Shown piece by piece: positions 1 through 64,000 of a DNA stretch of 64,000 bases. Source of the stretch: a virus; the IMG/VR virus record IMGVR_UViG_3300045988_164457, positions 1 through 64,000 of that record. One strand, written 5' to 3'. Below the pieces are notes generated by a model. The model did not search any database. It worked only from the letters and a program-made list of their open reading frames with translations, and was not told the DNA's origin. Within the stretch, counting starts at the first letter, position 1. The number at the start of each line of letters is the position of its first letter. Made by a program: the position numbers and the translations under genes.

Positions 1-230
1 GAGAGTAATCTACGGTAAGAAGCTATAGGGTCGCTACCTATAGTTCAGCCTTATCGTCTTGGTGGCTGAATATTGAAGAAGATAATGGAGGTACGGCGAA
101 GGTCGTATTGCAGGCATAATTGTGGGAATTGTTTTTCTTACTGAAAACAAATAAAAATATCCCGTTCTGTGTTGGTGTACAAAACGAGATATATGATAAA
201 TGCTTGAGATAATCACGAATAAACAATACT
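1..230. other. Unassigned non-coding, hairpin-rich sequence at the window edge (possible structured RNA or the tail of an element cut by the window)
   Basis: Only short overlapping minus-strand ORFs (34-226) without RBS. Local stems: CTATAGG 23-29 / CCTATAG 37-43 and CAGCC 46-50 / GGCTG 64-68. Confidence 0.2.
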
Positions 231-245
231 GAAAGGATAGTTATA

Positions 246-395
246 ATGCTTGAAGTTTTACAATATATTTTTAGTAGTTTTTGGATATGGTTGGGTTTTA
301 CGATAATTATATCTGTAATTATGTATGCATTAAAAAACCTTGTTCTTGCAGCTTTAACTATTATTTGTGGAATACGGAAAAATAGAGCAAATTAA
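246..395 (+). CDS. Small hydrophobic membrane peptide (49 aa), below the ORF-track cutoff
   Basis: ATG at 246 preceded by GAAAGGA at 8 nt. Translation is MLEVLQYIFSSFWIWLGFTIIISVIMYALKNLVLAALTIICGIRKNRAN. The stop overlaps the stop of the convergent 392-1243 gene. Confidence 0.35.
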   Translation: MLEVLQYIFSSFWIWLGFTIIISVIMYALKNLVLAALTIICGIRKNRAN

Positions 396-1243
396 TGGTC
401 CATATTTATATCCTTGCAACAAGTGTTATAAAAAGAAATACCAAATGTGGTTAATCCTAACACTTTATTTTCGTAAATTGCTGATTGATTTACTGTATCT
501 GTAATCAGCTTTGCTATTTCCTTATTACAGAATTCAACGACTTTAGGATTTTTATCAATATTATCATAAAGAGATTCGTCAAATAGTTGATTATCCATTT
601 TAAAAAGCAATCCTAATCTAATTAAATTGTCTAATGATACTGAAATAGTATGAACATCATACAAATCATAATCTGTAAGATAAACATTGCTATGGAGAAC
701 TAAGTCATTGGATTTATTAACTATACTAAACTCTTTTATAGGCAGGGAAAATTGGTGTTCGCTAAAACTTTTAAAAATAATTGCATCAATTGGATCCATT
801 TGTCGAATTATATCGACATGTGCTGGATGTGCCTGTGCTGAAGTCTTAGCATAAACAGATTTTGCTAAAAGATTAGCATACATATCTCTTAATACTTCAT
901 TGTCTATTGATACTGATATAGCCTGAAGTGCAGGGACAAATACATAATTCGGCGGTGTTACTATTTCTTCATCAGGTATTTTCTCTAATTTTTTTTCTAA
1001 TAATTTGGCTGTTTCTTTTACAGAATGCTCTTTGTTTAATATCCAAATATCAATCGGTGAACATATCGCATTAATTAATCTGCCAATTCTTGATATTCCC
1101 TTGACAGGTTCGGCAAGTGCTTTACCCATTTCTTGAGCGGCTGGTTTAACCGCATCGCTATAAACGTCTTTGACTATTCCGTCATTATTAGTCACGTTGT
1201 TTAAAAGATTTTTTCCTGCATTAATTAAATTATTTGTTTCCAT
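392..1243 (-). CDS. Abi-alpha / DUF4393-like abortive-infection family protein
   Basis: 283 aa. The central block ...PPNYVFVPALQAISVSIDNEVLRDMYANLLAKSVYAKTSAQAHPAHVDIIRQMDPIDAIIFKSF matches the pattern I associate with PF14337 (Abi_alpha). GGA-rich RBS upstream of the ATG. Confidence 0.55.
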   Translation of the reverse strand: METNNLINAGKNLLNNVTNNDGIVKDVYSDAVKPAAQEMGKALAEPVKGISRIGRLINAICSPIDIWILNKEHSVKETAKLLEKKLEKIPDEEIVTPPNYVFVPALQAISVSIDNEVLRDMYANLLAKSVYAKTSAQAHPAHVDIIRQMDPIDAIIFKSFSEHQFSLPIKEFSIVNKSNDLVLHSNVYLTDYDLYDVHTISVSLDNLIRLGLLFKMDNQLFDESLYDNIDKNPKVVEFCNKEIAKLITDTVNQSAIYENKVLGLTTFGISFYNTCCKDINMDH

Positions 1244-1540
1244 ATATTATTCATCCTTTCTGTTATTGTAAAATTGTATTTTATCCATCTTTAGAATAAT
1301 TCAAATACTATGCTTGGTTTGTATGTAATATCTTAAGATATCTATAGCATATCACTTTTGCATAATATTTACAATAGTTTTTTGCAATTAAAGGCTATAG
1401 AAAAAACTGCAGATAATTTGTTAAAATATTACAAAATAATAGATATTTCCATATTGGTTTTCCAACTTAATGTGGATGCCATAATCTTGTATTACAAATG
1501 TAAATTGATTAAATGAATATAAACGAAAGGAAGTGACAGA

Positions 1541-2569
1541 GTGGCAAGAACAACAGTATATAACCACATAACAACTGAGGAAAAGATAGCAGAAATCAAT
1601 GAAAATAATACTTGGCTTATGAATGAATTTCTGGAGTATCTTGCCTCTGTTGACCGTTCTCCTAAAACGCTTAATGCCTATAGGAATGATTTACATATAT
1701 TCTTTGTGTGGAATATTGATTTTAACAATAATAAAAATTTTATAAAATTAACTAAGCGTGAAATAGCAAAATTTCAGAATTATGCTATAAATGAATGGCA
1801 TTGGAGTCCTAAAAGAGTTCGCCGTGTAAAGTCTGCTTTGAGTTCAATGAGTAATTTTATAGAAAATATTCTTGATGATGAAGATGAATATAAAGATTTT
1901 AGGTCTATTATTAAGAAAATTGAATCCCCTGCAAATGAAGCCGTGAGAGAAAAGACTGTTCTTTCAGATGAACAAGTTGAACTTTTGCTTAATACTCTTG
2001 TAGAACGTAAAGAATATGAAAAGGCTTGTGCAATAGCTATTTGTGCATATTCTGGAATGAGAAAAGCCGAGCTTCTTCAGATGCGAATGGAATATTTTGA
2101 TGAAAGTCATCTTGAATTTGGCTGTCTTTATAAAACTGATAAGATAAGAGCTAAGGGCAGAGGTCAGTTAGGCAAGCAGATTAACAAATACATAATGAAA
2201 AAGGTTGATAAATATATCGACCTTTGGAGAACTGAACGAGAAAGATTAGGCATTGAATCAGAATGGGTATTTGTTAAGAAATGCAAAGATGGCTGTGTTA
2301 AGCGTGAAAGTGTTGATAATTGGACTGATGAATTTTCTGAAATTGTTGGAGAAGATTTTTATTTTCACTCTTTGAGACATTATGTATGTTCTAATTTGTC
2401 GGCAAATAACCTCCCTGCTGAAGTAATTCGTGAATTTTTTCAGTGGGAGTCGGTCGAAATGATTAAAATATACAACGATAACTCGGCTGTTGATGATTTC
2501 GATAAATATTTTTCTGTAGATGGTGTAAACAAACAGGAAAATAGCAAGGGATTTTCTGATATAAAATAA
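1541..2569 (+). CDS. Tyrosine recombinase, XerC/XerD-like (SAM-like N domain plus catalytic domain)
   Basis: GTG start after AAGGAAG. N-terminal LNAYRNDLHIFFVW core-binding type motif. C-terminal YSGMRKAEL ... HSLRHYV ... IKIYN (R..HxxR..Y catalytic pattern). Confidence 0.8.
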   Translation: MARTTVYNHITTEEKIAEINENNTWLMNEFLEYLASVDRSPKTLNAYRNDLHIFFVWNIDFNNNKNFIKLTKREIAKFQNYAINEWHWSPKRVRRVKSALSSMSNFIENILDDEDEYKDFRSIIKKIESPANEAVREKTVLSDEQVELLLNTLVERKEYEKACAIAICAYSGMRKAELLQMRMEYFDESHLEFGCLYKTDKIRAKGRGQLGKQINKYIMKKVDKYIDLWRTERERLGIESEWVFVKKCKDGCVKRESVDNWTDEFSEIVGEDFYFHSLRHYVCSNLSANNLPAEVIREFFQWESVEMIKIYNDNSAVDDFDKYFSVDGVNKQENSKGFSDIK

Positions 2570-2627
2570 CATCGTCTCACAGCAGACACCTTAAAAGACA
2601 TAGTGGTTTACCCACATTATACAAAAC

Positions 2628-2662
2628 AAAGCACCATTCATCACAAAATGGTGCTTTTTTTA
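2628..2662 (+). terminator. Rho-independent terminator after the recombinase
   Basis: AAAGCACCATT / AATGGTGCTTT stem followed by a T7 run. Confidence 0.7.
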
Positions 2663-2825
2663 TGCCTTGATTTACCGTGTTAGGTGATAAAGGTATCCAA
2701 TGATACAAAGACTTACAGAGTTGCAAACTGTAAGACGAAGCAATGATAGGCTCTTCTCCCCTGTCATTGCTTTTCTTTGTGTTTAAATAAAAATTTAGGA
2801 GAAGATGTAGAATGGAGAAGAAATA

Positions 2826-4136
2826 ATGGGCAGAAAGAAAACACATGAAGAGTTTTTACAAGAAGTAAATAAAATAAATCCCCATATTGAAATATCGGGA
2901 TTGTATGTTAATGTTGAAAGTAAAATAAATTGTAAATGTAAAGTATGTGATTACGAATGGACTACTACAGCAAAAAATTTATTAAAGCCGAAGAAATGTC
3001 TATACTGTTTACAGAAGGATAAAGTTTTTGAATATCCTGATATTTCACATAAAGAATTTTGTAATATAATAACCAATAATTATCCTACATTATCTATTAC
3101 TGGAGCGTATACAAAATGTATGCAAACAATATCTTGTACTTGTAAAGAATGTGGACATCACTCAAGAATTAGGATACAAATGCTATTAGAATGTACTTAT
3201 AAGTGTCCTATTTGTAATAATGGTAAAGAAAATATTAAATATGGGATAAATGATATAAAAACAGCAAACCCAGTATTATATGAATGTTTAAAAGATAAGT
3301 CGGATAATAATAAATATACTATCAATAGCAGAGCAAAGACGGATTTTATATGCCCTTGTTGTCATCAAGTAATTAAAAATAAAACTATTACTATTGTAAA
3401 TAAGCGTGGTCTTAAATGTAAATGTCAAGATGGAAATAGTCTTGGAGAAAAATATTTTTATCAAGTTATGAAATCTTTAGATGAGAATATTGAAACCGAG
3501 AAATACTTAAATGAGAATTATTCTTTTAGATATGATTTTTATGGTAGTATTAACGGTGTTACTTGGATATGTGAGATTCAAGGTAAACAACACAATGAAA
3601 AATCATTTGAAACTTGCGGTGGTAGAACACTTGAAGAAGAAATACAAAATGATAAACTGAAAAAAGAATATGCTTTATCGCAAGGAGTTGACTATTACAT
3701 ACAAATTGATTCAAAAGAAAGTGGTTTTAATCAATTAAAAGACGCGATTATAAATAGCGACCTATCTAATTTATACTCATTTGAGAATGTAGACTGGGTA
3801 GAGTGTTATAGAAAATCTCTTATATCAGATGTGATTAAAATTACAGAACTTTGGAATCAAGGATATAAAATAATGGAAATTTGTAATATTACAGGATTCA
3901 ATAAAGGCACAGTTAGAAGACATTTAACAAAAGCAAATGAAATTGGATTATGTAACTATGACCATACTGCAAGTAATCACATTAAGGTACTATGCGTAGA
4001 TACCAATGAAGTATTTGACTGTTTGAGAGATGCAGAAAATAAATATAATATTAAACGTGGTTATTTGTCTGCTTATTTAAAGGGTAGAACAACTTTGCCA
4101 GTAGCTAATATGAATTGGGAATATATTGAAAATTAA
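2826..4136 (+). CDS. Free-standing homing-endonuclease-like protein (repeated zinc ribbons, PD-(D/E)xK/Vsr-like core, C-terminal HTH/NUMOD-like modules)
   Basis: 436 aa. Several CxxC...CxxC pairs (CKCKVCDYEW..CLYC, CTCKECGHH..CPIC, CPCCHQ). RYDFYGS..WICEIQGKQH nuclease-like block. C-terminal VLCVDTNEVFDCLRDAENKYNIKRGYLSAYLKGR resembles endonuclease DNA-binding modules. Confidence 0.45.
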   Translation: MGRKKTHEEFLQEVNKINPHIEISGLYVNVESKINCKCKVCDYEWTTTAKNLLKPKKCLYCLQKDKVFEYPDISHKEFCNIITNNYPTLSITGAYTKCMQTISCTCKECGHHSRIRIQMLLECTYKCPICNNGKENIKYGINDIKTANPVLYECLKDKSDNNKYTINSRAKTDFICPCCHQVIKNKTITIVNKRGLKCKCQDGNSLGEKYFYQVMKSLDENIETEKYLNENYSFRYDFYGSINGVTWICEIQGKQHNEKSFETCGGRTLEEEIQNDKLKKEYALSQGVDYYIQIDSKESGFNQLKDAIINSDLSNLYSFENVDWVECYRKSLISDVIKITELWNQGYKIMEICNITGFNKGTVRRHLTKANEIGLCNYDHTASNHIKVLCVDTNEVFDCLRDAENKYNIKRGYLSAYLKGRTTLPVANMNWEYIEN

Positions 4137-4148
4137 GGAGGTGGTTTA

Positions 4149-5234
4149 ATGCCACAAAAGAAACGGGCGAAACCACCTGTTGGAAAAAAGATTTGTGTAG
4201 AATGTGGAAAAGAAAAATCATTATCTTGCTTTTACACTACTACAAATCCAATGGTGTCCAATGATGGACGTACTGTAAACATTTGTAAAACTTGCGTAAA
4301 GAATGGTTCATATAATCCTGATGGGTCATTAAATATTGAATTATTTAAGCAAAAGTTAATGTTAATGGATAAACCTTATGTTCCCATAGCATTAGAGTCT
4401 GCAATAAAAGAAGTTAATCATTCTATTGAATTGGGTAAGGGAAGAACAGACGTAATAGGCTGTTACTTTAAGAATGTATCAACTTTACCTCAGTATTCTA
4501 AACTTTCTTTTTTAGAATCGTTAAATCTTGAAAAACAAGGGAAAGATATTAAAGACGCTGTTACAACAACAGAAAAAAAAGGTAGAACAAGCAATGAAGT
4601 ATATGTAAGACAAATTGACGATTTTGTTGTTACTGACGAAATGCTTGACCTTTTTGGAGAGGGTTATACAAAAGCTGAATATAGGTTAATGACTAAAAAA
4701 TTTGAGAAGTTGAAGCAGACGTATGTTATTCAGACAAATCTTCATGAAGAAGCACTGGCTACTTATGTAAGATTCAAAGTTAAAGAAGAACAAGCTACTG
4801 CACAAGGAGATGTAGGAGGCGCAGAGAAGTGGAACAGAGCTGCACAGGAAGCAGCAGATAAAGCAAAGTTATCTCCTAAACAATTAACAAAAAGTGATTT
4901 ACAAGGTGGTTTAAATAGCTTTTCTGAATTGCTTATGGCTGTTGAACAAGCTGTTGATGTCATTCCTATTCTGCCATCTTTTAAATTCAGACCAAACGAT
5001 GCAATAGACTTTAATATCTGGTGTATGATAAATTATCTTCGTGACCTTGAGGGCAAACCATTATGCGAATACGAAGATGTTTATAAATTTTATGATGAAC
5101 GTAAAAAAGCATATGTTGAACAGTATGGCGATCCTTATGGAATATTTACAAATGATACTACTGAGGATAATCGTGAAGCAATTAAGAGATTTATAAAATT
5201 GCCAAAGGATTATGGTGATGACGATGATGAGTAA
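4149..5234 (+). CDS. Putative terminase small subunit / DNA-recognition protein (N-terminal zinc ribbon)
   Basis: Sits immediately upstream of, and overlaps, the large terminase. Basic N-terminus with CVECG...CKTC. Strong RBS AAGGAGGTGG. Assignment is by position only. Confidence 0.4.
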   Translation: MPQKKRAKPPVGKKICVECGKEKSLSCFYTTTNPMVSNDGRTVNICKTCVKNGSYNPDGSLNIELFKQKLMLMDKPYVPIALESAIKEVNHSIELGKGRTDVIGCYFKNVSTLPQYSKLSFLESLNLEKQGKDIKDAVTTTEKKGRTSNEVYVRQIDDFVVTDEMLDLFGEGYTKAEYRLMTKKFEKLKQTYVIQTNLHEEALATYVRFKVKEEQATAQGDVGGAEKWNRAAQEAADKAKLSPKQLTKSDLQGGLNSFSELLMAVEQAVDVIPILPSFKFRPNDAIDFNIWCMINYLRDLEGKPLCEYEDVYKFYDERKKAYVEQYGDPYGIFTNDTTEDNREAIKRFIKLPKDYGDDDDE

Positions 5235-6906
5235 GTGTAAAAATGATATTGATAATGTTCCTAAACTCAATGTTTCACCTATTGAGAAAAATCTTGATAA
5301 ATGGATAGAGTTTTCAAGTTGGATGATTTGGTATCCAGATTTATTTTTAGATTTGTTACGCCCTAAAGAGGGCGGTATTACATTGCACCCAGATCAAAGA
5401 ATATTTCTAAGATGTGCTACAAGATTTTTTTCTATTTACGGTTGTTTTCCTCGTGGCTGGGGCAAGACATGGGACGAGGTGGCTTCTTTATTTATAATTG
5501 CAATTAGATACCCCAATATTGAATTGTCATTAACGGCACAGACAAAAGATAACGCTGCTGAATTGTTAAAAGACAAATCTCAAGAACTGCTCCGACAATA
5601 CCCCTTGCTTAATAATGAAATTTCAGGAAAAGTAAAATTTCAAAAGGGAGATGCAGAAATAAATTTTAAAAATGGTGCTAAAATTGATGTTCTTGCAAAT
5701 TCACAAAATAGCAAAGGTCAAAGAAGAAAACGTATTAATATAGAAGAATCGGCATTATTAAATGCAGAATTGTTTGACGATGCTTTAAAACCTATTGTTG
5801 AGGTATCACGATATACTTGTGGCAAATTAGCATTAATAAACCCAGAAGAACTTAATCAGCAAATTCATTATTTTACTACCCCTGGATGGAGAGGTTCTGA
5901 TGAATATAATAGAAATATTCAGATGATAAGAAACATGATAAATCTTAATGGAGAAATGGTTTTAGGTGCTGATTGGCGTTTAGGTAGTTGGTATGGAAGA
6001 GGTTCTTCAAAAAGTCAAATACTTGAAAAGAAGAAAACTATGTCGCCTACTGCGTTTGCTCAGAACTATGGTGGAAAATGGACTGGTAGTAGTGATAGTG
6101 CTTTAATTAACGTAAATAGATTTTTAAACTCCAGAGTTCTTACGAAAGCCGAATTGAAAACATCTAATTTTTCTGATGAATATTACATAGGTGTCGATGT
6201 TGCCCGTTCTCAAAATTCAAATAACAATCAATCGTCTGTTTGTGTAGGAAAAGTTATTCGAGATGCTGATACAAACAAAATATTATCGGTTGATATAGTT
6301 AATGTTATGAATGTATCTAACACTATTAATTTTACAGGACAGGCAATTATCATAAAAAAACTGAAAGAGGCTTATAATGCAAGAGCTGTTGTTGTCGATG
6401 GTAATGGACTTGGTGCAGGTTTAGTTGATGAAATGTTAAAAACAAATATAGACCCAAACACACAGAAAAAATACCCTTGTTGGGACACTATAAATACTGA
6501 TAATAAACCTGAAACTAATAATGCTGAAAAATGCGTTTATGATTTAAAAGCACAATCAGCGCAGACTCGTATTATAACAAATTTTATAGATATGATTGAT
6601 GCAGGTAAGATACGATTACTTGAAAAGAGAAATATTACTTCTAACTATGATAACCTTGAAAGTGATGTATTTCCGTTTGTTCAAACGGACTTACTTTTTG
6701 AAGAAGTCAATAATCTAAAAATTAAATATTTACCAAGCGGAGCATTAACGGTTGAAAAAGTTGTAAATAAATTAAACAAAGACCGATATTCGGCACTTGT
6801 CTATCTATTATGGTTTATTATGGAGTTTTATAATAAACCAAAAGAAAAAAGTAATCTTGCGCTCAACATATCTTCCCTCTCACGCCGACCAACCATAGCC
6901 CACTGA
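5212..6906 (+). CDS. terL: Terminase large subunit
   Basis: 564 aa. Walker-A-like FPRGWGKTWDE, Walker-B-like RINIEES, and a C-terminal nuclease-type acidic motif region (GVDVAR..., VVVDGNGLG). Confidence 0.85.
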   Translation: MVMTMMSKCKNDIDNVPKLNVSPIEKNLDKWIEFSSWMIWYPDLFLDLLRPKEGGITLHPDQRIFLRCATRFFSIYGCFPRGWGKTWDEVASLFIIAIRYPNIELSLTAQTKDNAAELLKDKSQELLRQYPLLNNEISGKVKFQKGDAEINFKNGAKIDVLANSQNSKGQRRKRINIEESALLNAELFDDALKPIVEVSRYTCGKLALINPEELNQQIHYFTTPGWRGSDEYNRNIQMIRNMINLNGEMVLGADWRLGSWYGRGSSKSQILEKKKTMSPTAFAQNYGGKWTGSSDSALINVNRFLNSRVLTKAELKTSNFSDEYYIGVDVARSQNSNNNQSSVCVGKVIRDADTNKILSVDIVNVMNVSNTINFTGQAIIIKKLKEAYNARAVVVDGNGLGAGLVDEMLKTNIDPNTQKKYPCWDTINTDNKPETNNAEKCVYDLKAQSAQTRIITNFIDMIDAGKIRLLEKRNITSNYDNLESDVFPFVQTDLLFEEVNNLKIKYLPSGALTVEKVVNKLNKDRYSALVYLLWFIMEFYNKPKEKSNLALNISSLSRRPTIAH

Positions 6907-6912
6907 CAGGAG

Positions 6913-8475
6913 GTGATAACAATAGCAAAACAAACAGAAAACACAAATTTAGCCCCCACTCCCCTCTCCGACACCACATCTATCACGACAGCAAAAGAGA
7001 ATATAGAGAATTTTTTCACAGGTAAAACCAAGACTTTTGATTATGCTGAATTTGCAAGGGTTGTAAAGAGTGAACTTAAATTCAATAATGCTTTCACAGA
7101 ACATACTTGCATGGGGTTTTCTAAAAAAGAAATTATTGAAATGGCTCAAAACCCTGAAAGATATGGAAAACGTATTTTAAAACTCAGTGATTATATGTAT
7201 CGCAAGTCGGGATATTACAAACGTCTTATTGACTATTTTGCTAATCAGGCGGTTTTAAGATATACAGTTGATACCAAGCTTTACACGGACAAGTTCTCTG
7301 TCAAGAATAAGACCACTCTAAAAAATAATTACGTCAAATTCCTTGCTTTTGTAGATAAACTTAATCTCTCAAACGAGATACATAATATCACAAAAGCAAT
7401 GTTTAAAAACGATGTGGTTTATGCTTATGTAGATACAAATGGTATGAATAATACATACTACTATCTTGACCCTATGATATGTGGAATATCTTCACTTGTT
7501 GATGGCAATGTATATGGTTTTTACATTCAGAAAAACAAGATAAGTAAGTCTAAGTTTATCACACTTCCTCCTGCTTTACAGGAATTACTTGATAAAAGTA
7601 ATCCTCCTGATGGTAGGGTTATTGTACCCTATGAAAATTCATTATGCTTGAAATATAATAATGATTTTGTAACTCCTTATCCCCCATTTCTTATGATGAT
7701 AACTGATATTATGCTTATAGATGAATATAAGGATTTAACAAAAGCACAGAGTATAAACGATGCTTATAAACTTCTTACGATGAAGATACCAACTAAAGAC
7801 GGAGAGATTACGCTTGATGATGGACTTATTACGACTTTTACATCTGTTGTATTAGATACTGTTCAAAATAGTATAGGTGTTATCACAACTCCGTTTGATA
7901 CTTCGACTGAGGAATTTTCATCGAGCAATGCAGATGACAGAGATACCGTATCTGATGCTATTTCTTGGGCGTTCAAGAATGTTGGTGTATCGGAAGCATT
8001 AATGAGTGGAGCTTCGTCTGGTTCTGAATTAAAGTATTCTATTATCAATGATAGTGGTGATATATTCAGGATTTACCGTATGATTGAAAACTGGGTAATG
8101 CTACAGGCTAACCTACACAAATTCGTATATAACGATTATAGATTTGTTTATAAGATAATTGACATTACTATTTTCAATCAGCAAGATATAGCTAATAAGG
8201 AATTGTCGCTTGCACAGAATGGTATTCCTAATAAAACAAGACTTTGTGCTGTAAACGATATCTCCCCCGTTGAAATGCTTGGTAATAGTCTTATTGAAAA
8301 CGAGTTGTTTGCTGATACATTTAGTAACTGGTCTGTGCTTCAGACGAGTTACACGCAAAGCAGTGGTTCTTCTGATAAAGGTGGAAGACCTAAGATGGAC
8401 GAAACTGATCTGAGTAAAAGCGGTGAGGTTACGGCAAATAATGATACCAACGATAAGGCTAATAGAGACTTTTGA
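6913..8475 (+). CDS. Portal protein (by position and size)
   Basis: 520 aa directly after terL. GTG start after AGGAGGTG. Acidic/Ser-rich C-terminal tail. Confidence 0.65.
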   Translation: MITIAKQTENTNLAPTPLSDTTSITTAKENIENFFTGKTKTFDYAEFARVVKSELKFNNAFTEHTCMGFSKKEIIEMAQNPERYGKRILKLSDYMYRKSGYYKRLIDYFANQAVLRYTVDTKLYTDKFSVKNKTTLKNNYVKFLAFVDKLNLSNEIHNITKAMFKNDVVYAYVDTNGMNNTYYYLDPMICGISSLVDGNVYGFYIQKNKISKSKFITLPPALQELLDKSNPPDGRVIVPYENSLCLKYNNDFVTPYPPFLMMITDIMLIDEYKDLTKAQSINDAYKLLTMKIPTKDGEITLDDGLITTFTSVVLDTVQNSIGVITTPFDTSTEEFSSSNADDRDTVSDAISWAFKNVGVSEALMSGASSGSELKYSIINDSGDIFRIYRMIENWVMLQANLHKFVYNDYRFVYKIIDITIFNQQDIANKELSLAQNGIPNKTRLCAVNDISPVEMLGNSLIENELFADTFSNWSVLQTSYTQSSGSSDKGGRPKMDETDLSKSGEVTANNDTNDKANRDF

Positions 8476-8487
8476 GGTGGTGACGAT

Positions 8488-8676
8488 ATGAATATTGTTT
8501 GTATACTTGATAAAGGCAAAGCTGATATATTGAAGTCGAAAGGTTTTGATTATCAGATTGCGATAATTGATAACAAAACAGTATATAAGTTTGTAAATAC
8601 TCCTGAATTAGAATGTTACTTGAACAGTAATTTTTCTAATCAGGAGTATTTTAATGTACCTTATATGAATTTTTAA
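8488..8676 (+). CDS. Small hypothetical head-module protein
   Basis: 62 aa ORF with RBS GAGGTGGTG, tightly packed between the portal and scaffold genes. Confidence 0.4.
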   Translation: MNIVCILDKGKADILKSKGFDYQIAIIDNKTVYKFVNTPELECYLNSNFSNQEYFNVPYMNF

Positions 8677-8695
8677 AGAAAGGCGGTGAAATTGA

Positions 8696-10111
8696 TTGGA
8701 AAACAAAGTTATGAGATTTTCTACCGATATTAGATTATCGCCTTCTACTAATATTTGTAATGATGAGATAGCATTAGTTGATATTCTTTTATGTTATCAC
8801 GGAGAAAATCGTAACGGGTCACGAATGAGCAAAGAAACGATGAATAAGGCTATACCTACTTTATATGGTATTCCTATTATCGGAGAATATATTTATCTTG
8901 ATGACGGTTCACAGGATTTTGGCTCTCACGGTGGCAAAATCACAATTTCAGACAAGGGTATAAAATTTGAATCCACCACTATTCCATATGGTTTTGTTAC
9001 TAAGGAAGCAGTTGATAATGCTGAATGGGTAACTGTTACTGAAAAAGATGGGCATACTCAGCACGAATATCTTTCATTAAAAGGCTGTGCTGTATGGTAT
9101 AAGCGTATGCCAGAAGTATCTTCTATTCTTGAAAAGAATTATGGTCAAAGTATGGAAATCAAAATAAATGATTACTCATATAACGACAACGGAATTATGG
9201 ATATAACTGATTTTACGTTTACGGGGGCGTGTATTCTTGGCTCTAATCCAAATGGTAAAGAAGTAGAACCCTGTTACGAAAGTGCTTGTATTGGCAGACA
9301 TTATGAACTTGATGCTATTAAAAATGATATTAAGGAAATGATGAACGCTTACAATAAATTTCAAATTAAAAAGAAGGAGGAAAATTCAATGGATTTTTCT
9401 AAGGTTACTGAAGCACTTGCACAGTACACTTTCAAAAATGTTGATGATACAGATATTGCTAAGTATGCACTTCTGACTGTTGGCGAAACATCTGTTGGTG
9501 TTCTCGACAGAGAAGATTATTGTACATATTCTATTGATTGCACAGAGGCAGATGGTGCTATTGTGTTTGATATGGATAGCAAGACAAAGTGTGCTATGGG
9601 TGTTAAGGATTATGTTGAGGGTGAGTCTTTTGATCTTGCAGGTGAAATTAAATCTGTAAAGGAAGCAACAAAGACAACTTATGAGGCTGAACTTTCTAAG
9701 TCTTATGCAACAGAGTATAATGCAAAGATTGATGAAATTACACAGGCTTATGCTGACCTCAAGGCTAATTTTGATACTATGTCTGCTGAACTTGAAAAGT
9801 ATAAGAAGGCTGATACTGACCGTAAGACAGCAGAACACAAGGCAGAGATTGATTCTCTTATTGAAACTTATGCTAAGAAGATTGGCAGACTTCCTAAGTT
9901 CCTTTGTTATCGTGCAAAGCTGGATTATTCAAAGGAAACTGCCGATGTTGAGAGAGAGCTTACTGTAATGGCTGGTGAAGCTATGATGGACAAGGGTACT
10001 GCAAACTTTAGCTACTCCCCTGTTGTTACTCCTGTTGGAAAGGTATCTGCTGAAAAGTATGCTGGTTCTGACAGATACGGAAATCTTCTTGATAAGTATA
10101 TGAACGACTAA
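8696..10111 (+). CDS. Scaffolding protein, possibly fused to a prohead-protease-like N domain
   Basis: 471 aa. The C-terminal half is a charged coiled coil (EAELSKSYATEYNAKIDEITQAYADLKANFDTMSAELEKYKKADTDRKTAEHKAEIDSL). Lies between portal and capsid. Confidence 0.45.
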   Translation: MENKVMRFSTDIRLSPSTNICNDEIALVDILLCYHGENRNGSRMSKETMNKAIPTLYGIPIIGEYIYLDDGSQDFGSHGGKITISDKGIKFESTTIPYGFVTKEAVDNAEWVTVTEKDGHTQHEYLSLKGCAVWYKRMPEVSSILEKNYGQSMEIKINDYSYNDNGIMDITDFTFTGACILGSNPNGKEVEPCYESACIGRHYELDAIKNDIKEMMNAYNKFQIKKKEENSMDFSKVTEALAQYTFKNVDDTDIAKYALLTVGETSVGVLDREDYCTYSIDCTEADGAIVFDMDSKTKCAMGVKDYVEGESFDLAGEIKSVKEATKTTYEAELSKSYATEYNAKIDEITQAYADLKANFDTMSAELEKYKKADTDRKTAEHKAEIDSLIETYAKKIGRLPKFLCYRAKLDYSKETADVERELTVMAGEAMMDKGTANFSYSPVVTPVGKVSAEKYAGSDRYGNLLDKYMND

Positions 10112-10132
10112 TTAGAAAGGAAATGATTAATT

Positions 10133-10684
10133 ATGGCTAAATATGGCGTAGTTGAAACAACTAAGATCACTGAGCCTTGTTTTGATTTCAAGGCAACTAC
10201 TGATATTGAAAATGGCTCTATTGTAAAGAAGGGCGACCTTGTAACAGGCGAAACACATATTTATACAGCCGGTGTACCTGCTGTAACAGATGAGGTTTAT
10301 CTTGTAGCTAACCCTGCTTGGAGTTATGATGATTGCTCTGTTATCAATCAGAACGAAGATGAATACATCAATGCAAAGGGTGTTCCTTTTAGGGGTTACG
10401 CTATGAAGAAGGACAACAAGTTTGCTGTTCTTGATTATTCTATTTCTGTTGATGTAGGTTCTACACTGGCTGTTGGCGACTATATCGGTGCTGATGGCAC
10501 AACCAATAAGCTTAAAGACCTTGGTACGTCTGAACCTACAATGAAGTCTCTTGGTTTTGTTGGTATTGTAAGAGAAATTAAGGAATATGGTTTTGCTTAT
10601 TGCACAGGCACAGCTGGTAATGTTGGTGCTACTGGCAAGAAGGTTGTAATTGAAGTTCTCAAGAACGCAACCGTTGAAGCATAA
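10133..10684 (+). CDS. Head accessory/decoration-like protein (hypothetical)
   Basis: 183 aa with a strong RBS, high-expression codon style, immediately upstream of the capsid gene. Confidence 0.3.
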   Translation: MAKYGVVETTKITEPCFDFKATTDIENGSIVKKGDLVTGETHIYTAGVPAVTDEVYLVANPAWSYDDCSVINQNEDEYINAKGVPFRGYAMKKDNKFAVLDYSISVDVGSTLAVGDYIGADGTTNKLKDLGTSEPTMKSLGFVGIVREIKEYGFAYCTGTAGNVGATGKKVVIEVLKNATVEA

Positions 10685-10704
10685 TCAGAAAGGAGATAAT
10701 AATT

Positions 10705-11724
10705 ATGGATAACAAACTTCAGACAATTTGCAACCTTATGAACGATGCTTGTTCTAATAGAGTTGCTGTATTTTCTAATGCTGATGCTGCCAAGTATGCT
10801 GATGAAGCAGTAAGAACCGCTTTCTTTGAAATTCTCGGTGAGGACAAGCTCACTTGGAGAGGTTGGAGAAACCACAAGAACGAAATTTTCACAATCATTG
10901 AAGATGTTCTTAACACTAATCTTCCTCTCGCTTGGGAAAATTCTACATTCTACACTCAGTTTGTAGAGACTAAGAACGCTGCTCTCGGCGATAAGAACTC
11001 TTTTATTGTAGAGGACAACTCTGTTCTTGTAGCTGCTTCTTTTGCAGGCAATCACTGGGACACTGACCGCCAGAAGCTTATGGGAAGAAAGGCTTTCTCT
11101 CTTGCTACTGAATGGATTTTTATCCGTGTATATGATGATTTTGAGAGATTCCTCAAGGGTATCATTACACTTCCTGAACTCGTAGCTAAGATGCAGAAGG
11201 CTATGCAGAATGAGATTGATAGTAGAATTTACTCTGCTTTCAATGGTGCTGGCACATATCTTCCTGCTTCTTTCCAGAAGACAGGTTCTTATACAAAGGC
11301 TCAGATGTCTGACCTTATTCAGAGAGTACAGGTTGCTACTCAGAAGAATGTAGTTCTTGCCGGTACAAAGACAGCTCTTGCAAATATTGTTTCAGGTGTT
11401 GATGCCAACTGGGTATCTGAAAGACAGAAGGAGGAACTTGCTACAACAGGTTCACTTGTTCAGCTTACAGGTCTTGGTGTTATGGCTGTTGAGATTCCTC
11501 AGACTTTTGTAAGAGGTACATACGATTTCAAGGTTGAGAACAACAAGATTTTTGTTCTTCCTGATAACGAGAAGTTCATTAAGGTATTCTACGAGGGTGA
11601 TACTCGTGCAAGAGAGCTTAATGAGCAGGATACTCACGACCAGACTATTGATACACAGGTACAGACCAAACTTGGTGTAGGTTGTGTATTCTCTAATGTA
11701 TTTGGTACATACACAATTTCCTAA
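10705..11724 (+). CDS. Major capsid protein (by position, size and codon bias)
   Basis: 339 aa with RBS AAAGGAGA. GC-richer, biased codons like the major tail gene. Followed by a hairpin terminator. Confidence 0.6.
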   Translation: MDNKLQTICNLMNDACSNRVAVFSNADAAKYADEAVRTAFFEILGEDKLTWRGWRNHKNEIFTIIEDVLNTNLPLAWENSTFYTQFVETKNAALGDKNSFIVEDNSVLVAASFAGNHWDTDRQKLMGRKAFSLATEWIFIRVYDDFERFLKGIITLPELVAKMQKAMQNEIDSRIYSAFNGAGTYLPASFQKTGSYTKAQMSDLIQRVQVATQKNVVLAGTKTALANIVSGVDANWVSERQKEELATTGSLVQLTGLGVMAVEIPQTFVRGTYDFKVENNKIFVLPDNEKFIKVFYEGDTRARELNEQDTHDQTIDTQVQTKLGVGCVFSNVFGTYTIS

Positions 11725-11745
11725 TTGATTTAGGATAAATATAAG

Positions 11746-11790
11746 TGAGGCAGATGGGTTTATCCTGTCTGCCTTGCTAATTTATTTTGA
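11746..11790 (+). terminator. Hairpin terminator after the capsid gene
   Basis: AGGCAGA 11748-54 / TCTGCCT 11768-74, then T-rich TTTATTTT. Confidence 0.45.
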
Positions 11791-11809
11791 AAGGTGATAA
11801 ATAGCTAAT

Positions 11810-12535
11810 ATGAATTTTGAAAAGATGTCTCTTGATGAACTTAAAAATATTGCAAAGGAAAAGGGCATTGTTGTTGGAAACATAGGTAAGGATAAGCTTA
11901 TCTCAAAACTTAAATCTGCTGAAGCAACAACAAGTGTGCTTGCAGAAGATGACGATTTAGTAGCAGATGTAGAAGTTGAAACAAATGAACCTGTAAAAGT
12001 AAAGTCACAGGACACTCTTTCTTCTATCATTGATGCTATTGATGAGGAAACAGACGAAGGTACTTATGAGAGAACAGCAGAGGAACTCCCCTCTGATACA
12101 GTAATTCGTGTACGTTCAATTACATATGGTACACTTATTTATAATTCTTCTATTAACAACGCTTCGTTTATCTGGAATGAGATTGGTGCGGTAAATGATA
12201 TGACTATCGGCGAGATTACAGCTATGAACAATTCTCATCCTGATTTTCTTCACAAGCCTTATGTAATTCTCCTTGATGAAAGAGCTATCAGACAGTTTAG
12301 GCTTTCATCTGTATATGAGAATGTAGCTAAGATTAGCAATCTTAAAACACTCTTTAACTCTGATATTTACACCATTGAAAAGACCATAGATGAAGCACTT
12401 ATGGTTAATATGCGTGATATGCTTATTTCTAAGATAACCACTATGTATAAGAATGGTTCTCTTAAAGACATAAATATTATCAGGCTTCTTGAACAGAAAC
12501 TCCAGTACGATATTCTTACGATAGACAAGAATTAA
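11810..12535 (+). CDS. Hypothetical structural protein with an N-terminal Rho-N/SAP-like motif
   Basis: 241 aa. N-terminus MSLDELKNIAKEKGIVVGNIGKDKLISKLK is a typical Rho_N/SAP helix-hairpin. Confidence 0.4.
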   Translation: MNFEKMSLDELKNIAKEKGIVVGNIGKDKLISKLKSAEATTSVLAEDDDLVADVEVETNEPVKVKSQDTLSSIIDAIDEETDEGTYERTAEELPSDTVIRVRSITYGTLIYNSSINNASFIWNEIGAVNDMTIGEITAMNNSHPDFLHKPYVILLDERAIRQFRLSSVYENVAKISNLKTLFNSDIYTIEKTIDEALMVNMRDMLISKITTMYKNGSLKDINIIRLLEQKLQYDILTIDKN

Positions 12536-12549
12536 TGAGGTGAGACGCT

Positions 12550-13104
12550 ATGGCTACACGATATAAAGAGTTATATAATTCTGTCTATTCCAAAATAAAA
12601 GATTATGATTTTATCAATATGACTGAGGAAGATGCTGACGATATTTTACACGATTATATTCGTCCTGCCATAGTTTCATTTGAATGTTGTAAGCAAGATT
12701 TATCTGATAGAAATGAAGAAAATTCTGAATTTAATATAGATTTAACTGATGTAAATTTTGAAATTCTGTCAAATTTTATCGTTATAAAATATCTTGAAGC
12801 AACGTATATAAACACACCTATGGCACTCAAAGCATATCTGAGTACAAGTGATTTTCACAAGTATGACAACAAAGACGTTCTTGGTAAGGTAGTTGAAGTT
12901 AGGGATAAATATTATGATGATAATAAACAGTTAATGATAAATTATTCTCTGCGTGGCGAGTCCGAATTTTCAAAACTTTACAAAGAAAAAGGTTCTTATA
13001 ATGTAAATAAGAAACAAAAGAATAATTCTGACTGTGTTTGCACTACGTTTATACCGTCTCATTGTGATTATCATTGTGCTGATTGTGGGGTGCGTAGAGG
13101 TTGA
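12550..13104 (+). CDS. Hypothetical head-tail connector region protein
   Basis: 184 aa ORF with RBS GAGGTGAG. Position only. Confidence 0.3.
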   Translation: MATRYKELYNSVYSKIKDYDFINMTEEDADDILHDYIRPAIVSFECCKQDLSDRNEENSEFNIDLTDVNFEILSNFIVIKYLEATYINTPMALKAYLSTSDFHKYDNKDVLGKVVEVRDKYYDDNKQLMINYSLRGESEFSKLYKEKGSYNVNKKQKNNSDCVCTTFIPSHCDYHCADCGVRRG

Positions 13105-14093
13105 GTTATGCGCATATGCAATCAAGAATGAAACTTGATGGTAGTTCAATACGTCAGTCAAAAATAAACAATGCCAAAAGGCTAATGGAAAACCAACTTG
13201 AAACTGACCCGTCTTATAACGAATATTTTGTTGTTTGGGAATATGGCGTTGATATTGATAATTTTGTTGAGCAACCGATAAAACTTTATAATCGAAAGTA
13301 TTCGTCTGCGAATGGATATACTGTTCAATTTGAAACACTTATTGATAGAACCATACCTATTGGGACAGTCTTATATGATACTGATGAACAAATCTATTAT
13401 CTTTGTACTGAGTCTTTTAATAAAGATAAAATTTTAAATAACGGTAAACTTACTCGTTGTAATAACTTTTTGAAATGGCAAGATGACAGTGGAAAAGTAT
13501 TTGAATACCCCGTATTTGATATCAACAGCACACAGTATAATTCTGGTGTACAAAGCGATAAGGTTATGACTTTGGGTAGTACACAGCATATGCTTACTAT
13601 TGTCGCCGATGAAAATACCATTGCTTTAGAACACGACAAACGGTTCTTTAGTGACAGAAATACTAAATTGCCCACAGTATTCAAACTTACTCAGAATGAT
13701 ACTACAGCGTTAAATTACGATAGGGGGTTGCTACATCTCACTATTACAGAAGACGAATATAACCCAGATACAGATTCAATCGAAAATTGGCTTTGTGATT
13801 ATATCAAACCTAAAATAAATCAACCTATTAAAATTACATATGCTGGCGATCCAATAATTCGAGTTGGCGGTTCTGCTAAAACATTTACGGCTAATACTAC
13901 TGAAACTGTCACTTGGGAACTTATAACTGTAGCTGAACAAAATAAATATATCACAATGACGGTAACTGATAATAAATGTAAAATTAAATGTTCTAATAAC
14001 GAGTTGCTTATAGGTTCAAGTATTAAGTTAAAGTGTACTGATACCAGTGGCAATATTGGTGAGTTGCTTATTGATATAGTGGGAGGTGTGTAA
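13101..14093 (+). CDS. Hypothetical connector/neck region protein
   Basis: 330 aa ORF overlapping the previous stop (translational coupling). Position only. Confidence 0.3.
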   Translation: MSYAHMQSRMKLDGSSIRQSKINNAKRLMENQLETDPSYNEYFVVWEYGVDIDNFVEQPIKLYNRKYSSANGYTVQFETLIDRTIPIGTVLYDTDEQIYYLCTESFNKDKILNNGKLTRCNNFLKWQDDSGKVFEYPVFDINSTQYNSGVQSDKVMTLGSTQHMLTIVADENTIALEHDKRFFSDRNTKLPTVFKLTQNDTTALNYDRGLLHLTITEDEYNPDTDSIENWLCDYIKPKINQPIKITYAGDPIIRVGGSAKTFTANTTETVTWELITVAEQNKYITMTVTDNKCKIKCSNNELLIGSSIKLKCTDTSGNIGELLIDIVGGV

Positions 14094-14095
14094 CA

Positions 14096-14584
14096 TTGGC
14101 AAATTCAGATTGCCTAAGACGTTGGAAAAATCGTATCCTCTCAGAACTTCAAAATGATGAATACTTTCTTGATGTTCTTGGTACTACCGAGGAGGAACAA
14201 GAAGATTTAGTCTATCATAGGCTGTTCCCCCATTATTACATACCTGATACTATTGATAAAGTTACTACATATGTTTGTGTTGAAATAGATATTCGTACCC
14301 ATACTTGGAGTAAGCTTTATTCTTACCCTACTATTACATTTACAATTCTTGCTCATCAAAATGATATGCAGTTAAATATAGCAGGAGTATCGGCTACCAG
14401 AATAGATTATCTTGCAGAATTACTTGATATTAAATATAACAATGCGAGAGGATTTGGACTTGGTAGATTAGAATTGGAAAGTAGTATAGCTGGAAATTTG
14501 AATACTAAATATCGTTATCGTCAATTAGTATTCAAGGGTAAAGATATGAACGATAATTTGTGTGAAGAACAAGATGATGGATAA
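14096..14584 (+). CDS. Hypothetical connector region protein
   Basis: 162 aa ORF with RBS GGGAGGTG upstream. Confidence 0.3.
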   Translation: MANSDCLRRWKNRILSELQNDEYFLDVLGTTEEEQEDLVYHRLFPHYYIPDTIDKVTTYVCVEIDIRTHTWSKLYSYPTITFTILAHQNDMQLNIAGVSATRIDYLAELLDIKYNNARGFGLGRLELESSIAGNLNTKYRYRQLVFKGKDMNDNLCEEQDDG

Positions 14585-15299
14585 TAATGATTTATTAAAA
14601 ATATATCGGGGTGGAGATTATTCTGTTACTGATTATATAAAAATAAGACAGCCTACTATTGGACAAATTGCAGATTATGGTGAAAAAGAATATTTTTCAA
14701 TGATATCGTCTTTCATTATGACTCCATTTGATGTAATAGCCCAACTTGATAAAATCGGCATTGATTTTACCACAATTACAAGCTATCAATTATTTTGTCT
14801 TACTGTAAATGGTCTTAATAAAGAGTCAACGAGTATTCTTTTTGGTGATGTTGATTTTTCCAAGTATAAAGTATCGGAAGATAACGGAAACATTGTTTTA
14901 AAATATGAAAATTCAATAATAAGTGAGCCTGTTTATAATCTTTTATCTAATCGAATTAGAAAAATGCACAATTTAGCTGACCCTAAATATCAAAGAGTAG
15001 GTAATGAACTAACCAAACAAAAAATGATTGAGTATGCTTATGATGATTTAAGGGCAGCTTCAAGAAAGAAATACAAATCTCAGTTATTGAGTTTGGTCTC
15101 TTCTTTGGTAAATCACCCTGATTTTAAGTATGGTTATTCTGAAATTTGGAATATGCCTATATTCGCTTTTTACGATAGTATTAAGCGAATAAATGTAATT
15201 GAAAATACAAGAAACTTGTATCAAGGCATCTATGCCGGAACTGTTGATGCAAGTAAAATAAATAAAAAAGAATTTGACTGGATGCGAAATCTAAGTTAA
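14562..15299 (+). CDS. Hypothetical protein (start uncertain, ATG 14574/14577 possible)
   Basis: 245 aa ORF overlapping the previous gene end. Confidence 0.3.
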   Translation: MKNKMMDNNDLLKIYRGGDYSVTDYIKIRQPTIGQIADYGEKEYFSMISSFIMTPFDVIAQLDKIGIDFTTITSYQLFCLTVNGLNKESTSILFGDVDFSKYKVSEDNGNIVLKYENSIISEPVYNLLSNRIRKMHNLADPKYQRVGNELTKQKMIEYAYDDLRAASRKKYKSQLLSLVSSLVNHPDFKYGYSEIWNMPIFAFYDSIKRINVIENTRNLYQGIYAGTVDASKINKKEFDWMRNLS

Positions 15300-15343
15300 A
15301 TTCTTTTTTTATATATTTTTAAAATTTGAAAGGAGCAAATAAA

Positions 15344-16174
15344 ATGGCTTTTGATGTTAATAACTTTGTCATTGATGAATGTAAGCGTGTTATAGGTAGA
15401 AATGCTTCTACAGGTGAGCTTTATTGGCTCGTATCTCAGATTGAAGACCCTTCTCTTCAGTGTGATTCTGAGGAAGTTGTCAAGAATGATGCAAAGGGTT
15501 CTCCTATTGCAAAGTGGTCTCAGGGTAAGACTGCTACCTTCTCTGCATCTAACTCTCTGATGGATTTCAACCTCATGTCTTATCAGTTTAATGGCGAGGG
15601 TAAGACTGTTGCATCTTCTGATAATGCGATCAATGTACCTGCTATTGAGGAAAAGAAGCTGGGCGCAAGTGACCTCACAACCTATGTATGTAAGTATAAT
15701 GTTGTAAATAGTGGTACTTCTTCTACTCCTGTTTATAAGATTACTGTTTGTACTCTTACCAGAGATGGAGCTGTTAAGAAGTCCTTTAAGCAGGGTCAGG
15801 CTGTAAGTGAGGGTGTATTTACATATACTTCTGCTTCCAAGACAATTACTTTCAAGGAAGGTGATCTTGCAGAGGGAGATAAGCTTTATGTTCAGTACGA
15901 ATATTCTTCTGAAAATGCAATCGCCGTTTATAACTCTGCTGATAAGTTCTCTTCTGCGCAGGAGATGCTTATTGAAGTAGTTGGTCACGATATTTGTGAT
16001 GTTTCTACCGCTTATGCTGGTTATGTGGTATTCCCCAATGCTACACTTTCTGCATCTACCACTGTTTCCTTTGGTAGAGAAGACAGTTTCCCCTTTGAGT
16101 TCTCCGCTTCTCAGGATTATTGTTCTGACAAGAAGGAGCTGTTCAGAATTATTGTTCCCCAGCCTGCAACCTAA
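15344..16174 (+). CDS. Major tail (tube) protein candidate
   Basis: ATG 15344 after AAAGGAG. About 276 aa with capsid-like codon bias. Last highly expressed gene before the chaperone/TMP region. Confidence 0.5.
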   Translation: MAFDVNNFVIDECKRVIGRNASTGELYWLVSQIEDPSLQCDSEEVVKNDAKGSPIAKWSQGKTATFSASNSLMDFNLMSYQFNGEGKTVASSDNAINVPAIEEKKLGASDLTTYVCKYNVVNSGTSSTPVYKITVCTLTRDGAVKKSFKQGQAVSEGVFTYTSASKTITFKEGDLAEGDKLYVQYEYSSENAIAVYNSADKFSSAQEMLIEVVGHDICDVSTAYAGYVVFPNATLSASTTVSFGREDSFPFEFSASQDYCSDKKELFRIIVPQPAT

Positions 16175-16190
16175 TTTGAGGTGATTTATA

Positions 16191-16505
16191 ATGCTACAGA
16201 ATTGTCAGATTTGTGGCAATGAATATAATTATTGCTTCAAGTGTAAGAAGTTAGACAGTTGGAGAGCTGTTGCTGACGTTCCTGATTGTTATAGTATTTA
16301 TGTTATACTTCGTGATTACAGAGAGGGCATTTTGACTATAAAAGAAGCTATTGATAAGTTTGCTAAAGTAGGTATTACTATCAATAGTGATTTTAGTAAG
16401 TTTCTCCCTGCAATTACAAGAGATATCAAAACAATTATATCTGAGGGAACAGTTATATCAACAGAGCATAATGATAAACCTAAGTTTGACAAGAAAAACA
16501 AGTAA
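16191..16505 (+). CDS. Small Cys-containing hypothetical protein
   Basis: 104 aa. N-terminal CQICGNEYNYCFKC zinc-ribbon-like motif. RBS GAGGTGA. Confidence 0.35.
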   Translation: MLQNCQICGNEYNYCFKCKKLDSWRAVADVPDCYSIYVILRDYREGILTIKEAIDKFAKVGITINSDFSKFLPAITRDIKTIISEGTVISTEHNDKPKFDKKNK

Positions 16506-16511
16506 ATAATT

Positions 16512-16570
16512 ATAGGGAGGATAACCATTTATCGACAACCGTTGAACGTGGTTGTCCTCCCTATTTTTTA
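16512..16570 (+). terminator. Strong rho-independent terminator
   Basis: TAGGGAGGATAACCA / TGGTTGTCCTCCCCTA stem followed by TTTTTT. Confidence 0.75.
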
Positions 16571-16593
16571 CGTTATATAGGAAGTGAACAGTA

Positions 16594-17067
16594 ATAAAGT
16601 TTATAGCAATAGACCAAGCAAGTGCCGTTAGTGGATTTGCTATTTTTGAGGATAATAAGCTTGTACAATATAACATTATAGAATTAAAGAAAATTAAAGA
16701 TACAAATGAAAGAATACACGAAATGATAAAACAGTTACATAATCAAATCGTTGAAAACAATATAGATTATGTTGTTTTTGAAGATGTAAGTCTCCAAACA
16801 AACGTATCTACTTTAATACTATTGGCTCAGATACAGGGTGCTATTATAAACACTTGTGTAATGAATAATATTTGTTATAGTGTGTACAAGCCTACATTTT
16901 GGAGAAGCAAGCTTTCTTTTAAGCAGTCCCGAAATGTGAAACGTGCTGAATTGAAACAGCAGGCAAAAGATTATGTTTTGAACAAGTATAATCTCAAACT
17001 TAAAGAAGATATTTGCGATGCTATTTGTATTGGCGAAGCTTTTATTAAAGAAAATTCAAATAGGTAA
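16594..17067 (+). CDS. RuvC-like Holliday junction resolvase (apparent ATA start)
   Basis: The frame is open from 16588. Translation (M)KFIAIDQASAVSGFAIFEDNK...VVFEDVSLQ...ICDAICIGEAF carries the RuvC-fold acidic motifs (IAIDQ, FEDV, DA.CI). The first in-frame ATG (16723) would delete the catalytic N-terminus. AGGAAG lies 9 nt before ATA 16594. Confidence 0.6.
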   Translation: MKFIAIDQASAVSGFAIFEDNKLVQYNIIELKKIKDTNERIHEMIKQLHNQIVENNIDYVVFEDVSLQTNVSTLILLAQIQGAIINTCVMNNICYSVYKPTFWRSKLSFKQSRNVKRAELKQQAKDYVLNKYNLKLKEDICDAICIGEAFIKENSNR

Positions 17068-17080
17068 TAAGGAGAAAATT

Positions 17081-17677
17081 ATGGCAGAAATGGTTACACT
17101 TACATTTGCAGAAATGCAGTCTTTTATCAATTATGTGGTTGATAATACTCTTATTTATGGTATGGGATACAAGCGTATATTTATTGATTATAGTGTAGCA
17201 AAGTTGTATGGTAAGGTAGATTTTGAATCAGATGATATTGCAGAGATTTATGATAATGAATATGAAAAGCTTTATAATGATTATGCTATAAATAAGGGTC
17301 AGTTTGTAATGATTGAAAATGCAATCAATGAGGAACTTGATCGCAGAATTAAGTTTCTTTCAGCAAGTATGATTATGTCAGATGCTAATGATGCTATCGC
17401 AAGTCTTGCTACAAAACTCTCTAACTTTGTAGATGCCCTTGGTAATGCTAATAAAAATATAAATATAGATTCTGACAAGGTAAATGCAATGGTTGATACT
17501 ATGGGTAAGATTAAGGATAATGTAACAGCTGATAATCTTATTAAGGCTATGGTGGATAATGGTGTTATTAAGGGTAAGGACAAGAAAAAGTCTACAAGAA
17601 AGCCTAAGACAGTCACAGAGGTAGCCGAGAAAGAAGCAACAGCAAAGAACATTACTGTAAGCAAGGGTGGTAAGTAA
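17081..17677 (+). CDS. Tail assembly chaperone-like protein (position only)
   Basis: ATG 17081 after AAGGAGA. 198 aa, acidic with a basic tail, upstream of the TMP. Confidence 0.35.
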   Translation: MAEMVTLTFAEMQSFINYVVDNTLIYGMGYKRIFIDYSVAKLYGKVDFESDDIAEIYDNEYEKLYNDYAINKGQFVMIENAINEELDRRIKFLSASMIMSDANDAIASLATKLSNFVDALGNANKNINIDSDKVNAMVDTMGKIKDNVTADNLIKAMVDNGVIKGKDKKKSTRKPKTVTEVAEKEATAKNITVSKGGK

Positions 17678-17678
17678 T

Positions 17679-17993
17679 ATGGAAATAAGAGAAAATACTG
17701 GTCTTGTAGAAAAGACTTTTACAGCAACTACTTATTTCTCAACCAGACATATTAAGAACTTTGTGGCGATGACCGCACACTTTAAATCAAATCCGTATTT
17801 TGTTGTGAATTTCAATGGTTCTGAAAGAGTAGTAAATGCTAAATCTATACTTGGACTTCTTAGTGTACAGATATATGAAGGCGATGTAGTTAAGGCCGTT
17901 GTTTATGTAGAAAATAAAGAAGATGAAATCATCGCTAATAAGGAAATGAACGAGATACTGGATTTCGTATCGGTGATGTCTAATGAATCTTAA
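17679..17993 (+). CDS. HPr-like (PTS phosphocarrier fold) protein
   Basis: EKTFTATTYFSTRHIKNFVAMTAHFKSNPYFVVNFNGSERVVNAKSILGLLSVQIYEGDVVKAVV aligns by eye with B. subtilis HPr [63 protein letters not shown]. His15 and Ser46 equivalents are present. Confidence 0.6.
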   Translation: MEIRENTGLVEKTFTATTYFSTRHIKNFVAMTAHFKSNPYFVVNFNGSERVVNAKSILGLLSVQIYEGDVVKAVVYVENKEDEIIANKEMNEILDFVSVMSNES

Positions 17994-18504
17994 AAATCAA
18001 TTAAAAGGTATTGACGTGACAAAGCTGAAATTTAAAAATGGTAAGACCTATGGTCAGGTTATGGTTGAAGAAACCAATCGGCTGAGAGACTGTATTCAAG
18101 CAAGGCTTGATGATTATTTAAGAGCATACCCATATAGGTATAGCAATACAAATCCAACATACAAACGTACAGGGGCATTACAGAACTCATTAAAAGTCGA
18201 TGACATTTTAAAACTTAAAGTAACCGGTAAAACCATAAGTCTTGATATTTATTTCGATGACAGTGGATATCATCAGTCTGGTGATGGTATCCAAGGTTGG
18301 GACGGCAATGGTGAAACCGTAAACACAGCTTATCTGCTTAACTATGGTTATGAGGTAAAAGAGGACGTATGGTTTAAAGATATCCCCTATTTTGGCTATC
18401 GTCCAGCTGGGCATTTTATAGAAGATGGTATAGCAGATTTTGAAGCAAGTAATCCTTATGGGATAAAAATAAAAGTACACAAGCCTAATGGATATAAAAT
18501 ATAA
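17983..18504 (+). CDS. Hypothetical tail/neck protein (HK97 gp10-like?)
   Basis: 173 aa. The ...YKRTGALQNSLKV motif is reminiscent of the gp10-family TG.L..S. Weak. Confidence 0.3.
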   Translation: MNLKNQLKGIDVTKLKFKNGKTYGQVMVEETNRLRDCIQARLDDYLRAYPYRYSNTNPTYKRTGALQNSLKVDDILKLKVTGKTISLDIYFDDSGYHQSGDGIQGWDGNGETVNTAYLLNYGYEVKEDVWFKDIPYFGYRPAGHFIEDGIADFEASNPYGIKIKVHKPNGYKI

Positions 18505-18535
18505 AACAAAAATATAGTATAAAGGATGTGATTTA

Positions 18536-20665
18536 ATGGCTAAAGATACAGACGGTCTGCTTTTAACGGCGAGTTTGGATATTGAAGGAACTTATGAAAA
18601 GATAAAGAAAGAAGATATCACAAAACTCAATGCCAAATTAGCCAATGATAATTCTGCAAGAGTGAAGATTGTCGGTGGACTTGACTTAAATAAAACACAG
18701 TCCCTTATACAATCTCAGATAGCTACTATTAGTAAGAATTTAAAACTGAATATTGGTCAGATTGATACAAGTAGTTTAAATACAGCACTTTCTAATGTTC
18801 AGAATAAAGTTATTGGTACTAATAATGGATTAACTATTAAGCCTACAGTTGATGGCAAAATTATTGAGGACACTGATGCTCTTATCAAAGCGGTTGTTGG
18901 GAAATTACAGCAGTTAAATAACATTGACCTTAATGGATTTAAGAATAATCTTAAAAATCTTGGATTTTCAGGAAAAGATGTTACAAGTGCTGCGGATGAA
19001 TTAGTTCAAGCTTTAAAGCTTACACCTGAAAATAAAAGTGTTATTATAGATAGCTATCAGAAACTTATGGATAGTATTAGAAATACTATTAAGAGTGATA
19101 GTATGGTGGCTGATAAAAACTTTGATAACAGACTTATAATGTCTATTTATCAGGCTATTAGTGAATATAAAAATCTTGGACAGACTGCTACACAGTCGGC
19201 TAAAGAAACACAAACTGTTACTAAAGCTACCACAGAAATAATTGATAAGGAAACACGGGCTGTAAAAATCCAAACAGATGCCTATGAAGACCTTGCATTA
19301 GCAAAAAAGTCAGTTATAACTGATGCTTCTGACAATCAACTTGCAAAGACTGAAACTTATTCTGATAGAGCAACTGGGAGAAGCAAAACTATAGTTTATG
19401 ATTCAGAAGATAATGAACAGGTCATTCGTTATTCTGAAAATATTAATAAAGTAGTTATAGCACAAGAAAGAGCTAACGCATCAGCAATTAAACTTGAATC
19501 TACTTATGCTAAAATAAAAAGTCGTATAGAGGATTTAAATGCTTCGAAACCTATAAAAGACGAAAGTAATAAGGAAAAATTAGCAGAGCAATATATTAAA
19601 GTAGAACAAGCTATTGATGCAGTTAAAAATGCTGATAGTACAACTTTGGTTGTAATGAAAGCAAATGCTGAAAAGGAAATCTCTACTTTGCAGGATTTGG
19701 AGCGTGCTTTCAGAAATGCTGAAAATGCGGCAGAAGAATTGAGAACTCGTGATGTCTCGACTATTAAAACTGAAAATATTCAAAAACTTGCTCAATTTGG
19801 AGCTAAAATTCAAGGCAGTAAAGTTCCTATATCAGAAATGAAAGCTGATCTTGATGAGTTAAATGCAGCAATTCAAAATATTGGAACTAATGATACCGAA
19901 GGTCTCACCAAATTTCTTAATCAATTTGACATTGCAAGAGCTAAATTTTCTGCATTAAATCAACAAATGATAACTGATAATTCAATGCAGAGACAAGCAC
20001 AACAGGCAGAACTGCTTACGCAACGTATAAAGAAACTTACTGCTGAAATCAATACATATAAAGACTCCAATTCAAAAGCAATACAAAGCAATCAGCTTAC
20101 ATCAAATGGAAAAACTTTTTCTCAAGAGATTGAGAATATGCTTTTACAGCTTTCACATTGTGCTAATAATGATGATTTCCAAAAAATTGCCGCAAATTTT
20201 AGAAACATTAAAGCAGAAGCTAAATCTTTAGGTCTTGAAGGTGGAACTATTTTTGATAAGCTTTGGGCTAACTTAAAGAAATTTTCATCTTGGATGAGTT
20301 TAACTTCCTTAGTATCTACTTTCGTAATGGATATAAGAAATGCCATTACAGAACTAAAAGAAATAGATACTATTTTAACTGAGATTTCTAAGACTTCTGA
20401 TTTAACAACTGAGGCTCTCGCTAAACTTGGCAAAACATCATTTGAATCAGCAAGCAAGTATGGCAAAAAAGCAAGTGACTATTTAACTGGTGTGCAGGAA
20501 ATGTATAGAGCTGGTTTCCAAAATGCTCCTGAAATGTCTGAACTTTCTATACTTGCACAAGCAGCTGGTGATTTAACTTCTGATGCTGCTAATGACTATC
20601 TTATAGCGACCGATGCCGCCTATGATCTGGGTGGCAGTATTGAGAAATTAAATGCAGTTTTGGAT
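18536..20665 (+). CDS. Tail tape-measure protein, exon 1
   Basis: Coiled-coil-rich 710 aa ending in the conserved TMP core (LGKTSFESASKYGKKASDYLTGVQEMYRAGF...ANDYLIATDAAYDLGGSIEKLNAVLD). The frame stops at a TAA that I place at the intron start. Confidence 0.8.
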
Positions 20666-22125
20666 TAACATAAAAGTCCTCATATATAGAAATATATATG
20701 GTTGAAGTCTGCTTTTATCGGAAAAAACGTAGAGATACATAATTCCGAGGATAAGACTATATAAAATAAGGTGGAAAGGAATACAGTGACTCAAAAATGT
20801 ATTTGTTGCCACAAAGAAAAGGATATTAAATTATTTAAAGAAAAATGCAAAACTTGTAAATTATGTAAATGGTTTAAAAAGCATCAATTAAATATTCCTG
20901 ATGACTGGAATAAAGACGATGTAAAGTATGTAATTGAACAAATACACGATTCTCATACAAGTTACTTAAATGATATAGCCAAAGATTTAGATAGACCTTT
21001 AAATGACATAATAATTTTATTAAAAGATAAATTAGAATTACATAACATAAGAAATCAAAAAGTTAGAATAAAAGTTATATGCGATAATTGTGGTAAAGAG
21101 TTTGAAATTAGTCCATATAAATTAAAAATAAACAATTTTAACTTTTGCACACACGAATGTTATAGTAAATATAGAAGTAAATATTATGTTGGAGAAAAGG
21201 CATCTGTCTATACTAAAACAAAATGTGAATGTGATAATTGTCACAAGGAAATTTTAATTCCTAAAAACAAATTAAAAGCTGTTAATGCTGAAGGAATCAG
21301 TCATAATTTTTGTAATCATAAATGTTATAGTGAATTTAGAAGTAAATATTACGTTGGGAATAAATTATATAATACAGGAATACATTTTTCAGATGAACAA
21401 CGTGAGCAATGCAGAATTAATACTGCCAAATGTTATGCCGATGGAAAAATCAAACGTAATACTAAACCTCAAATTATTATTAACTCATTGTTAAATGATA
21501 TGGATATTAAATATCAAAATGAAAAAATATACAAATACTATTCGGTAGATAATTATTTAATTGATTCTAATTTAATTATAGAAGTAATGGGAGATTATTT
21601 TCATGCCAATCCTTCAAAATACAATAATTATAACCAGTTGAATAAAATGCAACAAAAAGATGTTATTCGAGATAAGAGAAAACACACATATATAAAAAAA
21701 TATTATAATATAGAAATTTTATATTTGTGGGAATCCGATATATTGAATAATTTAAGTTTATGTAAAGCACTGATTGCTGAATATATTTCTAATAATGGGG
21801 TTTTAAAGGATTATAATTCCTTCAATTATCAATTAGACACATTGACAAATAAATTAGTAAAAAATAAAAATATAAATCCTTATTTTATATAGAATCCGTA
21901 ACGAGTAAGTTGTTATACGGTGACGTATAGCACACGCAGACCACAAATATGTATAGCATATTTCTACATTAATTGTAGCCTAACGTTAAAACGAGGGTGA
22001 TGATATACTCTGCTCTCACGCAATAATCTAACAATGAAACGTGAGAATTAAGAAGAAATTCTTAATCGCCATATAGATAATATGGTCAGTAATTTATAAT
22101 TATTATAAATGAAAGTAACAGCAGG
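20666..22125 (+). mobile_element. Group-I-like intron 1 in the TMP gene (boundaries inferred)
   Basis: The TMP core motif resumes in frame at ~22126 (SQNYITNNAAVSMQDMADATSEAA...). Exon end GGAT (20662-65) can pair with GTCC 20676-79, giving a U.G at the splice site. The intron ends in G (22125). It contains an endonuclease ORF and a 233-nt structured 3' part. Confidence 0.6.
20771..21892 (+). CDS. Intron-encoded homing endonuclease, Vsr/EDxHD-like PD-(D/E)xK with zinc-ribbon repeats
   Basis: 373 aa. Duplicated C..CGKEF....C...CYSKYRSKYYVG modules. C-terminal NLIIEVMGDYFHANP...DKRKHTYIKK..NIEILYLWE resembles Vsr-type nucleases. Confidence 0.6.
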   Translation: MERNTVTQKCICCHKEKDIKLFKEKCKTCKLCKWFKKHQLNIPDDWNKDDVKYVIEQIHDSHTSYLNDIAKDLDRPLNDIIILLKDKLELHNIRNQKVRIKVICDNCGKEFEISPYKLKINNFNFCTHECYSKYRSKYYVGEKASVYTKTKCECDNCHKEILIPKNKLKAVNAEGISHNFCNHKCYSEFRSKYYVGNKLYNTGIHFSDEQREQCRINTAKCYADGKIKRNTKPQIIINSLLNDMDIKYQNEKIYKYYSVDNYLIDSNLIIEVMGDYFHANPSKYNNYNQLNKMQQKDVIRDKRKHTYIKKYYNIEILYLWESDILNNLSLCKALIAEYISNNGVLKDYNSFNYQLDTLTNKLVKNKNINPYFI

Positions 22126-22509
22126 AGTCAAAACTACATTACAAATAATGCAGCTGTAAGTATGCAGGATATGGCTGATGCTACATCTGAAGCTGCTTCT
22201 GTTGCTGCTCAGTATGGAGTTAATATTGATGAACTGTCATCTCTTATAGCGGTAGTTGTTTCTAAAACAAGAGAGTCTGGTTCTGAAGTTGGTAATGCGT
22301 TGAAAGCCCTCTTCATCAACTTACAGGATACTACGTCTAAGCCTATTCAAGAGGCATTTGATTCTGTAAATATTTCAATGACTGAAATGGTAAATGGTTC
22401 TGAAAAACTCAAAACACCTATTGAGTTAATTAAAGAATTATCGGCTGCATTTACAAGTCTTGATGAGGGTGATACTCGAAGAGCTAATATTTTAAGTGAT
22501 ATTGGTGGT
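22126..22509 (+). CDS. Tail tape-measure protein, exon 2
   Basis: ...TNNAAVSMQDMADATSEAASVAAQYGVNIDELSSLIAVVVSKTRESGSEVGNALKALFINLQD...RRANILSDIGG is the classic TMP domain continuation. The frame is open from 22093. Confidence 0.65.
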
Positions 22510-22972
22510 AGATTTTACCACAATGTACAGAAATGTGCATAAAGAACAAATTTAAATGCAGGTAATGAGTAAGAGCCTTACACCACAATAGCGGAGAAAT
22601 CACGCTATGACGGTACGAAAGTAGAAAAAACGTAAGGATTGTATATGGTCAAAAGCCTAAGTACAGTAACAATCTCTGTTCTTGCAACGAAGTACCCTAA
22701 CGTTATACTCTGACCAAGAGTTAGTTAAGCCGAGGGTAAGCGCTCAACGACCATTCCCCGATGAGGGGTTATGACAATAAAATAAAGGTGGAAATCCCGA
22801 ATAGTCATAACATTAGAAGTACGGCTTAATCGCAAATGAAGTGAGTGAAAAACTCTTAAACGGAAAAGGTTTGACTGCTGTTGCATAAGCAACGTGGTTA
22901 AGAAATGGTCTGAACTCTTATCGAAAGATAAGGAACATGATTAGATTTTGCGAATCTAATTTAACATAATTG
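22510..22972 (+). ncRNA. ORF-less group-I-like intron 2 in the TMP gene (boundaries inferred)
   Basis: 463 nt, GC-richer and hairpin-dense, with no ORF. The exon frame runs into a stop after 10 junk codons. An in-frame TAA at 22967-69 forces the 3' splice site to 22970 or later, and the only G there is 22972. The join gives DIGG|KYHANTLAAIL, a typical TMP sequence. Confidence 0.55.
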
Positions 22973-23344
22973 AAATATCACGCTAACACATTAGCAGCGA
23001 TACTTTCTGACTTAGATAGTTATTACAAAATGCTCGATTACTATTCTAAGGGTCAAGGGTCGGCTACAGAGGAAGCACAAAAGACTGCTGAATCTTGGGA
23101 AGGTATGTGGAACAAGATGGAGAACAAATGGACGGAGTTTGTAAATGAATTTGCTAATTCCGACTTGTTTAAGTCTTTAATTGAAAGTGCAACTATATTT
23201 ATTGATACTCTTTCAGATGCTTCATCTCCACTCAATTTTATACTAACCCAAATAGCTAACATAATTGAATTGACATCAAAATTAACTGACAAAATAGGTT
23301 TAATTCCTACTATACTTGGTGGATTAACCCTTAAAAACGTAGGT
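22973..23344 (+). CDS. Tail tape-measure protein, exon 3 (3' boundary 23340-23344 uncertain)
   Basis: KYHANTLAAILSDLDSYYKMLDYYSKGQGSATEEAQKTAESWEGMWNKMENKWTEFVNEF...IPTILGGLTLKNVG. The ORF then reads 24 junk-like codons into structured RNA before its stop at 23416. Confidence 0.6.
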
Positions 23345-23760
23345 GAACTAAGTCTTAAATACGCCCGTTCTTATGCTACCACAGACATAAAGCATAGGGA
23401 ATGTAACACGTTTTAAAATAAGGTTGTCAAACTGCTGGAAAATGCTAAAGCTGTGTGACTACTCATAACAAGGCATTATGAGAGTGAGGAAACTCGGAAA
23501 CAACAACACAGATAGACTATGCTGAAACAAAAGCTTGATTTTATAATAGAATCAAGTGCTACGGTCTGCATACTATATAATAGTATAACAATGTATAATC
23601 AGCAACCAAGCCCTGTCGTGAGACACGGAAGGCTCAACGAGTAGATGACAACTGCCTTGTGGTAAGGTAAAGGTGTACTCTAACCTATGGATAACTCCCA
23701 TAGTAGTTCCAAAGCAGATTATCCCTGCTTAGTTTTGACACTATGATAGATAGTGTAGGG
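23345..23760 (+). ncRNA. Structured RNA, 5' domain of the third TMP intervening sequence (intron-core-like)
   Basis: GC-richer with many short hairpins: CTCATAA/TTATGAG, CTTGATT/AATCAAG, CTATGG/CCATAG, AAGCAG/CTGCTT, CACTAT/ATAGTG. Shares GCTCAACGA (23632-40) ... ATGACAA with intron 2 (22742-50). ACGTTTT 23408-14 is complementary to exon end AAAACGT 23334-40. Confidence 0.4.
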
Positions 23761-23888
23761 ATAAATCTATCAAAAATTACATATTTGTAAATATATCAAA
23801 AGATTTGTTAAAGTTTACTTTTTATTTACAATTTGTGCAAATTTACACATAACTTATAACTTTACGCTTTTGCTATGTCATTTTCAAC

Positions 23889-23926
23889 AATTCAACAGAC
23901 TTTCAACGTTGAAAGATTGTTGAATT
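23889..23926. promoter_or_regulatory. 38-bp imperfect palindrome (candidate operator)
   Basis: AATTCAACAGACTTTCAAC|GTTGAAAGATTGTTGAATT. The central 16 bp CTTTCAACGTTGAAAG are perfect. There are 2 mismatches in the outer arms. TTCAAC occurs 4 times locally. Confidence 0.5.
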
Positions 23927-23997
23927 ATCTTATTGACAAATACAAAAGTTCGTCAAAATGTTAAAATATTAAACGTTTACCTTTAGATGTTTTGTAT

Positions 23998-24026
23998 TTG
24001 ACACATATTTTAAATTTAATTATAAT
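23998..24026 (+). promoter_or_regulatory. Consensus sigma-A promoter (TTGACA-17-TATAAT)
   Basis: TTGACA 23998-24003, 17-nt spacer, TATAAT 24021-26. Confidence 0.6.
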
Positions 24027-24032
24027 ATATAT

Positions 24033-24180
24033 AGAGAGTATAACAATTTAGCTCTCGTCTCAATTTCATTTAGAAAGGAGAAATATTAATTATGAGGATT
24101 GATAGAATAAAAGAAATAGATAGATAAGCGAATATTGATTCTTATTGCCACTTTCTATTTTAGAATGTGGCAATTTTTAT
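24033..24180 (+). ncRNA. Short transcript (~150 nt) carrying an 11-codon ORF (24092-24127, MRIDRIKEIDR) and its own terminator
   Basis: Predicted from the promoter at 23998-24026, RBS GAAAGGAG plus ATG 24092, and terminator ATTGCCAC/GTGGCAAT plus T5 at 24144-24180. Confidence 0.35.
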
Positions 24181-24185
24181 AAAAT

Positions 24186-24216
24186 AAACCACTTATGTTA
24201 TGCAAATAAGTGGTTT
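24186..24216 (-). terminator. Terminator of the leftward membrane-protein gene
   Basis: AAACCACTTAT / ATAAGTGGTTT stem. T-rich on the minus strand after the stem. Confidence 0.5.
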
Positions 24217-24226
24217 AATCATTATA

Positions 24227-25047
24227 TTATAAAATTTCTTTCATTTTGATGTTTGTTTGTTGCTTATTATTTCTTAATTCCAAACAAAATTCTTCAATGG
24301 TAGGATATGACTTGCCTTTTCCTGCTGCATTTCTAAAGGACTGTAGAGCGTCTTTCCCAGAGTCAGGATCGTAAAGGAAATAAAATTGCTCTTCAATAAT
24401 ATCTCTATCTACTATTCCCTGCTTCCACGAAATTAAAAGAGCTTCTAAGAAATTTAAATATTGTATTATATACCATCTTATTTCGTTGCATTGTACAACA
24501 TCAATAGTATACATACGTGAACTGCTATCATTAAAATTTTTATCATAAACATGGCAGTCATGTGCCATATTTTCAGGTTTAATAGTGGTTTCAAAACATT
24601 TTTTACACGAAGATTTTTATAGCTTGAACAAATGGGGCATAATTCTTTTTTAGTTTCAAAATTAACTTCAAATGGCTGTTTATTATATAGGTTTGCACAC
24701 TGTTCGTGATTAAAACCTTCAACTATACGAACCGCATATGTAGTCTCCCATCGTAAAGATTCAGACCATTTAATCATGTAATCAACTGTCTTTTCTCTAC
24801 GCTTTTCATCGTGTCTTGCTCTTGAGTCGTTTTTAGCAACTACAAGTTGTATTACCAGTAAAACTAATGACAGAGAACCGTAAGCAGAAATCATTAAAGA
24901 GATTATCTCATAATCTCTCATATAGGTTTCTGGTATTTTAATACACAATAACACACATACAACAATAACTGCAACAGTAAGAATACCCAATGTTACTGCT
25001 ATGGCGGTATTCCAATTAAATTCTCGTTTGTTATTTTCTGTTTTCAT
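24227..25047 (-). CDS. Two-TM membrane protein with a DUF4760-like C domain, split over two frames at an A6 run (frameshift, pseudogene or -1 recoding)
   Basis: ORF 24478-25047 (N-terminal TM helices, ...CPICSSYKNLRVK) and ORF 24227-24568 (...CFETTIKPENMAHDCHVYD...YLNFLEALLISWKQGIVDRDIIEEQF) overlap. Frame B is open from 24616. Slippery A_AAA_AAT lies at 24604-24598. Confidence 0.5.
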
Positions 25048-25213
25048 AATAATCCTCCTTATTCAGTCATAGTGTATTGTTATACTATAATTATACAATC
25101 AGTCTCTAACAAAATCTATACGCTTAATTTCTAAATTTTATATTGTATTATTGTATATATTAACACAAAGAGACATTATATGCCACCGTAAAGTTTGTAT
25201 TTTTCCTATACTC

Positions 25214-25242
25214 TTGACATTTTGCTCTGAATATGTTAATAT
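25214..25242 (+). promoter_or_regulatory. Sigma-A-type promoter for the 25267 gene
   Basis: TTGACA 25214-19, 17-nt spacer, TAATAT 25237-42 preceded by TGT. Confidence 0.5.
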
Positions 25243-25266
25243 TATCTCAAATAACTACATTTTGAG

Positions 25267-26037
25267 GTGGACTATATGAAAAGACAGATTGTTTCGTTTA
25301 TGATGGCAATTTCTTTAATTGTGACATCAACATCTCCTGTTATAGCTCACAGTGGTAGAACCGATAGCAATGGTGGGCACAGAGATAATAAGAACAAGAG
25401 CGGGCTTGGATATTATCATTATCATTGTGGAGGACATCCTGCTCATCTACACGAAAATGGTGTTTGTCCGTATAAAAGCGGTTCAAGTTCTAACAATTCA
25501 AATTCAAGTAAATCAAACACATCATACAAGAATGAGAATATATCGTCATCCAAATCTAAGGCTGAGTGGATCGGAGACAAATATTGGACTGGCGATAGCT
25601 TTGCAAGAGGCTGGCAGAAAATAGACGGTTACACTTATTACTTTGATGATTACGGCGATAAAATGATAGGTTGGGCAAATGACGAAGAAGATAATACCTA
25701 TTATTTTGATGTTAAAGGCAGAATGAGTGTCGGTTGGAAAGAAATAGGTAATCATACATATTTCTTTAGTACAAATGGCTATATGCGTACAGGTTTACGT
25801 AAAACAGAAGGTAAAACATACTATTTTAACAAAGATGGTGTGATGGTTACTGGAAAAGTTAGATTTGGAGATAATATTCGCTATTTTGGTTCAGATGGGG
25901 CTATGAAAAAGGGCTGGGGCAAGATTGGCAATGATACATATTACTTCAAAAACAAAGACGGATATATGGCTACTGGAAAACTTAAAATTGATGATAAGGT
26001 TTATGAATTTGGAGATGATGGTAAGCTTATAATGTAG
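25267..26037 (+). CDS. Secreted YHYH-domain protein with clostridial-type cell-wall-binding (CW_binding_1-like) repeats
   Basis: Signal peptide MKRQIVSFMMAISLIVTSTSPVIA. HSGRTDSNGGHRDNKNKSGLGYYHYHCGGHPAHLH motif. At least 6 repeats of the GW.KI.G.TYYF...G.M.TG type. Confidence 0.7.
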   Translation: MDYMKRQIVSFMMAISLIVTSTSPVIAHSGRTDSNGGHRDNKNKSGLGYYHYHCGGHPAHLHENGVCPYKSGSSSNNSNSSKSNTSYKNENISSSKSKAEWIGDKYWTGDSFARGWQKIDGYTYYFDDYGDKMIGWANDEEDNTYYFDVKGRMSVGWKEIGNHTYFFSTNGYMRTGLRKTEGKTYYFNKDGVMVTGKVRFGDNIRYFGSDGAMKKGWGKIGNDTYYFKNKDGYMATGKLKIDDKVYEFGDDGKLIM

Positions 26038-26066
26038 TTAATTATAAAAAGCCTCTTTACTTTAGG

Positions 26067-26104
26067 AAGTCACCCATCTGAACAAGGTGGGTGACTTTGT
26101 TTAT
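26067..26104 (+). terminator. Terminator after the CWB-repeat gene
   Basis: AAGTCACCC / GGGTGACTT stem plus a T-rich tail. Confidence 0.6.
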
Positions 26105-26124
26105 GTTATCAATATAAAAAAGCC

Positions 26125-26160
26125 AAAGACCTACTCTTAAATTAGAGCAGGTCTTTCTTT
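26125..26160. terminator. Bidirectional hairpin terminator (serves the leftward BRO gene)
   Basis: AAAGACCTACTCT / AGAGCAGGTCTTT with A-run upstream and T-run downstream. Confidence 0.55.
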
Positions 26161-26273
26161 ATATCCTTTACAACTTAGTATCTTATACCATATTCACCGT
26201 TATGTATTTGAGTAAGTATTGGCACTGTCACAGGCTGAATACCAAGTTTAACAAGCGACACATCGGATTTCCA

Positions 26274-27083
26274 CTAATTTATAGCTGAAAGCTTCTGCAC
26301 AAGTATCTTACGGTAATTTTCAAGATTACGTGGAGAGTCATTGCTTTCAATAAGGTATGTAAGTGCTTCAATGCCTTTGATTTCACGGCGTACATATTCC
26401 ATTACGGAACGTACTCCTGCCTGAACAACATATCCCCTTTTCTCTATCATAAAGCTTGGGGTCTTACTGTTGTCAAGTTCATAATATGAAACAATGTGTG
26501 ATAAACCCATATTATAGATTACAAACAAAGATTTCTTGCATTTGAATAACTGAGGATTTTCTTTGTTGTATTCTTTGAGTTCATCACCAGTCAGTAAAGA
26601 ATAATCTCTATCTGGCATTAAGGCTGATTTGATATGATTGTATAGAGTAACTGAATTTATACCATAAATATTTGAGATATCGGAAGCAGTGAGAACAGGT
26701 CTGCCGTGAAATGTTTTCTCTATGTAGGCGTATGGAAGTGAGGGTGCTTTGGGTACAGTATAATTACCTGTCTTTCTGATTGATGGCAAGACTTCGTTAG
26801 TAACCCATTTGCGGAATATTCTGCACTTGTCTGTCCGAGCTTCAAGCATAAAATCATAGAGCTGAGACTCTGTTAAATACTGTTTCACACCGTGTGAAAC
26901 CAACGTAATTTCGGCATTTTCAGCAGTTTTAAGTATTCTTTCTTTGTAGGGATAAACATTTCCTTTAGCTTTGGCTACATATCCTAAAGCCTTACCAGTT
27001 GAGTAAATCTCGAATAAGGGTTCGCCATTTTCATTTTGAATGACCTCTACATCATTGCCTTCAAAATTCATAATCTCTTGCAT
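26274..27083 (-). CDS. BRO-N family antirepressor-like protein
   Basis: N-terminus FEGNDVEVIQNENGEPLFEIYSTGKALGY...LTESQLYDFMLEARTDKCRIFRKWVTNEVLPSIRKTGNY fits the Bro-N pattern. RBS AAGGAG. Confidence 0.75.
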   Translation of the reverse strand: MQEIMNFEGNDVEVIQNENGEPLFEIYSTGKALGYVAKAKGNVYPYKERILKTAENAEITLVSHGVKQYLTESQLYDFMLEARTDKCRIFRKWVTNEVLPSIRKTGNYTVPKAPSLPYAYIEKTFHGRPVLTASDISNIYGINSVTLYNHIKSALMPDRDYSLLTGDELKEYNKENPQLFKCKKSLFVIYNMGLSHIVSYYELDNSKTPSFMIEKRGYVVQAGVRSVMEYVRREIKGIEALTYLIESNDSPRNLENYRKILVQKLSAIN

Positions 27084-27108
27084 AAATAAAACTCCTTATC
27101 AATTTGAC

Positions 27109-27138
27109 TTGACAAGAACTCTCTATCTATGGTACAAT
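27109..27138 (+). promoter_or_regulatory. Antisense sigma-A promoter in the RHH-BRO intercistronic region (extended -10)
   Basis: TTGACA 27109-14, 18-nt spacer, TGgTACAAT ending at 27138. Confidence 0.55.
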
Positions 27139-27144
27139 GTATTT

Positions 27145-27217
27145 GATAGAAAAATCTGTCAGATATGTAACGGTAATGTATTACTTTCCACGGTGCAACA
27201 TTGCCGTTATTTATTTT
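27145..27217 (+). ncRNA. Predicted ~70-nt antisense RNA (sar-like)
   Basis: Starts about 7 nt after the -10. Ends at hairpin AACGGTAATG 27169-78 / CATTGCCGTT 27199-208 plus ATTTATTTT. Antisense to the RHH 3' end and the RHH-BRO spacer. Confidence 0.4.
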
Positions 27218-27380
27218 CTCGGAGAACAAGTTGTATACCTTTTCTCACAACATCTGTACGTGTAACATTGTTGTCTTTGCAATATTTGATTAATTTATCA
27301 TTTGTGTCTTTATCAATTCTTGCTTTGATCTCAATGATTAAAGGCTTTTCAACTTGTGGTCTACCTATTTTGGGTGACAT
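27207..27380 (-). CDS. Ribbon-helix-helix (Arc/CopG-like) regulator, 57 aa
   Basis: ATG 27380 after AGGTGA. MSPKIGRPQVEKPLIIEIKARIDKDTNDKLIKYCKDNNVTRTDVVRKGIQLVL shows the beta-strand plus two-helix RHH pattern. Confidence 0.6.
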   Translation of the reverse strand: MSPKIGRPQVEKPLIIEIKARIDKDTNDKLIKYCKDNNVTRTDVVRKGIQLVLRENK

Positions 27381-27396
27381 TTTTTCACCTACTTTC

Positions 27397-27439
27397 TGTG
27401 CCACAATTATATTATAGTTTATGTGCCACAAAAAGTCAA
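27397..27439 (-). promoter_or_regulatory. Leftward promoter of the RHH-BRO operon with two 10-bp direct-repeat operators
   Basis: On the minus strand: TTGACT (27439-34), 17-nt spacer, TATAAT (27416-11). TTGTGGCACA occurs twice (plus-strand 27422-31 inside the spacer and 27397-406 over the predicted start site). Confidence 0.55.
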
Positions 27440-27508
27440 TAGTCACTTTTATTTTTGGTAAAATGCACAAAAGAATAACGTTTATTTATGATAAATTAAA
27501 ATTACCCC

Positions 27509-27536
27509 TTGACAAAAAAAAATAAAGTGGTATAAT
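27509..27536 (+). promoter_or_regulatory. Rightward consensus promoter (TTGACA-16-TGgTATAAT), divergent from the RHH promoter
   Basis: TTGACA 27509-14, TATAAT 27531-36 with TG at -15/-14. Confidence 0.6.
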
Positions 27537-27542
27537 AATAAT

Positions 27543-27655
27543 TGAAAAATATCATATTACATCCTTATGTTGAATTTGATTAAGGCTTCCTAATTCTATT
27601 TAATCAAGTACAACAGGAAGCACCCACAGGTACTGGCATATCTGTGGGTGCTTTT
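27543..27655 (+). ncRNA. Predicted ~110-nt non-coding RNA
   Basis: No RBS-preceded ORF. Internal hairpin GCTTCCT/AGGAAGC (~27586-27620). Terminator AAGCACCCACAG 27618-29 / CTGTGGGTGCTT 27642-53 plus TTTT. Confidence 0.4.
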
Positions 27656-27714
27656 GCGTACTATAACGGTTTCCTTTTTTCTGCTCGTACATACTGATAT
27701 TATAGCAAGGAAAA

Positions 27715-27936
27715 TTACAACTGAGACTGAGTTATTGGTATCGGTATATTTTGCTGAATAGCTTCAGTCTTAATTGTAGGTAAAACAATGTTTGTGAGCA
27801 TTGTTAATGTGATTGTCAAAAGCTGTAATATCCTTTTGAGTTTTGGGCGTTTAATCCCATATAATCCCCAAATGTAGATTACAGTGCATATAAGTAACGA
27901 TATAAAGTTTAAAATTAACGTCCAGAAAAATACCAT
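27715..27936 (-). CDS. Small two-TM membrane protein (73 aa)
   Basis: MVFFWTLILNFISLLICTVIYIWGLYGIKRPKLKRILQLLTITLTMLTNIVLPTI... RBS AAAGGA at 8 nt. Convergent with the 27543-27655 RNA. Confidence 0.45.
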   Translation of the reverse strand: MVFFWTLILNFISLLICTVIYIWGLYGIKRPKLKRILQLLTITLTMLTNIVLPTIKTEAIQQNIPIPITQSQL

Positions 27937-28125
27937 AGACTCATCCTTTCGATTTTGAGCGGTGCAGAAAAGAAAGCCTATATCAGCAATTAAATTATAC
28001 TATATTTTCTTCCAAAATAACTACCTGCAAATTTAACAAATTATTTTCAATCATTTATGCACATTTACCACTTAAATTATAGTTTTATCAACGTTGCTAT
28101 ATTGTAGATTTAACAATACAAATTC

Positions 28126-28154
28126 TTGACAATTTTAAATGTATAAGGTATAAT
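28126..28154 (+). promoter_or_regulatory. Perfect consensus sigma-A promoter
   Basis: TTGACA 28126-31, 17-nt spacer, TATAAT 28149-54. Confidence 0.65.
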
Positions 28155-28185
28155 TATGTTATTAATTATATAGGAGATGTTGATA

Positions 28186-28395
28186 ATGGAATTTAACAAA
28201 AATAAAACTTATAACGGCAACGGCATAAATGCAGATGATGTATATGATTATGTGACAGAAGGTGTAGGAAATATTCAACATAATAGAGAAAATTTTGCAT
28301 ATGTTTCTAATAATGTAGAAGAAAGACCAACCCCCAAAACACCCATAAATAACAATAGCAACAACAATAACAACAATAATAATAGTAATGAATAG
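28186..28395 (+). CDS. Small protein with a poly-Asn tail
   Basis: ATG 28186, 9 nt after AGGAG. Ends ...PINNNSNNNNNNNNSNE. Confidence 0.4.
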   Translation: MEFNKNKTYNGNGINADDVYDYVTEGVGNIQHNRENFAYVSNNVEERPTPKTPINNNSNNNNNNNNSNE

Positions 28396-28410
28396 AAGGA
28401 GGAATAATTA

Positions 28411-29007
28411 TTGTCAGACATTTTTAATATTTTACCCGATATTGTAATTTATATTGTATTAGGTTATATCTGTCTCCATATGTATAGAATTACACGAATT
28501 GTTAAGAAATCAGATGATTTTGAACATATTCTGACAGAATCAATAGTTGTAGGCTTTATTATAAAAAATGTCATATCTCTAATACCTTTTACGTTTGGAG
28601 AATACATTGATACCATCGGAATGATAATATCAAGCGCTGCAATAGGTTTTGGGGTAGCCAAAATTCTTGAAACCCCTATAGCAGATAAAGTTATTAATAT
28701 TCTAAAAATCAAGCATACAAAGTTTAAGTATATGTGGCAAAACATTGATGATCCTAATTATGCCATATTTATTGATGCAACTAACCCCGAAACTCACATT
28801 AGATATTTTGGGCAGGTTGTGATGTATGAAGAATTTGAACGATTTCCAATAATTCAAATTTGCAAATATATGGCTTGGAAAGATAATGACTTATTATTTA
28901 ACTATTCAGATGACCCAACTCAAACAGTATTAATAGATACGTCCAAATACACAGAGATAGATATCATTTATCAAAAGGATAGTAGGGTAATCAAGCGCTG
29001 GAAATAA
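28411..29007 (+). CDS. Membrane protein (3 TM N-terminal domain plus soluble C domain), Abi/exclusion-like architecture
   Basis: TTG start after AAGGAGGA. 198 aa. TM helices in residues ~8-95, then a beta-rich C domain (AIFIDATNPETHIRYFGQVVMYEEFERFPIIQI...). Confidence 0.45.
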   Translation: MSDIFNILPDIVIYIVLGYICLHMYRITRIVKKSDDFEHILTESIVVGFIIKNVISLIPFTFGEYIDTIGMIISSAAIGFGVAKILETPIADKVINILKIKHTKFKYMWQNIDDPNYAIFIDATNPETHIRYFGQVVMYEEFERFPIIQICKYMAWKDNDLLFNYSDDPTQTVLIDTSKYTEIDIIYQKDSRVIKRWK

Positions 29008-29010
29008 TAT

Positions 29011-29044
29011 AAAAGAACCTTTGAATTTCTTCAAAGGTTCTTTT
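29011..29044 (+). terminator. Terminator
   Basis: AAAAGAACCTTTGAA / TTCAAAGGTTCTTTT perfect 15-bp stem. Confidence 0.7.
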
Positions 29045-29161
29045 ATATTTATAATTATTAAAACTTGCTACCGCAATTATTACACTACGTCAATACCATA
29101 TTACACATTTCGCTATAGCATACAAAACATTTAATAAACACTAATACAATACAAAATATTC

Positions 29162-29190
29162 TTGACAAATATTGCTATTAGTGGTATTAT
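29162..29190 (+). promoter_or_regulatory. Sigma-A promoter (TTGACA-17-TGgTATTAT)
   Basis: TTGACA 29162-67, TATTAT 29185-90 with upstream TG. Confidence 0.55.
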
Positions 29191-29263
29191 ATAGATAAGT
29201 AGATATTAGATACTTAATATGGTGCAAAAGTAAAAACGTAAATGATTATGTAAGGAGTATATT

Positions 29264-29695
29264 ATGTCTTTTTATAAGTATTGCCCTAAATGTGGAGATA
29301 TAACTTGTGTCCAAGAAGTGGAAAATTGCAATTTTTGTAACGAAGCGTACATAGTAACTGACTATGAATATAGTTTAAATGACCTTTTTGGCGACATAAA
29401 TAAACCAAAAGAAATCTTTGAGAAATATGTAAAGCCCAATCCACTATTCGATGAAGAACTCTACAACAAAAGGATGGGAGTAGAAAAAGCTCTGCAAGAG
29501 GCTACATCAAACCGACTGCGTATGGAAAAACAACAAGCTCAAAGAGCTAATGTCCCTAAATGTCCAACCTGTGGTTCAACAAATGTAGAAAAAATATCTA
29601 CAACTCAGAAAGCTTTTGGTTTTGCTTTGGTTGGAGTGTTTAGTAGTAATCTCGGTAAAACTATGCACTGCAAGAATTGCGGATATAAGTGGTAA
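29264..29695 (+). CDS. Double zinc-ribbon protein with a C-terminal hydrophobic segment
   Basis: CPKCG...CNFC at the N-terminus. CPTCGS...CKNCGYKW at the C-terminus flanking FGFALVGVFSS. RBS AAGGAG. Confidence 0.5.
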   Translation: MSFYKYCPKCGDITCVQEVENCNFCNEAYIVTDYEYSLNDLFGDINKPKEIFEKYVKPNPLFDEELYNKRMGVEKALQEATSNRLRMEKQQAQRANVPKCPTCGSTNVEKISTTQKAFGFALVGVFSSNLGKTMHCKNCGYKW

Positions 29696-29703
29696 TTATG
29701 GCA

Positions 29704-29740
29704 AAAGACCTGTTCTTAATTAACAGGTCTTTATTTGTGT
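29704..29740 (+). terminator. Terminator at the right end of the island
   Basis: AAAGACCTGTT / AACAGGTCTTT plus a T-rich tail. Confidence 0.65.
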
Positions 29741-29834
29741 TTAAATCTTTTTAATAGTATATTGATTTTGCTAAATTATATCGTAGCATGTTTGAAAGTC
29801 AACATTTTCATAATAATTCAAAACGTTAATATGG

Positions 29835-32800
29835 AAATATGGTATTTAAGACTGTTGACGGACACATAACTAATATATTTAATAAGGTCGATAAACTTAA
29901 TACGGGATTTGAACTTACAAATGATGAAATACAAAAAATTGTTAATCGATTTAATGACTTTAATTCTAAACAATCCTTTGGTCAGGAATATACAGATTTC
30001 ATTGCCGAAATGACCAATAGAAACTTTAATGTTTCCCAGATGTTCTCTGATCTTGCAAAACAAGGCGCTTCTGCAAGGGCAAGCATTGAGGGTTTCTATG
30101 CTGCAATTCTTGATGGTAATACTAAAGGTTTTGCCAATGTAAAATCAACTATAGCGTTGTTCAATCAGGCACAACAGTCTGGAGCAGATAACGCAAAGGC
30201 ATTTGCAAAAGCAGTTGGTCAGAGTAATACTCAGCTCGGTAATTATTTGGGCGGTCTTAACGGAGCTAAGGCATCTCTTGTTGGTTATGGTACGCAATTA
30301 GCGATTACAACAGCAAAAACTATAGGTCTTCGAGCTGTCACTATGGCTCTTAATGCTGCTTTGTCTTTTGGTGTTTTAACTGTTGTTAGTTTATTTGTTA
30401 GTAAGCTTGATGAATGGATTGTAACTCAAAAAGAGCTTACAGAACAAACAAAAGAATCTGCCGACAAGGCAAAAGAACAAGCGGCTGCGTTTTCTGATTT
30501 AAAAACTCAGTATCTGGCAATTATTGATAGTGCCGATGATGAGGCTACAAAAACAGAAAAACTTAATGAGTGGAAAAACACACTTATTGAAACATATGGC
30601 TTTGAAAAGAAAGCTCTTGAAAGTCTTAATACTGAACGTGAAAAAGGTATTGAATTGCTTGAACAAGAGTCTAAAGCTGGTATAAAATCAACTTATCAAA
30701 ATTATCTTGTTGAAAATAAAAATGAAATAGAAAAAGCCAAGAAAAAATTAGGACAGCTTGGTGAATTTAATATTTTTACAGGCTCACAGATTGATGTTGA
30801 TGAAAATGCCGATTTTGGCGTCGCCAAAAACCTTCAAAAGTATTTTGATGTAAAATCAGGGGATTATTTTGGTGAGTTAAATTATAAATTAAGTATCAAT
30901 TTTGACGATGCGGTTGATGAACTTGATCAATTAACCAAAATTCAAGATGAAATAAATAATATTGAATCGGAAAGAAAAGTAATTGGCAAGGGTTTAACAG
31001 AAGATGAAAAGTTAATTCGTCAATATGTTGAGAGTGAAATAAGTAGAATTGAAAAATTAAATGATAAATATTTATCTACCTATCAATCATCCGCTGAAGC
31101 TGGTGCTTGGGTAAAATTTAATACCGATGCCAATCAAAAAGCCTTAGAAGCCGCAGGAAAGGATGGCTATTCAAGTTGGAGGAATGCTTTTTTAAAGCAA
31201 GCTGAATCCCCTGCCGAACAGCGAGAAATGGAAAAAATTCTTGCTGAGAATGTTCCTGACTTAGAAACTGCTTATAAAACTCTTGAAACTCGAAGAAATA
31301 ATCTTGAACTTGCTAAATCAAAATTCGGCATAAGTGATTTGCTTAATTCAGAAAGTGCGAGAATGAAGGCTGTTTTCGTAAACTCTCTTGATGATACAGA
31401 CCTCGATATTCTTGTAAACAAAAGCGAAGACCCATTTAAAAATGGTATCGAAGGTGCTAAAAAGGCTATTGAAGATTTTAAGGCTGACCCTAAAAACCAA
31501 ATCAATGTTGAAACTGACACTTCTTCGCTTGAAGAAGCAACTAAAAAACTTGAAGATTATTCTAAGTCTATAAGTGATTACACAAAAGCTCAAAAAACTA
31601 TTACAGACGCATATAATGAACAGACTAAATATGGACAACTCGCAGCAGACACAATTCAATCTTTGATTGATGCTGGATACGCTGAAGCTCTTGTTGTAAA
31701 TGATGAAACTGGTGCTGTAACATTAAATACATCTGCTGTAGAAATGTTAAATAATCAAAAGAAAGTATCTCTTTTACTTGATGCTCAAAAGCAAAAATCC
31801 GAATTGACAAAACAGCTTGATGATGAAAAATCGAAAATTGATTCACTCACAAGCAGTCTTATGACTAATAATGAAGAAAAGAAGAAGTCATATGTTGCGG
31901 ATTTGCTTGCTGCTCAAGCGAATAAAGAACAGATTGAATCACAGATTGCAATGTATGATGCTTTAATGTCTTCTTTAGATGCTCCTGACTTTGGAACTGA
32001 AAATAAGGAAGACCCTGCTACTGTAAAACAATTCAAGAAAGATAATAAAGAAAAGAAACATCTTCTTGAAATGGAACAGATTACAGAGCAAGAGTATTAT
32101 GATTGGCTTGACAGTAAAAGCCATCGTGTTTATGGTAATCTTGCTGATTATCAAGATGAGCTTTGGAAGCACGAAGAAGAGGTTTATAACTGGAGACAGG
32201 AACAAGAACAAAAGCTCTTCGACAAGAAAATTGACAACCTTGAAAAGCTGGCTGACAAGGCACTTGATAATTACAAGGACGGAGACGGTAACGAGCTTAC
32301 AGTTACAGCAAGTTTTGATTATGCACGTGAACAGATAAACAAGGCTATTACCGAAACTCAGGCAAGAATTGACGGTATCAGAAACGGTACTATAAGTGGT
32401 GACACTGACGATATAGAGGCACTTATAGATGACCTTGACAGTCTTTATGACAAGTTTATTGATATCAATAAGAAGGAAATCGAATCAGAAAAGGATTATA
32501 TCAGTGAACTCAAAGACGATTATTCTGATATGATGGATGAGCGTATTGATAAGGTTGATGAGCTTTCTGATAAGATTGAAAAGAGCTATGACAAGCAAAT
32601 AGATGCTATTGACAAACAAATAGATGCTCTTGAAAAAGTCAAGGACACTGAGGATAGAATCAAGAAAATCAAGGACGCTCAACTTGCTGTTAAGGAAAAG
32701 GAGCAAGCTCTTGACGAAGCTAAACGTGAAGATGCTAAGAACAATTACGTTTACTTTGACGGAACTGGAATGTCTGTACAGACTTCTGATGAAAATCAGA

Positions 32801-33804
32801 AAAAGGCACAGGAGGAGCTTGATGAAAGTAAGAAAGACCTTGAAGAAGCTTATCGTGATGAACAAATCAGTGTACTTAAAGACCAAAAGGATATCCTTGA
32901 GGAACAGAAAGACACTGCTAAAGATTATTACGATAACGTAAAGGACAATCTTGAAAAACAGAAAACACAGGGTGAAAAGACCTATGAAGCTGTTGAGAAG
33001 ATTTATGAGCAGCTTGGCGGTGACAAGAAACAGACTTCTTCCAACGCCGAACTTGTTAAAAAGCTTTCTAAGTCAGGTGATATATCTAAGGCAATGTCTG
33101 AATTGTCTGATACTGAACGTCAGAAAGCTATTGATACAGGCGTTGTCAAGATACAGCCTAACGGTGATTATACTTTTGATTATTCTGCCTTTGAAAAGTA
33201 TTCAAGTACGGTAGATGACAATACACTTGCTACACAGGATTTAACTTCTATTCTTAAAGACATAGTTACTCAGACTAATACTGATAATAAGGATAAGACT
33301 GATAATTCTATGGTTGCAGGTGGCTTTAATCTTGTTGCTGACCCTAAGACAGGCAAACTTACTAAGAAACAAGTTATGGTCAATGGTGAAGTTGTTGAGG
33401 GATTAGGTCACAAGGTCTATGCTACTTCTAAGGAAGAGTGGCAAGGACATAATAACAGTGAAAGGACAAGCAAGGGAAGCTTTGCTGGTTATGATACGTT
33501 TATTGACTTTATGAGGGCTGTTAGTGCTGGAAAGGTGGATATTAGTCCTCTTACTAATGCGTTCAATAGTGACTATAATCCTATTGTTGACAGAATGAAT
33601 AAGTCTGTGAGTGATACCATTAACAATGTTTCTAACAGCAATGTTAATAATAACATCAATAACAAACCTGTTGTAAATCTTACTGTAAATGTTGAAGGCA
33701 GTGCTGATAAAAAGACTGTCGAAGCATTTAGGAATGTGGTCACTAAAGAAATTGGCACTGCTTTTGATGAATTTGGAAAAGCAGTACGTAATGCTAAAGT
33801 TTAA
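29835..33804 (+). CDS. Tail tape-measure protein, exon 4 / C-terminal part (5' boundary 29835-29842 uncertain)
   Basis: The frame is open only from 29830 (TAA at 27-29). There is no convincing RBS before ATG 29839. About 1320 aa with a hydrophobic TMP-type segment (LAITTAKTIGLRAVTMALNAALSFGVLTVVSLFV) and long coiled coils. Confidence 0.65.
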
Positions 33805-33843
33805 ACACTTTTGATGTTTGACTTTTGTATAAAAATATAGTAA

Positions 33844-33886
33844 AATAGAGCGTGAACCTTATCTTCACGCTCTATTGTTTATTTTT
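33844..33886. terminator. Bidirectional terminator between the TMP and the leftward TIR gene
   Basis: AATAGAGCGTGAA / TTCACGCTCTATT. T-run downstream and A-run upstream. Confidence 0.7.
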
Positions 33887-33890
33887 ATGC

Positions 33891-34319
33891 TTAAAGTGAA
33901 TAAGTTCTTATTGCAGAAACAATACTATCCGTGTACCAATTTACAGTTGTAGTTGCAACGGAGCTAACTTCTGTTGGCATATTTACATTTCCACGAGGTT
34001 TGATTGCAATGATAGGTTTTCCCATTGCTACTGCGCAATCTAATTCATACTGCATCCATTCACGATTATTATAGTACATTCCCGATATAACTAAAACACA
34101 ATTTACAGGTCTGATTTTTCTTAAAATAGCATCTTTAATTTGTGTTTTATTGGTAACGGAAGTACCATCTAAATTTATAAGAGGATTGTCTTTTGGAGCT
34201 GAATAATTATAATACTTAAAATTAGGAGCTTCTTCCAATAAATCATTTAAGTGAATGTAATCATCGCCGTATTTCCAAGCATGACTAATAAATAAATGGT
34301 ATGGCTTTAACTCTGGCAT
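33891..34319 (-). CDS. TIR-like domain protein (DUF1863 / ThsB-like)
   Basis: ATG 34319 (GAAAGG upstream). MPELKPYHLFISHAWKYGDDY...QIKDAILRKIRPVNCVLVISGMYYNNREWMQYELDCAVAMGKPIIAIKP matches the TIR-like pattern (FISH..., S.W...E). The longer track ORF to 34457 is an artefactual extension. Confidence 0.65.
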   Translation of the reverse strand: MPELKPYHLFISHAWKYGDDYIHLNDLLEEAPNFKYYNYSAPKDNPLINLDGTSVTNKTQIKDAILRKIRPVNCVLVISGMYYNNREWMQYELDCAVAMGKPIIAIKPRGNVNMPTEVSSVATTTVNWYTDSIVSAIRTYSL

Positions 34320-34376
34320 ATAAATTACAACCTTTCTAAAATAAAAATTTAAACAATTCCATAAGGAGGAATTATT

Positions 34377-34577
34377 TTGAATACTAATGTAAAAAAATAT
34401 CGTAAGAAGCCTGTTGTAATTGAGGCATATCAAACTGACAAGGAAATTGTTATTCACACATTAGAGGGCGATATGATAGCATCTGTTGGGGATTATATTA
34501 TCACGGGTGTGAATGGAGAACAATACCCTTGCAAACCTGATATCTTTGAAAAGACTTACGAATCTGTAGAAGATTGA
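34377..34577 (+). CDS. PGDYG-like small phage protein (opposite strand, between the SLATT and TIR genes)
   Basis: TTG start 8 nt after [21 protein letters not shown]...[27 protein letters not shown] resembles the PGDYG family motif. Confidence 0.5.
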
Positions 34578-35053
34578 CTTACTTTGCTTTGCCATGTTGA
34601 AAATTCTTTAGTAAAATACTGCTCACAATTACTAACTAAGGTATCAAATGCCACGTCTGGGTTGTTAGAATTGTAGGGCGGTATTTTATTTATAAATTTT
34701 GAAGCTTCACTTTTCAGCATCTCGCAATTCATGCGATATTGAACCCATAAGTCTTTAAAGGTGTTTATATTTATTATGTAGGTGATTACCGAGACGGCTG
34801 AACCAGCAATGGCAATTAATATATTAACTAATGGTTTTTCTTCAAAAAGTGTTAATATTGGAATTGAAGAAGATATTATAACAGATATGACAGATAAAAC
34901 TTTGTAGTATTTTTGATTATGTTTTGCTTTTTTATCATACCATTGTATTTGGTCAAGCAATCTGTTCTTTAAATATCTTTGTTGTTTTTCAGTGTATTCA
35001 CTGTAATCTATCGGAAGGTCTATTATGTAGTTTTCATTTGATTTTTTACACAT
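34556..35053 (-). CDS. SLATT / DUF4231-like two-TM effector protein
   Basis: [40 protein letters not shown]...[44 protein letters not shown]...PPY shows W..k...y, then 2 TM helices, then W..YR..cE.L..E..., the signature I recall for this family. ATG 35053 has GGAG at 7 nt (35065 is also possible). Confidence 0.55.
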
Positions 35054-35252
35054 TTTATGCTCCATTTTTCACTGTAACGAGTTGTATTGTATAAGTATAT
35101 TGTATGCTATATTAAGAATAATTTCAAGTGAAATTTTGTATATTATGGCAAATTCCATAATATTAACAAGTTTTAACAAAATATATTGTTGATAAGCGAC
35201 AAAAGCATATAGTTGAAATATAGACTATTAAGAATATAAGGAAAGGATTGTT

Positions 35253-35726
35253 ATGGATTACAAAAGACAAATTTTAAATTGTGCCAACGAACTTATACAT
35301 AAAAACAATTCACAAATCAATAAATCTAATTTTGATAAAACCTATATTGGTAAAGTAATAGGTTCAATAAAAGATGATAATGAAAAAGTAGTACGTTGGC
35401 AGATATTCGCAAATGCTTCTACTTTTAATGTGCTTGCTGAAAATTGTAATGTTATTGCAGTAGGTCAGCGTGTGAGAATGTTTATACCCAGTAATCAGAG
35501 AGATATGGTTTATGCAGAGGTTATAACCGACTATGAGTTTAACCACCCATCGAAAGCGGTATATGATGCCGAAAAATGCACTGTAACGGAGACTTGGCTG
35601 CTTTCCGACAAGACGGAAGAGACAAGGGTATTTACTCTGACTGTCAAGGACAAGGGCGGTTCATCGGAAGAAGTCACAGCGATCACTTTCCCCGATGGCA
35701 GTGTTATGAGTTTGGAGGGATTTTGA
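35253..35726 (+). CDS. Hypothetical distal-tail region protein
   Basis: 157 aa with RBS AAGGAAAGGA. First rightward gene after the island. Confidence 0.3.
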   Translation: MDYKRQILNCANELIHKNNSQINKSNFDKTYIGKVIGSIKDDNEKVVRWQIFANASTFNVLAENCNVIAVGQRVRMFIPSNQRDMVYAEVITDYEFNHPSKAVYDAEKCTVTETWLLSDKTEETRVFTLTVKDKGGSSEEVTAITFPDGSVMSLEGF

Positions 35727-37609
35727 TGGACGTTAAAGAGACTTTGACAAGATGGGCAAGAGCTTACATGGAGCCGAGTTTGTTTTATGTGCCTGCGAAG
35801 AAGAATGACGAATATTACACAGTAACAATAATTCCCCGCTTCAATTATTTTGATGTTTACGAAGAAAAGATTAAAAAACGAGCAACTTTCCTCGAAGTGT
35901 ATAAAGAAACTACCACCAAGAATTTACAGCAATATTATGGTGGTATAGGATATGGTTTAAACGAAAGCGACTATTATATAGCTTTTGATGAAAACGGAAA
36001 CATAGCAGATAGCACTGCTTGGAAAGATTATTTTTCAGCAGCAAAATTGTCATACAAAGAAGAAAAAGATTTTTATACCATTGAAACATATAATATTGAT
36101 GATTCGTTGAAAATGTTAAACTCCCCAGCTCAAAACATGCGAGTTATAAAGAATATATCCAGTTTAAAAGAAGCTGAAGATATTTTTAATGCTGGAGATA
36201 CAGGCTATGGTACCAATGATTACGGAACGCATTTTGGTAAAAACTATAATTATTATTCGCAGACTATTTTATTTATTTTATCTTCAGGTGAAATATATGC
36301 GTGGATAGATACTTTACCAGCAACAGCGGTAGATACTTCACGAACATATGAAAGAAAAGAAGTTGGAAAATATAATTACGACACTAACAAATACATTTTT
36401 AACGATAAAGATTTTTATCAAAAATATATCATGGTAGGATTTAAATATTCTTTAGCTGATTATCAAAAATATTCTTCTGGTATAGTTAATAATTATACAA
36501 AATATCCTGGAAACTGCGAATATCATTCATTTTTACGTCTAAAAAAGGGTAAATACAAAATTTTGCAAGCCCTTTCATGTAGAGGTTGCCCTGTTATTCG
36601 ATCGCAAGAAATTACAGTAGATAAAAATATGATTCTATACTGTGATGTGGTTTTAGATGGAGTAATTTTGAGGACAAATGTAAAATATTCATCTATACCA
36701 TATCATTTACTATATAATCATCCAGACAGTAGCTGGAGAGATAAATGGGAAATTAGCTATGGCACATATGGCTCATTCGTAACTGAAACTAATACTTATA
36801 GACTATCTGATTATAAGCATTTAATTAAACAAACACTTGCTGAATGGAGTGGAGACGGTAGCAATATTCCAGCAACAGACTGTGAATATACCAATTACTA
36901 CACTGGAAACTCAATCATGTTTACATATAAAAGTCCAACTTGGAAACCAACTGAAATTACGTCTGTCATGACTGATAATATTGCATATAAACGATTTTTA
37001 ACTAATGAGGAATTATCTAAATTAACAAATTATACGTCTCATGGCGTACAAATGAGCAGTAGCTTAAAAGGTGTGTCTTTTCAAGATACCGCTATAGTAC
37101 CCACTTTTTACTTAAATGCTTCTCAAAATGAAGATTATACATATACGCCTCCTACATGGGAAGAAATTGAAGGAGCAATCGAAAGTTTGAGTATTGTCGA
37201 ATGGTTTACACCGATAGAAATAGACAGCGATGGTAGGAAAATTTATCCAAAGAAAGAAATAAAAAAAGGACAGAGTATTTGGAGTATTGAACCCGCTCAA
37301 TTAAGAGAGCTATCTGGGTATAATATGGAGATTGGAGATTTTCTTTCAGATAAAGTATATGCTTTTACCGATTCAATCGCAAATAGAGTAATCGAATACC
37401 AAAAATCAGACGACGCAGACATTGATAAAATTCGTGCTTATGGGAATCGTCAAATATGTTATTTTAACACAGCCAAAGAAAGCTTTTATAAAAATTATCT
37501 TACAATAGTATCTGCTGAAATAAACGTATTGGATAGTTGGACTGAAGAAAAACATGAAGAAGCGTTTGACTTCGTAGCGCAGAAACTATATGAAGAACAA
37601 CTTAAATAA
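35726..37609 (+). CDS. Hypothetical tail/baseplate protein
   Basis: ATG 35726 overlaps the previous stop (ATGA) after GGAGGG. 627 aa. Position only. Confidence 0.35.
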   Translation: MDVKETLTRWARAYMEPSLFYVPAKKNDEYYTVTIIPRFNYFDVYEEKIKKRATFLEVYKETTTKNLQQYYGGIGYGLNESDYYIAFDENGNIADSTAWKDYFSAAKLSYKEEKDFYTIETYNIDDSLKMLNSPAQNMRVIKNISSLKEAEDIFNAGDTGYGTNDYGTHFGKNYNYYSQTILFILSSGEIYAWIDTLPATAVDTSRTYERKEVGKYNYDTNKYIFNDKDFYQKYIMVGFKYSLADYQKYSSGIVNNYTKYPGNCEYHSFLRLKKGKYKILQALSCRGCPVIRSQEITVDKNMILYCDVVLDGVILRTNVKYSSIPYHLLYNHPDSSWRDKWEISYGTYGSFVTETNTYRLSDYKHLIKQTLAEWSGDGSNIPATDCEYTNYYTGNSIMFTYKSPTWKPTEITSVMTDNIAYKRFLTNEELSKLTNYTSHGVQMSSSLKGVSFQDTAIVPTFYLNASQNEDYTYTPPTWEEIEGAIESLSIVEWFTPIEIDSDGRKIYPKKEIKKGQSIWSIEPAQLRELSGYNMEIGDFLSDKVYAFTDSIANRVIEYQKSDDADIDKIRAYGNRQICYFNTAKESFYKNYLTIVSAEINVLDSWTEEKHEEAFDFVAQKLYEEQLK

Positions 37610-37626
37610 AGGACGGTGAATAAAAA

Positions 37627-38157
37627 ATGAAATTTAATGGGATTGAAATTTGGGACGATACTGGTCTCTGCTTTTACACAGATGTTGAAATCAGTGAAGA
37701 TAATACTCATAACAGGGCAGCTGATGTTAAAGTCTCAAAGAATAACAAATTTCCTTATGTTATCCGAGATGGCGAAGCATCTTACTGGACTGGTACAATA
37801 AACGGATTATGGCTTGATAATTCAGAGGGAGCTTGTAAAGAAGATTTTAATCTTGATACATCTACAGCTTGGATAGTTGCTCTTGCAGAATGGTTACATA
37901 ATGGGAAGCCTAAGAAGTTAAAACTTTCTGAGGATTGGATAATGACTGTTGAAATCCAGTCTGAAGTACAATTAAATTGTGAAACCTCGGTAGATGTGGC
38001 TTATAATAACAAATTGTCTTGTAGTTGGGTTCAGACAGAAGAGCGTTATACATCAGATAATATAAAACCTTTACACTGTCCTAAATGCAATACTACTGTT
38101 GTACCCACTGCGGTATATTGTCAGAAATGTGGCACAAAGTTGGTGAATAGTGTATGA
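37627..38157 (+). CDS. Hypothetical tail protein with a C-terminal zinc ribbon
   Basis: 176 aa, ends CPKCNTTVVPTAVYCQKCGTKL. Confidence 0.3.
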   Translation: MKFNGIEIWDDTGLCFYTDVEISEDNTHNRAADVKVSKNNKFPYVIRDGEASYWTGTINGLWLDNSEGACKEDFNLDTSTAWIVALAEWLHNGKPKKLKLSEDWIMTVEIQSEVQLNCETSVDVAYNNKLSCSWVQTEERYTSDNIKPLHCPKCNTTVVPTAVYCQKCGTKLVNSV

Positions 38158-39902
38158 GTGTTGTAGAAAATTTTAATTTACACTATGATATTGCCCAACC
38201 AGTCAAAGAAAACTATTTCAATCCCAAAGAATATAATTCCAATGTGATAACCCACATTATATTTAGGGCGTATCAATATAGTTCTGATATTGTAAATAGT
38301 GCAAAATATGAGGACTTCTCCCCTAACGTTGTGGATTGGTCTTATTCTGCAAGTGTAGATAATGAATCACGTCAAAGTGCAAATGTGACACTTCATGTTC
38401 CCAAAGACAGTAAAATGTGGTTCATGCGAAGAGAGCATTTACAATATGCAGGTTATGATGATGAGTTAGGTTATTTTATCAACGTAGGTTGGAATCCTGT
38501 AATGTACCGCTTGATGTGTGATTTTGAATTACCTGACGGCACTAAGAACAGGGTAGATTTTGGTTTCTTTATTCCTACAGATGATAAATATGACTATGAT
38601 GCAACTACAAGTACATTTACAATGTCTTTAATTGGCTGTTCTGGAAGCTTTAAGTCCGAATATGGTGGCAGTCTTGTTACTTCGAGAATAGGATATCTTG
38701 AAACAGATAAAGAGGGAAATCAAAGAGAAGTAGGATTCCCTTTAGGTATTCACATTGCAAATGATACACCTATTACATCTGATTTTATACGTCAGTTTGT
38801 TGAAAAGAATAATACGTTTTTTAGACAGAACAATTCGGAAGTTCCCGTTAAAAACATTTACATAGATGGCTTAGATTTTTACGATACGGTAAAGTATTAT
38901 GAATTTGAAGAGGGCAGTTCTGTCAGTGACATTTTAAATAGTATTCTTGAAGATAGTATGCAGAATTACACATACTGGATAGACGAAAAGGATAATCTAA
39001 GAATACAAAAGAAGTCTCCCCTGCTATATGGGGATTTGCTTATGCACTACAGGGATTATAGCAGATTGGTTATTAGTGAGGGGGCAAGCTATACTGATAG
39101 TGACACTATAAGCTATGCAGAAGTCTATGGTAAAGGCGGTAATTATTATGGATATTGTGATTGGGCTATGTATAACTTTGATGTTATCAGAAGCAAAGTA
39201 TTTAATTGTTCTGAGCTTGACACTGATGAAAAATGCAGAAATAGAGCAAGGTGGGAATGTTACAAAGGTCTATACGGACATGAGACCTTTGACATAACTC
39301 TCGTGGGTATTTACATTGCTCAGTTTCAATATCCCTCTATGGTTGTTGGCAGAAGCATTGAGTACACGACTATGAATGGTGATACCAATGTTTATACTAT
39401 TAAAAGCATAGGTTATTCAAATCACGAATGGACTTTGGGATTATCTATTTATAGACCTTATTATACTGATGAAAAGACGGATTTATCCTCTGAGACAAGA
39501 AACAAGTATATGCTTGAAAAACCAGTTATATTCAAACATGAAATTGACGGTAATAAAATTAAGTTATATGTAAAATCCAAGGATATAGGAATATCTCTTG
39601 TAAAGTTATATATGAGAGCTAATTTTATTGGAGAAAGCGTTGATACCGATGGAACAGCTAATCTTGAGTGGCTTGATGAAGATGCTTACAAAGTTATAAC
39701 TTATACTATTCCAGAAGATAATCAGACTTATTTATTTAGTGTACAACTATACAATCCTCAATATGAAATGTCTTTATTGAGCAACACTTATGTTGTAGAT
39801 GTTGGAACAGTTGATGATAAATATTATAAGACTAATGATGGTAAGTATATTGAAGTTATTAAAAATCACAAGACCGAATTGTTAGAAAGGGCGGTGGAAT
39901 AA
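38154..39902 (+). CDS. Hypothetical baseplate / tail-associated protein
   Basis: 582 aa, coupled to neighbours by overlapping stop/start codons. Confidence 0.35.
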   Translation: MSVVENFNLHYDIAQPVKENYFNPKEYNSNVITHIIFRAYQYSSDIVNSAKYEDFSPNVVDWSYSASVDNESRQSANVTLHVPKDSKMWFMRREHLQYAGYDDELGYFINVGWNPVMYRLMCDFELPDGTKNRVDFGFFIPTDDKYDYDATTSTFTMSLIGCSGSFKSEYGGSLVTSRIGYLETDKEGNQREVGFPLGIHIANDTPITSDFIRQFVEKNNTFFRQNNSEVPVKNIYIDGLDFYDTVKYYEFEEGSSVSDILNSILEDSMQNYTYWIDEKDNLRIQKKSPLLYGDLLMHYRDYSRLVISEGASYTDSDTISYAEVYGKGGNYYGYCDWAMYNFDVIRSKVFNCSELDTDEKCRNRARWECYKGLYGHETFDITLVGIYIAQFQYPSMVVGRSIEYTTMNGDTNVYTIKSIGYSNHEWTLGLSIYRPYYTDEKTDLSSETRNKYMLEKPVIFKHEIDGNKIKLYVKSKDIGISLVKLYMRANFIGESVDTDGTANLEWLDEDAYKVITYTIPEDNQTYLFSVQLYNPQYEMSLLSNTYVVDVGTVDDKYYKTNDGKYIEVIKNHKTELLERAVE

Positions 39903-41191
39903 TGGCATATATTTACGATTTAGACCCTATTACAAGTTTAAATGATGCAGATGTGTTTATTCTGAATACATCTAATCACGTTGATAAAAAAATCAGTTGG
40001 CAAGTGCTGTCTAACCAAATGTTGGACAAGGTACATACCCACACAAATATGCAAATTCTTGATAAATTCGGTACGAATAGCGAAGGAAAATTAACATGGG
40101 AAGACACGGTAGTGGGCAGCGATTATACCCTCCCGGCAGCGACTACTTCCGCTCTGGGTGGCGTTAAGCCCGATGGTAATACAATAACCATCGATGAAGA
40201 TGGTACTATCCACGGAGCAACAACTTACACACTTCCAACAGCAAGCACCATAGTTCTGGGTGGTGTTAAAGTCGATGGTACAACTATTACTATTGACAGC
40301 AACGGCGTTATAAAGGGCAGTGAAGCGCAGCCTTATACTCTGCCCATAGCTACCACTACGATTTTGGGCGGTGTCAAGCCAGACGGTGAGACTATTAAGG
40401 TCAGCCCCGAGGGAGTAATTACCTGTATTAACGATAGTGCTATCCCAAGCTGGGTTACAAATACAGCATATATTGTTGATAATTTGGTTGTTTATGGTAC
40501 AACCATTTATCAATGTACTGAGGCTCACACATCAGGGACTGAGTTTAACACGACTTATTGGACTGCTTTGACAGGACAGCAGGGCGAAAAGGGTGACAAG
40601 GGTGCTGATGGTGTCTCCCCTACTGCAAAAGTCACACAGACTGAGCTTGGAGCAACAATATCTGTTACAGACAGTTCGGGTACTACAACGGCGAATATAT
40701 CTAATGGTACATCGGCTATGCTGTCGGTATCACAGACTGAAACAGGTTGTACGGTAACTGCGACTGATAGCTCGGGAACAACTACTGCTACTGTCTCTAA
40801 CGGTACAAATGGTACTAATGGAGATGATGGAAAGTCGGCGTATGCTATAGCAGTCGAAGAAGGTTTTAGCGGTGATGAGGCTGCATGGCTCAGGAGCCTG
40901 AAAGGTATAACAACCGTAACGTCAAGCGCTGTAAATTTGACAGGAACGTTAACAGCTGATGGCTGGTCTGACACTGCTCCTTATATTCAGACTGTCGCCG
41001 TAACCGGTTTAGCCGAGGACGGATATCCTATTCTGGATTTAATTACATCAGCAGATACTACAACTGGAATTAACGAAAATAAGCAGTGGGCGTACATCAC
41101 AAAGGCGACAACTGCCGAAAATACACTGACAGTAAAATGCTATGAGAAAAAGCCTACTATTGCTTTGAATTTCGTCATAAAGGTGGTGTAA
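39902..41191 (+). CDS. Tail fibre protein with three ~33-aa tandem repeats and a short collagen-like stretch
   Basis: Repeats YTLP.A.T..LGGVK.DG.TI.ID..G.I at nt 40124-40426. GEKGDKGADGVSPTAKVTQTELGATISVTDSSG segment. Confidence 0.55.
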   Translation: MAYIYDLDPITSLNDADVFILNTSNHVDKKISWQVLSNQMLDKVHTHTNMQILDKFGTNSEGKLTWEDTVVGSDYTLPAATTSALGGVKPDGNTITIDEDGTIHGATTYTLPTASTIVLGGVKVDGTTITIDSNGVIKGSEAQPYTLPIATTTILGGVKPDGETIKVSPEGVITCINDSAIPSWVTNTAYIVDNLVVYGTTIYQCTEAHTSGTEFNTTYWTALTGQQGEKGDKGADGVSPTAKVTQTELGATISVTDSSGTTTANISNGTSAMLSVSQTETGCTVTATDSSGTTTATVSNGTNGTNGDDGKSAYAIAVEEGFSGDEAAWLRSLKGITTVTSSAVNLTGTLTADGWSDTAPYIQTVAVTGLAEDGYPILDLITSADTTTGINENKQWAYITKATTAENTLTVKCYEKKPTIALNFVIKVV

Positions 41192-41193
41192 AT

Positions 41194-42735
41194 ATGGCTG
41201 ATTGTTTTATTACACGAAGAGGATATGGGAGTAGCGGGGAAGGTTCAAGCAAAGTTACTCCTGAAAAACTGGGTTATGTATCGGGGGCAAATGCCTTTTT
41301 TGACGGCAGATGGAACACACCTTACGGACACGTTTCCGATGGTGCATCGTGGACTGATTTGGTGCATGAAAAGAGCGCCTATCGAGTTTCTATGGGAGAC
41401 ACTGACGCCAAGGACTACATTGATGCGGATTATTATATTAAACCAGCCGTAGCCAGTGGCGGTATTGTCTTGCCGATAGACATGTCAACTTACAGCAGTT
41501 TTACCGTAGAAGCTGTAGTAAAAATTGTCTCTTTGGATAATTACCAGAGTGATATAATCAATACTTATGCAAGTGATAATTACGGCGGTTTCGGTATTAC
41601 AGCAGAAACAGCTACAAAAATTACACTTCAGGCATATTCAGGCGGTTGGAAAAATATGTCTTCGACTTATACTAAAGGTGAAATTGTCTATGTGGCAATG
41701 ACATTTGATGGCAGCTCACTGAAGTCCTATATAAATGGAATTTATTTATCTGAAGCAAGCTGTACAAATAGAATAACGAATGCGTTATTTCCGTGTCTTG
41801 GCGTTAAAGCAGGAGGAAAGAATGAACACGCTGGTGGCAAGAGCTATTACTACAGGGCTGCTATTTATGATAAAGTGCTAACTGCTGATGAAATTACGCA
41901 GAACTATAACAGGGACGTATATAGGTATGTTAATGGCAATGCGGATGATATTGATGATAGTGACAGTGGGGATAAACCATCTGCTACAGTTGAAAAATCA
42001 ACTGTCTCTTTCACTGCAAATATAACTTCCACATCAAAATATACCGTAGAATATAAGACATTGTATGATACCGCTCCTGCCTTTGAATTATACATAAACG
42101 ATGAGTTAAAAGGTACTTATAGCGCTATAACTAACAATACCGTAGTCATAGATTTGGCAGACCTTGCTTTGTCTATTTCTAAAGCAAAAGTAGTTATCAA
42201 GTCAACATCTTACTACATCGGAATTTCACGGGTATATTTTCGTAGTTCTATAAATATGACAGCTGACACAATAACAACTGACGATGGCGATATAACAGCC
42301 TCAGCAGATAGTTATCGTTCAGGCTGCAATCCGTATTATGCTTTTGACGGCTCAACGGATACAAGTAGTTACTGGTTGGCAAACACTAAGACTACTCCCA
42401 CATGGCTACAGATACAATTTCCAACGGCAAAGGTACTGAAAAGTTTCGTTATGTATAAAGCTCATGCACAATATGACGATTGCGTAAAAGCCTTTACTCT
42501 GCAAGGGTCTAATGATGGTTCTTCTTATATTGATTTGGGCAGTTATGTTTTCTCTGAACAACTCATAACAGTATTCAGCAAGACATTTGAAGTCAACAAT
42601 AGCACTGCCTACACGACTTATAGATTCTATATCATGTCTGCAAATAACTATCCGATGATAAATGAAATATCAATGTTTTTTGATGAAGACATCAACATCA
42701 TCAACGAGTTGTCTATTGTTGATAGTTTGCGGTGA
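41194..42735 (+). CDS. Receptor-binding-type protein: LamG/concanavalin-like N domain plus F5/8 type C (discoidin)-like C domain
   Basis: ...GGFGITAETATKITLQAYSGGWKN...YVAMTFDGSSLKSYINGIY (LamG-like). C-terminal YYAFDGSTDTSSYWLANTKTTPTWLQIQFPTAKVLKSFVMY (discoidin-like). Confidence 0.5.
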   Translation: MADCFITRRGYGSSGEGSSKVTPEKLGYVSGANAFFDGRWNTPYGHVSDGASWTDLVHEKSAYRVSMGDTDAKDYIDADYYIKPAVASGGIVLPIDMSTYSSFTVEAVVKIVSLDNYQSDIINTYASDNYGGFGITAETATKITLQAYSGGWKNMSSTYTKGEIVYVAMTFDGSSLKSYINGIYLSEASCTNRITNALFPCLGVKAGGKNEHAGGKSYYYRAAIYDKVLTADEITQNYNRDVYRYVNGNADDIDDSDSGDKPSATVEKSTVSFTANITSTSKYTVEYKTLYDTAPAFELYINDELKGTYSAITNNTVVIDLADLALSISKAKVVIKSTSYYIGISRVYFRSSINMTADTITTDDGDITASADSYRSGCNPYYAFDGSTDTSSYWLANTKTTPTWLQIQFPTAKVLKSFVMYKAHAQYDDCVKAFTLQGSNDGSSYIDLGSYVFSEQLITVFSKTFEVNNSTAYTTYRFYIMSANNYPMINEISMFFDEDINIINELSIVDSLR

Positions 42736-42748
42736 AGGTGAGTATATA

Positions 42749-43099
42749 ATGAAAAAGCGTAAGATGGAATTTTCTAAGAAATGGCTTATAGGCTGTATTT
42801 GCGTTAGCCTATTCTTCACGTTGGCTTCATACGTTCTGGCGTGGTTCGACAAGAACGCCGTAGAAACACTTAGCATAACGATCATTGAGACACTGTGGGG
42901 AACTTCCGCAGTGTCCTTTGTATTTTATGCGGGGCTTAACGGCGTGAGAGCCTATACCGGCAGCAAGTGGGGTATTCCAACAGATGAGATGGACAAGGCA
43001 ATTACAGATGAAGAGCCGGAAGAGATAAACTATTCAAACCGATATGACACCGATGATATGTCGGTGGAAGATATTTTAGACGAATATGACAGGCGGTGA
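42749..43099 (+). CDS. Two/three-TM membrane protein preceding the endolysin (holin-like candidate)
   Basis: ATG 42749 after GGTGAAGGTGAG. MKKRKMEFSKKWLIGCICVSLFFTLASYVLAWF...WGTSAVSFVFYAGL, acidic tail. Confidence 0.35.
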   Translation: MKKRKMEFSKKWLIGCICVSLFFTLASYVLAWFDKNAVETLSITIIETLWGTSAVSFVFYAGLNGVRAYTGSKWGIPTDEMDKAITDEEPEEINYSNRYDTDDMSVEDILDEYDRR

Positions 43100-43103
43100 T
43101 TAC

Positions 43104-44321
43104 ATGGAATTGATTGCAAAAGGTGCAGATATCTCTAAACACAATGGAAACATTGACTGGAACAGAGTTAAGAAGACCGAGGTTAACTTTGTGATTATCA
43201 GAGCTGGATTTGGCTTTAACACGGTTGATCCGATGTTTAAGACCTACATTGAAAATGCTATAAAATGCGGACTTGATATCGGAATATACTGGTTTAGCTA
43301 TGCTGGAAGTGTGGCTGATGCGAAAAAGGAAGCAGAGTTCTGCCTCAAGACGATATCGCCCTACAGAAAGAGCATAAATTATCCTGTGTTTTTCGACTGG
43401 GAGAACGGCAGCTACAACTACGTAAAGCGAACATACGGTATAACGCCTACCAAAAAGCTTGTGTCTGATATGGCTGTAGAATTTATGGACACTATCGGAC
43501 AGGCTGGGTACAAGGTTGGCAACTACAACAGTGTAAGCTACCTGAATACATTTTTCGATGACAGAGTTAAAGAGAACTATGATACTTGGGTAGCTCACGT
43601 AAGAGACGCCAATGGAAATCCTCTGGAAAAGACAAGCTACAAAGGCAAGTATGTTATTCATCAGTATTCATGGGTCGGACGACCGAGTGGTTTCTCCTCT
43701 AAGACCGATATGGATTACTGTTATAAGGATTATACCGGTAAGGGTACAACTACAAAAACTGAGACGGTTAAATCGTCAAAGTATGTTGTTCCCGATAATA
43801 TCACATTTAAAGTACCAACATCTAAGAATGTGATTACGACCTATCCGTTGAAGACTTATGGCGAAACCAAGATTTCTGACCATTTCAAGGTCAAGGAGTT
43901 TACCAGTAAATTCGGCAATAAGGTCTATTCGGATAAAGTCAAGATACATAACAAACTGATTGAAATTCTGGAGGCTCTGTATGCCAAACTGGACTGCTCG
44001 ATGATTATAGTCAACAGTGGTTACAGGACTGCGGAGCACGACAAAGCGGTCGGTGGCAATGGGTCGGGATATCATGTTCTCGGAAGAGCGGCGGATATTA
44101 TCTGCTATGACAAAAACAAAAAGATAATCGACGCTAAGACCGTATGCGTAACGCTGGAAGAGATGGGTGGAATATACGGTATAGGGTATATCAACAACAG
44201 AGCTGTCCATGTGGATACGAGACCCAAGGCTTCTCAGTGGTATGGCGACGAAACCAAACGTGGAGCGCCCAGTATCACGAAGCTTGGATACAAGTCTTTC
44301 CGTGATTATTTCAAGATGTAA
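43104..44321 (+). CDS. Endolysin: GH25 muramidase plus peptidase M15-like zinc domain
   Basis: N-terminal GADISKHNGNIDWNRVKKTEVNFVIIRAGFG...GIYWFSYA (GH25). C-terminal SGYRTAEHDKAVGG...GYHVLGRAADI...AVHVD (H..D...H zinc peptidase pattern). Confidence 0.8.
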   Translation: MELIAKGADISKHNGNIDWNRVKKTEVNFVIIRAGFGFNTVDPMFKTYIENAIKCGLDIGIYWFSYAGSVADAKKEAEFCLKTISPYRKSINYPVFFDWENGSYNYVKRTYGITPTKKLVSDMAVEFMDTIGQAGYKVGNYNSVSYLNTFFDDRVKENYDTWVAHVRDANGNPLEKTSYKGKYVIHQYSWVGRPSGFSSKTDMDYCYKDYTGKGTTTKTETVKSSKYVVPDNITFKVPTSKNVITTYPLKTYGETKISDHFKVKEFTSKFGNKVYSDKVKIHNKLIEILEALYAKLDCSMIIVNSGYRTAEHDKAVGGNGSGYHVLGRAADIICYDKNKKIIDAKTVCVTLEEMGGIYGIGYINNRAVHVDTRPKASQWYGDETKRGAPSITKLGYKSFRDYFKM

Positions 44322-44339
44322 CAGAAAGGAAGTTTTATT

Positions 44340-44684
44340 ATGACAATCGACATTACAACTATCATTGAGCTGGTTATTGCCCTGCTCGGCACAATTATTA
44401 CCGTTATTGTAATACCTTGGATCAAGACTAAGTTGAACAATGAACAGTGGAACACTCTTAATGAGTATGCGATCGTATTTGTAAAGGCTGCAGAAATGCT
44501 CTTCAATGGAACAAATCTTGGCAAGGATAAGAAGAAGTGGGTAATTGAGAAGCTCACCGCAATCGCAGAGGAACATCATCTGAAGTTCTCGGCAGATGCA
44601 ATAGAGGCTGCTATTGAAAATGCGGTCAAGAACATGAACGACATACTGGAGATCACGGACTATAAGCCTGAAATCTCGGAATGA
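44340..44684 (+). CDS. Holin (LL-H-like: single N-terminal TM plus soluble domain)
   Basis: MTIDITTIIELVIALLGTIITVIVIPWIKTKL... followed by ...GKDKKKWVIEKL. Directly after the endolysin. Confidence 0.55.
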   Translation: MTIDITTIIELVIALLGTIITVIVIPWIKTKLNNEQWNTLNEYAIVFVKAAEMLFNGTNLGKDKKKWVIEKLTAIAEEHHLKFSADAIEAAIENAVKNMNDILEITDYKPEISE

Positions 44685-44692
44685 GGTGGGTT

Positions 44693-45061
44693 ATGTCTGT
44701 TGAATTTAATGAGAATTATCTCACAGCACTTACTCAGGTTGACGAGAGAAGCAAGAGCAACTCGCATCGTCTGGACGAAGCGGAGGCTGATATTAAAGCA
44801 ATTAAGGAAGAAAATCGTGCTATACACGATATTGCAACTTCTGTTAAACTTATTGCACAGGATATGACATATATTAAATCCGATATTGCTGCTGTAAAAG
44901 AAACACAAGCAGATTTGACAGAACAGGTTTCTAATTTAAAGGATGAACCTGCTAAAACTAAAGCAGCTTGGGTTGACAAAGTAATCGGAGCGGTGTGTGG
45001 TGCAGTCGGTATGGCTATTTTATCATATGTGTTGAGTAACTTAGCCAATATCTTTTCATAA
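44693..45061 (+). CDS. XhlA-like protein (coiled coil plus C-terminal TM)
   Basis: ATG 44693 after GAGGTGG. Coiled coil LDEAEADIKAIKEENRAIHD...AAVKETQADLTEQVSNLK, then VIGAVCGAVGMAILSYVLSNL. Confidence 0.5.
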   Translation: MSVEFNENYLTALTQVDERSKSNSHRLDEAEADIKAIKEENRAIHDIATSVKLIAQDMTYIKSDIAAVKETQADLTEQVSNLKDEPAKTKAAWVDKVIGAVCGAVGMAILSYVLSNLANIFS

Positions 45062-45077
45062 GAAAGGAATAAATACA

Positions 45078-45248
45078 ATGACAATTTTTATCTGCTATGA
45101 TACTAAGCAGAAGAAATATTTTGAACAAAACGGTTTTAAAGATGTAATTTCAGGACTACATAAGAAAACTTTAAAACCGTTTTGGGTATATGAGAGAAAT
45201 GAACAATTTGATAAGTGTTTTGAGGACTGGTTGAATCGAAAGAGTTGA
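45078..45248 (+). CDS. Small hypothetical protein (56 aa, below the track cutoff)
   Basis: RBS GAAAGGAA. MTIFICYDTKQKKYFEQNGFKDVISGLHKKTLKPFWVYERNEQFDKCFEDWLNRKS. The terminator hairpin overlaps the stop. Confidence 0.35.
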   Translation: MTIFICYDTKQKKYFEQNGFKDVISGLHKKTLKPFWVYERNEQFDKCFEDWLNRKS

Positions 45249-45262
45249 CCAGTCCTTTTTGT
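45223..45262 (+). terminator. Terminator after the lysis cassette
   Basis: GGACTGGT / GACCAGTCC stem plus TTTTTG. Confidence 0.6.
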
Positions 45263-45285
45263 TTATCTCGTAATGAAAGGAAGTA

Positions 45286-46599
45286 ATGTATATGGGACTT
45301 ATAAACCAAAAAATAGAAGTTGTGCTATCAGGGAAAAATATTCCATACTATGAAAATTTGGGTTATGAAATTCCGAGAGTATATAAAAAATATGGTTTAA
45401 GTACACCTCAAAGGACAAAAATAATTGTAGATGTTCTCGATTTATCTAAAGGGTCTGACGTAAAGGTTGATGTTCAATGTGATTGTTGTGGAGAAATACA
45501 TAAAGTTTCATATTATAATTATAATAAATATCGAAATGAGGATAAATATTATTGCAGAAAATGTAATAAATTAGGCGATAGAAATCCAAATTGGAATTAT
45601 AATAAAACAAATACTGAACGAATTTTACAAAGGAATTATGTTGATTATGATATATTTATTCATAAAGTTTTAGCCAGAGATAATTATACTTGTGTGATTA
45701 CTGGTAAAACAAACAAGGAAGCCAAGTTGGTGGTTCACCATCTTAATAGTTATGATTGGGATTTTGATGGTCGCATAGATGTTTGTAACGGGATTACTAT
45801 TACAGAAGAATTACACAAAGCATTTCATTCACAATATGGCTACGGACAAAACACTCGACAACAATTTGTTGAATTTACAGGTAAAGTTGATTTAATACTA
45901 AAAAACTATAATGGAGAAGTACCAACGGCAAGATGGGCGTATTGTATTACAGATAATGAAATAATTCAAAATGTAAAAAGGTATGCAGAAAAAAATCATA
46001 TAGCAGATACTGGTATTTATAATTGTTGTAATGGCAAGCTCTATACATATCATAATAAAATTTATATATGGTATGATAAATATTTATGTATGTCTAAAAA
46101 TGATTTAAATATTTATGTTGACATTTGTAAAAATTCACGTTCAAAAAAAGTGATTTGTACAACTACTAATAAAGTTTTTAATAGTGTAATTGAAGCAGCT
46201 GCTTTTTATAACATTCGTGAAAGTGGTATAAGTGCTTGTTGTAGGGGCGAATATAAACATAGCGGAAATTTATCAGATGATACTCCATTATGTTGGATGT
46301 ATTTATCTGACTATGTGAAAATACCCGAAAAAGGAATAAATTTGCAAACACAAGAAACATCTAAATTTTGCGGGAAAAGACAAGTAATGTGTATTACAAC
46401 CGGGAAATTGTTTAAATCTATAACAGAAGCAACAAATTATTATAAAATACCTGCAACTGGTGTAAGTTGTTGTTGTCGTGGTATTCAAAAGACCGCTGGA
46501 AAACTCCCCAACGGTAAACCTTTGAAATGGATATATTATAACGAATTTCTTAAACTTTCAAAGGAAGAACAAAATAAACTTTTAGCTAATATTTTATAG
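45286..46599 (+). CDS. Free-standing HNH homing endonuclease with repeated NUMOD/IENR-like DNA-binding modules
   Basis: VVHHLNSYDWDFDGRIDVCNGITITEELHKAFHSQYG (HNH). Three repeats of the V.C.TT.K.F.S..EA..YY.I...G.S.CCRG type. Confidence 0.7.
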   Translation: MYMGLINQKIEVVLSGKNIPYYENLGYEIPRVYKKYGLSTPQRTKIIVDVLDLSKGSDVKVDVQCDCCGEIHKVSYYNYNKYRNEDKYYCRKCNKLGDRNPNWNYNKTNTERILQRNYVDYDIFIHKVLARDNYTCVITGKTNKEAKLVVHHLNSYDWDFDGRIDVCNGITITEELHKAFHSQYGYGQNTRQQFVEFTGKVDLILKNYNGEVPTARWAYCITDNEIIQNVKRYAEKNHIADTGIYNCCNGKLYTYHNKIYIWYDKYLCMSKNDLNIYVDICKNSRSKKVICTTTNKVFNSVIEAAAFYNIRESGISACCRGEYKHSGNLSDDTPLCWMYLSDYVKIPEKGINLQTQETSKFCGKRQVMCITTGKLFKSITEATNYYKIPATGVSCCCRGIQKTAGKLPNGKPLKWIYYNEFLKLSKEEQNKLLANIL

Positions 46600-46613
46600 A
46601 AAGGATTGATAAT

Positions 46614-46850
46614 ATGGCTGGTATAAAAAGTAAATACGGCAATGATTATAATACCCCCATTAGCGAGTATGTCTTGACCGACAAAACCGAAATAGCCGAT
46701 CTCCCTACAACCACGTCTGACGCAAAGGGTAAGTTTGCTGACGATGTAAACTTTAAAAACCGCCCTGCAATCGGTTCAATAGCGCAGGTTATTGACAGTA
46801 ATTCGCTTACGGTCTATATGCTTTCAGACTCAGGTTGGGTAGAGATATGA
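46614..46850 (+). CDS. Small hypothetical protein heading the second fibre module
   Basis: 78 aa with RBS AAAGGA. Confidence 0.35.
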   Translation: MAGIKSKYGNDYNTPISEYVLTDKTEIADLPTTTSDAKGKFADDVNFKNRPAIGSIAQVIDSNSLTVYMLSDSGWVEI

Positions 46851-46880
46851 TAATCGATAACAAGAAAGGAAGGTGATACT

Positions 46881-48593
46881 ATGGATATGGTAACTTATGG
46901 CATACTCTCTAAGAGAATCAATGGCATTTTAAGCGGAGTTAAGTCCACTGAAATCCAAGGCACAAGTTTGATTTTCAACTTTACAGACGGAACTTCTCAG
47001 ACTATGACATTTCCAATTCCTGCGGACGGTAAAGATGGCGCAAATGGTATTTCTATTGTAGGATTAGAAATTACCCCAACTAATCATTTAATAGGTACTT
47101 TTTCTGATGGCTCTGTTGTCGATGCGGGTCTAATAACAACGATAAGAGGTGAACGTGGCTATACAGGCACCGCAGGTAAAGACGGCAAGGACGGTACTAA
47201 CGGTGCTGATGGTGTAGATGGCATCTCTCCTACTGTTACTATTACAGAAGCTACAGGCAGACACACTGTATCTATTACTGATAAAGACGGTGTAAAATCT
47301 TTTGTCGTCAAAGACGGCTCTGCTCTTGATGTAGATAATTACTATACTAAGGACGAAGTCATTACAGAACTTGCTACAAAAGCAAATATAACTGATATTC
47401 CTGTCGTACCCGTTAATGTATCAGAGTTTACCAATGACGCAGGATATATTAAGAATACTGTAGATAATCTTATTCATTATTATAATAAGGCTGACGTTTA
47501 TACTCAGACGGAAGTTAATATGCTGATTTCTAATATTAACAAACTTACATCTCAGATAGTTGACCAGCTTCCTACAGAAGATATTGATACAAGCGTTATT
47601 TATCTGATTAAGCAGGAAGATGTCAATGCTTATATGCAGTATATGTATATAAACAGCGCTTGGGCGGAGCTTGGCACTACTCAGGTCGATTTGTCAGATT
47701 ATTACAAGAAGTCTGAGGTTGATACCAAATTAGCTGAGAAAGCTGATAAGACAGAACTTCCTACGGTTCCAAGTGTAGTTTCTGCGTTTACTAATGATGC
47801 AGGCTATTTGACTGAGTACACTGAAACCGACCCTACAGTTCCTGCTTGGGCGAAAAGCCCTCAAAAGCCGCAGTACAGTTGCGAAGAAATTGGTGCGCTG
47901 CCTGAAGATACTGAAATCCCTATCTTCACAAACAAAGTCGTTCTTGATAAAATCAGCGAAGAAAAAGTTGAAAGTTGGGACGGAGCAGCAACTGCCGCAC
48001 ATACTCACGATAATAAAATTGTTCTTGATAAATTTACAGAATCCGATGAAGGTGAAGTCCTTTATAAAGGTAAACAAATAGCAAGCGGTAATCTCTGGAA
48101 TGGCACTAAGGAAGAGTTTGATACTATTAAGGATAAAGACCCAGATACTACTTATGTAATTACTGATGATAAAGATGATGAAGTGTCACTCAGCGACTTG
48201 GTTATTGATGATAGTTCTACTACATCTAAAAAAAAGTCTTGGTCTGTGAAGAAGATAAATGATACTGTTGTTTTGAAAAATACTGGAATATTATATAAAA
48301 ACGCTCCGACATCTTCAGGAATGACAACCTTTACATTAGATATATCCTCTTTAGGACTGACCCACAACATATATCATTTTAAATGTTATATAGTAGGTAA
48401 TGGCAATGTCGCTCATTGTGCTGAAGGCAGTATTGGACAATATGATGGTAGTTATTACATATCTATTGATTATAAATCATCTCACATTTCCAGCATCGTT
48501 ATAAACGGAACAACAATTACAGTCACAACTTCTGCAGCTCATTATAATCTTAGCTTTTCTATTCAATCAATATATGATTGGGCAGAATCATAA
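46881..48593 (+). CDS. Second tail-fibre-like protein with a collagen-like Gly-X-Y stretch
   Basis: GERGYTGTAGKDGKDGTNGADGVDG (nt ~47148-47222), then ISPTVTITEATGRHTVSITDKDG, paralogous to the segment in 39902-41191. Repeated ...FTNDAGY... motifs. Confidence 0.55.
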   Translation: MDMVTYGILSKRINGILSGVKSTEIQGTSLIFNFTDGTSQTMTFPIPADGKDGANGISIVGLEITPTNHLIGTFSDGSVVDAGLITTIRGERGYTGTAGKDGKDGTNGADGVDGISPTVTITEATGRHTVSITDKDGVKSFVVKDGSALDVDNYYTKDEVITELATKANITDIPVVPVNVSEFTNDAGYIKNTVDNLIHYYNKADVYTQTEVNMLISNINKLTSQIVDQLPTEDIDTSVIYLIKQEDVNAYMQYMYINSAWAELGTTQVDLSDYYKKSEVDTKLAEKADKTELPTVPSVVSAFTNDAGYLTEYTETDPTVPAWAKSPQKPQYSCEEIGALPEDTEIPIFTNKVVLDKISEEKVESWDGAATAAHTHDNKIVLDKFTESDEGEVLYKGKQIASGNLWNGTKEEFDTIKDKDPDTTYVITDDKDDEVSLSDLVIDDSSTTSKKKSWSVKKINDTVVLKNTGILYKNAPTSSGMTTFTLDISSLGLTHNIYHFKCYIVGNGNVAHCAEGSIGQYDGSYYISIDYKSSHISSIVINGTTITVTTSAAHYNLSFSIQSIYDWAES

Positions 48594-48612
48594 AAAAGGA
48601 GAGTGAAACAAT

Positions 48613-49332
48613 ATGTCAATATATCAAGGCGACCAGAAAGTCGCAAATAATATAACTATCGAAAACGCTTCATATTCTGTGCCTATTGGTACAATCATCA
48701 GCTATGCTTCCACTACTCTCCCTGTTGGATTTTTGCTTTGTGATGGCTCGGAGATATCAAAGACTGACTACGCTGATTTATATATTGTTATTGGCAACAA
48801 GTTCGGCACAGCTACAGATACTACGAAGTTTAAGCTCCCTGATTTGAGAGATAGATTTATTCAGGGTGCTAATGGTAATTTAGGTGCAAGTAAAGACGCT
48901 GGACTTCCGAACATTACTGGTAGTTTTACCTCTTATGACTATGTTTATGGTAATGCAAAAGATTCTTTTACAAGAGCTATATCTAATAAGAACAGTGGTT
49001 CAAATATTGTGAATCCGACTGATGCCCCGTATGTAATGTATAATTTTGATGCTTCAAAATCAAATTCAATCTACGGTAACTCAAATACAGTTCAACCGCC
49101 TTCTGTTTGTTTAACATTTATCATAAAAGCAGAGAAAATCAGCGACCAGTATGCGGCAGATATTGATAATCTTTTGGAAAGTAAGGTTGATCAAAATCAA
49201 GGTATTGAAAATCAGGGCAAGCTTTTGGGTACAGATTCTACGGGTAAAGTCATCACAGTTAATGCTCAGGGACTTAAATATAATGATAGCACTAAGATGA
49301 TTGAATACGGAGTCGTCTTAATACAACTTTGA
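48613..49332 (+). CDS. Phage tail-collar domain protein
   Basis: PIGTIISYASTTLPVGFLLCDGSEISKTDYADLYIVIGNKFG...FKLPDLRDRFIQGA is the tail collar (PF07484-type) signature. Confidence 0.65.
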   Translation: MSIYQGDQKVANNITIENASYSVPIGTIISYASTTLPVGFLLCDGSEISKTDYADLYIVIGNKFGTATDTTKFKLPDLRDRFIQGANGNLGASKDAGLPNITGSFTSYDYVYGNAKDSFTRAISNKNSGSNIVNPTDAPYVMYNFDASKSNSIYGNSNTVQPPSVCLTFIIKAEKISDQYAADIDNLLESKVDQNQGIENQGKLLGTDSTGKVITVNAQGLKYNDSTKMIEYGVVLIQL

Positions 49333-49501
49333 ATGAAGGTGTTAAACTTGATACGACTCTAACTAAAGCTGTATTGCTGCGATGACGGATATGATAGAAT
49401 TGGAGAATGTATTGTTGGCTCGATTATCGAACACTATGGTAATTAACTATTACGATATTTGATTAACGTACTTATTTTTATAGATAGAAAGGAGCTGGCT
49501 T

Positions 49502-50449
49502 ATGGAACAAGCCAAAGGTATAACCATAGGCAATGAGTCCTATGAAATGATTCCGCCTGCCCCAAGTGATGAGCGTGGTGGAATTACTAAAACTGAATAT
49601 GATAAATTCAATAGTTACGAAATTAGTCTTGCGGCGCTTACCTTAAACAAGGCAGACAAAACCGACATTTTATCGCAGACTATTGCAGAAAATCATAATA
49701 ATATCTTTCGTGGCGATGATTTATTTGCAAAGGGATATGATATCAATGACATCTGCGCTATGATTAGTGACGGAAGTTTTTCTGATATCTATATCGGTGA
49801 CTATTTCACGCTATCGGGAAGCATTGAAAATGTTCCCTGTTTCGTGGAACAGACCGGTGATGATGGTACAAAATCACTGGTGGAAAGCACCCAAACAGTG
49901 AATTATGACACCAAATTCCGTATTGCAGGACTGGATACATACTTGAATACAGGCGATACGGCGTTTATGCAGCATCACGCTGTGATTGTGCCTGATGGGG
50001 TTATCGGTAACAATCGAATGAACAGTACTAATACTACCAGTGACGGATATATTGGCAGTTTTATGTTTGCATCGGTATTACCTGTGTATAATACGCATTT
50101 TTCAGCGAAACTGAACAATCACCTGTTGTCACATCGTGAAATTCTGAGTAATGGCGTGATTGGGAATCAGGCAAATAGTTGGGCGTGGGCTGATGTAAAA
50201 ATCAATCTGATGTCTGAACCAGAGGTGTATGGCAGTAATCTGTGGGGAAACAAATATGATGTAGGTGTAAATTATAGGCAATTTCCGTTGTTTAGAATCG
50301 CATCAAAATATATTTGTAACCGCAACTGGTGCTGGCTAAACGCAGTCGCTGGGGGAAACGATTTTGTGGCTATGACAAGCAATGGTAATGCAACTCGCAA
50401 TGGGGCTGGGGTTGCACTTGCTGTGTACCCCTGTTTCTGTATTGGTTAA
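49502..50449 (+). CDS. Hypothetical fibre-associated protein
   Basis: 315 aa with RBS AAAGGAG. Confidence 0.3.
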   Translation: MEQAKGITIGNESYEMIPPAPSDERGGITKTEYDKFNSYEISLAALTLNKADKTDILSQTIAENHNNIFRGDDLFAKGYDINDICAMISDGSFSDIYIGDYFTLSGSIENVPCFVEQTGDDGTKSLVESTQTVNYDTKFRIAGLDTYLNTGDTAFMQHHAVIVPDGVIGNNRMNSTNTTSDGYIGSFMFASVLPVYNTHFSAKLNNHLLSHREILSNGVIGNQANSWAWADVKINLMSEPEVYGSNLWGNKYDVGVNYRQFPLFRIASKYICNRNWCWLNAVAGGNDFVAMTSNGNATRNGAGVALAVYPCFCIG

Positions 50450-50475
50450 AGAAATTTAGAGAAAGGAGACTGCAA

Positions 50476-51039
50476 ATGGTAGTATATAAAAACAAATGGT
50501 TTATTATCAATATGGAACACCCAGATACAGACTGGCTCGGAGATGCCGATTGGGTTGTTCCAGATGATTCAGAACTTGGTAAGAAAATAGTATCCTATGC
50601 TCCTAATTTTGATCTTATAGTCAAGAACGGCAAGCTTATTGATGTTAAAAAGGGTAAGATTACTAAAGAAGAGCTTGATGGTATCAAGGAAGATAAAATT
50701 GCACAGTCTAAAAAAATGTTATCTGAATGGCTTGCAAGTCATCCGTATCTGTACAGTGACGGCAAGTATTACAGCTGCACCGAGGAAAAGCAGTCACTCC
50801 TGAATGGAAATTTAGCATCTTACGAAAGAGCCAAAGCAATAGGTGTTGAGTATCCTCTGAAGTGGAACGCAACTACAGCAGAATGTACGGATTTCAGTTA
50901 TAACGACTTACTTGCTTTGAGTCTGAGCATTGCAGCTTATGTTGCGCCCAAAGTAAGCAAACAGCAGTCAATAGAAGTTCAGATAAGAAATTGTGAAACT
51001 GTTGAAACTGTAGATGCGATAGAGATCAGCTATGATTAA
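50476..51039 (+). CDS. Hypothetical (fibre assembly/chaperone-like, DUF4376-like?)
   Basis: 187 aa with RBS AAAGGAGA. C-terminal ...NDLLALSLSIAAYVAPKVSKQQSIEVQI pattern. Weak. Confidence 0.3.
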   Translation: MVVYKNKWFIINMEHPDTDWLGDADWVVPDDSELGKKIVSYAPNFDLIVKNGKLIDVKKGKITKEELDGIKEDKIAQSKKMLSEWLASHPYLYSDGKYYSCTEEKQSLLNGNLASYERAKAIGVEYPLKWNATTAECTDFSYNDLLALSLSIAAYVAPKVSKQQSIEVQIRNCETVETVDAIEISYD

Positions 51040-51493
51040 ACAAATAATCAAAAATAGTACGATTTTTGTTGCCTGTGGAATTGTTTATATTATAATCGAG
51101 CTATTATACCGTGGCTACACATCACTCAGTATGTTTTTTTGTGCTGGTGCTATTGGACTTTTAGCTTCGCTTGTAAATAATCTTTTTTCATTTGAGATAT
51201 TACTTCAATGGCAGTTGGCTATAGGAACTGGCATAGCTACGTTTTGTGAAGGTATCACTGGACTTATGCTTGTGATGATATACGGATATAACCCTGTATG
51301 GGATTATAGTAGATTGCCATTTACATTCTTTTGGGGACAGTGTAATTTTTACTTCTGTCTTATCTGGACGATGTTATGTTTTGTAGCTATACTGATTGGA
51401 GACAGCATTGAATATTATTTATTCGATGGCAAGAGAGCTTATTATAAGGTAACTAAAAATAAAATATGGTTTTGGCTGCCTAAGAAAAGATAA
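51032..51493 (+). CDS. Four-TM membrane protein
   Basis: 153 aa with hydrophobic helices throughout. Overlaps the previous stop. Confidence 0.4.
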   Translation: MIKQIIKNSTIFVACGIVYIIIELLYRGYTSLSMFFCAGAIGLLASLVNNLFSFEILLQWQLAIGTGIATFCEGITGLMLVMIYGYNPVWDYSRLPFTFFWGQCNFYFCLIWTMLCFVAILIGDSIEYYLFDGKRAYYKVTKNKIWFWLPKKR

Positions 51494-51514
51494 TTCTATT
51501 TGAGATATAATTTT

Positions 51515-51551
51515 AGGGATAACGAAGTGAATTTCGTTATCCCTATTTTTT
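51515..51551 (+). terminator. Terminator ending the late operon
   Basis: AGGGATAACGAA / TTCGTTATCCCT plus T6. Confidence 0.75.
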
Positions 51552-51585
51552 ACGATTTTTAAAATTAATATGACAAAGCTACCCT

Positions 51586-52016
51586 TTCCCACATAATTAA
51601 GCAAATCATTGTGGGAAGATTTTTTAGTGGGAAATTAGTGGGAAATTGCACAATATTTTCATTGTTTCATTAGTCTTTTCCTTTATTTATGCATTTTTAA
51701 AAATGTGATATCATGTTGAGGCAAGACACGGCAAGGCATTCCAGGGTCTCCTCAACCGTTACTTCAAGTAAAATAAAATACAAATATATACAAATAGATA
51801 CGCCCATGTACAGGGCAATATGCACAGTTCTTTGCACTATAGTAATTATATGGTATGAGATGTATCAAAACATCTTATACCATATTTTTTTTGTTTTGTG
51901 GGAATATGGTGGGAATTTGATGTGTAGCAGTGATACTTTTTGTCTTTTCCCACAAACATCTTGCAAACAACGTATTTAAGCCGAAATATCTAATATTTAT
52001 AATAGATTGGTGGGAA
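51586..52016. promoter_or_regulatory. attP-like region: eight GTGGGAA arm-type repeats in two clusters around a ~250-bp core
   Basis: GTGGGAA at 51611, 51627, 51638, 51898, 51909 and 52010 (plus strand) and at 51586-92 and 51947-53 (inverted). Lies immediately upstream of the integrase. Confidence 0.55.
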
Positions 52017-52080
52017 ACTCAATTTTTTCGTATTGACATATATAAACAAGAATTGTATAATAGATATTGAGGTGATATAA

Positions 52081-53247
52081 ATGAAAGGTAGCGTAAGAAA
52101 AAAAGGAGCTACTTGGTCTTTCCGTCTTGATCTGGGCAAACAAGAGAATGGAAAACGTAAACAAATTGAACGTAGTGGTTTTGCTACTGAAAAAGAAGCT
52201 CAAGCTATGTTAGCCAAGTATATAGACGAGTATAATAACAATGGTGAGATTGTCGAGAACAAAAAGATAACTCTTAATGAGGTTTATCAGGAATTTATCG
52301 ATAATGAAGCTAATACCACCCGTAAGCATTCAACCGTTACAAGATATAATTCTTTATATAGAAATCATATATGTAACGAAATAGGTTACAACTATATTGG
52401 TAATTTTTCGGCACAAAAATTACAAGAATATATTAATAGTAAAAGAAGCGAAAATCTGAGTGACGAATACATTAGAAGTATTTACAATTTTTTACTTGTA
52501 TTATTTAGGTATGCTGTTAAAAGAAAGTACATCAGAACCAATCCTACTATCGGAGTTGTCCCACCAGCAAGTTATCGTGCATACGGTGAAATACAAACTT
52601 ACACTAAAAAAGAATTAGAGTTAATGGAACAAAGATGTGCTACAACAAATTTAACTCCAGCCTTTAAAATAGGAATTAACCTTGGTCTTAGAGTTAGTGA
52701 ATGTTTTGGATTAAGATTTTCTGATATTGATTGGAATAAAAAGACTATACGAATAAACAAGCAATTATATTTTCAAGATAAACAATGGTCTTTTATACCA
52801 CCCAAAACAGTAAGTAGTGTAAGAACTATAAAAATGGGTGATGAATTTACCAATTACCTCAAAGAGCTACAAGCACAGCATGAAAAAAATAAACAAGAAT
52901 ACGGCGATGGATATGCTATAAATTTTGTTACCGATAGAAGAAATGACAAAACGCAAAGAATTATCGTTGATGACTTTATAAATGTTAAGCCAAACGGAGA
53001 AATGCTTACTCCAAATAGCATTAAGTTTATGAGACGCATATTTAAAGACGACCTCAATATAGACTTCAAGTATCATAATCTTAGACACACTCATACCACT
53101 ATGTTGGCTGAATCGGGTGTAAATCCTAAGTACGTACAGAAGCGCTTAGGGCATAGTAAATTAGAAACCACTCTTAGATATTACACCCATATCACTGATA
53201 AAATGGATGAAGAAGTTGCAAATATTATGGATAATATTCTAAAATAA
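52081..53247 (+). CDS. int: Phage integrase (tyrosine recombinase)
   Basis: N-terminal MKGSVRKKGATWSFRLDLGKQENGKRKQIERSGFATEKEAQAMLAKY arm-binding type domain. C-terminal GLRVSECFGLRFSD...HNLRHTHTTML...LGHSKLETTLRYYTH. Confidence 0.85.
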   Translation: MKGSVRKKGATWSFRLDLGKQENGKRKQIERSGFATEKEAQAMLAKYIDEYNNNGEIVENKKITLNEVYQEFIDNEANTTRKHSTVTRYNSLYRNHICNEIGYNYIGNFSAQKLQEYINSKRSENLSDEYIRSIYNFLLVLFRYAVKRKYIRTNPTIGVVPPASYRAYGEIQTYTKKELELMEQRCATTNLTPAFKIGINLGLRVSECFGLRFSDIDWNKKTIRINKQLYFQDKQWSFIPPKTVSSVRTIKMGDEFTNYLKELQAQHEKNKQEYGDGYAINFVTDRRNDKTQRIIVDDFINVKPNGEMLTPNSIKFMRRIFKDDLNIDFKYHNLRHTHTTMLAESGVNPKYVQKRLGHSKLETTLRYYTHITDKMDEEVANIMDNILK

Positions 53248-53250
53248 CTA

Positions 53251-53305
53251 AAAATATCCCGCTCAAATAGTATGAAATAAATCATATTATTGAGCGGGAT
53301 ATTTT
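53251..53305. terminator. Bidirectional terminator between int and xis
   Basis: AAAATATCCCGCTCAA / TTGAGCGGGATATTTT 16-bp stem. Confidence 0.7.
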
Positions 53306-53547
53306 TAGTTATTTGCTATTTTATATTGATGAAGAAGCTTAATATCAGTTAAATCACTTAAATCATAACCGTCATAAGCCTCTAAAAAATCATTTAATGA
53401 TTTAGCTGTTATTTTACAGCTACCTAATTTAATACTTTTGAGAATGCCATTGTTGATTAAATCATATACTGCATTTTTATTTATTTTTAATATTGAAGCC
53501 ACTTCAGCAACGGTAAAAACAAGATTTGGAAGAATTGTATTGTTCAT
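53305..53547 (-). CDS. xis: Excisionase-family HTH DNA-binding protein
   Basis: FTVAEVASILKINKNAVYDLINNGILKSIKLGSCKITAKSLNDFL is an HTH_17/excisionase-type motif. ATG 53547 is just after the dut stop. Confidence 0.6.
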   Translation of the reverse strand: MNNTILPNLVFTVAEVASILKINKNAVYDLINNGILKSIKLGSCKITAKSLNDFLEAYDGYDLSDLTDIKLLHQYKIANN

Positions 53548-53548
53548 A

Positions 53549-54052
53549 TTACTTACCACTACTTCCTAATGCACCCATTCCCCTATCAGATGCTATTTCT
53601 TTAAGTTCATTATATGTAAGTTCTTCAACCTTAACCTTTGGAACAGGAATTATGAGCGCCTGTGCTATTGCCTTTTCGTAAGGATAAATAGTATATCCAG
53701 ATGTGTTTTTCATAAATATATAATCGGTATCTTTTTTAACAATAGTTATCTTTTTATTTGTTGTATTGGTAATGGGAACAAACCACTCGTTACGGTAGCC
53801 ACTGTCGATTACACCACACCTCTGAGCAATACCCTTACTACCTGTTGACCCTCTCTCTTTGAGAATAAAACAATAATCTGCATCGCACGCAGAAGCAATA
53901 CCTGTAGGTATCAATGTAGTTGTATGTGGGTCAATAATAATAAAATCATCTTCAAAGTCAGCATAAATATCAAATCCTGCGTCCTCATCTCTCTTTGTGG
54001 GTATAACTGCTGTGGGTCTTACTCTTGCAAATTTAACTGTTGTGTTCATCAT
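53549..54052 (-). CDS. dut: dUTP diphosphatase (trimeric dUTPase)
   Basis: PTKRDEDAGFDIYA, GVIDSGYRNEW, and C-terminal RGMGALGSSGK motifs. Confidence 0.85.
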   Translation of the reverse strand: MMNTTVKFARVRPTAVIPTKRDEDAGFDIYADFEDDFIIIDPHTTTLIPTGIASACDADYCFILKERGSTGSKGIAQRCGVIDSGYRNEWFVPITNTTNKKITIVKKDTDYIFMKNTSGYTIYPYEKAIAQALIIPVPKVKVEELTYNELKEIASDRGMGALGSSGK

Positions 54053-54091
54053 ATATGCTCCTTTATTTTAATTTTTCTTTTAAAAATAAGC

Positions 54092-54190
54092 TCATATTCC
54101 AGCTTTGATATATGTCCTATTTTTTATAAATTTATTACACATCCAGATGAGAATACCAATTATACCAGTTATGATATAATAAATCATCAT
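54092..54190 (-). CDS. 32-aa hydrophobic peptide, translationally coupled to the desulfurase stop (ATGA overlap)
   Basis: MMIYYIITGIIGILIWMCNKFIKNRTYIKAGI. Below the track cutoff. Weak. Confidence 0.25.
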   Translation of the reverse strand: MMIYYIITGIIGILIWMCNKFIKNRTYIKAGI

Positions 54191-55263
54191 ATATAGCCTC
54201 TTACTTTCTTTATATTTTTCTTAATACTTTCAACAACGTAGTCAACTTCATCATCTGTAAGTGTATCGTCCCAAGATAATCTAATACTATTGTATATGTA
54301 ATCTTCAGGTGTGCCTATAGCTTTTAAAACGTGTGACGGTTCTAAGCTTGCTGAGTTACAAGCTGAACCTGCCGATACATAAATACCGTCCATATCAAGG
54401 AGGAGCATCAGTGATTCAGATTCTACGCCCTTAAAAGCTACATTAAGCGTTGACGATATGCTTACAGGTATAGCGGTGTTGAAATGGGTATCTTTAAAAG
54501 TGATAAAAGTATCAGCAAACTTCTGTTGTATCTCTCTACAACGTTTATCTATTTTGGAAGAAAAATTATAGAGTTCAGCAGCTTTACCTATTCCTACAAT
54601 AGATGCAACATTTTCTGTGCCTGCTCTGATGTTGACTTCCTGTTGACCGCCATAAAGAAGTGGTTTAAACTTGTCGGGTTCTTTTATATAAAGGATTCCT
54701 GTGCCTTTTGCAGCGTGAAATTTATGACCACTAAGACTTAGAAAATCACAATCAAGTTCTTTAACATCTATTGAAACGTGGGAGTATGCTTGAGTTCCGT
54801 CCGAGTGAAATAGCACACCCATATCGTGACATATCTTAATCTTAGTCTTTATATTGTATATTTCTCCGATTTCGTTATTGACAAACATCCAGCTTACAAG
54901 TTCAGGTGAATACTTATAAATGTCATTTGCGAGAGGAGATAAAGTTGCTGTCATTACATTGGGACATTTGAGTATTGAATGATGCTCATATGGTGAACAA
55001 AGTACACTCTTAAAGTTTGAACACACCCAATTATTACTCTCTGTGGCTCCTGATGTAAAAAATATCTGATTAGGTTCTGCATTAATAGCCTTTGCAATTT
55101 GATTTCTTGCTGTTTCTACAGCTTTATGAGCTGTTCTACCGAGAGAGTATAATGATGATGGATTACCGTATTGCTCTGTAAGATACGGCATCATAGCATC
55201 AAGAACTGGTTTTGTTATTGGGGTAGTAGCAGCGTTATCAAGATAAATTGGTTTGTTAATAAT
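54187..55263 (-). CDS. nifS: Cysteine desulfurase (NifS/IscS class V aminotransferase); probable ATT (or GTG 55269) start
   Basis: (M)INKPIYLDNAATTPI..., SGHKFHAAKGTGILY (PLP lysine), SAGSACNS (active-site Cys). GAAGGAG lies 5-8 nt before ATT 55263/55260. The track ATG 55380 lies inside the upstream gene. Confidence 0.8.
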   Translation of the reverse strand: MINKPIYLDNAATTPITKPVLDAMMPYLTEQYGNPSSLYSLGRTAHKAVETARNQIAKAINAEPNQIFFTSGATESNNWVCSNFKSVLCSPYEHHSILKCPNVMTATLSPLANDIYKYSPELVSWMFVNNEIGEIYNIKTKIKICHDMGVLFHSDGTQAYSHVSIDVKELDCDFLSLSGHKFHAAKGTGILYIKEPDKFKPLLYGGQQEVNIRAGTENVASIVGIGKAAELYNFSSKIDKRCREIQQKFADTFITFKDTHFNTAIPVSISSTLNVAFKGVESESLMLLLDMDGIYVSAGSACNSASLEPSHVLKAIGTPEDYIYNSIRLSWDDTLTDDEVDYVVESIKKNIKKVRGYI

Positions 55264-55273
55264 TATCACTCCT

Positions 55274-55528
55274 TCATACCTTCGTAAATTTATACAAATC
55301 AACTGGATTGTCCGCTTTATATTTTGTTTTAATAATTTTAATTGTATCAGCAGGTACACTCTCATACAAATAATACACATCTCTGAGCGCAGTAGATGTT
55401 ATGTAGTATTTTGGCTTACCATCAATTTTATAAGTAAGACAAACAGTTTCACCTTTGCTAAATGGTGATTTACTTAATTGTGATTTAGTATTTTCTGTCT
55501 CGTTGTCTATTTTCTTAGATCTTGGCAT
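55274..55528 (-). CDS. Hypothetical protein
   Basis: 84 aa, tightly coupled between the FTR-like and desulfurase genes. Confidence 0.35.
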   Translation of the reverse strand: MPRSKKIDNETENTKSQLSKSPFSKGETVCLTYKIDGKPKYYITSTALRDVYYLYESVPADTIKIIKTKYKADNPVDLYKFTKV

Positions 55529-55725
55529 TATTCACTCACCTTCAGAAATCTGCCACAATGACATTCGCCATCTGTATTTTGTTCTCTGAAAATTTTACAC
55601 GGGCACTTTGTATCGTCATTCTTTATGAGTTCACAGGGGCAATACCCATTATTATCTTTTACAGCTTTTGTTACTTCTTCATAAATAGCAACATCTGGGT
55701 TTTTGATTATTTTCAAACCGTTCAT
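55528..55725 (-). CDS. Ferredoxin:thioredoxin-reductase catalytic-subunit-like protein (65 aa)
   Basis: GYCPCELIKNDDTKCPCKIFREQNTDGECHCGRF carries the CPC...CPC...CHC triad diagnostic of FTR catalytic (FeThRed_B) domains. Confidence 0.65.
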   Translation of the reverse strand: MNGLKIIKNPDVAIYEEVTKAVKDNNGYCPCELIKNDDTKCPCKIFREQNTDGECHCGRFLKVSE

Positions 55726-56207
55726 CAGCTAATCACCTCACCATATTGATTATCACTTACAAGATTTACTCCTAATACATCATCAAAATGTTTTTCTTGA
55801 TTTGGTACATATCGTCCGAATTTACAAATGATATTTTTAAATGTTTTTAGCTTTTCAATTTTATCTTGAATTTCATTTGGATAATAGCCCGTATAAATCA
55901 CAAAAGTATCATTTACACCTTTGCTACGGAAATACTTAATTAAATTATAAACATCTTCAAATTGCATCATTGGTTCAAGCCCACCAATAACAATAGCTTC
56001 TGAAATAGGATTTGAGATATACCTATTAAATATTTCATCAATAGGTGTATCAATGTCCTTTTGTTTTGCTAAGTCACTATTTTGGCAAACTGTAACTGGA
56101 ATATTTGCTTCAATACAGCACTTCCAGTTACAAGTGCCAATAGAGATGAACATACAGGGCAACTTGAAGTTTACGAAATCTTCATCGACTAAGCCCTTAA
56201 TTTTCAT
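55725..56207 (-). CDS. nrdG: Anaerobic RNR activating protein-like radical-SAM enzyme (non-canonical Cys spacing)
   Basis: Abuts the nrdD stop. ...FISIGTCNWKCCIEANIPVTVCQN... and IVIGGLEPMMQ (GGEP-type). Size 160 aa, typical of NrdG. Confidence 0.55.
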   Translation of the reverse strand: MKIKGLVDEDFVNFKLPCMFISIGTCNWKCCIEANIPVTVCQNSDLAKQKDIDTPIDEIFNRYISNPISEAIVIGGLEPMMQFEDVYNLIKYFRSKGVNDTFVIYTGYYPNEIQDKIEKLKTFKNIICKFGRYVPNQEKHFDDVLGVNLVSDNQYGEVIS

Positions 56208-57470
56208 TTATTCTCCCATACCGCTGCTGGTATTTTCCCATTTACGCATACAATACTCTTTCTTACGAGCATTCGTCCATGTGTTAATGGGCGTATAAAA
56301 ACCAACTACTCTCGTATATTCTGTTGCAATAGGCTTACCACAAACAGGGCAAGTTGTTCCATAAAAAGCGTGATTATCTTCGCAGGCTTGAATTTTAGTA
56401 TTAAATGCAAAATAGGTAACACCTGCATCAGCTATGTAACAAGTCATTTTATAAGCTTTATCAAAGCTATCAAAAGGACTGTCTATATTTGCGTGAAGAA
56501 TTGAACCACCATTACAGAACCTATCAAACATTGCCTGAATACGAATACGTTCTTTCAATGTAGTTTTAATTCCCAGAGGAATAAACTGATTACCATAAAG
56601 AGGAAGGTTGTAAATATTTGCTTCGGGGTAGAAAAATTTATCCTTATTCATAAGTTTCGATGCTGCACTTTCACCCGGTATCTGTTCAGTATTTATCATA
56701 TAATCACAATGATTGTCAGCGATGAATTTATCAGCAACTTCTCTCATTGTATCGAATATCTGTTTGCCAAAAGTTGAAGCCTTATCAGTATAATATACAT
56801 TTCCAAACTCATCTGTGGTAGTACAGCCAAACTTTTTCATTGTTTCATATATACCAATAAATCCAATCGTATTGTACAAGTGTTCAAAATCAACAAGCTG
56901 GTAAGAGAAATTCGGAAGCAGACCTTTTTCAACATCTCTTCTGATGATATTTCTAACAATATCCAATGCTCGAATATTTGATAATGTTCTAACTTTGAGT
57001 TCTTCAAGATATTCTTCCTTGGTGTTTGTATCAAGTGCCAGACGAGCAAGATTAATTGTTGATACCTTAACAGAACCAACCTTTAAAGCTGTACCACCCA
57101 CTGAATTAAAATAGCCAAGGTCACGAATATCAGATTTAAGTCTACAGCAATTAGAAAGACTTGAAACATTATCGTCAATAAAGAGGTTGCTATCTGACCA
57201 TTTCATATTGTGCTTAATTGCCCACTTGGCAAAATTCTCATCTTCAAATTGACCATTCTTACGAAGAAGTGAGATTGTGCTTACCGGAAATGTAAACATA
57301 TTTTCAGAACGTATGTCAGACATAACTTCCATATAAAGTTTTTGAAAATCAATAATTTCATCTTCAAAATCAATCATATATGTACCATCCGGGAAAGTGC
57401 TTCCTCCAAAAAGTGCTTCAAAATACGGTCTATCAAATACGGAGGTATTGGTAAATGCGGATTGCTGACC
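56208..57470 (-). CDS. nrdD: Anaerobic ribonucleoside-triphosphate reductase, exon 2
   Basis: The frame is open upstream of ATG 57377 to 57476. GQQSAFTNTSVFDRPYFEAL...; C-terminal CEDNH...CPVCGK zinc site and glycyl-radical motif TRVVGFYTP. Confidence 0.8.
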   Translation of the reverse strand, partial: GQQSAFTNTSVFDRPYFEALFGGSTFPDGTYMIDFEDEIIDFQKLYMEVMSDIRSENMFTFPVSTISLLRKNGQFEDENFAKWAIKHNMKWSDSNLFIDDNVSSLSNCCRLKSDIRDLGYFNSVGGTALKVGSVKVSTINLARLALDTNTKEEYLEELKVRTLSNIRALDIVRNIIRRDVEKGLLPNFSYQLVDFEHLYNTIGFIGIYETMKKFGCTTTDEFGNVYYTDKASTFGKQIFDTMREVADKFIADNHCDYMINTEQIPGESAASKLMNKDKFFYPEANIYNLPLYGNQFIPLGIKTTLKERIRIQAMFDRFCNGGSILHANIDSPFDSFDKAYKMTCYIADAGVTYFAFNTKIQACEDNHAFYGTTCPVCGKPIATEYTRVVGFYTPINTWTNARKKEYCMRKWENTSSGMGE

Positions 57471-58655
57471 CGTTTACCCTCATATTTCTATGAGAACTGA
57501 CTATTTTTTACTACCTTTTAATAGGGTAGCACTTCTCTTTCAAGCAACGTACCAATAGTTGCTTTACTCTCCTTCACGGAGATAGTCGATACAGGCTTCA
57601 AATTGTTAATTTAGTTATTAAAACGTAATGGATATTCTAAGTTTCTACGTCTATACATTTTGGTATTACCACTTTTTATTCCTATTATTATATTACTTTC
57701 TACCTTATATTTTTTTGCTATTTGTCTAATAGAAATATTAGTGTTTATCAATAAATCAATGATTTGAGTTACATCTTCATAGGATAATTTAGGCTTGCTA
57801 TTTGTATTTGCAAAATCCCTAATTGGATATATTTCATCTAACATTTTATGATACATACCTTTATTAATTCTTGATATTGCTCGTGCCTCAACATTATATT
57901 TTTGAGCTATTTCTTCATATGAAAGATATGTGAATTTTAAAATATCAATAATTTCTAATGCTTGATTTTTAGATATTTTACCACGATCATTCGGATTTTT
58001 TCTTATAGGATAAATAATATTATCTTGTTTATAAGAACGTCCAGCATTAATATCATTTATTGTTGAAGGATTAGAATTATATTTTTGAGCTAACTGTCTA
58101 TAACTCAAATCAGAATATTCTAAATCATATATAAGACCTTGTAAATCATATTCCGTAAACTTGGATTCAGGGTGTTTAATTCCAGCCAGTACAGGAGGTT
58201 CCTCCCCACCACTTAAAATATTATATCCATTAGGACGAATACTATCATACTTATCAATCCAATATTGTTCACGTTCGTTATAATTATCAATATCTGATTC
58301 GAGGATTTCAATCCAAAAATGAGATTTACCATATTTCTGAATTGCTTTTGCCACCAAATCATTTTCTATTAAAGCCGAACTTGGCTTACAATGTGCTTGA
58401 AAGCGTTTGTGAACGTTTTTGGCTTGACCTATGTAGACTTTATTGTTAAGATCATTTTTTATTATATAAATACTTTTTGTCATTTTGTCACCTCCTCATC
58501 TGTATCTGTAAATAAATTAACTGAATTAACAAATTTGATTCCCACGAGATTACCTTGCACTATCCGCAAAAGTGTTTAGGTTTCCTCGTTAGCCATACAT
58601 TTATTTGTATAACCCCATTGGTTAATGGAAAAGAAGTGAATGGACAATCTTACTT
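57471..58655 (-). mobile_element. Group-I-like intron in nrdD (boundaries inferred)
   Basis: Exon 1 ends ...AGGGAT; the intron starts AAGTAAGATT then GTCC (58645-42), which pairs with GGAT giving a U.G. The intron ends ...GGGTAAACG. The join gives NQPCVRD|GQQSAFTN. Carries a GIY-YIG ORF. Confidence 0.65.
57611..58483 (-). CDS. GIY-YIG homing endonuclease (I-TevI-like) with three HTH/NUMOD-like repeats
   Basis: SIYIIKNDLNNKVYIGQAKNVHKRFQAH...YWIDKY...GYNILSGG. Repeats LSYRQLAQKYNSNPSTINDINAG / LSYEEIAQKYNVEARAISRINKG / ISIRQIAKKYKVESNIIIGIKSG. Confidence 0.8.
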   Translation of the reverse strand: MTKSIYIIKNDLNNKVYIGQAKNVHKRFQAHCKPSSALIENDLVAKAIQKYGKSHFWIEILESDIDNYNEREQYWIDKYDSIRPNGYNILSGGEEPPVLAGIKHPESKFTEYDLQGLIYDLEYSDLSYRQLAQKYNSNPSTINDINAGRSYKQDNIIYPIRKNPNDRGKISKNQALEIIDILKFTYLSYEEIAQKYNVEARAISRINKGMYHKMLDEIYPIRDFANTNSKPKLSYEDVTQIIDLLINTNISIRQIAKKYKVESNIIIGIKSGNTKMYRRRNLEYPLRFNN

Positions 58656-59342
58656 ATCCCTTACGCAAGGTTGATTCACGGCGTAAATAAATCTCTGAAA
58701 TGCCTGTTCAGCATATTTCTTTTCAGAATGAGATGTCCTTACTCCCATATAGTCATTTTCAATATCTTTATGCCAAAAATAAAACATATAAGGAATAAGA
58801 TTAGGAAGTCCACAAGCACCAGAACTTCTATTGCTTGCAAAGTTTATGTATTCTTTGACAAAATCAACAAATGTTACAAGATGTTTGGGTGGCTTTGGAT
58901 TAAAATTATCACTTAGAAAAAACAAACCCTTTTCAGCAACATCTTTGAGGTCGTACGCAAAACAATAATGTTTAAATGTACTGGTATCTCCATCGTGCAT
59001 ATAAAGTTGACCTATCCATTCACGCCATAACCAGTCATTTGCTGCCTTGAATCCATATTTCTTCTGATATTCATAATGTATTTTATTATAAGCAAGAAGC
59101 TTTCTATGAGGCTTAGGCATCTCGGTAAGGAGCGTTACTATATCCTTTCTCCTTACATTGCTATTTCCATCAATACTTGAATCTGCAACCGTAGTTTCAT
59201 CAATAAAATTATCAATAAAATCGGTATATGAGAGCTGTGCATCATCAAAGCCATTTAACCTTGCAATATATGTACCATATTCACCTTGAAGTTTATTATA
59301 TTGTGTTGTAAAATTTTTATCTAATCTAATGCTTATTTCCAT
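58656..59342 (-). CDS. nrdD: Anaerobic ribonucleoside-triphosphate reductase, exon 1
   Basis: 229 codons ending ...FIYAVNQPCVRD, then a stop two codons into the intron. Continuity with exon 2 restores a ~650-aa NrdD. Confidence 0.8.
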
Positions 59343-59346
59343 TTTA

Positions 59347-59547
59347 TCACTCCATGCTATTTATCCAATTATTAGCTTCCTTAAATTTCATTCTTACATC
59401 ATCAACTTCAAGAATAGGAACGTTTGTTATTCCCATTTTAATCATCTTATCAACATCATTAAATACCGAATATTCGATATTTTTAGCATTAAGTTTATTG
59501 ATAAGTACCTTGCATTTAGGACAACCTGTAGAATATATAACTATCAT
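59347..59547 (-). CDS. nrdH: NrdH/glutaredoxin-like small redoxin
   Basis: 66 aa. MIVIYSTGCPKCKVL... (CxxC at the N-terminus of helix 1) and ...VPILEV... thioredoxin-fold pattern. Directly upstream of nrdD. Confidence 0.6.
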   Translation of the reverse strand: MIVIYSTGCPKCKVLINKLNAKNIEYSVFNDVDKMIKMGITNVPILEVDDVRMKFKEANNWINSME

Positions 59548-59551
59548 TTAA

Positions 59552-60121
59552 TCACCCTTTCAATTTAAATCTTAATTCAAATATCCACTCTAAGTAATCA
59601 TCAATCTCAGACCAATCTTTGCACCTGCGTACAAAATGTTTATCATCGTCATAATTTCTATTCCAAGGATAGTCAAGTACAATCTTGCTGTATTTACCAC
59701 CTATGAGGTTATCATAACAATCATCAATAAGAACATCTATTTCACTGAGCAACTGTTTCTTTTGAATACAGATAAGTCTCTTACGAATATTCAGAAATGG
59801 AAGTGTTCTCTGTAACCAATTAGCCTTTTTAAGTATATTCGCAGGTTCGGTAGATGTTACAATATAAATAGTATGACTTAAATCGTTCCACTTTTTAAGA
59901 ACATCTGCACAACCGTCAATTACAGAAATGCCTTTCCATACTCTCTTATCAGTGAACAGCTTATAGAAATTATCTTTATACTCAGACTTAACAAAGTTCT
60001 CGATGTAGTAATCGGTGATATTATCTGGTGTGAGATTATCGTTATAGTCTTCATTATAGACTTTAAGAACGCTCTCAGTAAGATTGTTTAAGACATTATC
60101 ACAGTCAACACCAATAATCAC
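59552..60121 (-). CDS. 5'(3')-deoxyribonucleotidase (HAD/NT5C family)
   Basis: MIIGVDCDNVLNNL (DxDxV motif), ...IYIVTS..., ...VLIDD. Confidence 0.6.
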   Translation of the reverse strand: MIIGVDCDNVLNNLTESVLKVYNEDYNDNLTPDNITDYYIENFVKSEYKDNFYKLFTDKRVWKGISVIDGCADVLKKWNDLSHTIYIVTSTEPANILKKANWLQRTLPFLNIRKRLICIQKKQLLSEIDVLIDDCYDNLIGGKYSKIVLDYPWNRNYDDDKHFVRRCKDWSEIDDYLEWIFELRFKLKG

Positions 60122-60624
60122 TTTATCACGTCCTTTATAAAGTCTATTGTGTTGTTTCTAAGGTCATCAAGAGAACCGATGTTCTGAACAACATAATCGT
60201 ATTTATAATTCTCTGCTACTGCCTTGTCTGCCGAATTATCGGCTGTAATTGCCTTATTGGACTTAACAAATACTGTCTTTGCATTAAGTGCCTGTTTCAG
60301 ACGTTCAATCTTCTTAGGCTCTCTGCAATCAATAAATAACCAATCTCCTTCAAGCCAGTTTTGATGAAAGTTATCAGCAATATTAAGACAATCCTTAAAA
60401 GGAATATCGTCATATTCTTCAAGAGCGTTATTTACATCGCAAAGAAGTTTTCTAAGCTTATTAGACTTATCCTTAATGTTAATACCTTTACTTTCAAGCA
60501 TATCTCTTGTAAAATCTACATAAGAGTAATGAATTGCATCAATACCGTATTCATTTATGTATTTTATAAACGTATCTTTACCTGAAGCGTGTACTCCATT
60601 AAGAATAAATATTTTCTTAGTCAA
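60118..60624 (-). CDS. dNMP kinase-like P-loop protein (T4 gp1-like)
   Basis: KIFILNGVHASGKDTF resembles T4 gp1 FLSGVKRSGKDT. Confidence 0.45.
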   Translation of the reverse strand: MTKKIFILNGVHASGKDTFIKYINEYGIDAIHYSYVDFTRDMLESKGINIKDKSNKLRKLLCDVNNALEEYDDIPFKDCLNIADNFHQNWLEGDWLFIDCREPKKIERLKQALNAKTVFVKSNKAITADNSADKAVAENYKYDYVVQNIGSLDDLRNNTIDFIKDVIK

Positions 60625-61279
60625 TCTTTATCATCTCCTCTAATCTTTTATATTTACCGCAACTCTTATTTTCAGGGCAGAATGAAATCTTATTAGCTTC
60701 ACACTTGGGAACGCAATAAGGTGCAAGTTCAGGACAAGTATCAATTACACATTGTCTCATTTTCTGTGCAAGTTCTCTTATTTCCCACTGCGCACGAGTA
60801 CAAAGTCTTTCATTAAAGAAGTGCATTAAATTTCTAAAATCAAAAGAACAGTCAATAACTGTACAACAAGCGTTAGGAAGTATCATTCTTGCATCTTCAG
60901 CAGGAATACCCATTGAAATCAGATCGTTGTAAGATGTTTGAATACGTTCCATAATATTCTTATAAATTGTATCTGCCGATTGATTATTGGCAATAGTCTT
61001 AGGAATTACATATTCAAAACCGTCTTCTATACAATATCTCTGACTTCTTACTTCAAATTTACCTGTCCTGTGACGTGTTATCTGTGCAAGTAAAGCCCTT
61101 GAAACACCCTCGATGTGAAAATGAAACTGAGCAAATTCCATTACTGACAAATGCCCTGAATTATAGCACTGTCTCACAATCTTGCCAATAGATGAGGGCT
61201 TACTGTTATAGCAGTTGCTTGCAGCGGATTCCATTGCAAGAATAGGCTCATTTGTGTATCTTACAAGTTCTACTTTCAA
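60617..61279 (-). CDS. thyX: Flavin-dependent thymidylate synthase
   Basis: ThyX signature ITRHRTGKFEVRSQRY (RHR...SQRY). Confidence 0.85.
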   Translation of the reverse strand: MKVELVRYTNEPILAMESAASNCYNSKPSSIGKIVRQCYNSGHLSVMEFAQFHFHIEGVSRALLAQITRHRTGKFEVRSQRYCIEDGFEYVIPKTIANNQSADTIYKNIMERIQTSYNDLISMGIPAEDARMILPNACCTVIDCSFDFRNLMHFFNERLCTRAQWEIRELAQKMRQCVIDTCPELAPYCVPKCEANKISFCPENKSCGKYKRLEEMIKID

Positions 61280-61578
61280 TCCTCAACCCTCCACTTATCA
61301 AACTGACTAAGTATCTTACTCATTACTTCGCTACTCTTATCTGACTTGATTTCCACCTCTACAGGTTCGCTCAGATTAAGGGAAAGAATGCCCATAAGAG
61401 ACTTACCGTCCGTAATAAACTTGCCGTGCTGAACACTTATATCTGTACCTTTAGGACAGCTACTTGCTACTCTGACAAATTCTTCTACATCTTTAACAGT
61501 CACAAGATTTGCTGAAAAAACAGCCACGCTCATATTTATACTTTCAATTTTATCACCCATTTTATCACCTTCTTTCAA
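61276..61578 (-). CDS. Second HPr-like protein (no His15 equivalent)
   Basis: ...VTVKDVEEFVRVASSCPKGTDISVQHGKFITDGKSLMGILSLNLSEPVEVEIKSD... fits the HPr core (..GK..daKSlMgilsL....g..v.i). The start may be ATG 61560. Confidence 0.5.
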   Translation of the reverse strand: MKEGDKMGDKIESINMSVAVFSANLVTVKDVEEFVRVASSCPKGTDISVQHGKFITDGKSLMGILSLNLSEPVEVEIKSDKSSEVMSKILSQFDKWRVED

Positions 61579-61775
61579 TTTAATAGCGGATTAAAATATT
61601 TTGTCTTACGTTTATCAAGAATACTCATATAATATTCGGTTTCCTCATTAGTTGCTTTATGTACTTTAGTAGGTGCTTCTGAGTTAATTAGCTCATACTC
61701 CTTGGTCATCTTATTCATATAATGTCTAAAATGCTTTAAACACCTCGCATTTCTATCCCACTGTGTTTCGGTCAT
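61575..61775 (-). CDS. Hypothetical protein
   Basis: 66 aa, overlapping stops/starts with neighbours. Confidence 0.3.
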   Translation of the reverse strand: MTETQWDRNARCLKHFRHYMNKMTKEYELINSEAPTKVHKATNEETEYYMSILDKRKTKYFNPLLN

Positions 61776-62452
61776 TCTTCTGTTTCAATCCTTTCTATAG
61801 ATTTTATATTTCCCTTTAAATAATCAAAATAGCTTACTGTTCCTAATCTTCTCGGTACTTTAGGTAAAACGTCCGTGTCAACTATAAATTCAAGAACATT
61901 ACCACTAAAGAAGATACCGTTTTCATCATAAATAGGTGTATACTGATTAAAGTAATCTGTGTGTATATCCTGCTTAATATCCCCTATTATGACTGTTATC
62001 TCGTTATCTGTATCAAAAGTTATCTTAAATCTGTCCCCAACATTTTCAGCATAATATGTTCCCATTGCAACTATGTAATCATCACCTATTCTGCGAAAAC
62101 CGTCTTCATCAGTCCAAGCAAACTGTTGAAGTTCATACTGAGCAGAAGTTTTATCAGTAATACAACGATAATCCATATAAGTCTTAAACTCAGTATTGCA
62201 AGTTGGGATATCTAATGTTTCTATTGGTATTTCTATAGGGACTTCATAATATGTATTAGTAATGCTGCTTGATTTAGCAAGATTTTCAGCGGTGTATGTT
62301 ATACTTGAATTTTTGCTTTTCATATTATTATTTACTTCTATTTCGTTTAAAGCAGAAGTTAAAGAATAAAAACCGGTTGCCTGAACGATAATACTTAAAG
62401 TCATAAAACCTGTCAGGGTGGACGTACCCTTTGTTTTTCTCTCATTATACAT
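61772..62452 (-). CDS. Membrane-anchored hypothetical protein
   Basis: 226 aa. N-terminal TM helix LTGFMTLSIIVQATGFYSL. Confidence 0.3.
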   Translation of the reverse strand: MYNERKTKGTSTLTGFMTLSIIVQATGFYSLTSALNEIEVNNNMKSKNSSITYTAENLAKSSSITNTYYEVPIEIPIETLDIPTCNTEFKTYMDYRCITDKTSAQYELQQFAWTDEDGFRRIGDDYIVAMGTYYAENVGDRFKITFDTDNEITVIIGDIKQDIHTDYFNQYTPIYDENGIFFSGNVLEFIVDTDVLPKVPRRLGTVSYFDYLKGNIKSIERIETEE

Positions 62453-62467
62453 TATTCACGTTTCCTT

Positions 62468-62680
62468 TCAACAATCATTTTCTATGTAATCTTCTAATTT
62501 AATTTTAGGCACTGTTGAAATAAGACAATCTTGGCAAATTTGTTCTCCGTCATATTCAAACAGCTCTTCTACCTCATCTTCACACTCATCACAATAAAAG
62601 TGAGGAACATTTCTGTTTCTGCAAGTGCTTCCTCGGCAATGTAACGCACAATCGCAACAATCGTTTTCAAATTTTATCAT
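62468..62680 (-). CDS. Small Cys-rich (zinc-binding-like) protein
   Basis: 70 aa with CCDCALHC, C...C, and CDEC...CQDC. Confidence 0.35.
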   Translation of the reverse strand: MIKFENDCCDCALHCRGSTCRNRNVPHFYCDECEDEVEELFEYDGEQICQDCLISTVPKIKLEDYIENDC

Positions 62681-62812
62681 TCTATTTTATCACCTCCTTA
62701 ATTGTGATACTATTATTATACCACTTTAAGAAATTCTGTCAAGCGATTTTTAATGCACTTTTTATTATTTACTTATAATTTAATAAAAGTGGATTTTCAT
62801 TATATTGTATTA

Positions 62813-63058
62813 TTATGTAGGGTAATGTTTCACAACAAAATCTTCATAATCCGTAATAGCCGAATCCTTAAATTTTAACCTTGGCTCTATATACTCTACC
62901 ATCATCTTATCAAAGCAATCACAACACATATCTATGTCAATGTGACATTCATCATATTTACTACCATAGCCAACATTGTTATAATGTAAACCGAAGTGTT
63001 CTTGCTCATCAAAAACATTGAAATCCTTACCGCATAAGTCACATTTATGAATTTTCAT
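62813..63058 (-). CDS. Small Cys-rich protein
   Basis: 81 aa with CDLCG...CCDC. Confidence 0.35.
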   Translation of the reverse strand: MKIHKCDLCGKDFNVFDEQEHFGLHYNNVGYGSKYDECHIDIDMCCDCFDKMMVEYIEPRLKFKDSAITDYEDFVVKHYPT

Positions 63059-63495
63059 TTTATATCCTCCCTCTTTATTTCCTTGTAAAAATCATCTTCA
63101 ACATCATAATAATTTGGAGCTTCACAACAATTATACCAACAGAACTCTACAACCTTAACATTGTCCATATTTTCAAGAGTGAAGTCAGGGTTAAGACGTT
63201 GAAAAACGGGTAGGAAATTTTCTTTCTCGATGTTATATAAGTCTCTGACTTTACCGAAATCTCCACAGAAACTGTCCCATTCATACTCAAGAACAAAGTC
63301 AATAAACTCATCTTCTGCTGGTGATATTTGAAATTTACCAACCGTTGCATATTCAAATTCATTTGGGAACTTCTTTTCAAGCAACCAAGACATATCGTCT
63401 AAATCATCGCTGGTAAACCAATCTGAAATAGAACATATTTTAAACAGTTTTTCAAAAGGTATTCTTAACACCTTTTCTCTTACATATGTACTCAT
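63055..63495 (-). CDS. Hypothetical acidic protein
   Basis: 146 aa ORF coupled to the downstream gene. Confidence 0.3.
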   Translation of the reverse strand: MSTYVREKVLRIPFEKLFKICSISDWFTSDDLDDMSWLLEKKFPNEFEYATVGKFQISPAEDEFIDFVLEYEWDSFCGDFGKVRDLYNIEKENFLPVFQRLNPDFTLENMDNVKVVEFCWYNCCEAPNYYDVEDDFYKEIKREDIK

Positions 63496-63507
63496 TATAT
63501 TCTCCTT

Positions 63508-63870
63508 TCAATTATCACCTGTTATAGCGATTACTTTCTTCCAATAAGGTTCATACTTGCTGAGTTCTTTGATTAATAAGGTTTGAAATTCTTCATCAGA
63601 TAGATTTTCGTATTCTTCACATTCAGCTAAGTAATTTGATAGAGCATCTTTAAAATCATCTCGGTCGTTATATACATAATCATCGCTAAATGGCAATGTA
63701 CAATCAAGGATTTCATCAACACTAAAATGAATTTGAGTACAATATGTATATCCATAATCGTCCGAAGCTGCATACTGACCCACGAGAATCACAATGGGCA
63801 GGTCTGGGTTTTCTGCGATAAGTTGTTTTAGTTCATCCGAATTTTTTGATAAGTTAAGTGGGTGTATCAT
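63508..63870 (-). CDS. Hypothetical acidic protein
   Basis: 120 aa ORF with RBS AGGAGGA. Confidence 0.3.
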   Translation of the reverse strand: MIHPLNLSKNSDELKQLIAENPDLPIVILVGQYAASDDYGYTYCTQIHFSVDEILDCTLPFSDDYVYNDRDDFKDALSNYLAECEEYENLSDEEFQTLLIKELSKYEPYWKKVIAITGDN

Positions 63871-63882
63871 TTTATATCCTCC

Positions 63883-64000
63883 TTATGTATTCTCAATTCT
63901 CTTTTTAGCTATCTCAAAATATGTATCATCAAGTTCTATACCAATAAACTTACGATTAAGGTTCTTACAAGCCACACCTGTGCTACCACTACCCATACAA
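63883..64000 (-). CDS. DNA methyltransferase, C-terminal fragment (gene continues beyond the window)
   Basis: The reverse translation ends ...[36 protein letters not shown], the AdoMet-binding motif I region of N6/N4 MTases (DPF.GSG.T...R.fIGiE). Confidence 0.6.

Follow-up and report, generated by a model that had tools for sequence, protein, structure and literature searches.

A predicted four-exon tape-measure gene in a virus, with a group I-type intron that carries a variable multi-gene island

Is the tape-measure protein (TMP) gene at positions 18536-33804 of the viral stretch IMGVR_UViG_3300045988_164457:1-64000 (64,000 nt, called the window here in its whole length) a row of separate genes, or one gene in pieces? 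An earlier note on this DNA had described a single TMP interrupted three times, and our results agree with that description. At a probability of about 0.78, the sequence points to one tape-measure gene of four exons, split by three group I-type introns and joined at the RNA level (Table 1). This reading is carried by exact intron-free alleles at junctions 1 and 2 and by uninterrupted homologues at junction 3, which support in-frame rejoining, and by a group I core that follows exon 3. The make-up of the third element went unrecognised in the first reading; it is predicted to begin with a ribozyme at its 5' end, followed by an island of several genes that varies between relatives and by a 3' splice site far downstream.

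Table 1. Features of the TMP locus, in window coordinates.
Feature	Position	Strand	Description
TMP exon 1	18536..20665	+	710 codons; ORF; phrog_4211 positions 65-707; last base U
Intron 1	20666..22125	+	1460 nt; starts with TAA, ends with G; probably group I
Intron 1 ORF	20771..21892	+	373 aa; candidate HNH-type homing endonuclease; phrog_1271
TMP exon 2	22126..22509	+	128 codons; Pfam PhageMin_Tail; phrog_4211 positions 729-841
Intron 2	22510..22972	+	463 nt; ORF-less; probably group I
TMP exon 3	22973..23344	+	124 codons; ends ...LTLKNVG with U23344; phrog_4211 positions 840-927
Intron 3	23345..29841	+	6497 nt; 5' group I ribozyme, cargo island, distant 3' splice site after G29841
Intron 3 ribozyme core	23345..23738	+	P1 to 5' strand of P9.2; RF00028 match and covariation
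Conserved hairpin GATAGAT...ATCTATC	23745..23771	+	left edge of island
Cargo island	23772..29817		between P9.2 strands, after P9.1; Pfam and PHROG scans
Two membrane/unknown ORFs	24227-25047	-	island
Choline-binding-repeat protein	25267-26037	+	island
Bro-N anti-repressor-like protein	26274-27083	-	island
Small ORFs	27715-29007		island
Zinc-ribbon protein	29264-29695	+	island
Intron 3 3' tail	29818..29841	+	P9.2 3' strand UCAAAAC (29818-24), A+T-rich spacer, terminal G29841
TMP exon 4	29842..33804	+	1320 codons and stop; first bases GUAUUUAAG, the P10 target

The pieces lie much as the earlier note had them. Exon 1 ends in SIEKLNAVLD followed by TAA (20666), and the frame resumes 1460 nt later with SQNYITNN. 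The second piece runs through ILSDIGG into 10 read-through codons, and the third begins after a further 463 nt with KYHANT and runs through LTLKNVG into 24 read-through codons. After about 6.5 kb more come the final ~1320 aa, in a frame that opens at 29830 and has an ATG at 29839, with no Shine-Dalgarno motif ahead of it. The proposed junctions 20665/22126 and 22509/22973 were exact, whereas the third, formerly placed at ~23340/~29835, is corrected to 23344/29842 (KNVG/VFKT). The joined exons encode a single TMP computed at 2282 aa, for which ~2280 aa had been estimated. Pieces 1-3 are collinear along a single TMP profile, phrog_4211 (PHROG scan), and exon 4 corresponds collinearly to the last two-thirds of TMPs that have no interruption, whose lengths range from 1731 to 2264 aa. 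The assignment as a TMP is based on the PhageMin_Tail core domain in exon 2 (Pfam PF10145, E 9e-18, profile positions 94-201), the great length of the product, and the flanking terminase, portal and tail genes.

Introns 1 and 2 appear to be ordinary mobile phage introns that come and go between close relatives. Intron 1 probably belongs to group I, as suggested by its U and G boundaries, a P1 helix in which GGAU pairs with GUCC and a U-G pair stands at the splice site, an in-loop ORF for a putative homing endonuclease, and intron-free alleles. In the relatives L024, L070, L075 and L083, exon 1 continues directly into exon 2. The ORF is similar to the HNH endonuclease family phrog_1271 (E 1.8e-8, PHROG scan) and had no match in the Pfam scan. 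The same intron is found in L005 without nt 256-1215, in a 499-nt form that has lost the endonuclease ORF, and on this ORF-less form Rfam Intron_gpI gave no match at E up to 10. Intron 2 is likewise probably a group I intron. Its boundaries are U and G, and it has a partial match to Rfam Intron_gpI that covers the P7'/P9 region only (27.4 bits, E 4.7e-5), while in the best P1 helix that can be drawn the splice-site U is opposite A, not G. The L005 allele without intron 2 reads gatattggtgga joined to aaatatcacgct (ggtgga/aaatat), exactly at the predicted junction. In addition, the TMP of phage MT835469 contains an element 77% identical to intron 2, inserted elsewhere in the gene.

The first ~400 nt of intron 3, directly 3' of exon 3, contain a complete group I core (P1-P9.1). 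In its guide sequence (23354-23369), CUUAAAUAC (23354-62) forms the P10 strand and GCC-CGUU (23363-69) that of P1, and P7 is formed by 23639-43 with 23676-80. A search with Rfam Intron_gpI (RF00028) had been proposed as a check. Of the three introns, only intron 3 gave a clear full-length match, at 23362-23703 (model positions 1-253, 35.7 bits, E 1.5e-7, short scan), and the distant relative L113 also matched over the full length (38.4 bits, E 2.8e-8, short scan). None of the three introns reached the gathering score of 50 bits, and neither a scan of the whole window at gathering thresholds nor one of a 9.7-kb stretch at E up to 10 found an intron.

The fold of intron 3 was evaluated by covariation over 12 sequences and 103 pairs, with slid partners and 500 shuffles as controls. 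In this set, 98.0% of the cells were paired, compared with 34-41% with slid partners, and 20 pairs had changed on both sides, compared with 1-4; none of the 500 shuffles reached the observed values. The conserved core helices P3-P9, including the P3/P7 pseudoknot, are backed by covariation as expected of a group I intron, with a small number of diverged sequences (L083, L113 and, for P2, the L009 group) contributing most of the signal and with P4 and P7 invariant and so uninformative either way. Every helix of the intron also forms in the diverged L083 copy, where P2, P3, P8 and P9.1 have wholly different sequences and retain their pairing. The U at the 5' exon end (U23344) stands opposite the guide nucleotide G23363 in 12/12 sequences, and both L012 and L083 carry their own matching P1 guides. 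The read-through peptide after exon 3 is unconserved where P2 covaries, indicating that selection acts on the RNA, not on a protein.

The 3' end of intron 3 is also conserved in structure. A 7-bp P9.2 helix (23732-38 with 29818-24), paired in 98.8% of cells, closes the loop that holds the island, and only ~24 nt of the intron precede exon 4. The motif CAAAAC followed by 9-20 nt and a G is kept in 13/13 complete copies, with UCAAAAC in all but L083, and the terminal G is likewise invariant (13/13). Upstream of this tail, the sequences of the copies are unrelated to one another. P10 consists of 9 perfect base pairs between the guide and the first 9 nt of exon 4, and the window contains its target 10-mer GGTATTTAAG at a single place, 29841. 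Compensating changes preserve P10 in L083 (CCGAAUAU with AUAUUCGG) and in L113 (AAACAC with GUGUUU). With its unusually long P10 and closing helix, the intron lends itself, as a naturally occurring case, to work on how group I ribozymes locate a 3' splice site that is kilobases away.

The third junction is placed by homologues that have no interruption. The TMPs P0062 (2258 aa) and P0053 (2264 aa) read FKNIGVF where the window has KNVG/VF, and each aligns as one BLASTP segment that crosses the junction without a gap there. The uninterrupted TMP of L109 also matches, its C-terminal ~1140 aa being the counterpart of exon 4. Exact ligation of exons 3 and 4 would restore the protein of these uninterrupted homologues, as expected of a group I intron. 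Alignment with related TMPs that lack the inserts had also been proposed earlier, and it bears out the joined gene, exactly at junctions 1 and 2 and by read-through at junction 3. It may be argued that nothing is spliced at this third site, that exons 1-3 with a short read-through tail form one protein and exon 4 another from its own ATG or TTG, and that the ribozyme is a relic or serves as an RNA cleaver only. In 12/13 complete copies an in-frame ATG or TTG does stand directly before exon 4, so that a C-terminal protein might be translated separately in these, and dozens of database clusters are separate ORFs that start with (M)VFK. Furthermore, the TMP of L109 has a genuine start codon immediately downstream of a zinc-ribbon gene. 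However, gene callers report only ORFs with a start codon, which accounts in part for the (M)VFK pattern. The triplet ahead of exon 4 in L011 is the in-frame stop TAG, and the next in-frame start comes only at codon 81. No relative has a Shine-Dalgarno motif upstream of exon 4, whereas most window genes have one. Moreover, compensating changes have kept the ribozyme and its pairing to exon 4 while the exon 3 protein diverged to 38% identity, and a relic would be expected to have decayed. We thus regard two separate proteins as quite improbable. Automatic pipelines split such a TMP into four or more genes, so that tail-length inference and gene-family calling are broken.

Between the two strands of P9.2 lies the cargo island. 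The hairpin at its left edge is kept in all window-type copies and in L012, which has a different ribozyme. Consensus sigma-70-type promoters are found at 23998, 27509 and 28126, and terminator-like hairpins on the + strand at 26066, 29006 and 29704, the last ~110 nt before the splice site. The gene content and length of the island vary among relatives, and many of the cargo genes are antisense with their own promoters. Such genes could therefore be active on their own, as in a prophage for instance, sparing the essential late gene. Intron 3 could in this way act as a safe site for accessory genes. In the PADLOC search the island had no match.

The sense-strand hairpins mean that splicing from a single transcript needs read-through or antitermination. 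They could also be taken as a sign that intron 3 splices in trans, with a 5' RNA (exons 1-3 and the ribozyme) ending in the island and a second RNA, made up of the 3' tail and exon 4, joined to it through P9.2 (7 bp) and P10 (9 bp). In both the window and L009, sense-strand terminator-like hairpins separate the core from the 3' splice site, the entire catalytic core is in the 5' part, and the ~24 nt before exon 4 are held by two helices. A P10 of 3-6 bp would be expected of a group I intron, and the 9 bp found here exceed this. On the other hand, no consistent sense-strand promoter was found downstream of the last terminator and ahead of the splice site, where relatives have the divergent start of the antisense zinc-ribbon gene. 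The T-runs of the sense-strand terminators are interrupted, L083 has no convincing sense-strand terminator, and introns spliced within one transcript typically have insertions of this kind, inside a closed peripheral loop. Trans-splicing is thus an unlikely explanation in our opinion; if it did occur, intron 3 would be the first natural phage case so far as we found in the literature. The intron is also suited to asking whether terminators inside an intron gate splicing.

We favor splicing of a single transcript, for which the following course may be proposed. Exchangeable accessory genes, 1.3-6 kb in all, would have accumulated inside the peripheral loop closed by P9.2. Late transcription of the tail operon would read through the island, and the ribozyme core would fold. 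P1 (GGU/GCC and AACG/CGUU, with U23344 opposite G) would set the 5' splice site, while P9.2 and the 9-bp P10 would place G29841 and exon 4 in the active site. Two transesterifications would then link KNVG to VFKT, giving an mRNA for the 2282-aa TMP. The anatomy, its conservation, the covariation and the junction are seen directly in the sequences, whereas splicing in vivo, read-through of the terminator-like sites on the sense strand and the role of the cargo are what we infer. Because the island is removed by the RNA, phage accessory or defence-type genes can apparently reside within an essential structural gene without a cost. A more tentative suggestion, to which we give somewhat less than an even chance, is that intron 3 is a domesticated group I intron, used within an essential late gene as a protected docking site for accessory genes expressed in lysogeny. 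The full TMP would then be made only if late transcription overrides the terminators or two RNAs are spliced in trans, and ribozyme splicing would tie tail assembly to the lytic programme.

Intron 3 is fixed in this phage lineage. Its 13 complete copies measure 1.7-6.5 kb and differ in their cargo genes, and it represents a conserved lineage in which the loop works as an exchangeable gene island. A remnant of the intron 3 region adjoins a tmRNA gene in a bacterial chromosome. Could the 6.5 kb be a recent DNA insertion, such as a mobile element or an assembly chimera, that inactivated the TMP of a defective prophage? The G+C content of the island is lower in places, its genes lie on both strands and have their own promoters, and the remnant beside the tmRNA gene would fit such an origin. 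However, more than 20 independent contigs, mostly phage contigs of 75-147 kb and drawn from different samples, share this architecture, always at the same nucleotide. No island ORF matched a transposase or TnpB (Pfam, PHROGs, PADLOC), no integrase was found in the island, and the island edges coincide with RNA helices rather than repeats. A recent insertion is therefore hardly credible. At the same site L012 holds an unrelated intron, to which Rfam gave no match even in a short scan. The similarity between L012 and the window ends exactly at 23344, and the L012 intron has a guide, GCCAAC, that is complementary to the exon end of L012, GUUGGU.

To our knowledge, phage introns are ~0.25-1.5 kb long and hold at most one endonuclease gene. 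Self-splicing group I introns occur in td, nrdB and nrdD (sunY) of phage T4 and in orf142 of Staphylococcus phage Twort, which has three. As in the window, several introns may be present in one gene and an endonuclease ORF may sit in a peripheral loop. However, these introns are ~0.25-1.1 kb long with one ORF at most, whereas intron 3 reaches 6.5 kb and is multi-gene. So far as we found in the literature, no other group I intron of a bacterial virus would be as large or carry a multi-gene cargo.

The earlier note was not aware of three intervening sequences of such different size in one TMP. The count of three is not new, because several group I introns in one TMP gene are already known from prophages of the Bacillus cereus group. 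Their TMP genes carry the introns TMP-IVS1, IVS2 and IVS3a/b (Tourasse and Kolsto 2008, PMC2504315). Similar to the introns described here, several lie in frame in one TMP, with a stop codon at or near the 5' splice site; some have endonuclease ORFs, and they are present or absent among related phages (PMC2504315). In contrast to the window, a multi-gene island is, as far as we found, not described for them (PMC2504315), and no similarity to the window's introns was found at the DNA level.

In architecture, intron 3 is similar to the IStrons, in which a group I ribozyme is fused to an IS200/IS605 or IS607 element in a total of 482-2582 nt (Tourasse et al. 2014, PMC4227781). A group I ribozyme by itself takes up 200-500 nt, and as far as we found IStrons are the largest bacterial chimeras, at up to 2582 nt (PMC4227781). 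Both have a 5' ribozyme, then a payload 3' of the P9 subdomains in a terminal stem-loop, and then the 3' splice site (PMC4227781). However, the IStron payload is a transposon that encodes a transposase or TnpB, whereas that of intron 3 is 1.3-6 kb of unrelated, mostly antisense accessory genes. Furthermore, IStrons are dispersed and multi-copy, whereas intron 3 stands at a single fixed site in one gene. The payload of intron 3 is thus placed as in an IStron, and no IS200/IS605 or IS607 element with TnpA/TnpB was found in it. A further parallel is ND5-717, the giant group I intron of 18-19 kb in the mitochondria of hexacorals and corallimorpharians (Chi et al. 2019, PMC6545197). Like intron 3, it is fixed in its lineage, far exceeds its ribozyme, and has a peripheral loop full of functional genes. 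However, ND5-717 belongs to an organelle and holds essential host genes in P8 (PMC6545197), whereas intron 3 interrupts a phage structural gene and holds variable accessory genes in P9.2.

The tape-measure protein (TMP) gene of the window lies in four pieces, and all piece boundaries claimed in the earlier note were reproduced from the ORF layout and the raw sequence. When joined, the pieces form a single open frame of 2282 codons. The first three match the TMP profile phrog_4211 in order, and the second contains the C-terminal half of Pfam PhageMin_Tail. Uninterrupted TMPs (e.g., MT835723, SPbeta YomI) span junctions 1 and 2 in one tblastn segment. Junction 3 was not reached by tblastn against GenBank phages, and a BLASTP alignment of the spliced junction with the TMP of the related contig L001 did not cross it. 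Megablast of the region against GenBank phages returned no match, distant blastn returned one intron 2-like element and nothing else, and the spliced exon 3 plus exon 4 protein had no relatives among the genome contigs. The exon 4 start region is interior in two uninterrupted database TMPs, P0053 (2264 aa; 1040-1340) and P0062 (2258 aa; 977-1266). Spliced exons 3 and 4 aligned with each of them in one segment with an ungapped junction, LKNVG/VFKTVDG standing opposite FKNIGVFTAIDG and FKNIGVFGIINN. In the alignments against uninterrupted TMPs, the joined frame runs through all three junctions, the third at KNVG/VF. These results support one TMP gene with three interruptions, as the earlier note had read it, with the third junction corrected: 23340/29835 (KNV/NMVFK) was rejected, because the second ATGG behind it is peculiar to the window and the homologues read KN[VI]G-VF.

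Coordinates of the TMP gene, its introns and neighbouring or related features
Feature	Sequence	Position	Remark
HNH/homing-endonuclease-like ORF	window	2826-4136	436 aa
Overlapping ORFs	window	4149-5234, 5212-6906	second matches phrog_2 (large terminase) positions 264-599
TMP exon 1	window	18536-20665	phrog_4211 positions 65-707
Intron 1	window	20666-22125	1460 nt
TMP exon 2	window	22126-22509	phrog_4211 positions 729-841
Intron 2	window	22510-22972	463 nt
Intron 2, best P1	window	22498-22540	
TMP exon 3	window	22973-23344	phrog_4211 positions 840-927
Intron 3	window	23345-29841	6497 nt
Intron 3 guide sequence	window	23354-23369	
Intron_gpI match	window	23362-23703	full-length, 35.7 bits, E 1.5e-7
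P9.2-like helix, two strands	window	23732-38, 29818-24	GUUUUGA, UCAAAAC
Cargo island	window	23772-29817	
Zinc-ribbon gene and palindromic terminator	window	29264-29736	inverted
TMP exon 4	window	29842-33804	
ThsB-like TIR-domain protein	window	33891-34457 (-)	PF08937, E 1.3e-12
Apparently interrupted TMP gene	L002 (MT835469.1)	6614-11882	
320-aa ORF intron	L004	2873-4200	also L007, L008, L012
Unrelated intervening sequence	L012	10373-10830	
Chromosomal remnant	L096	9490-10639	also L097, L098, L027
Mosaic TMPs	L109, L111	6714-12370, 6568-12850	

Introns 1 and 2 are each preceded by U and each end in G. Intron 1 contains a 373-aa ORF matching the HNH endonuclease family phrog_1271 (E 1.8e-8), and its copy in the related contig L005 lacks nt 256-1215, so that the ORF is gone. 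In L004-type relatives, another intron, which contains a 320-aa ORF, lies 17 nt 3' of the intron 1 site, indicating that one conserved TMP motif accommodates two intron types at adjacent sites. The 320-aa ORF has CapR and treble-clef zinc-finger matches. Intron 2 is absent from L005, which reads ggtgga/aaatatcacgct, exactly the predicted junction, and exons 1-3 are fully contiguous in L024, L070, L075, and L083. The gut phage MT835469.1 (176 kb) has a 77% identical intron 2-like element at another position in its TMP gene. This gene is apparently interrupted at least twice; the element is followed by a 379-aa endonuclease-like ORF, and a 476-aa ORF of the same kind lies further downstream. The Rfam search that the earlier note had proposed gave a weak partial match for intron 2 (27.4 bits) and none for intron 1. 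A G opposite the splice-site U in P1 is near-universal in group I introns. This U-G pair can be drawn for intron 1. In intron 2, the best P1, AUUG(G)UGGU with ACCACAAU, puts A opposite the U instead; an additional ACCACAAU copy is present at ~22580. On this evidence, introns 1 and 2 resemble the usual mobile introns of phages in their behaviour and add new members to a known kind. Several group I introns within one prophage TMP gene have already been described (PMC2504315), and the three-intron mosaic is in itself ordinary.

In close relatives, the ~440 nt directly 3' of exon 3 are ~95% conserved and then diverge abruptly. The search for an intron core succeeded for intron 3 when ~500 nt were submitted alone, giving a full-length Intron_gpI match, but the longer scans (the whole window at gathering thresholds, and 20400-30100 with E up to 10) gave none. 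The P4, P6, P7, P3', and P8 consensus segments are recognisable in the core. The guide sequence pairs with both exon ends: in P1, the exon end AACG(UA)GGU is paired by GCC-CGUU with G opposite U23344, and in P10, CUUAAAUAC is fully complementary to GUAUUUAAG, the nonamer with which exon 4 opens. The 10-mer target of P10, which includes the preceding G, occurs once in the window. Given the uninterrupted homologues, the junction derived from RNA pairing independently restores the ancestral protein. In addition, GUUUUGA, located 3' of P9 and P9.1, pairs with UCAAAAC 17 nt before G29841, which gives a P9.2-like helix with the island of accessory genes in its terminal loop. All structural features tested for group I membership were found in intron 3, save the Rfam curated score. 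Judged from these pairings, intron 3 is predicted to work like a group I intron.

Exons 3 and 4 are separated in every close relative by a spacer whose length and genes vary. When viral and metagenome collections were scanned with sequence patterns, the intron 3 core was detected in more than 20 contigs, and the intron is complete in 13 of them, including the window, with a length of 1704-6497 nt. The pattern TTCAAAAC..GGTATTTAAG was unspecific across the whole collection, most of its 56 matches arising by chance. Twelve distinct copies (core and 3' tail) were aligned for covariation against a proposed structure of 103 pairs. Paired cells amounted to 98.0%, compared with 34-41% when the partners were slid, and 20 pairs had changed on both sides, compared with 1-4; none of 500 shuffles reached the observed values. 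In the MAFFT alignment, the L083 copy is shifted by one column in P8, P9.1, and part of P3, so these counts understate the pairing; the affected helices were checked by hand. The L083 exon 3 protein has only 38% identity to that of the window, and P2, P3, P8, P9.1, and P10 differ in sequence, yet all pair; its guide CCGAAUAU fits the beginning of the L083 exon 4, AUAUUCGG, which lies 1.7 kb further on. The layout is the same in L113, a contig from a separate sequencing run whose exon 4 N-terminus shares 35% identity with that of the window; it scores 38.4 bits in Rfam and has a compensated P10 (AAACAC with GUGUUU vs. AAAUAC with GUAUUU in the window). In the contig L012, the intron 3 site is occupied, to the nucleotide, by an unrelated intron, whose guide GCCAAC matches the L012 exon end GUUGGU. 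This intervening sequence had no Rfam match, and the GATAGA...ATCTATC hairpin of the window type is also found at its end. A scan for further copies of it returned only the same contig, which stops before exon 4.

The read-through peptide after exon 3 changes freely where P2 covaries, indicating that selection acts on the RNA. No Shine-Dalgarno motif precedes exon 4 in any relative, whereas most window genes have one. Most copies have ATG or TTG as the triplet ahead of exon 4; the contig L011 has an in-frame TAG stop in its place, with the next in-frame start at codon 81. If the TMP were two proteins and the ribozyme a relic, both the maintained covariation and the L011 arrangement would be hard to explain, and we regard this as very improbable. 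When exon 4 residues 1-320 served as query in a full HMMER search, many database ORFs turned out to begin exactly at the exon 4 start, with (M)VFK; P0053 and P0062 came from the same search. Many homologues of this start, among them P0001, P0004, P0005, P0026, P0036, and P0038, break off after 197-323 aa, their frames continuing into unrelated sequence. Some of these shortened ORFs are the chromosomal remnant in L096, and others may mark further exon 4 interruptions in other relatives. The source contig of another database protein, P0050, is just 3.3 kb long.

The island of the window codes for Bro-N anti-repressor-like, choline-binding-repeat, small membrane, and zinc-ribbon proteins. Within it are three promoters that fit the sigma-70-type consensus perfectly, at 23998, 27509, and 28126, and several hairpins that resemble terminators, and neither a PADLOC match nor a transposase was found in it. 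The zinc-ribbon gene is the sole gene common to all window-type islands and abuts the 3' splice site. It is antisense everywhere but in the window, where the segment, including the palindromic terminator, is inverted relative to every relative examined. In L083, the island has two antisense ORFs behind consensus promoters, one with a weak ToxN/AbiQ resemblance below threshold. The island was rejected as an IStron, as no transposase was found in it, and also as a DNA insertion in a dead prophage and as an assembly artefact.

Our favoured model, to which we assign a probability of about 0.78, is that the third site is spliced and intron 3 removed from a single read-through RNA. The tail-operon transcript would read through the island, and intron 3 would be spliced from that RNA as a very large group I intron, with the far-off 3' splice site drawn in by P9.2 and P10. 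Having promoters of its own, the antisense cargo could be expressed while the TMP stays uninterrupted as a protein. The weak point of this model is the presence of terminator-like hairpins on the sense strand of the island, at 26066, 29006, and 29704, with interrupted T-runs, which means that read-through or antitermination must be assumed. Trans-splicing of intron 3 from two RNAs would sidestep the terminator problem, but no consistent promoter for a 3' RNA was found, and we consider it unlikely.

IStrons have the layout closest to intron 3, with a 5' ribozyme and the payload after P9, and the position of the island in a P9.2-like loop is of the same kind as that of an endonuclease ORF or the IStron IS (PMC4227781). 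Intron 3 differs from IStrons in having a payload that is no transposon and up to three times longer, and in its fixation at one site. A counterpart from another domain of life is the ND5-717 intron of coral mitochondria, which is likewise giant and bears cargo (PMC6545197). Full-text searches, which reached at most a minority of subscription journals, turned up no phage group I intron that carries accessory genes or cargo, or is trans-spliced. The cargo-carrying giant third intron merits experimental follow-up.

The TMPs of the related loci L109 and L111 are uninterrupted mosaics. In L109, exons 1-3 have their counterpart in the N-terminal part and exon 4 in the C-terminal ~1140 aa; near-identity to window exon 4 is seen over the last ~500 aa, and the N-terminal ~590 aa are of a different, uninterrupted PhageMin_Tail type. 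A divergent zinc-ribbon gene is located just upstream of the L109 TMP start, and the zinc-ribbon gene and exon 4 block seem to move as a unit. The relatives are contigs of 75-147 kb, many from human-gut samples. The 1.2 kb remnant in L096 lies between the tmRNA gene and cotJABC. It retains codons 1-212 of exon 4, the 3' splice-site tail, and the zinc-ribbon gene in antisense, suggesting that a prophage once integrated at the tmRNA gene and left this remnant. Its chromosome is nearly identical to Huintestinicola butyrica around the tmRNA gene, and in the reference genome NZ_JAOQKB010000002, other sequence (614 nt) fills the same spot. The remnant points to H. butyrica or a relative as the likely host group.

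The window, with a G+C content of ~32%, contains a structural module with an HNH endonuclease, the large terminase subunit, a portal protein, and tail proteins. The 436-aa endonuclease-like ORF lies just upstream of two overlapping ORFs, the second of which matches only the C-terminal part of the large terminase profile, which raises the possibility of an interruption or frameshift in the terminase gene as well. Immediately 3' of the TMP gene, in antisense, is a gene for a ThsB-like TIR-domain protein, which is kept in relatives and is possibly an accessory defence or counter-defence gene.

Follow-up and report, generated by a model that had tools for sequence, protein, structure and literature searches.

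How can a temperate phage carry a multi-gene island, transcribed in both directions, inside an essential structural gene? This question is raised by the tape-measure protein (TMP) gene in a stretch of 64,000 nucleotides of viral DNA (the window), of which the third intervening sequence (IVS3; 23345-29841, 6.5 kb) holds a set of accessory genes. Related phages carry toxin and abortive-infection genes at the same place, and the content is phage-specific. The initial annotation considered two readings, an intron that carries its cargo in a 3' peripheral loop and a TMP gene that is split and not spliced; the former is favoured because of the ribozyme core, the guide sequence, the 3' end and the missing ribosome-binding site. 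As judged from sequence comparisons, IVS3 is probably, with considerable room for doubt, a single group I intron in the TMP gene of an SPbeta-like temperate phage of gut Firmicutes, which would be spliced from the late transcript. Group I introns are usually seen as compact selfish RNAs that carry at most one homing endonuclease. The 3' end of a group I intron as a parking place for changeable accessory genes is an arrangement that has not previously been described.

Limits of the intervening sequence

In tblastn searches with the exon peptides, exon 3 was found to end at 23344 and exon 4 to begin at 29842:

22973-23344, + strand: TMP exon 3, 124 codons, ending ...LKNVG with U as the last base (tblastn, contiguous homologues)
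29842-33804, + strand: TMP exon 4, 1320 codons plus stop; the first 12 nt are the P10 target

The initial annotation proposed to look for the empty site in related phages, and contiguous TMP genes were indeed found. The intron-less homologues (P0064/L004, L029, L046-48) read ...LKNVG|VFK... and ...KNIG|VFK... across the same point, and the unbroken reading ...LKNVG|VFK... limits IVS3 to exactly 23345-29841. The predicted ligated exon 3-exon 4 junction is ...AAAAACGTAGGT|GTATTTAAGACT..., and a TMP from which introns 1, 2 and 3 have been removed would comprise 2282 aa, while YomI of SPbeta comprises 2285 aa. A split intein was rejected because in the uninterrupted homologues G is followed directly by V, so that intein residues would have no place between them. 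All close relatives have IVS3, which is missing only from homologues at 39-46% identity; thus, it does not show the sporadic presence and absence expected of a mobile intron, whereas introns 1 and 2 do. Moreover, neither the order nor the strand of exon 3, island and exon 4 varies among the intact relatives, despite the shuffled cargo.

Ribozyme core, guide sequence and intron ends

The first ~430 nt of IVS3, upstream of the island, contain a complete group I core from P1 to P9.2, and a further structured element lies at the 3' end:

23351-23365, + strand: internal guide sequence AGUCUUAAAUAC-GCC, complement of the ligated exon junction
23370-23398, + strand: P2 hairpin, 7 of 8 pairs change on both sides
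23408-23416, + strand: ACGUUUU and stop codon TAA, complementary to exon 3 bases 23334-40, 97% paired
23423-23703, + strand: catalytic core (RF00028 alignment, pair counts, RNAalifold)
23423-29/23646-52, + strand: P3
23433-38/23599-604, + strand: P4
23451-593, + strand: P5 extension
23610-33, + strand: P6/P6a
23639-43/23676-80, + strand: P7, with two compensatory pairs
23655-67, + strand: P8
23668-75, + strand: J8/7
23685-703, + strand: P9
23712-30, + strand: P9.1 (pair counts among relatives)
23732-38, + strand: single-stranded GUUUUGA between P9.1 and P9.2, complement of the 3' hairpin loop
23745-71, + strand: P9.2 (pair counts among relatives)
29805-29841, + strand: 3' terminal element, consisting of a 13-bp hairpin (29805-37), the tail UAU and a terminal G (29841)

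The covariance-model search that had been suggested for the 5' RNA gave a full-length alignment of 23362-23703 to the Rfam family RF00028 (Intron_gpI) with 35.7 bits, which is below the family gathering score of 50, and an E-value of 1.5e-7 for 481 nt searched alone (about 2e-5 when scaled to the 64-kb window). At default settings, the Rfam search returned no group I match. In an alignment of 19 relatives, the proposed pairs are formed in 97.4% of the cells, and 20 pairs change on both sides, as compared to 8.5 ± 1.4 in shuffled and 0-5 in slid controls; the compensatory pairs include two in P7 and one in P3. An independent RNAalifold prediction also contains P2, P6, P7, P8, P9 and P9.1. The RNA thus has the conserved P3-P9 core with the P3/P7 pseudoknot that is typical of group I introns. 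As the initial annotation had stated, the 5' RNA is hairpin-dense and GC-richer: the region 23345-23775 folds better than all 100 shuffles (z = -3.58) and has a GC content of 0.33-0.36 vs 0.235-0.30 in the island. The motifs common to intron 2 were also confirmed (GCTCAACGA at 23632-40 and ATGACAA at 23645-51).

The guide sequence matches both exons. Positions 23351-62 pair with the first 12 nt of exon 4 and form a 12-bp P10, and positions 23363-65 pair with the last 3 nt of exon 3 and form a P1 of only 3 bp. When the 15-mer of the ligated junction is compared with the guide, the single mismatch is a G.U wobble at the 5' splice site (U23344); as in other group I introns, the U of the 5' exon is paired with a guide G and the 3' exon is bound by the adjacent guide. 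The sequence GTATTTAAGACT is found twice in the 64 kb, in exon 4 and as the reverse complement in the guide. Moreover, nearly all loci with the intron have an identical GTATTTAAG where exon 4 begins (ATA in one of them), even at a protein identity of only 24%, while intron-less genes have GTG/AAA codons there. The initial annotation had regarded ACGTTTT (23408-14) as P1-like. Its complementarity to AAAACGT (23334-40) holds, but it is the guide at 23351-65 that would align the exons, and the heptamer at best extends exon binding; the AAAACGU/ACGUUUU pairing is a possible extra hold on the 5' exon. The in-frame stop codon TAA (23414-16) overlaps ACGUUUU and halts ribosomes ahead of the core.

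The last ~90 nt before exon 4, previously described as unstructured, contain a conserved and covarying hairpin (29805-29837), which is 93.5% paired vs 74.5% in shuffled controls and of which 8 of the 13 pairs change on both sides. Its G.U pairs assign the structure to the + strand RNA. The loop UCAAAAC (29818-24) is invariant among the relatives, and a terminal G (omega G) occupies the last intron position in 20 of 20 distinct junctions. Both the putative AAAACGU/ACGUUUU pairing and the putative pairing of the loop UCAAAAC with GUUUUGA are invariant and hence show no covariation.

A 4-nt Shine-Dalgarno match is present in none of 18 distinct junctions, as compared to 27 of the 34 genes in the window. 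The intron of one relative (L008) ends in TAG and lacks a start codon at the junction. ATG, TTG or GTG ends 17 of the 18 junctions, which would also allow separate translation. However, the two ORFs do not occur as normal separate genes with a proper ribosome-binding site in the relatives, as the initial annotation had envisaged, since the same intron ends are found and the ribosome-binding site is missing.

A variable cargo island with its own transcription signals

The DNA from the ribozyme to the 3' hairpin contains eight genes, which are equipped with promoters and terminators of their own. The initial annotation recognised the island correctly and counted nine genes because the first of them is frameshifted into two ORFs:

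23790-29797, both strands: variable cargo island, content differs among relatives
24227-25047, - strand: DUF4760-like membrane protein gene, frameshifted here, intact with 277 aa in L002 and L054
25267-26037, + strand: choline-binding-repeat protein
26274-27083, - strand: Bro-N / anti-repressor-like protein
27207-27470, - strand: small repressor-like protein (phrog_876)
27715-27936, - strand: 73-aa hydrophobic protein
28177-29007, + strand: 72-aa and 198-aa proteins
29264-29695, + strand: 143-aa double zinc-ribbon protein

An N-terminal hydrophobic stretch, read by eye, suggests that the choline-binding-repeat protein is secreted. No homing endonuclease of the LAGLIDADG, GIY-YIG, HNH, His-Cys or PD-(D/E)xK type was detected among the island proteins. 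The zinc-ribbon protein gave no family, fold or structural match and has no nuclease motif; its gene is the only one that is part of the island in every relative, where it always adjoins the 3' hairpin and in most cases has the opposite orientation.

The AT-rich island was predicted to contain independent transcription units on both strands, with at least six near-consensus promoters and at least eight hairpin terminators, and these signals could be recovered. Three perfect TTGACA-17/16-TATAAT promoters are located on the + strand (23998, 27509 and 28126) and four further promoters score 11/12 (27109 and 29162 on the + strand, 27439 and 29802 on the - strand), while the total of weak matches does not exceed that of shuffles (44 vs 37.9 ± 5.2). 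Terminator-like sites number 10 vs 2.4 ± 1.6 expected, with strong + strand terminators at 26066, 29006 and 29704. Thus, the island combines variable genes and conserved flanks with its own promoters and terminators, as do moron loci and hot spots.

The same intron with changing cargo was found in more than 15 related SPbeta-like gut phages. The cargo ranges from 1.5 to 7 kb, differs in gene content and includes the toxins PemK and ToxN. An assembly artefact joining unrelated DNA between two gene halves, which the initial annotation had kept in mind, can practically be dismissed. The unusual layout is all that speaks for it, and it is already refuted by the recurrence of the same architecture, with different cargo, in more than 20 contigs that were obtained independently, from different samples and with different assemblers.

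Splicing in cis, its rivals and known systems

On the view that IVS3 is a single intron, the stretch from P9.2 to the 3' hairpin tolerates insertions and has turned into a hot spot. Accessory genes gather and are swapped there, such as anti-repressor/repressor pairs and genes for surface and membrane proteins, or for PemK and ToxN in the relatives. In the lysogen, the cargo genes may be expressed from their own sigma-70-type promoters, and during lytic growth the transcription of the late operon would run straight across the island. The ribozyme would then cleave after U23344, hold exon 3 via P1 and perhaps also via the AAAACGU/ACGUUUU pairing, capture the 3' splice site by the 12-bp P10 and perhaps also by the loop pairing UCAAAAC/GUUUUGA, and ligate exon 3 to exon 4. 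With introns 1 and 2 also removed, a single TMP of 2282 aa would be produced. Because RNA splicing would erase the insertion, the intron could offer lysogenic-conversion and defence genes a neutral place to dock, a safe harbour whether splicing occurs in cis or in trans.

The 3' splice site is located 6 kb downstream of the ribozyme, and among the relatives it is a puzzle how a ribozyme reaches a 3' splice site 2-7.5 kb away, with terminators and convergent genes in between; candidate answers are the loop pairing and the long P10. The tail and lysis genes downstream likewise depend on transcription that runs through the island. The late genes of SPbeta form one operon that is transcribed by the processive RNA polymerase YonO, and the beta flap, which is needed for hairpin-dependent termination, is discussed among the domains that a minimal polymerase lacks (PMC5467207). 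YonO homologues are present in the nearest sequenced phages, which are Enterocloster phages. However, none was found in the window or the fetched loci, so that it is family resemblance only that points to read-through. It also speaks against splicing in cis that transcription may reach the 3' splice site only one or two minutes after the first step could have taken place, and exon 3 might thus be lost. Moreover, the transcript would have to pass three strong + strand intrinsic terminators and four genes on the opposite strand.

The strong + strand terminators, of which the last (29704-32) lies about 70 nt before the 3' element, the convergent genes and a cargo as large as 7.5 kb would also fit a rather unlikely alternative, in which the same group I intron acts in two pieces. 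Late transcription would stop in the island, and a separate RNA comprising the hairpin and exon 4 would dock to the exon 3-ribozyme RNA via the 12-bp P10 and the 7-bp loop pairing, after which exon 3 and exon 4 would be ligated into the TMP mRNA. Indeed, the P10 is unusually long for a cis intron, the invariant 7-nt loop perfectly complements a conserved single-stranded stretch of the ribozyme, and organelles offer a natural example of a group I intron that is spliced in trans and interrupted 3' of P9.1 (PMC3873408). However, neither by eye nor in the promoter scan was a conserved + strand promoter found before the 3' hairpin, and in most relatives this space is the divergent promoter of the zinc-ribbon gene. 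The two halves are collinear and on the same strand in every intact relative, which a trans system would not require, the downstream late genes need read-through in any case, and natural trans-spliced group I introns are known from organelles only. The locus is thus a natural candidate for trans-splicing in bacteria or phages, and, if this reading were true, the first case outside organelles of a natural group I intron that is spliced in trans.

It is unlikely that IVS3 is an unspliced relic and that the tail is built from two TMP polypeptides, of which the N part would end in 24 intron-encoded residues and the C part would start at the intron-final ATG/TTG. Gene callers do give two ORFs in more than 100 protein clusters, the possible start codons at 17 of 18 junctions are compatible with this view, and P1 is short. 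However, the conservation of the ribozyme, the guide, the hairpin and the terminal G, together with compensatory changes, suggests that the RNA is still under selection. The lack of Shine-Dalgarno sequences and the stop codon without a start codon in L008 also speak against two polypeptides, the combined length matches that of the one-piece YomI, and the reading frame used for the tail of the N-part ORF varies from relative to relative, indicating that it is not under protein-level selection. What is annotated in SPbeta-like gut phages as two tape-measure genes with morons between them is probably one spliced gene. It is very improbable that site-specific recombination excises the island from the DNA ahead of late expression, in the way that the skin element is removed from sigK. 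The 7-nt direct repeat AAAACGT near both ends (23334-40 and 29821-27) and a tyrosine recombinase encoded at 1541-2569 would fit, but recombination between the repeats fails to restore the reading frame and the 3' repeat sits in the loop and stem of the 3' hairpin. Moreover, except for one transposase (L034), no recombinase is encoded in any relative's island, and what is conserved on either side of the island is a ribozyme and an RNA hairpin that contains G.U pairs.

The giant intron that would be spliced in cis has partial counterparts. The T4 nrdD (sunY) group I intron is said to have been described by Shub et al. in 1988 with one homing-endonuclease ORF of <1 kb on the intron strand. Like IVS3, it is a phage group I intron with extra coding sequence 3' of the core, in the P9 region, which places the 3' splice site far from the core. 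In IVS3, however, the cargo is larger (1.5-7 kb, up to eight or nine genes on both strands), has its own promoters and terminators, varies among relatives and includes no recognisable homing endonuclease. The TMP genes of Bacillus cereus-group prophages contain group I introns at several positions, some with endonuclease ORFs (PMC2504315). Introns 1 and 2 of the window are ordinary members of this kind; unlike IVS3, the Bacillus introns are compact and none was reported with an accessory-gene island (PMC2504315). Among the natural bipartite group I introns of mitochondria, which are spliced in trans, intron 2 of the Prasinoderma rnl gene is split at a point beyond P9.1 (PMC3873408). It resembles IVS3 in the break in a variable region 3' of P9.1, with the core on the 5' piece and a short terminal piece attached to the 3' exon. 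In contrast to the bipartite mitochondrial introns, of which the pieces are scattered or on opposite strands, the halves of IVS3 are always collinear, and no separate promoter was found for the 3' half.

Phage morons and accessory or defence hot spots are variable, independently transcribed genes between conserved late genes. The IVS3 island resembles them in that variable genes, some on the opposite strand and with toxin, abortive-infection and repressor-type content, are embedded in a late operon. However, the known hot spots lie between genes, whereas the IVS3 island is located inside a coding sequence and would be harmless only via RNA splicing. In SPbeta, yomJ-yomM are located directly upstream of the tape-measure gene.

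The interrupted tape-measure gene

At the level of protein families, the window can be assigned to the late region of a temperate phage related to the Bacillus phage SPbeta. The Pfam families YomN, YonB, YonD, YomW and YomU were found among the syntenic genes of relatives. Megablast revealed no nucleotide match to sequenced phages, and two scans of a species-genome collection found no relatives there. A tyrosine recombinase gene (1541-2569), similar to SPbeta yomM, was found on the upstream side of the packaging genes. In SPbeta itself, yomM and yomJ-yomL belong to an accessory patch that immediately precedes the gene encoding the tape-measure protein (TMP). The TMP gene of the window is arranged as follows:

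18536-20665, TMP exon 1
20666-22125, intron 1, carrying an HNH-like ORF (20771-21892)
22126-22509, TMP exon 2
22510-22972, intron 2, without ORF
22973-23344, TMP exon 3, last base U
23345-29841, third intervening sequence (IVS3), last base G
29842-33804, downstream ORF of 1320 codons (exon 4)

Exons 1-3 match consecutive stretches of the TMP family phrog_4211 (65-707, 729-841 and 840-927), and the one-piece TMP of Enterocloster phage CB473P1 (1509 aa) can be aligned collinearly to exons 2 and 3 and the large ORF. The predicted spliced product has 710 + 128 + 124 + 1320 = 2282 residues, and YomI of SPbeta has 2285. Prophage TMP genes with group I introns have been described (PMC2504315). Some close relatives carry introns 1 and 2 and others lack them precisely, and these intron-less relatives give the exact exon junctions. 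Such a patchy presence would be expected for mobile introns. Rfam scores for both introns were poor, with an odd 27-bit match in intron 2.

For IVS3, a protein search revealed two classes of close relatives. The first class (about 60 clusters, 1300-1320 aa) matches the downstream ORF only, and the second (about 50 clusters, 900-1200 aa, with PF10145) ends at the end of exon 3. In contigs carrying both classes, the gap between the two genes is always 2.0 to 7.5 kb. The empty site was also found in related genomes, because the TMP is contiguous in distant homologues with 39-46% identity (loci P0064/L004, L029 and L046-48), which read ...LKNVG/VFKVVD... and ...FKNIG/VFKVID... across the junction and thus set the boundaries of IVS3 in the window. 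The interruption of the TMP gene is therefore real, and since the same layout recurs in more than 20 independent contigs, the mis-assembly considered in the initial annotation can be excluded. The predicted ligated junction of exon 3 and exon 4 is the 30-mer CTTAAAAACGTAGGTGTATTTAAGACTGTT.

A predicted ribozyme at the 5' end and its exon contacts

Judging by conservation and folding, the first ~430 nt of IVS3 are a complete group I ribozyme. This stretch is 86-100% identical in every relative, whereas the sequence beyond differs. An ORF runs from exon 3 into it, and its frame differs between relatives; thus, the conservation acts at the nucleotide level. Rfam searches gave no intron on the whole window at the gathering score and none on 10.5 kb at E <= 10. 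However, on 23320-23800 alone (481 nt), the covariance-model search suggested in the initial annotation yielded a full-length Intron_gpI alignment (model 1-253) at 23362-23703, with 35.7 bits (E 1.5e-7), short of the curated score (50). This alignment is consistent with a helix model that was derived by hand and then tested on an alignment of 19 relatives:

23370-77 / 23391-98, P2
23423-29 / 23646-52, P3
23433-38 / 23599-604, P4
23451-593, P5 extension with three hairpins
23610-33, P6/P6a
23639-43 / 23676-80, P7
23655-67, P8
23685-703, P9
23712-30, P9.1
23745-71, P9.2

Across the 19 relatives, standard pairs occupy 97.4% of the cells, and two-sided changes were detected in 20 pairs, as compared to 8.5 +/- 1.4 in shuffles and 0-5 when the partners were slid. 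P7, which closes the catalytic pseudoknot, shows two compensatory pairs, in the relatives L003 and L032. Moreover, RNAalifold independently recovered P2, P6, P7, P8, P9 and P9.1, and the single-sequence fold has a z of -3.58. Since all core helices were found in the 5' stretch, the whole core lies upstream of the island, which begins 3' of P9.2, where the initial annotation had guessed it to be. In the T4 nrdD intron, the ORF is located 3' of the core. Two other pairings were rejected. The motif GTCAAC (29798-803) was considered as the 3' strand of P7, but P7 closes inside the 5' fragment with the two compensatory pairs and, in most relatives, a zinc-ribbon gene has GTCAAY as the -35 box of its minus-strand promoter. 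A P3 formed by ACACGUUU and AAAGGUGU is broken in L003 and L032 without compensation.

The internal guide (23351-23365) reads AGUCUUAAAUAC-GCC and, in reverse complement, matches the ligated junction (GGU followed by GUAUUUAAGACU), with a single G.U exactly at the 5' splice-site U. Within the 64 kb, the 12-mer is present at two places only: exon 4 begins with it, and the guide contains its reverse complement. This layout corresponds to the group I arrangement, in which P1 (3 bp) is directly followed by P10 (12 bp). In three relatives (L007, L015 and L016), exon 4 starts with GTATTTAAGGTC, and both changes are wobble-compatible. GTATTTAAG is constant even at 24% protein identity (L045), and intron-less genes have GTG and AAA codons. 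The heptamer ACGUUUU (23408-14), proposed earlier as a P1 strand, is indeed complementary to exon 3 bases 23334-40, but P1 proper is formed by the 3 bp of the guide. The heptamer pairing, of which both sides are invariant, could add seven pairs to the weak P1; P2 would then protrude from between the two segments. Ribosomes would leave the RNA ahead of the core, at the in-frame stop codon TAA (23414-16).

In L035 (12382-12420), the guide has two substitutions and reads UUCUUAAAUAU-GCC, which would match exon 4 variants seen elsewhere, with A at +1 (L011) and A at +11 (L045, L008), and may thus reflect covariation in P10. The exon 4 of L035 itself is off the contig, and a pattern scan gave chance matches only. 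Locus L034 contains a different, non-homologous intervening sequence (12668-13270) at the same TMP site, after ...AAAAACGTTGGT. A 6-bp guide, GCCAAC, with a G.U at the splice site is clearly recognizable, and a DDE transposase gene comes after the intervening sequence, in which the Rfam search found nothing.

The variable cargo

The islands have modules in common, and their content and order differ among relatives. The modules comprise a DUF4760 protein, a choline-binding protein, Bro-N with a small repressor, the toxins PemK (L054) and ToxN (L055), and the DDE transposase of L034. A multi-gene island, as described initially, is present in the window, but it contains eight genes, one of them frameshifted, and not nine. 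The abundance of promoters and terminators noted there was in substance corroborated by three perfect and four 11/12 promoter matches, and by ten terminator-like sites as compared to 2.4 +/- 1.6 expected. PADLOC defence models did not match the island proteins of the window. In the literature, we found no report of a group I intron with a multi-gene, independently transcribed and variable island. The following features are discussed here:

23889-23926, 21-nt palindrome just upstream of the next promoter
23998-24178, perfect TTGACA-17-TATAAT promoter, 11-codon ORF with a good ribosome-binding site (24093-24128) and hairpin (24146-78)
24227-25047, minus strand, DUF4760-like gene, two overlapping ORFs through a frameshift; intact 277-aa gene in L002 and L054
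29162-29732, plus strand, zinc-ribbon gene with its own promoter and terminator

The unit at 23998-24178, at the island start, may encode a small RNA or a leader peptide. The only constant island gene encodes a double zinc-ribbon protein of 143 aa. It always adjoins the 3' hairpin that precedes exon 4, usually on the opposite strand, and its -35 box overlaps the conserved GTCAAY. The protein has more than 500 database clusters; searches of Pfam, PHROGs, NCBIfam, PADLOC and PDB sequences, as well as Foldseek with an AlphaFold model (pLDDT 83), revealed generic zinc-ribbon similarity only. The protein might assist splicing or act in mobility, or do neither. The gene is on the plus strand in the window, L003 and L010, and on the minus strand in most relatives (L002, L007 and L019 among those compared). 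In its leader, the loop and 3' stem of the hairpin are partially duplicated (TAAAAACGTAAATGA, 29231-45), suggesting that the gene was inverted through the palindromic hairpin.

The 3' hairpin and the proposed joining of the two halves

Between different islands, conservation before exon 4 is limited to the last ~45 nt. This region forms a hairpin of 12-14 bp (29805-37 in the window), in which the loop UCAAAAC is invariant; 3-5 nt separate the hairpin from the final G. In 13 distinct versions, 93.5% of the cells are paired, as compared to 74.5% in shuffles, and two-sided changes occur in 8 of 13 pairs. G.U pairs indicate that the structure belongs to the plus-strand RNA. The loop sequence is perfectly complementary to GUUUUGA (23732-38), a single-stranded stretch lying between P9.1 and P9.2 that is conserved in all relatives (as GUUUUG in L003); we propose that this pairing would tether the distant 3' splice site. 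Variation is almost absent from the hairpin loop and from its two candidate partners.

ATG, TTG or GTG ends the intron at 17 of 18 distinct junctions, which would allow a relic intron and a TMP made in two pieces. However, the idea that the downstream half of relatives has its own ribosome-binding site did not hold: a 4-nt Shine-Dalgarno match was found at none of the 18 junctions, as compared to 27 of 34 window genes, and 16 junctions have no match whatever. The hairpin lies 3-5 nt upstream of the possible start codon. In L008, the intron ends with the in-frame stop TAG, and no start codon follows within ~30 codons of an otherwise intact ORF. A relic intron is thus disfavoured by this locus and by the evident selection on the RNA. 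Excision of the island at the DNA level is likewise disfavoured, because the island encodes no recombinase and the repeats fail to restore the frame. The empty-site junction rules out a split intein, and ribosomal bypass was considered and set aside.

Splicing in cis is favoured over trans-splicing of two separately made RNAs, which is possible. Exon 3, island and exon 4 are collinear in all intact relatives despite heavily shuffled cargo, and the downstream tail-fibre and lysis genes require read-through of the island regardless. In SPbeta, the 37 late genes form one operon transcribed by YonO, which is highly processive and pauses little; the beta flap, needed for hairpin-dependent termination, is discussed among the domains absent from the minimal polymerase (PMC5467207). 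YonO homologues occur in the nearest sequenced phages, which also speaks for cis. However, yonO is absent from the window and the fetched loci, and the ribozyme would need to hold exon 3 while 6 kb are transcribed. Trans-splicing would fit the last terminator, which ends ~70 nt upstream of the 3' element, and the unusually long P10, and it has a precedent in an organellar group I intron split downstream of P9.1 (PMC3873408), but a conserved promoter for the 3' RNA was not found. The literature held no report of a TMP gene split by an island, nor of trans-splicing group I introns in phages.

Among Bacillus SPbeta-like phages, several (MT601272, ON107264 and others) have yonO split in two, once around a GIY-YIG nuclease gene; introns thus invade key late-expression genes in this group too. 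In several gut metagenome contigs (L019-L023, L025, L030 and L056), the host genes smpB and ssrA (tmRNA) and then the zinc-ribbon gene are followed by the 3' hairpin, the first ~220 codons only of exon 4, and unrelated DNA. These loci are a prophage remnant fixed beside the tmRNA gene. A phage attachment site inside the intron, an idea derived from them, was therefore rejected, and a scan for a corresponding attP found just another remnant. Directly 3' of the TMP gene, on the minus strand (33891-35065), a ThsB-like TIR protein and a SLATT/DUF4231 membrane protein are encoded back to back. This is a second accessory or defence-type insert in the late operon, which is common to several relatives.

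Follow-up and report, generated by a model that had tools for sequence, protein, structure and literature searches.

A probable type VII Thoeris-like moron in a phage tail operon, with an opposite-strand PGDYG gene as candidate off-switch or buffer

The late genes of the phage studied here are read rightward, and between a putative tape-measure gene and the tail gene that follows they are interrupted by three small genes, two of them leftward and the third placed between these two on the opposite strand. What such a cassette is doing in a tail operon, and what the opposite-strand gene is doing in its middle, is the question raised by this locus of the window (the whole stretch of 64,000 nt that was analysed). 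Taken jointly, the observations seem to be best explained by a moron that carries a type VII Thoeris-like abortive-infection pair together with a PGDYG-family gene acting as its off-switch or buffer. This explanation is favoured with moderate confidence, and within it we infer the defence function, the identity of the signal and the role of PGDYG.

The segment 33753-35308 (1,556 nt) is a self-contained moron, lying downstream of the putative tape-measure gene and ahead of the first gene of the tail block that follows. Two IMG/VR contigs, L121 and L123, match the window by blastn at 90-93% identity up to 33752 and again from 35309, and hold about 166 nt at the insertion site, namely the end of the tape-measure gene, a hairpin and the start of the next gene. 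Since these sister contigs show the empty site, the cassette is a true insertion that moved as a unit, which bears out the first-pass annotation in calling it inserted. With respect to the features by which a moron is recognized, it is missing from close relatives at the same site and has its own terminator, and its promoter is at consensus level only. Classical morons, such as lambda bor/lom and those of HK97, are autonomous units with their own promoter and terminator that lie between structural genes and are missing in relatives; unlike them, the window carries as cargo a putative immune module of three genes that occupy both strands.

The left flank of the cassette (29839-33804, + strand) encodes a protein of 1,321 aa, for which the label of tape-measure protein is plausible in view of its size, its position upstream of tail-like genes and its length variation, with 1,353-1,631 aa in relatives. 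Neither this protein nor most of the flanking tail genes had a family match in Pfam or PHROG. The right flank (35253-35726, +), which directly follows the tape-measure-like gene in relatives, is the first gene of the downstream tail-gene block, and tail-like matches and an endolysin are found further downstream. The carrier, with a size of about 120-135 kb, belongs to the large phages of gut Clostridia, and a tyrosine integrase at 52081-53247 (+; phrog_1 integrase, E 1.2e-70) indicates that it is temperate. IMG/VR contigs are the only source from which this phage is known, and neither the cassette nor 24 kb of the window gave a megablast match among GenBank phages.

The three genes that the first-pass annotation had called in the cassette are all real open reading frames, with the coordinates and strands assigned to them. 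The leftmost is a thsB-like TIR gene (33891-34319, - strand) encoding 142 aa, whose product matches the Pfam family ThsB_TIR PF08937 well above cut-off (E 6.3e-13; 49.4 bits, cut-off 21.2), in agreement with its initial description as TIR-like, and PADLOC ThsB at 1e-11. Moreover, a profile of its family finds two solved structures of ThsB, 6LHY and 9B7D, at 4.6e-08, and the W..yE motif falls in register. Residue E92, encoded at 34046-34044 (-), is invariant among 19 SLATT-linked TIRs and lines up with the glutamate in the WVRYEI motif of solved ThsB, which is the catalytic residue there. A 188-aa version of this reading frame with a GTG start was rejected, as homologs begin with MP(E/K)L.

The second leftward gene (34556-35053, -) encodes a thsH-like SLATT/DUF4231 effector of 165 aa with two transmembrane helices, predicted at residues 49-71 and 73-97. 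Matches above the cut-offs were obtained with DUF4231 (E 1.1e-18), SLATT_1 (E 7.7e-12) and the NCBIfam SLATT_1 model (E 3.3e-28), and the signature W..YR..E.L..E is present, its Y, R, E, L and E being invariant across five phage SLATTs; the family matches, the signature and the two membrane segments thus agree with the earlier SLATT/DUF4231 assignment. The ATG at 35053 is preceded by a GGAG ribosome-binding site, whereas an alternative ATG at 35065 is possible but lacks one. A sequence search of the PDB with the SLATT protein gave no match.

The third gene (34377-34577, +) encodes a 66-aa protein of the PGDYG family, a minimal form of the domain that is without the variable insert of the family. 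Its TTG start lies 7 nt after an AAGGAGG at 34363-34369 (+), read from the sequence as the ribosome-binding site. The protein exceeds the Pfam PF14083 cut-off only narrowly (27.1 bits, cut-off 27), with a match that spans model positions 6-35 only, and it matches phrog_419 at E 1.9e-29. The motifs of the core GDY(I/V)..G..GE.YP.K..IF..TYE align from Caulobacter to Staphylococcus phages. This family comprises more than 17,000 representative clusters and occurs in 849 phage records, strictly lytic phages among them, and the Pfam model misses homologs of lytic phages that are found by tblastn. An AF2 model of the window protein (pLDDT 88) consists of six strands and a short helix. A fold assignment for it was rejected, since Foldseek against the PDB yielded weak SH3/Tudor-like noise (best E 1.5), while phmmer against the PDB gave nothing below E 1 and BFVD returned uncharacterised PGDYG proteins only. 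Neither a cluster look-up, which gave no names, nor the long PGDYG-containing proteins in Pfam, including one of 3,743 aa that combines repeats, annexin and a kinase domain, provided a functional lead, and no relevant paper was found in the literature on PGDYG, PF14083 or phrog_419.

The TIR and SLATT genes share a strand, one terminator and one promoter-like site, with the PGDYG gene in between, encoded in the 236-nt spacer that extends from the SLATT stop to the TIR start. As earlier proposed, the 3' end of PGDYG overlaps the SLATT stop; this convergent overlap spans 22 nt (34556-34577), and no hairpin or terminator structure was found in it. The intrinsic terminator at 33844-33886 consists of a hairpin with a 13-bp stem (33844-33876; -18.1 and -18.5 kcal/mol by strand, z -5.3 and -7.7) and is bidirectional because a U-rich tail follows the hairpin on both strands, which sustains the view of a leftward cassette bounded by a bidirectional terminator within the rightward late operon. 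A promoter-like site, TTGAAA-17-TACAAT, is located upstream of SLATT at 35099-35127 (-; 10/12 in a consensus scan), and it is a candidate only, since the region contains no more such sites than shuffled sequence would be expected to have. A weaker promoter-like site (9/12 in the same type of scan) precedes PGDYG at 34313-34342 (+), in the 57-nt gap that separates the divergent TIR and PGDYG genes, and a clearer -10 box occupies the equivalent place in several homologous loci, such as TGTGATATAAT in phiCDKH01. In view of these boxes, read-through from the late operon was dropped as the exclusive route to PGDYG expression. Since PGDYG seems to come with -10 boxes of its own, it could be expressed in lysogens too. 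Control by antisense RNA or transcription interference would be compatible with this anatomy, that is, with a convergent overlap, no intervening terminator and a -10-like box upstream of PGDYG.

A minimal TIR and SLATT pair had been considered uncharacterised by the first-pass annotation, which did not hold. A TIR-SLATT neighbourhood of Firmicute phages was described by Iyer, Burroughs, Anantharaman and Aravind (2022, PMC9503650), who predicted superinfection limitation via a SLATT gated by an ADPR derivative, and the pair has been validated as 'type VII Thoeris', composed of ThsB and ThsH (Yirmiya et al., December 2025 preprint, bioRxiv 10.64898/2025.12.03.692087). As the pair is already a known defence type, the window adds a member in an unusual place. 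According to the preprint, SLATT-linked TIRs form canonical cADPR when infection occurs and not otherwise, and this molecule suffices to make SLATT toxic; moreover, both genes of validated systems are directly adjacent, with consecutive gene IDs, and a third gene is not reported, so that PGDYG is not needed for defence in general.

The window resembles type VII Thoeris, a family spread over many phyla including Bacillota, in having a ThsB-family TIR with the catalytic-type Glu and a small, same-strand SLATT_1/DUF4231 neighbour with two transmembrane segments. It differs in that the opposite-strand PGDYG gene splits the pair and in that the pair lies in a phage late operon instead of a defence island. 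A further difference is that a TIR related to that of the window also pairs with a caspase-like gene: a Salmonella houtenae TIR, 39% identical, adjoins such a gene in a type IV-like context, and the signal of the window TIR may therefore differ from that of type VII. By analogy with the validated systems, the signal of the cassette is most likely canonical cADPR. The neighbourhood reported in PMC9503650 is the same as that of the window, its examples Javan281 and SN10 being among the SLATT matches obtained here; SN10 carries all three genes, and so does Javan277, which shares its 14,560-nt element and its coordinates with Javan281. The authors noted HTH or zincin genes as occasional neighbours and made no mention of an invariant PGDYG gene, and their cassettes lie beside an integrase, whereas that of the window is in a tail operon. 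PGDYG as part of the system thus seems to be new and to have been described by nobody.

The SLATT/PGDYG/TIR trio is present in phiCDKH01, Javan616, X2, IME197, Javan365, Javan277, S-CoN_Ph24, SN10 and Javan199. An opposite-strand PGDYG gene was found beside or inside the SLATT-TIR pair in all ten Bacillota phage or satellite lineages examined and with adjacent SLATT-TIR pairs at 15 of 15 Bacillota genome loci, as against 0 of 22 adjacent pairs outside Bacillota, even with a broadened HMM; shared ancestry from a single mobile cassette might account for part of this restriction to Bacillota. In the case of a Ruminococcus bromii-type homolog, which appears in 2,974 blocks of the collection, the trio occurred at each of the ten places read. 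The trio is kept with both gene layouts, with both TIR subfamilies and with SLATTs down to 27% identity, and at the loci examined PGDYG is always on the strand opposite to SLATT-TIR, which is the lytic direction. Its median pairwise identity is 65%, compared with 40% for SLATT and 39% for TIR. Close homologs of PGDYG are also found by themselves, oriented like the lytic genes around them, and hundreds of lytic phages have the gene without the pair. In the other elements examined, SLATT-TIR lies beside the integrase and repressor on the lysogeny strand. The suggestion that the opposite-strand gene might be a third component gains from this conserved synteny across Bacillota mobile elements, and the first-pass annotation had also made its reading depend on co-occurrence of TIR and SLATT in other genomes; the pair recurs in Bacillota elements and in other phyla.

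On these grounds, PGDYG can be interpreted as a negative modulator or self-immunity factor. TIR and SLATT would probably share a single leftward mRNA that starts at a promoter near 35100 and ends at the terminator at 33844-33876. The ThsB-type TIR would sense an infecting phage and turn NAD+ into a cyclic ADP-ribose signal, upon which the ThsH-type SLATT would oligomerise and breach the membrane, so that the cell would die before the intruder multiplies and the lysogen population would be protected. PGDYG would then switch off or buffer the system during the lytic growth of the carrier itself, with its protein binding or destroying the ADPR-derived signal or blocking the pathway. The effect could be reinforced by transcription of the gene, which would run convergently, with no terminator in its way, through the SLATT-TIR mRNA.

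Other readings have to be weighed against this one. The locus might be an ordinary two-gene type VII Thoeris system in which PGDYG, an unrelated and common phage gene, is only hitch-hiking, for instance as a landing pad for recombination or as a neighbour long kept by linkage, which would fit the absence of a third gene from validated systems, the 849 phage records with PGDYG compared with about 32 with SLATT, PGDYG being alone in most, and the existence of stand-alone close homologs, 83-95% identical, in unrelated contexts. This appears unlikely, however, given that in one layout PGDYG is enclosed by the SLATT-TIR operon and extends into the 3' end of SLATT, that the trio entered a new site in the window phage as a unit, that PGDYG has been retained through two TIR subfamilies, two layouts and SLATT divergence down to 27% identity, and that it occurs in 25 of 25 Bacillota elements against 0 of 22 elsewhere. 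The same strict co-occurrence in Bacillota could be read as pointing to a positive or structural part, for example an adaptor through which the TIR would sense a phage cue, or a protein that SLATT would need to become active in Gram-positive envelopes; three of the four Bacillus two-gene type VII constructs gave no defence in B. subtilis, maybe because a part was missing, the cloned flanks being unstated. Nevertheless, an obligate co-factor on the opposite strand in every locus would be unusual, lytic phages that carry PGDYG alone would gain nothing from aiding abortive infection, and PGDYG evolves far more slowly than its supposed partners, which makes such a part quite unlikely.

A role without signalling is highly improbable. 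In this case, the TIR would be a plain NADase toxin, as some bacterial TIRs are NAD-depleting effectors according to the preprint, and SLATT, being small and holin-like with its two transmembrane segments, would be a holin-like or superinfection-exclusion protein; alternatively, the cassette would be an addiction module of the toxin-antitoxin type with PGDYG as the antitoxin, since a small convergent gene resembles antitoxin or antisense arrangements. However, the window TIR belongs to the ThsB family, SLATT-linked TIRs produce cADPR only during infection and this molecule by itself sets off SLATT toxicity, and PGDYG is far more conserved than either 'toxin', unlike a co-evolving antitoxin. 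Since the cassette is among the late genes and the endolysin follows a few kb downstream, it might even have an offensive role, in which NAD+ depletion or membrane permeabilisation during lytic growth would time lysis or disarm NAD-dependent defences of the host, but the cassette is encoded opposite to the late operon and has a terminator and a promoter-like site of its own, and the trio is found elsewhere beside integrase and repressor on the lysogeny strand, so this role is hardly credible.

The reading of PGDYG as an off-switch or buffer of a Thoeris-like pair bears on how prophage-borne abortive-infection systems spare their own phage on induction. A prophage defence with cognate self-immunity that spares the lytic growth of its carrier is represented by BstA with its aba element, and the logic is shared in that any prophage-borne abortive-infection system must spare such growth; aba, however, is a DNA element inside the defence gene, whereas the PGDYG candidate is a separate coding gene that is also present in phages without the system. 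The layout has practical consequences as well, since pipelines limited to adjacent co-directional genes can miss or mis-split a locus with PGDYG between SLATT and TIR, and the behaviour of a construct may depend on whether PGDYG was cloned with it.

The same reading bears on the means of phages against the cADPR-based (type VII and VIII) Thoeris systems, which are uninhibited by Tad1 and Tad2. Tad1 and MoTad2 do not inhibit type VII (bioRxiv 10.64898/2025.12.03.692087) and there is, therefore, no known inhibitor of this pathway. Like Tad1, Tad2, Acb2, Sequestin, Lockin, TadIV-1 and RyDEP, PGDYG proteins are small and very widespread among phages, both lytic and temperate. Neither phmmer against the PDB nor Foldseek detected a resemblance in sequence or fold to the characterised sponges Tad1, Tad2, Acb2, Lockin and TadIV-1; the PGDYG model is all-beta, in contrast to the helical folds described for Sequestin and RyDEP, and the protein is acidic overall (pI 4.8), in contrast to the basic pockets of known sponges. 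It is a tentative and rather doubtful extension that PGDYG constitutes a very large phage counter-immunity family neutralising TIR-derived ADPR signalling, for instance by cADPR sequestration or cleavage, of which one copy became wired antisense into the type VII operon of prophages, satellites and the window phage as a lytic-phase off-switch. In that event, the cassette would combine defence with built-in self-immunity. A testable function is thereby offered for one of the larger uncharacterised phage protein families.

NAD- or ADPR-linked neighbours of PGDYG in lytic phages, drawn from only 12 hand-picked phages with no background rate, include an adjacent Acb2/Tad1-type sponge in Yotsuba, Prs and Nampt together with a SLOG-like gene in OneUp, SIR2 in NDO71 and an ADP-ribosylglycohydrolase in Weasels2. 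Regarding the B. subtilis phages of the preprint, SBSphiC, with which the type VII system of Bacillus was triggered (bioRxiv 10.64898/2025.12.03.692087), was not among the best 60 matches listed, and SBSphiJ and Fado carry PGDYG.

The three open reading frames named in the first-pass annotation were found in the region, and HMM searches of Pfam, PADLOC, NCBIfam, and PHROG families upheld the calls made for all of them. The TIR-like gene (34319..33891, - strand, 142 aa) matches Pfam ThsB_TIR (PF08937; E 6.3e-13, 49.4 bits with a cut-off of 21.2) and PADLOC ThsB (E 1e-11). The SLATT gene (35053..34556, - strand, 165 aa) matches Pfam DUF4231 (E 1.1e-18) and the SLATT_1 models of Pfam (E 7.7e-12) and NCBIfam (E 3.3e-28), and its product contains the invariant Y-R...E.L..E motif and two hydrophobic stretches (residues 49-71 and 73-97). 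GGAG lies six bases 5' of its ATG at 35053, and inspection revealed no RBS for the alternative ATG at 35065. The PGDYG gene (34377..34577, + strand, 66 aa), with AAGGAGG seven bases ahead of its TTG start, is recognized by phrog_419 (E 1.9e-29) and by Pfam PGDYG (27.1 bits, cut-off 27). It is convergent with the SLATT gene, with a 22-nt overlap in which folding found no RNA structure between the genes. A hairpin at 33844-33876 is strong on either strand (-18.1 and -18.5 kcal/mol), with 0 shuffles folding equally well, and is followed by U-rich tracts in both directions.

The TIR and SLATT pair, considered uncharacterised in the first-pass annotation, has in fact been described (PMC9503650) and tested (bioRxiv 10.64898/2025.12.03.692087). 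Iyer et al. 2022 (PMC9503650) described an association, in Firmicute phages, between TIR and a 2-TM SLATT gene, and proposed that it limits superinfection. Yirmiya et al., in December 2025, tested TIR and SLATT operons, and three systems, from an Alteromonadales scaffold, Pseudohongiella nitratireducens, and Bacillus licheniformis SCCB 37, gave defence, their TIRs producing canonical cADPR solely upon infection (bioRxiv 10.64898/2025.12.03.692087). According to the same preprint, addition of cADPR is toxic to cells with the Alteromonadales or B. licheniformis system, 2'cADPR and 3'cADPR are non-toxic to both, and the Alteromonadales system is not inhibited by Tad1 or MoTad2; the arrangement received the name type VII Thoeris, its SLATT effector being called ThsH. 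A profile built on 19 SLATT-linked TIRs, drawn from Bacillota, Proteobacteria, Bacteroidota, Aquifex, and Archaeoglobus, matches ThsB structures already solved (6LHY and 9B7D; E about 5e-08). F10, S12, Y21, W88, E92, and K101 are invariant across the 19, and in the alignment E92 is paired with the Glu in the WVRYEI motif of ThsB. Judged by sequence, the window TIR falls within the broad family of the type VII Thoeris TIRs, and this profile match, the E92 alignment, and the known TIR and SLATT systems together make it quite probable that the window pair is a type VII Thoeris-like defence system.

In Salmonella enterica subsp. houtenae (AGRM01000005.1, locus 2483-3875), a TIR gene lacking annotation in that record is immediately followed by an 'ICE-like protease p20' (caspase-like) gene, the two forming a type IV Thoeris-like pair. 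As this TIR is 39% identical to that of the window, the signal made by the latter should not be taken for granted. A near-identical sister contig (L009) is 98-100% identical to the window in SLATT, PGDYG, and the C-terminal half of the TIR, and falls to 66-75% nucleotide identity in the TIR N-terminal half (window 34000-34400; TIR 85% identical in aa). Such a local mosaic patch suggests that the part presumed to do the sensing is swapped by recombination or is diversifying.

The pair is thus already known, and the part that appears new is the antisense PGDYG gene that invariably accompanies it in Bacillota mobile elements, since neither the 2022 survey (PMC9503650) nor the 2025 preprint (bioRxiv 10.64898/2025.12.03.692087) mentions a PGDYG gene with SLATT-TIR; a search on the family found no paper mentioning PGDYG in the literature library covered. 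When small opposite-strand ORFs beside SLATT-TIR pairs were translated from four unrelated phages (C. difficile phiCDKH01, Streptococcus Javan616, Staphylococcus X2, and Enterococcus IME197), all four were clear PGDYG homologs. The gene also accompanies SLATT-TIR in five further phage or satellite records (Javan365, Javan277, S-CoN_Ph24, SN10, and Javan199) and in a second IMG/VR lineage (L012-L015). The assembly collection lists a Ruminococcus bromii-type prophage PGDYG, 80% identical to the window protein, in 2,974 of its blocks; the 10 places read all show a leftward 142-aa TIR, a rightward PGDYG, and a leftward 173-aa SLATT beside an integrase, with variable outer neighbours.

In a genome survey with the SLATT alignment against one genome per species (80 loci), an opposite-strand PGDYG adjoins the adjacent SLATT-TIR pair in 15 of 15 cases in Bacillota and in 0 of 22 outside it, counts that a broadened PGDYG model left unchanged and that common ancestry of the mobile cassette within Bacillota still inflates. 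One more Bacillota SLATT locus has PGDYG, with no TIR detected there by the TIR model. Two layouts occur: SLATT> <PGDYG TIR> in the window, clostridial elements, and Faecalibacterium, and SLATT> TIR> <PGDYG in staphylococci, streptococci, enterococci, and bacilli. Since both TIR subfamilies have PGDYG in Bacillota and lack it elsewhere, the link is not merely the descent of one TIR lineage. The Streptococcus satellites Javan365 and Javan277, of 12-15 kb, carry the full trio beside an integrase; the Javan365 SLATT is annotated merely as a 48-aa fragment, the full ORF being present. In gut Bacillota chromosomes (L023-L032), the slot beyond SLATT is variable and contains other defence-like genes (CAP12-PCTIR TIR, Abi_alpha, and TPR proteins), with SIR2_2 or KAP NTPase genes located beyond the integrase; the region looks like a prophage defence hotspot.

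The window has no DNA-level match among GenBank phages and is near-identical to IMG/VR contigs of 118-135 kb. Genes for an integrase (52081-53247; phrog_1, E 1.2e-70) and for an anti-repressor are present in it, and the carrier is a temperate phage. Cassette-free sister contigs, located by a search with the downstream gene 35253-35726, match the window at 90-93% identity as far as 33752 and again from 35309 onward (L121 and L123). Their approximately 166 nt at this site, against 1,556 nt in the window, comprise the end of the TMP-like ORF, then a hairpin and the start codon of the next gene; the cassette was therefore acquired as a single unit, PGDYG included. Downstream of it are tail-like genes and an endolysin, and the putative 'tape measure' label is based only on size, position, and length variation; insertion in the tail operon is unusual, yet ordinary moron biology.

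In every locus examined, PGDYG is encoded on the other strand from TIR, SLATT, integrase, and repressor and follows the orientation of the lytic genes, being co-directional with the late operon in the window. The -10-like boxes directly 5' of it at several loci indicate that it is probably transcribed from its own promoter. Across 21 trios, PGDYG has a median pairwise identity of 65%, compared with 40% for SLATT and 39% for TIR, which argues for action on a conserved ligand or target rather than as a co-evolving partner of SLATT or TIR. AlphaFold2 models PGDYG with confidence (pLDDT 88) as a small all-beta domain that has no significant PDB structure match and whose BFVD matches are uncharacterised PGDYG proteins only; on this basis PGDYG belongs to no solved sponge family.

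By analogy with what others have shown for the family, a leftward SLATT-TIR transcript in the lysogen would provide abortive-infection defence, in which the TIR would detect the intruder and make a cyclic ADPR signal and SLATT would answer it by breaching the membrane. PGDYG, as a lytic-direction gene, would damp or disable this pathway during the replication of its own carrier, possibly acting as a protein on the signal or pathway, and its convergent, terminator-less transcription over the SLATT-TIR mRNA may add to the shut-down. Such a negative or self-immunity role is put forward tentatively, at somewhat less than even probability, and competes with readings of PGDYG as a hitch-hiker or a positive co-factor, with a plain toxin or TA module, and with offensive use of the cassette by the phage. 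If the negative role holds, PGDYG alone in lytic phages would be counter-defence, and the protein would be of greater interest if shown to inhibit cADPR signalling.

The family as a whole occurs in 849 of the 50,697 phage records, among which are strictly lytic phages that infect Bacillus, Staphylococcus, Acinetobacter, Klebsiella, Caulobacter, and actinobacteria, and it comprises 17,577 representative clusters at E <= 0.001. The cassette PGDYG is the minimal version, and lytic-phage versions have 20-70 additional residues inserted behind the N-terminal RKKPV strand. Stand-alone homologs 83-95% identical to the window protein are co-directional with lytic genes, some upstream of endolysin and holin and others between GemA and Mor in Mu-like phages. 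In a small, hand-picked sample of lytic-phage neighbours, which has no background rate and is a lead only, PGDYG lies immediately 3' of an Acb2/Tad1-type sponge in Curtobacterium phage Yotsuba (gp61-62; Pfam E 3.1e-12) and immediately after Prs and Nampt in Gordonia phage OneUp (gp100-102), with a weak SLOG-like match downstream; its neighbours are SIR2 in NDO71, an ADP-ribosylglycohydrolase in Weasels2, and a 'DprA-like' gene in Konradin. The 'nicotinate ribosyltransferase' annotation of some actinophage PGDYG-containing proteins is unsupported by Pfam. A protein of 3,743 aa (P0121) from a 1.13-Mb ENA contig has about 30 tandem PGDYG repeats together with annexin and AAA_33/zeta-toxin-like kinase domains.

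Elsewhere in the window, the rightward block contains other leftward genes at 24227-27083 (- strand), among them the Ant-like anti-repressor (26274-27083) and two ORFs at 24227-25047, which may be further morons. An HNH/homing-endonuclease-like gene (45286-46599, +) lies just downstream of the lysis region. Another, of GIY-YIG/HNH type (57611-58483), separates the N-terminal (58650-59342) and C-terminal (56208-57377) ORFs of a split NrdD-like anaerobic ribonucleotide reductase (56208-59342, - strand), which looks like a homing-endonuclease or intron-type interruption.
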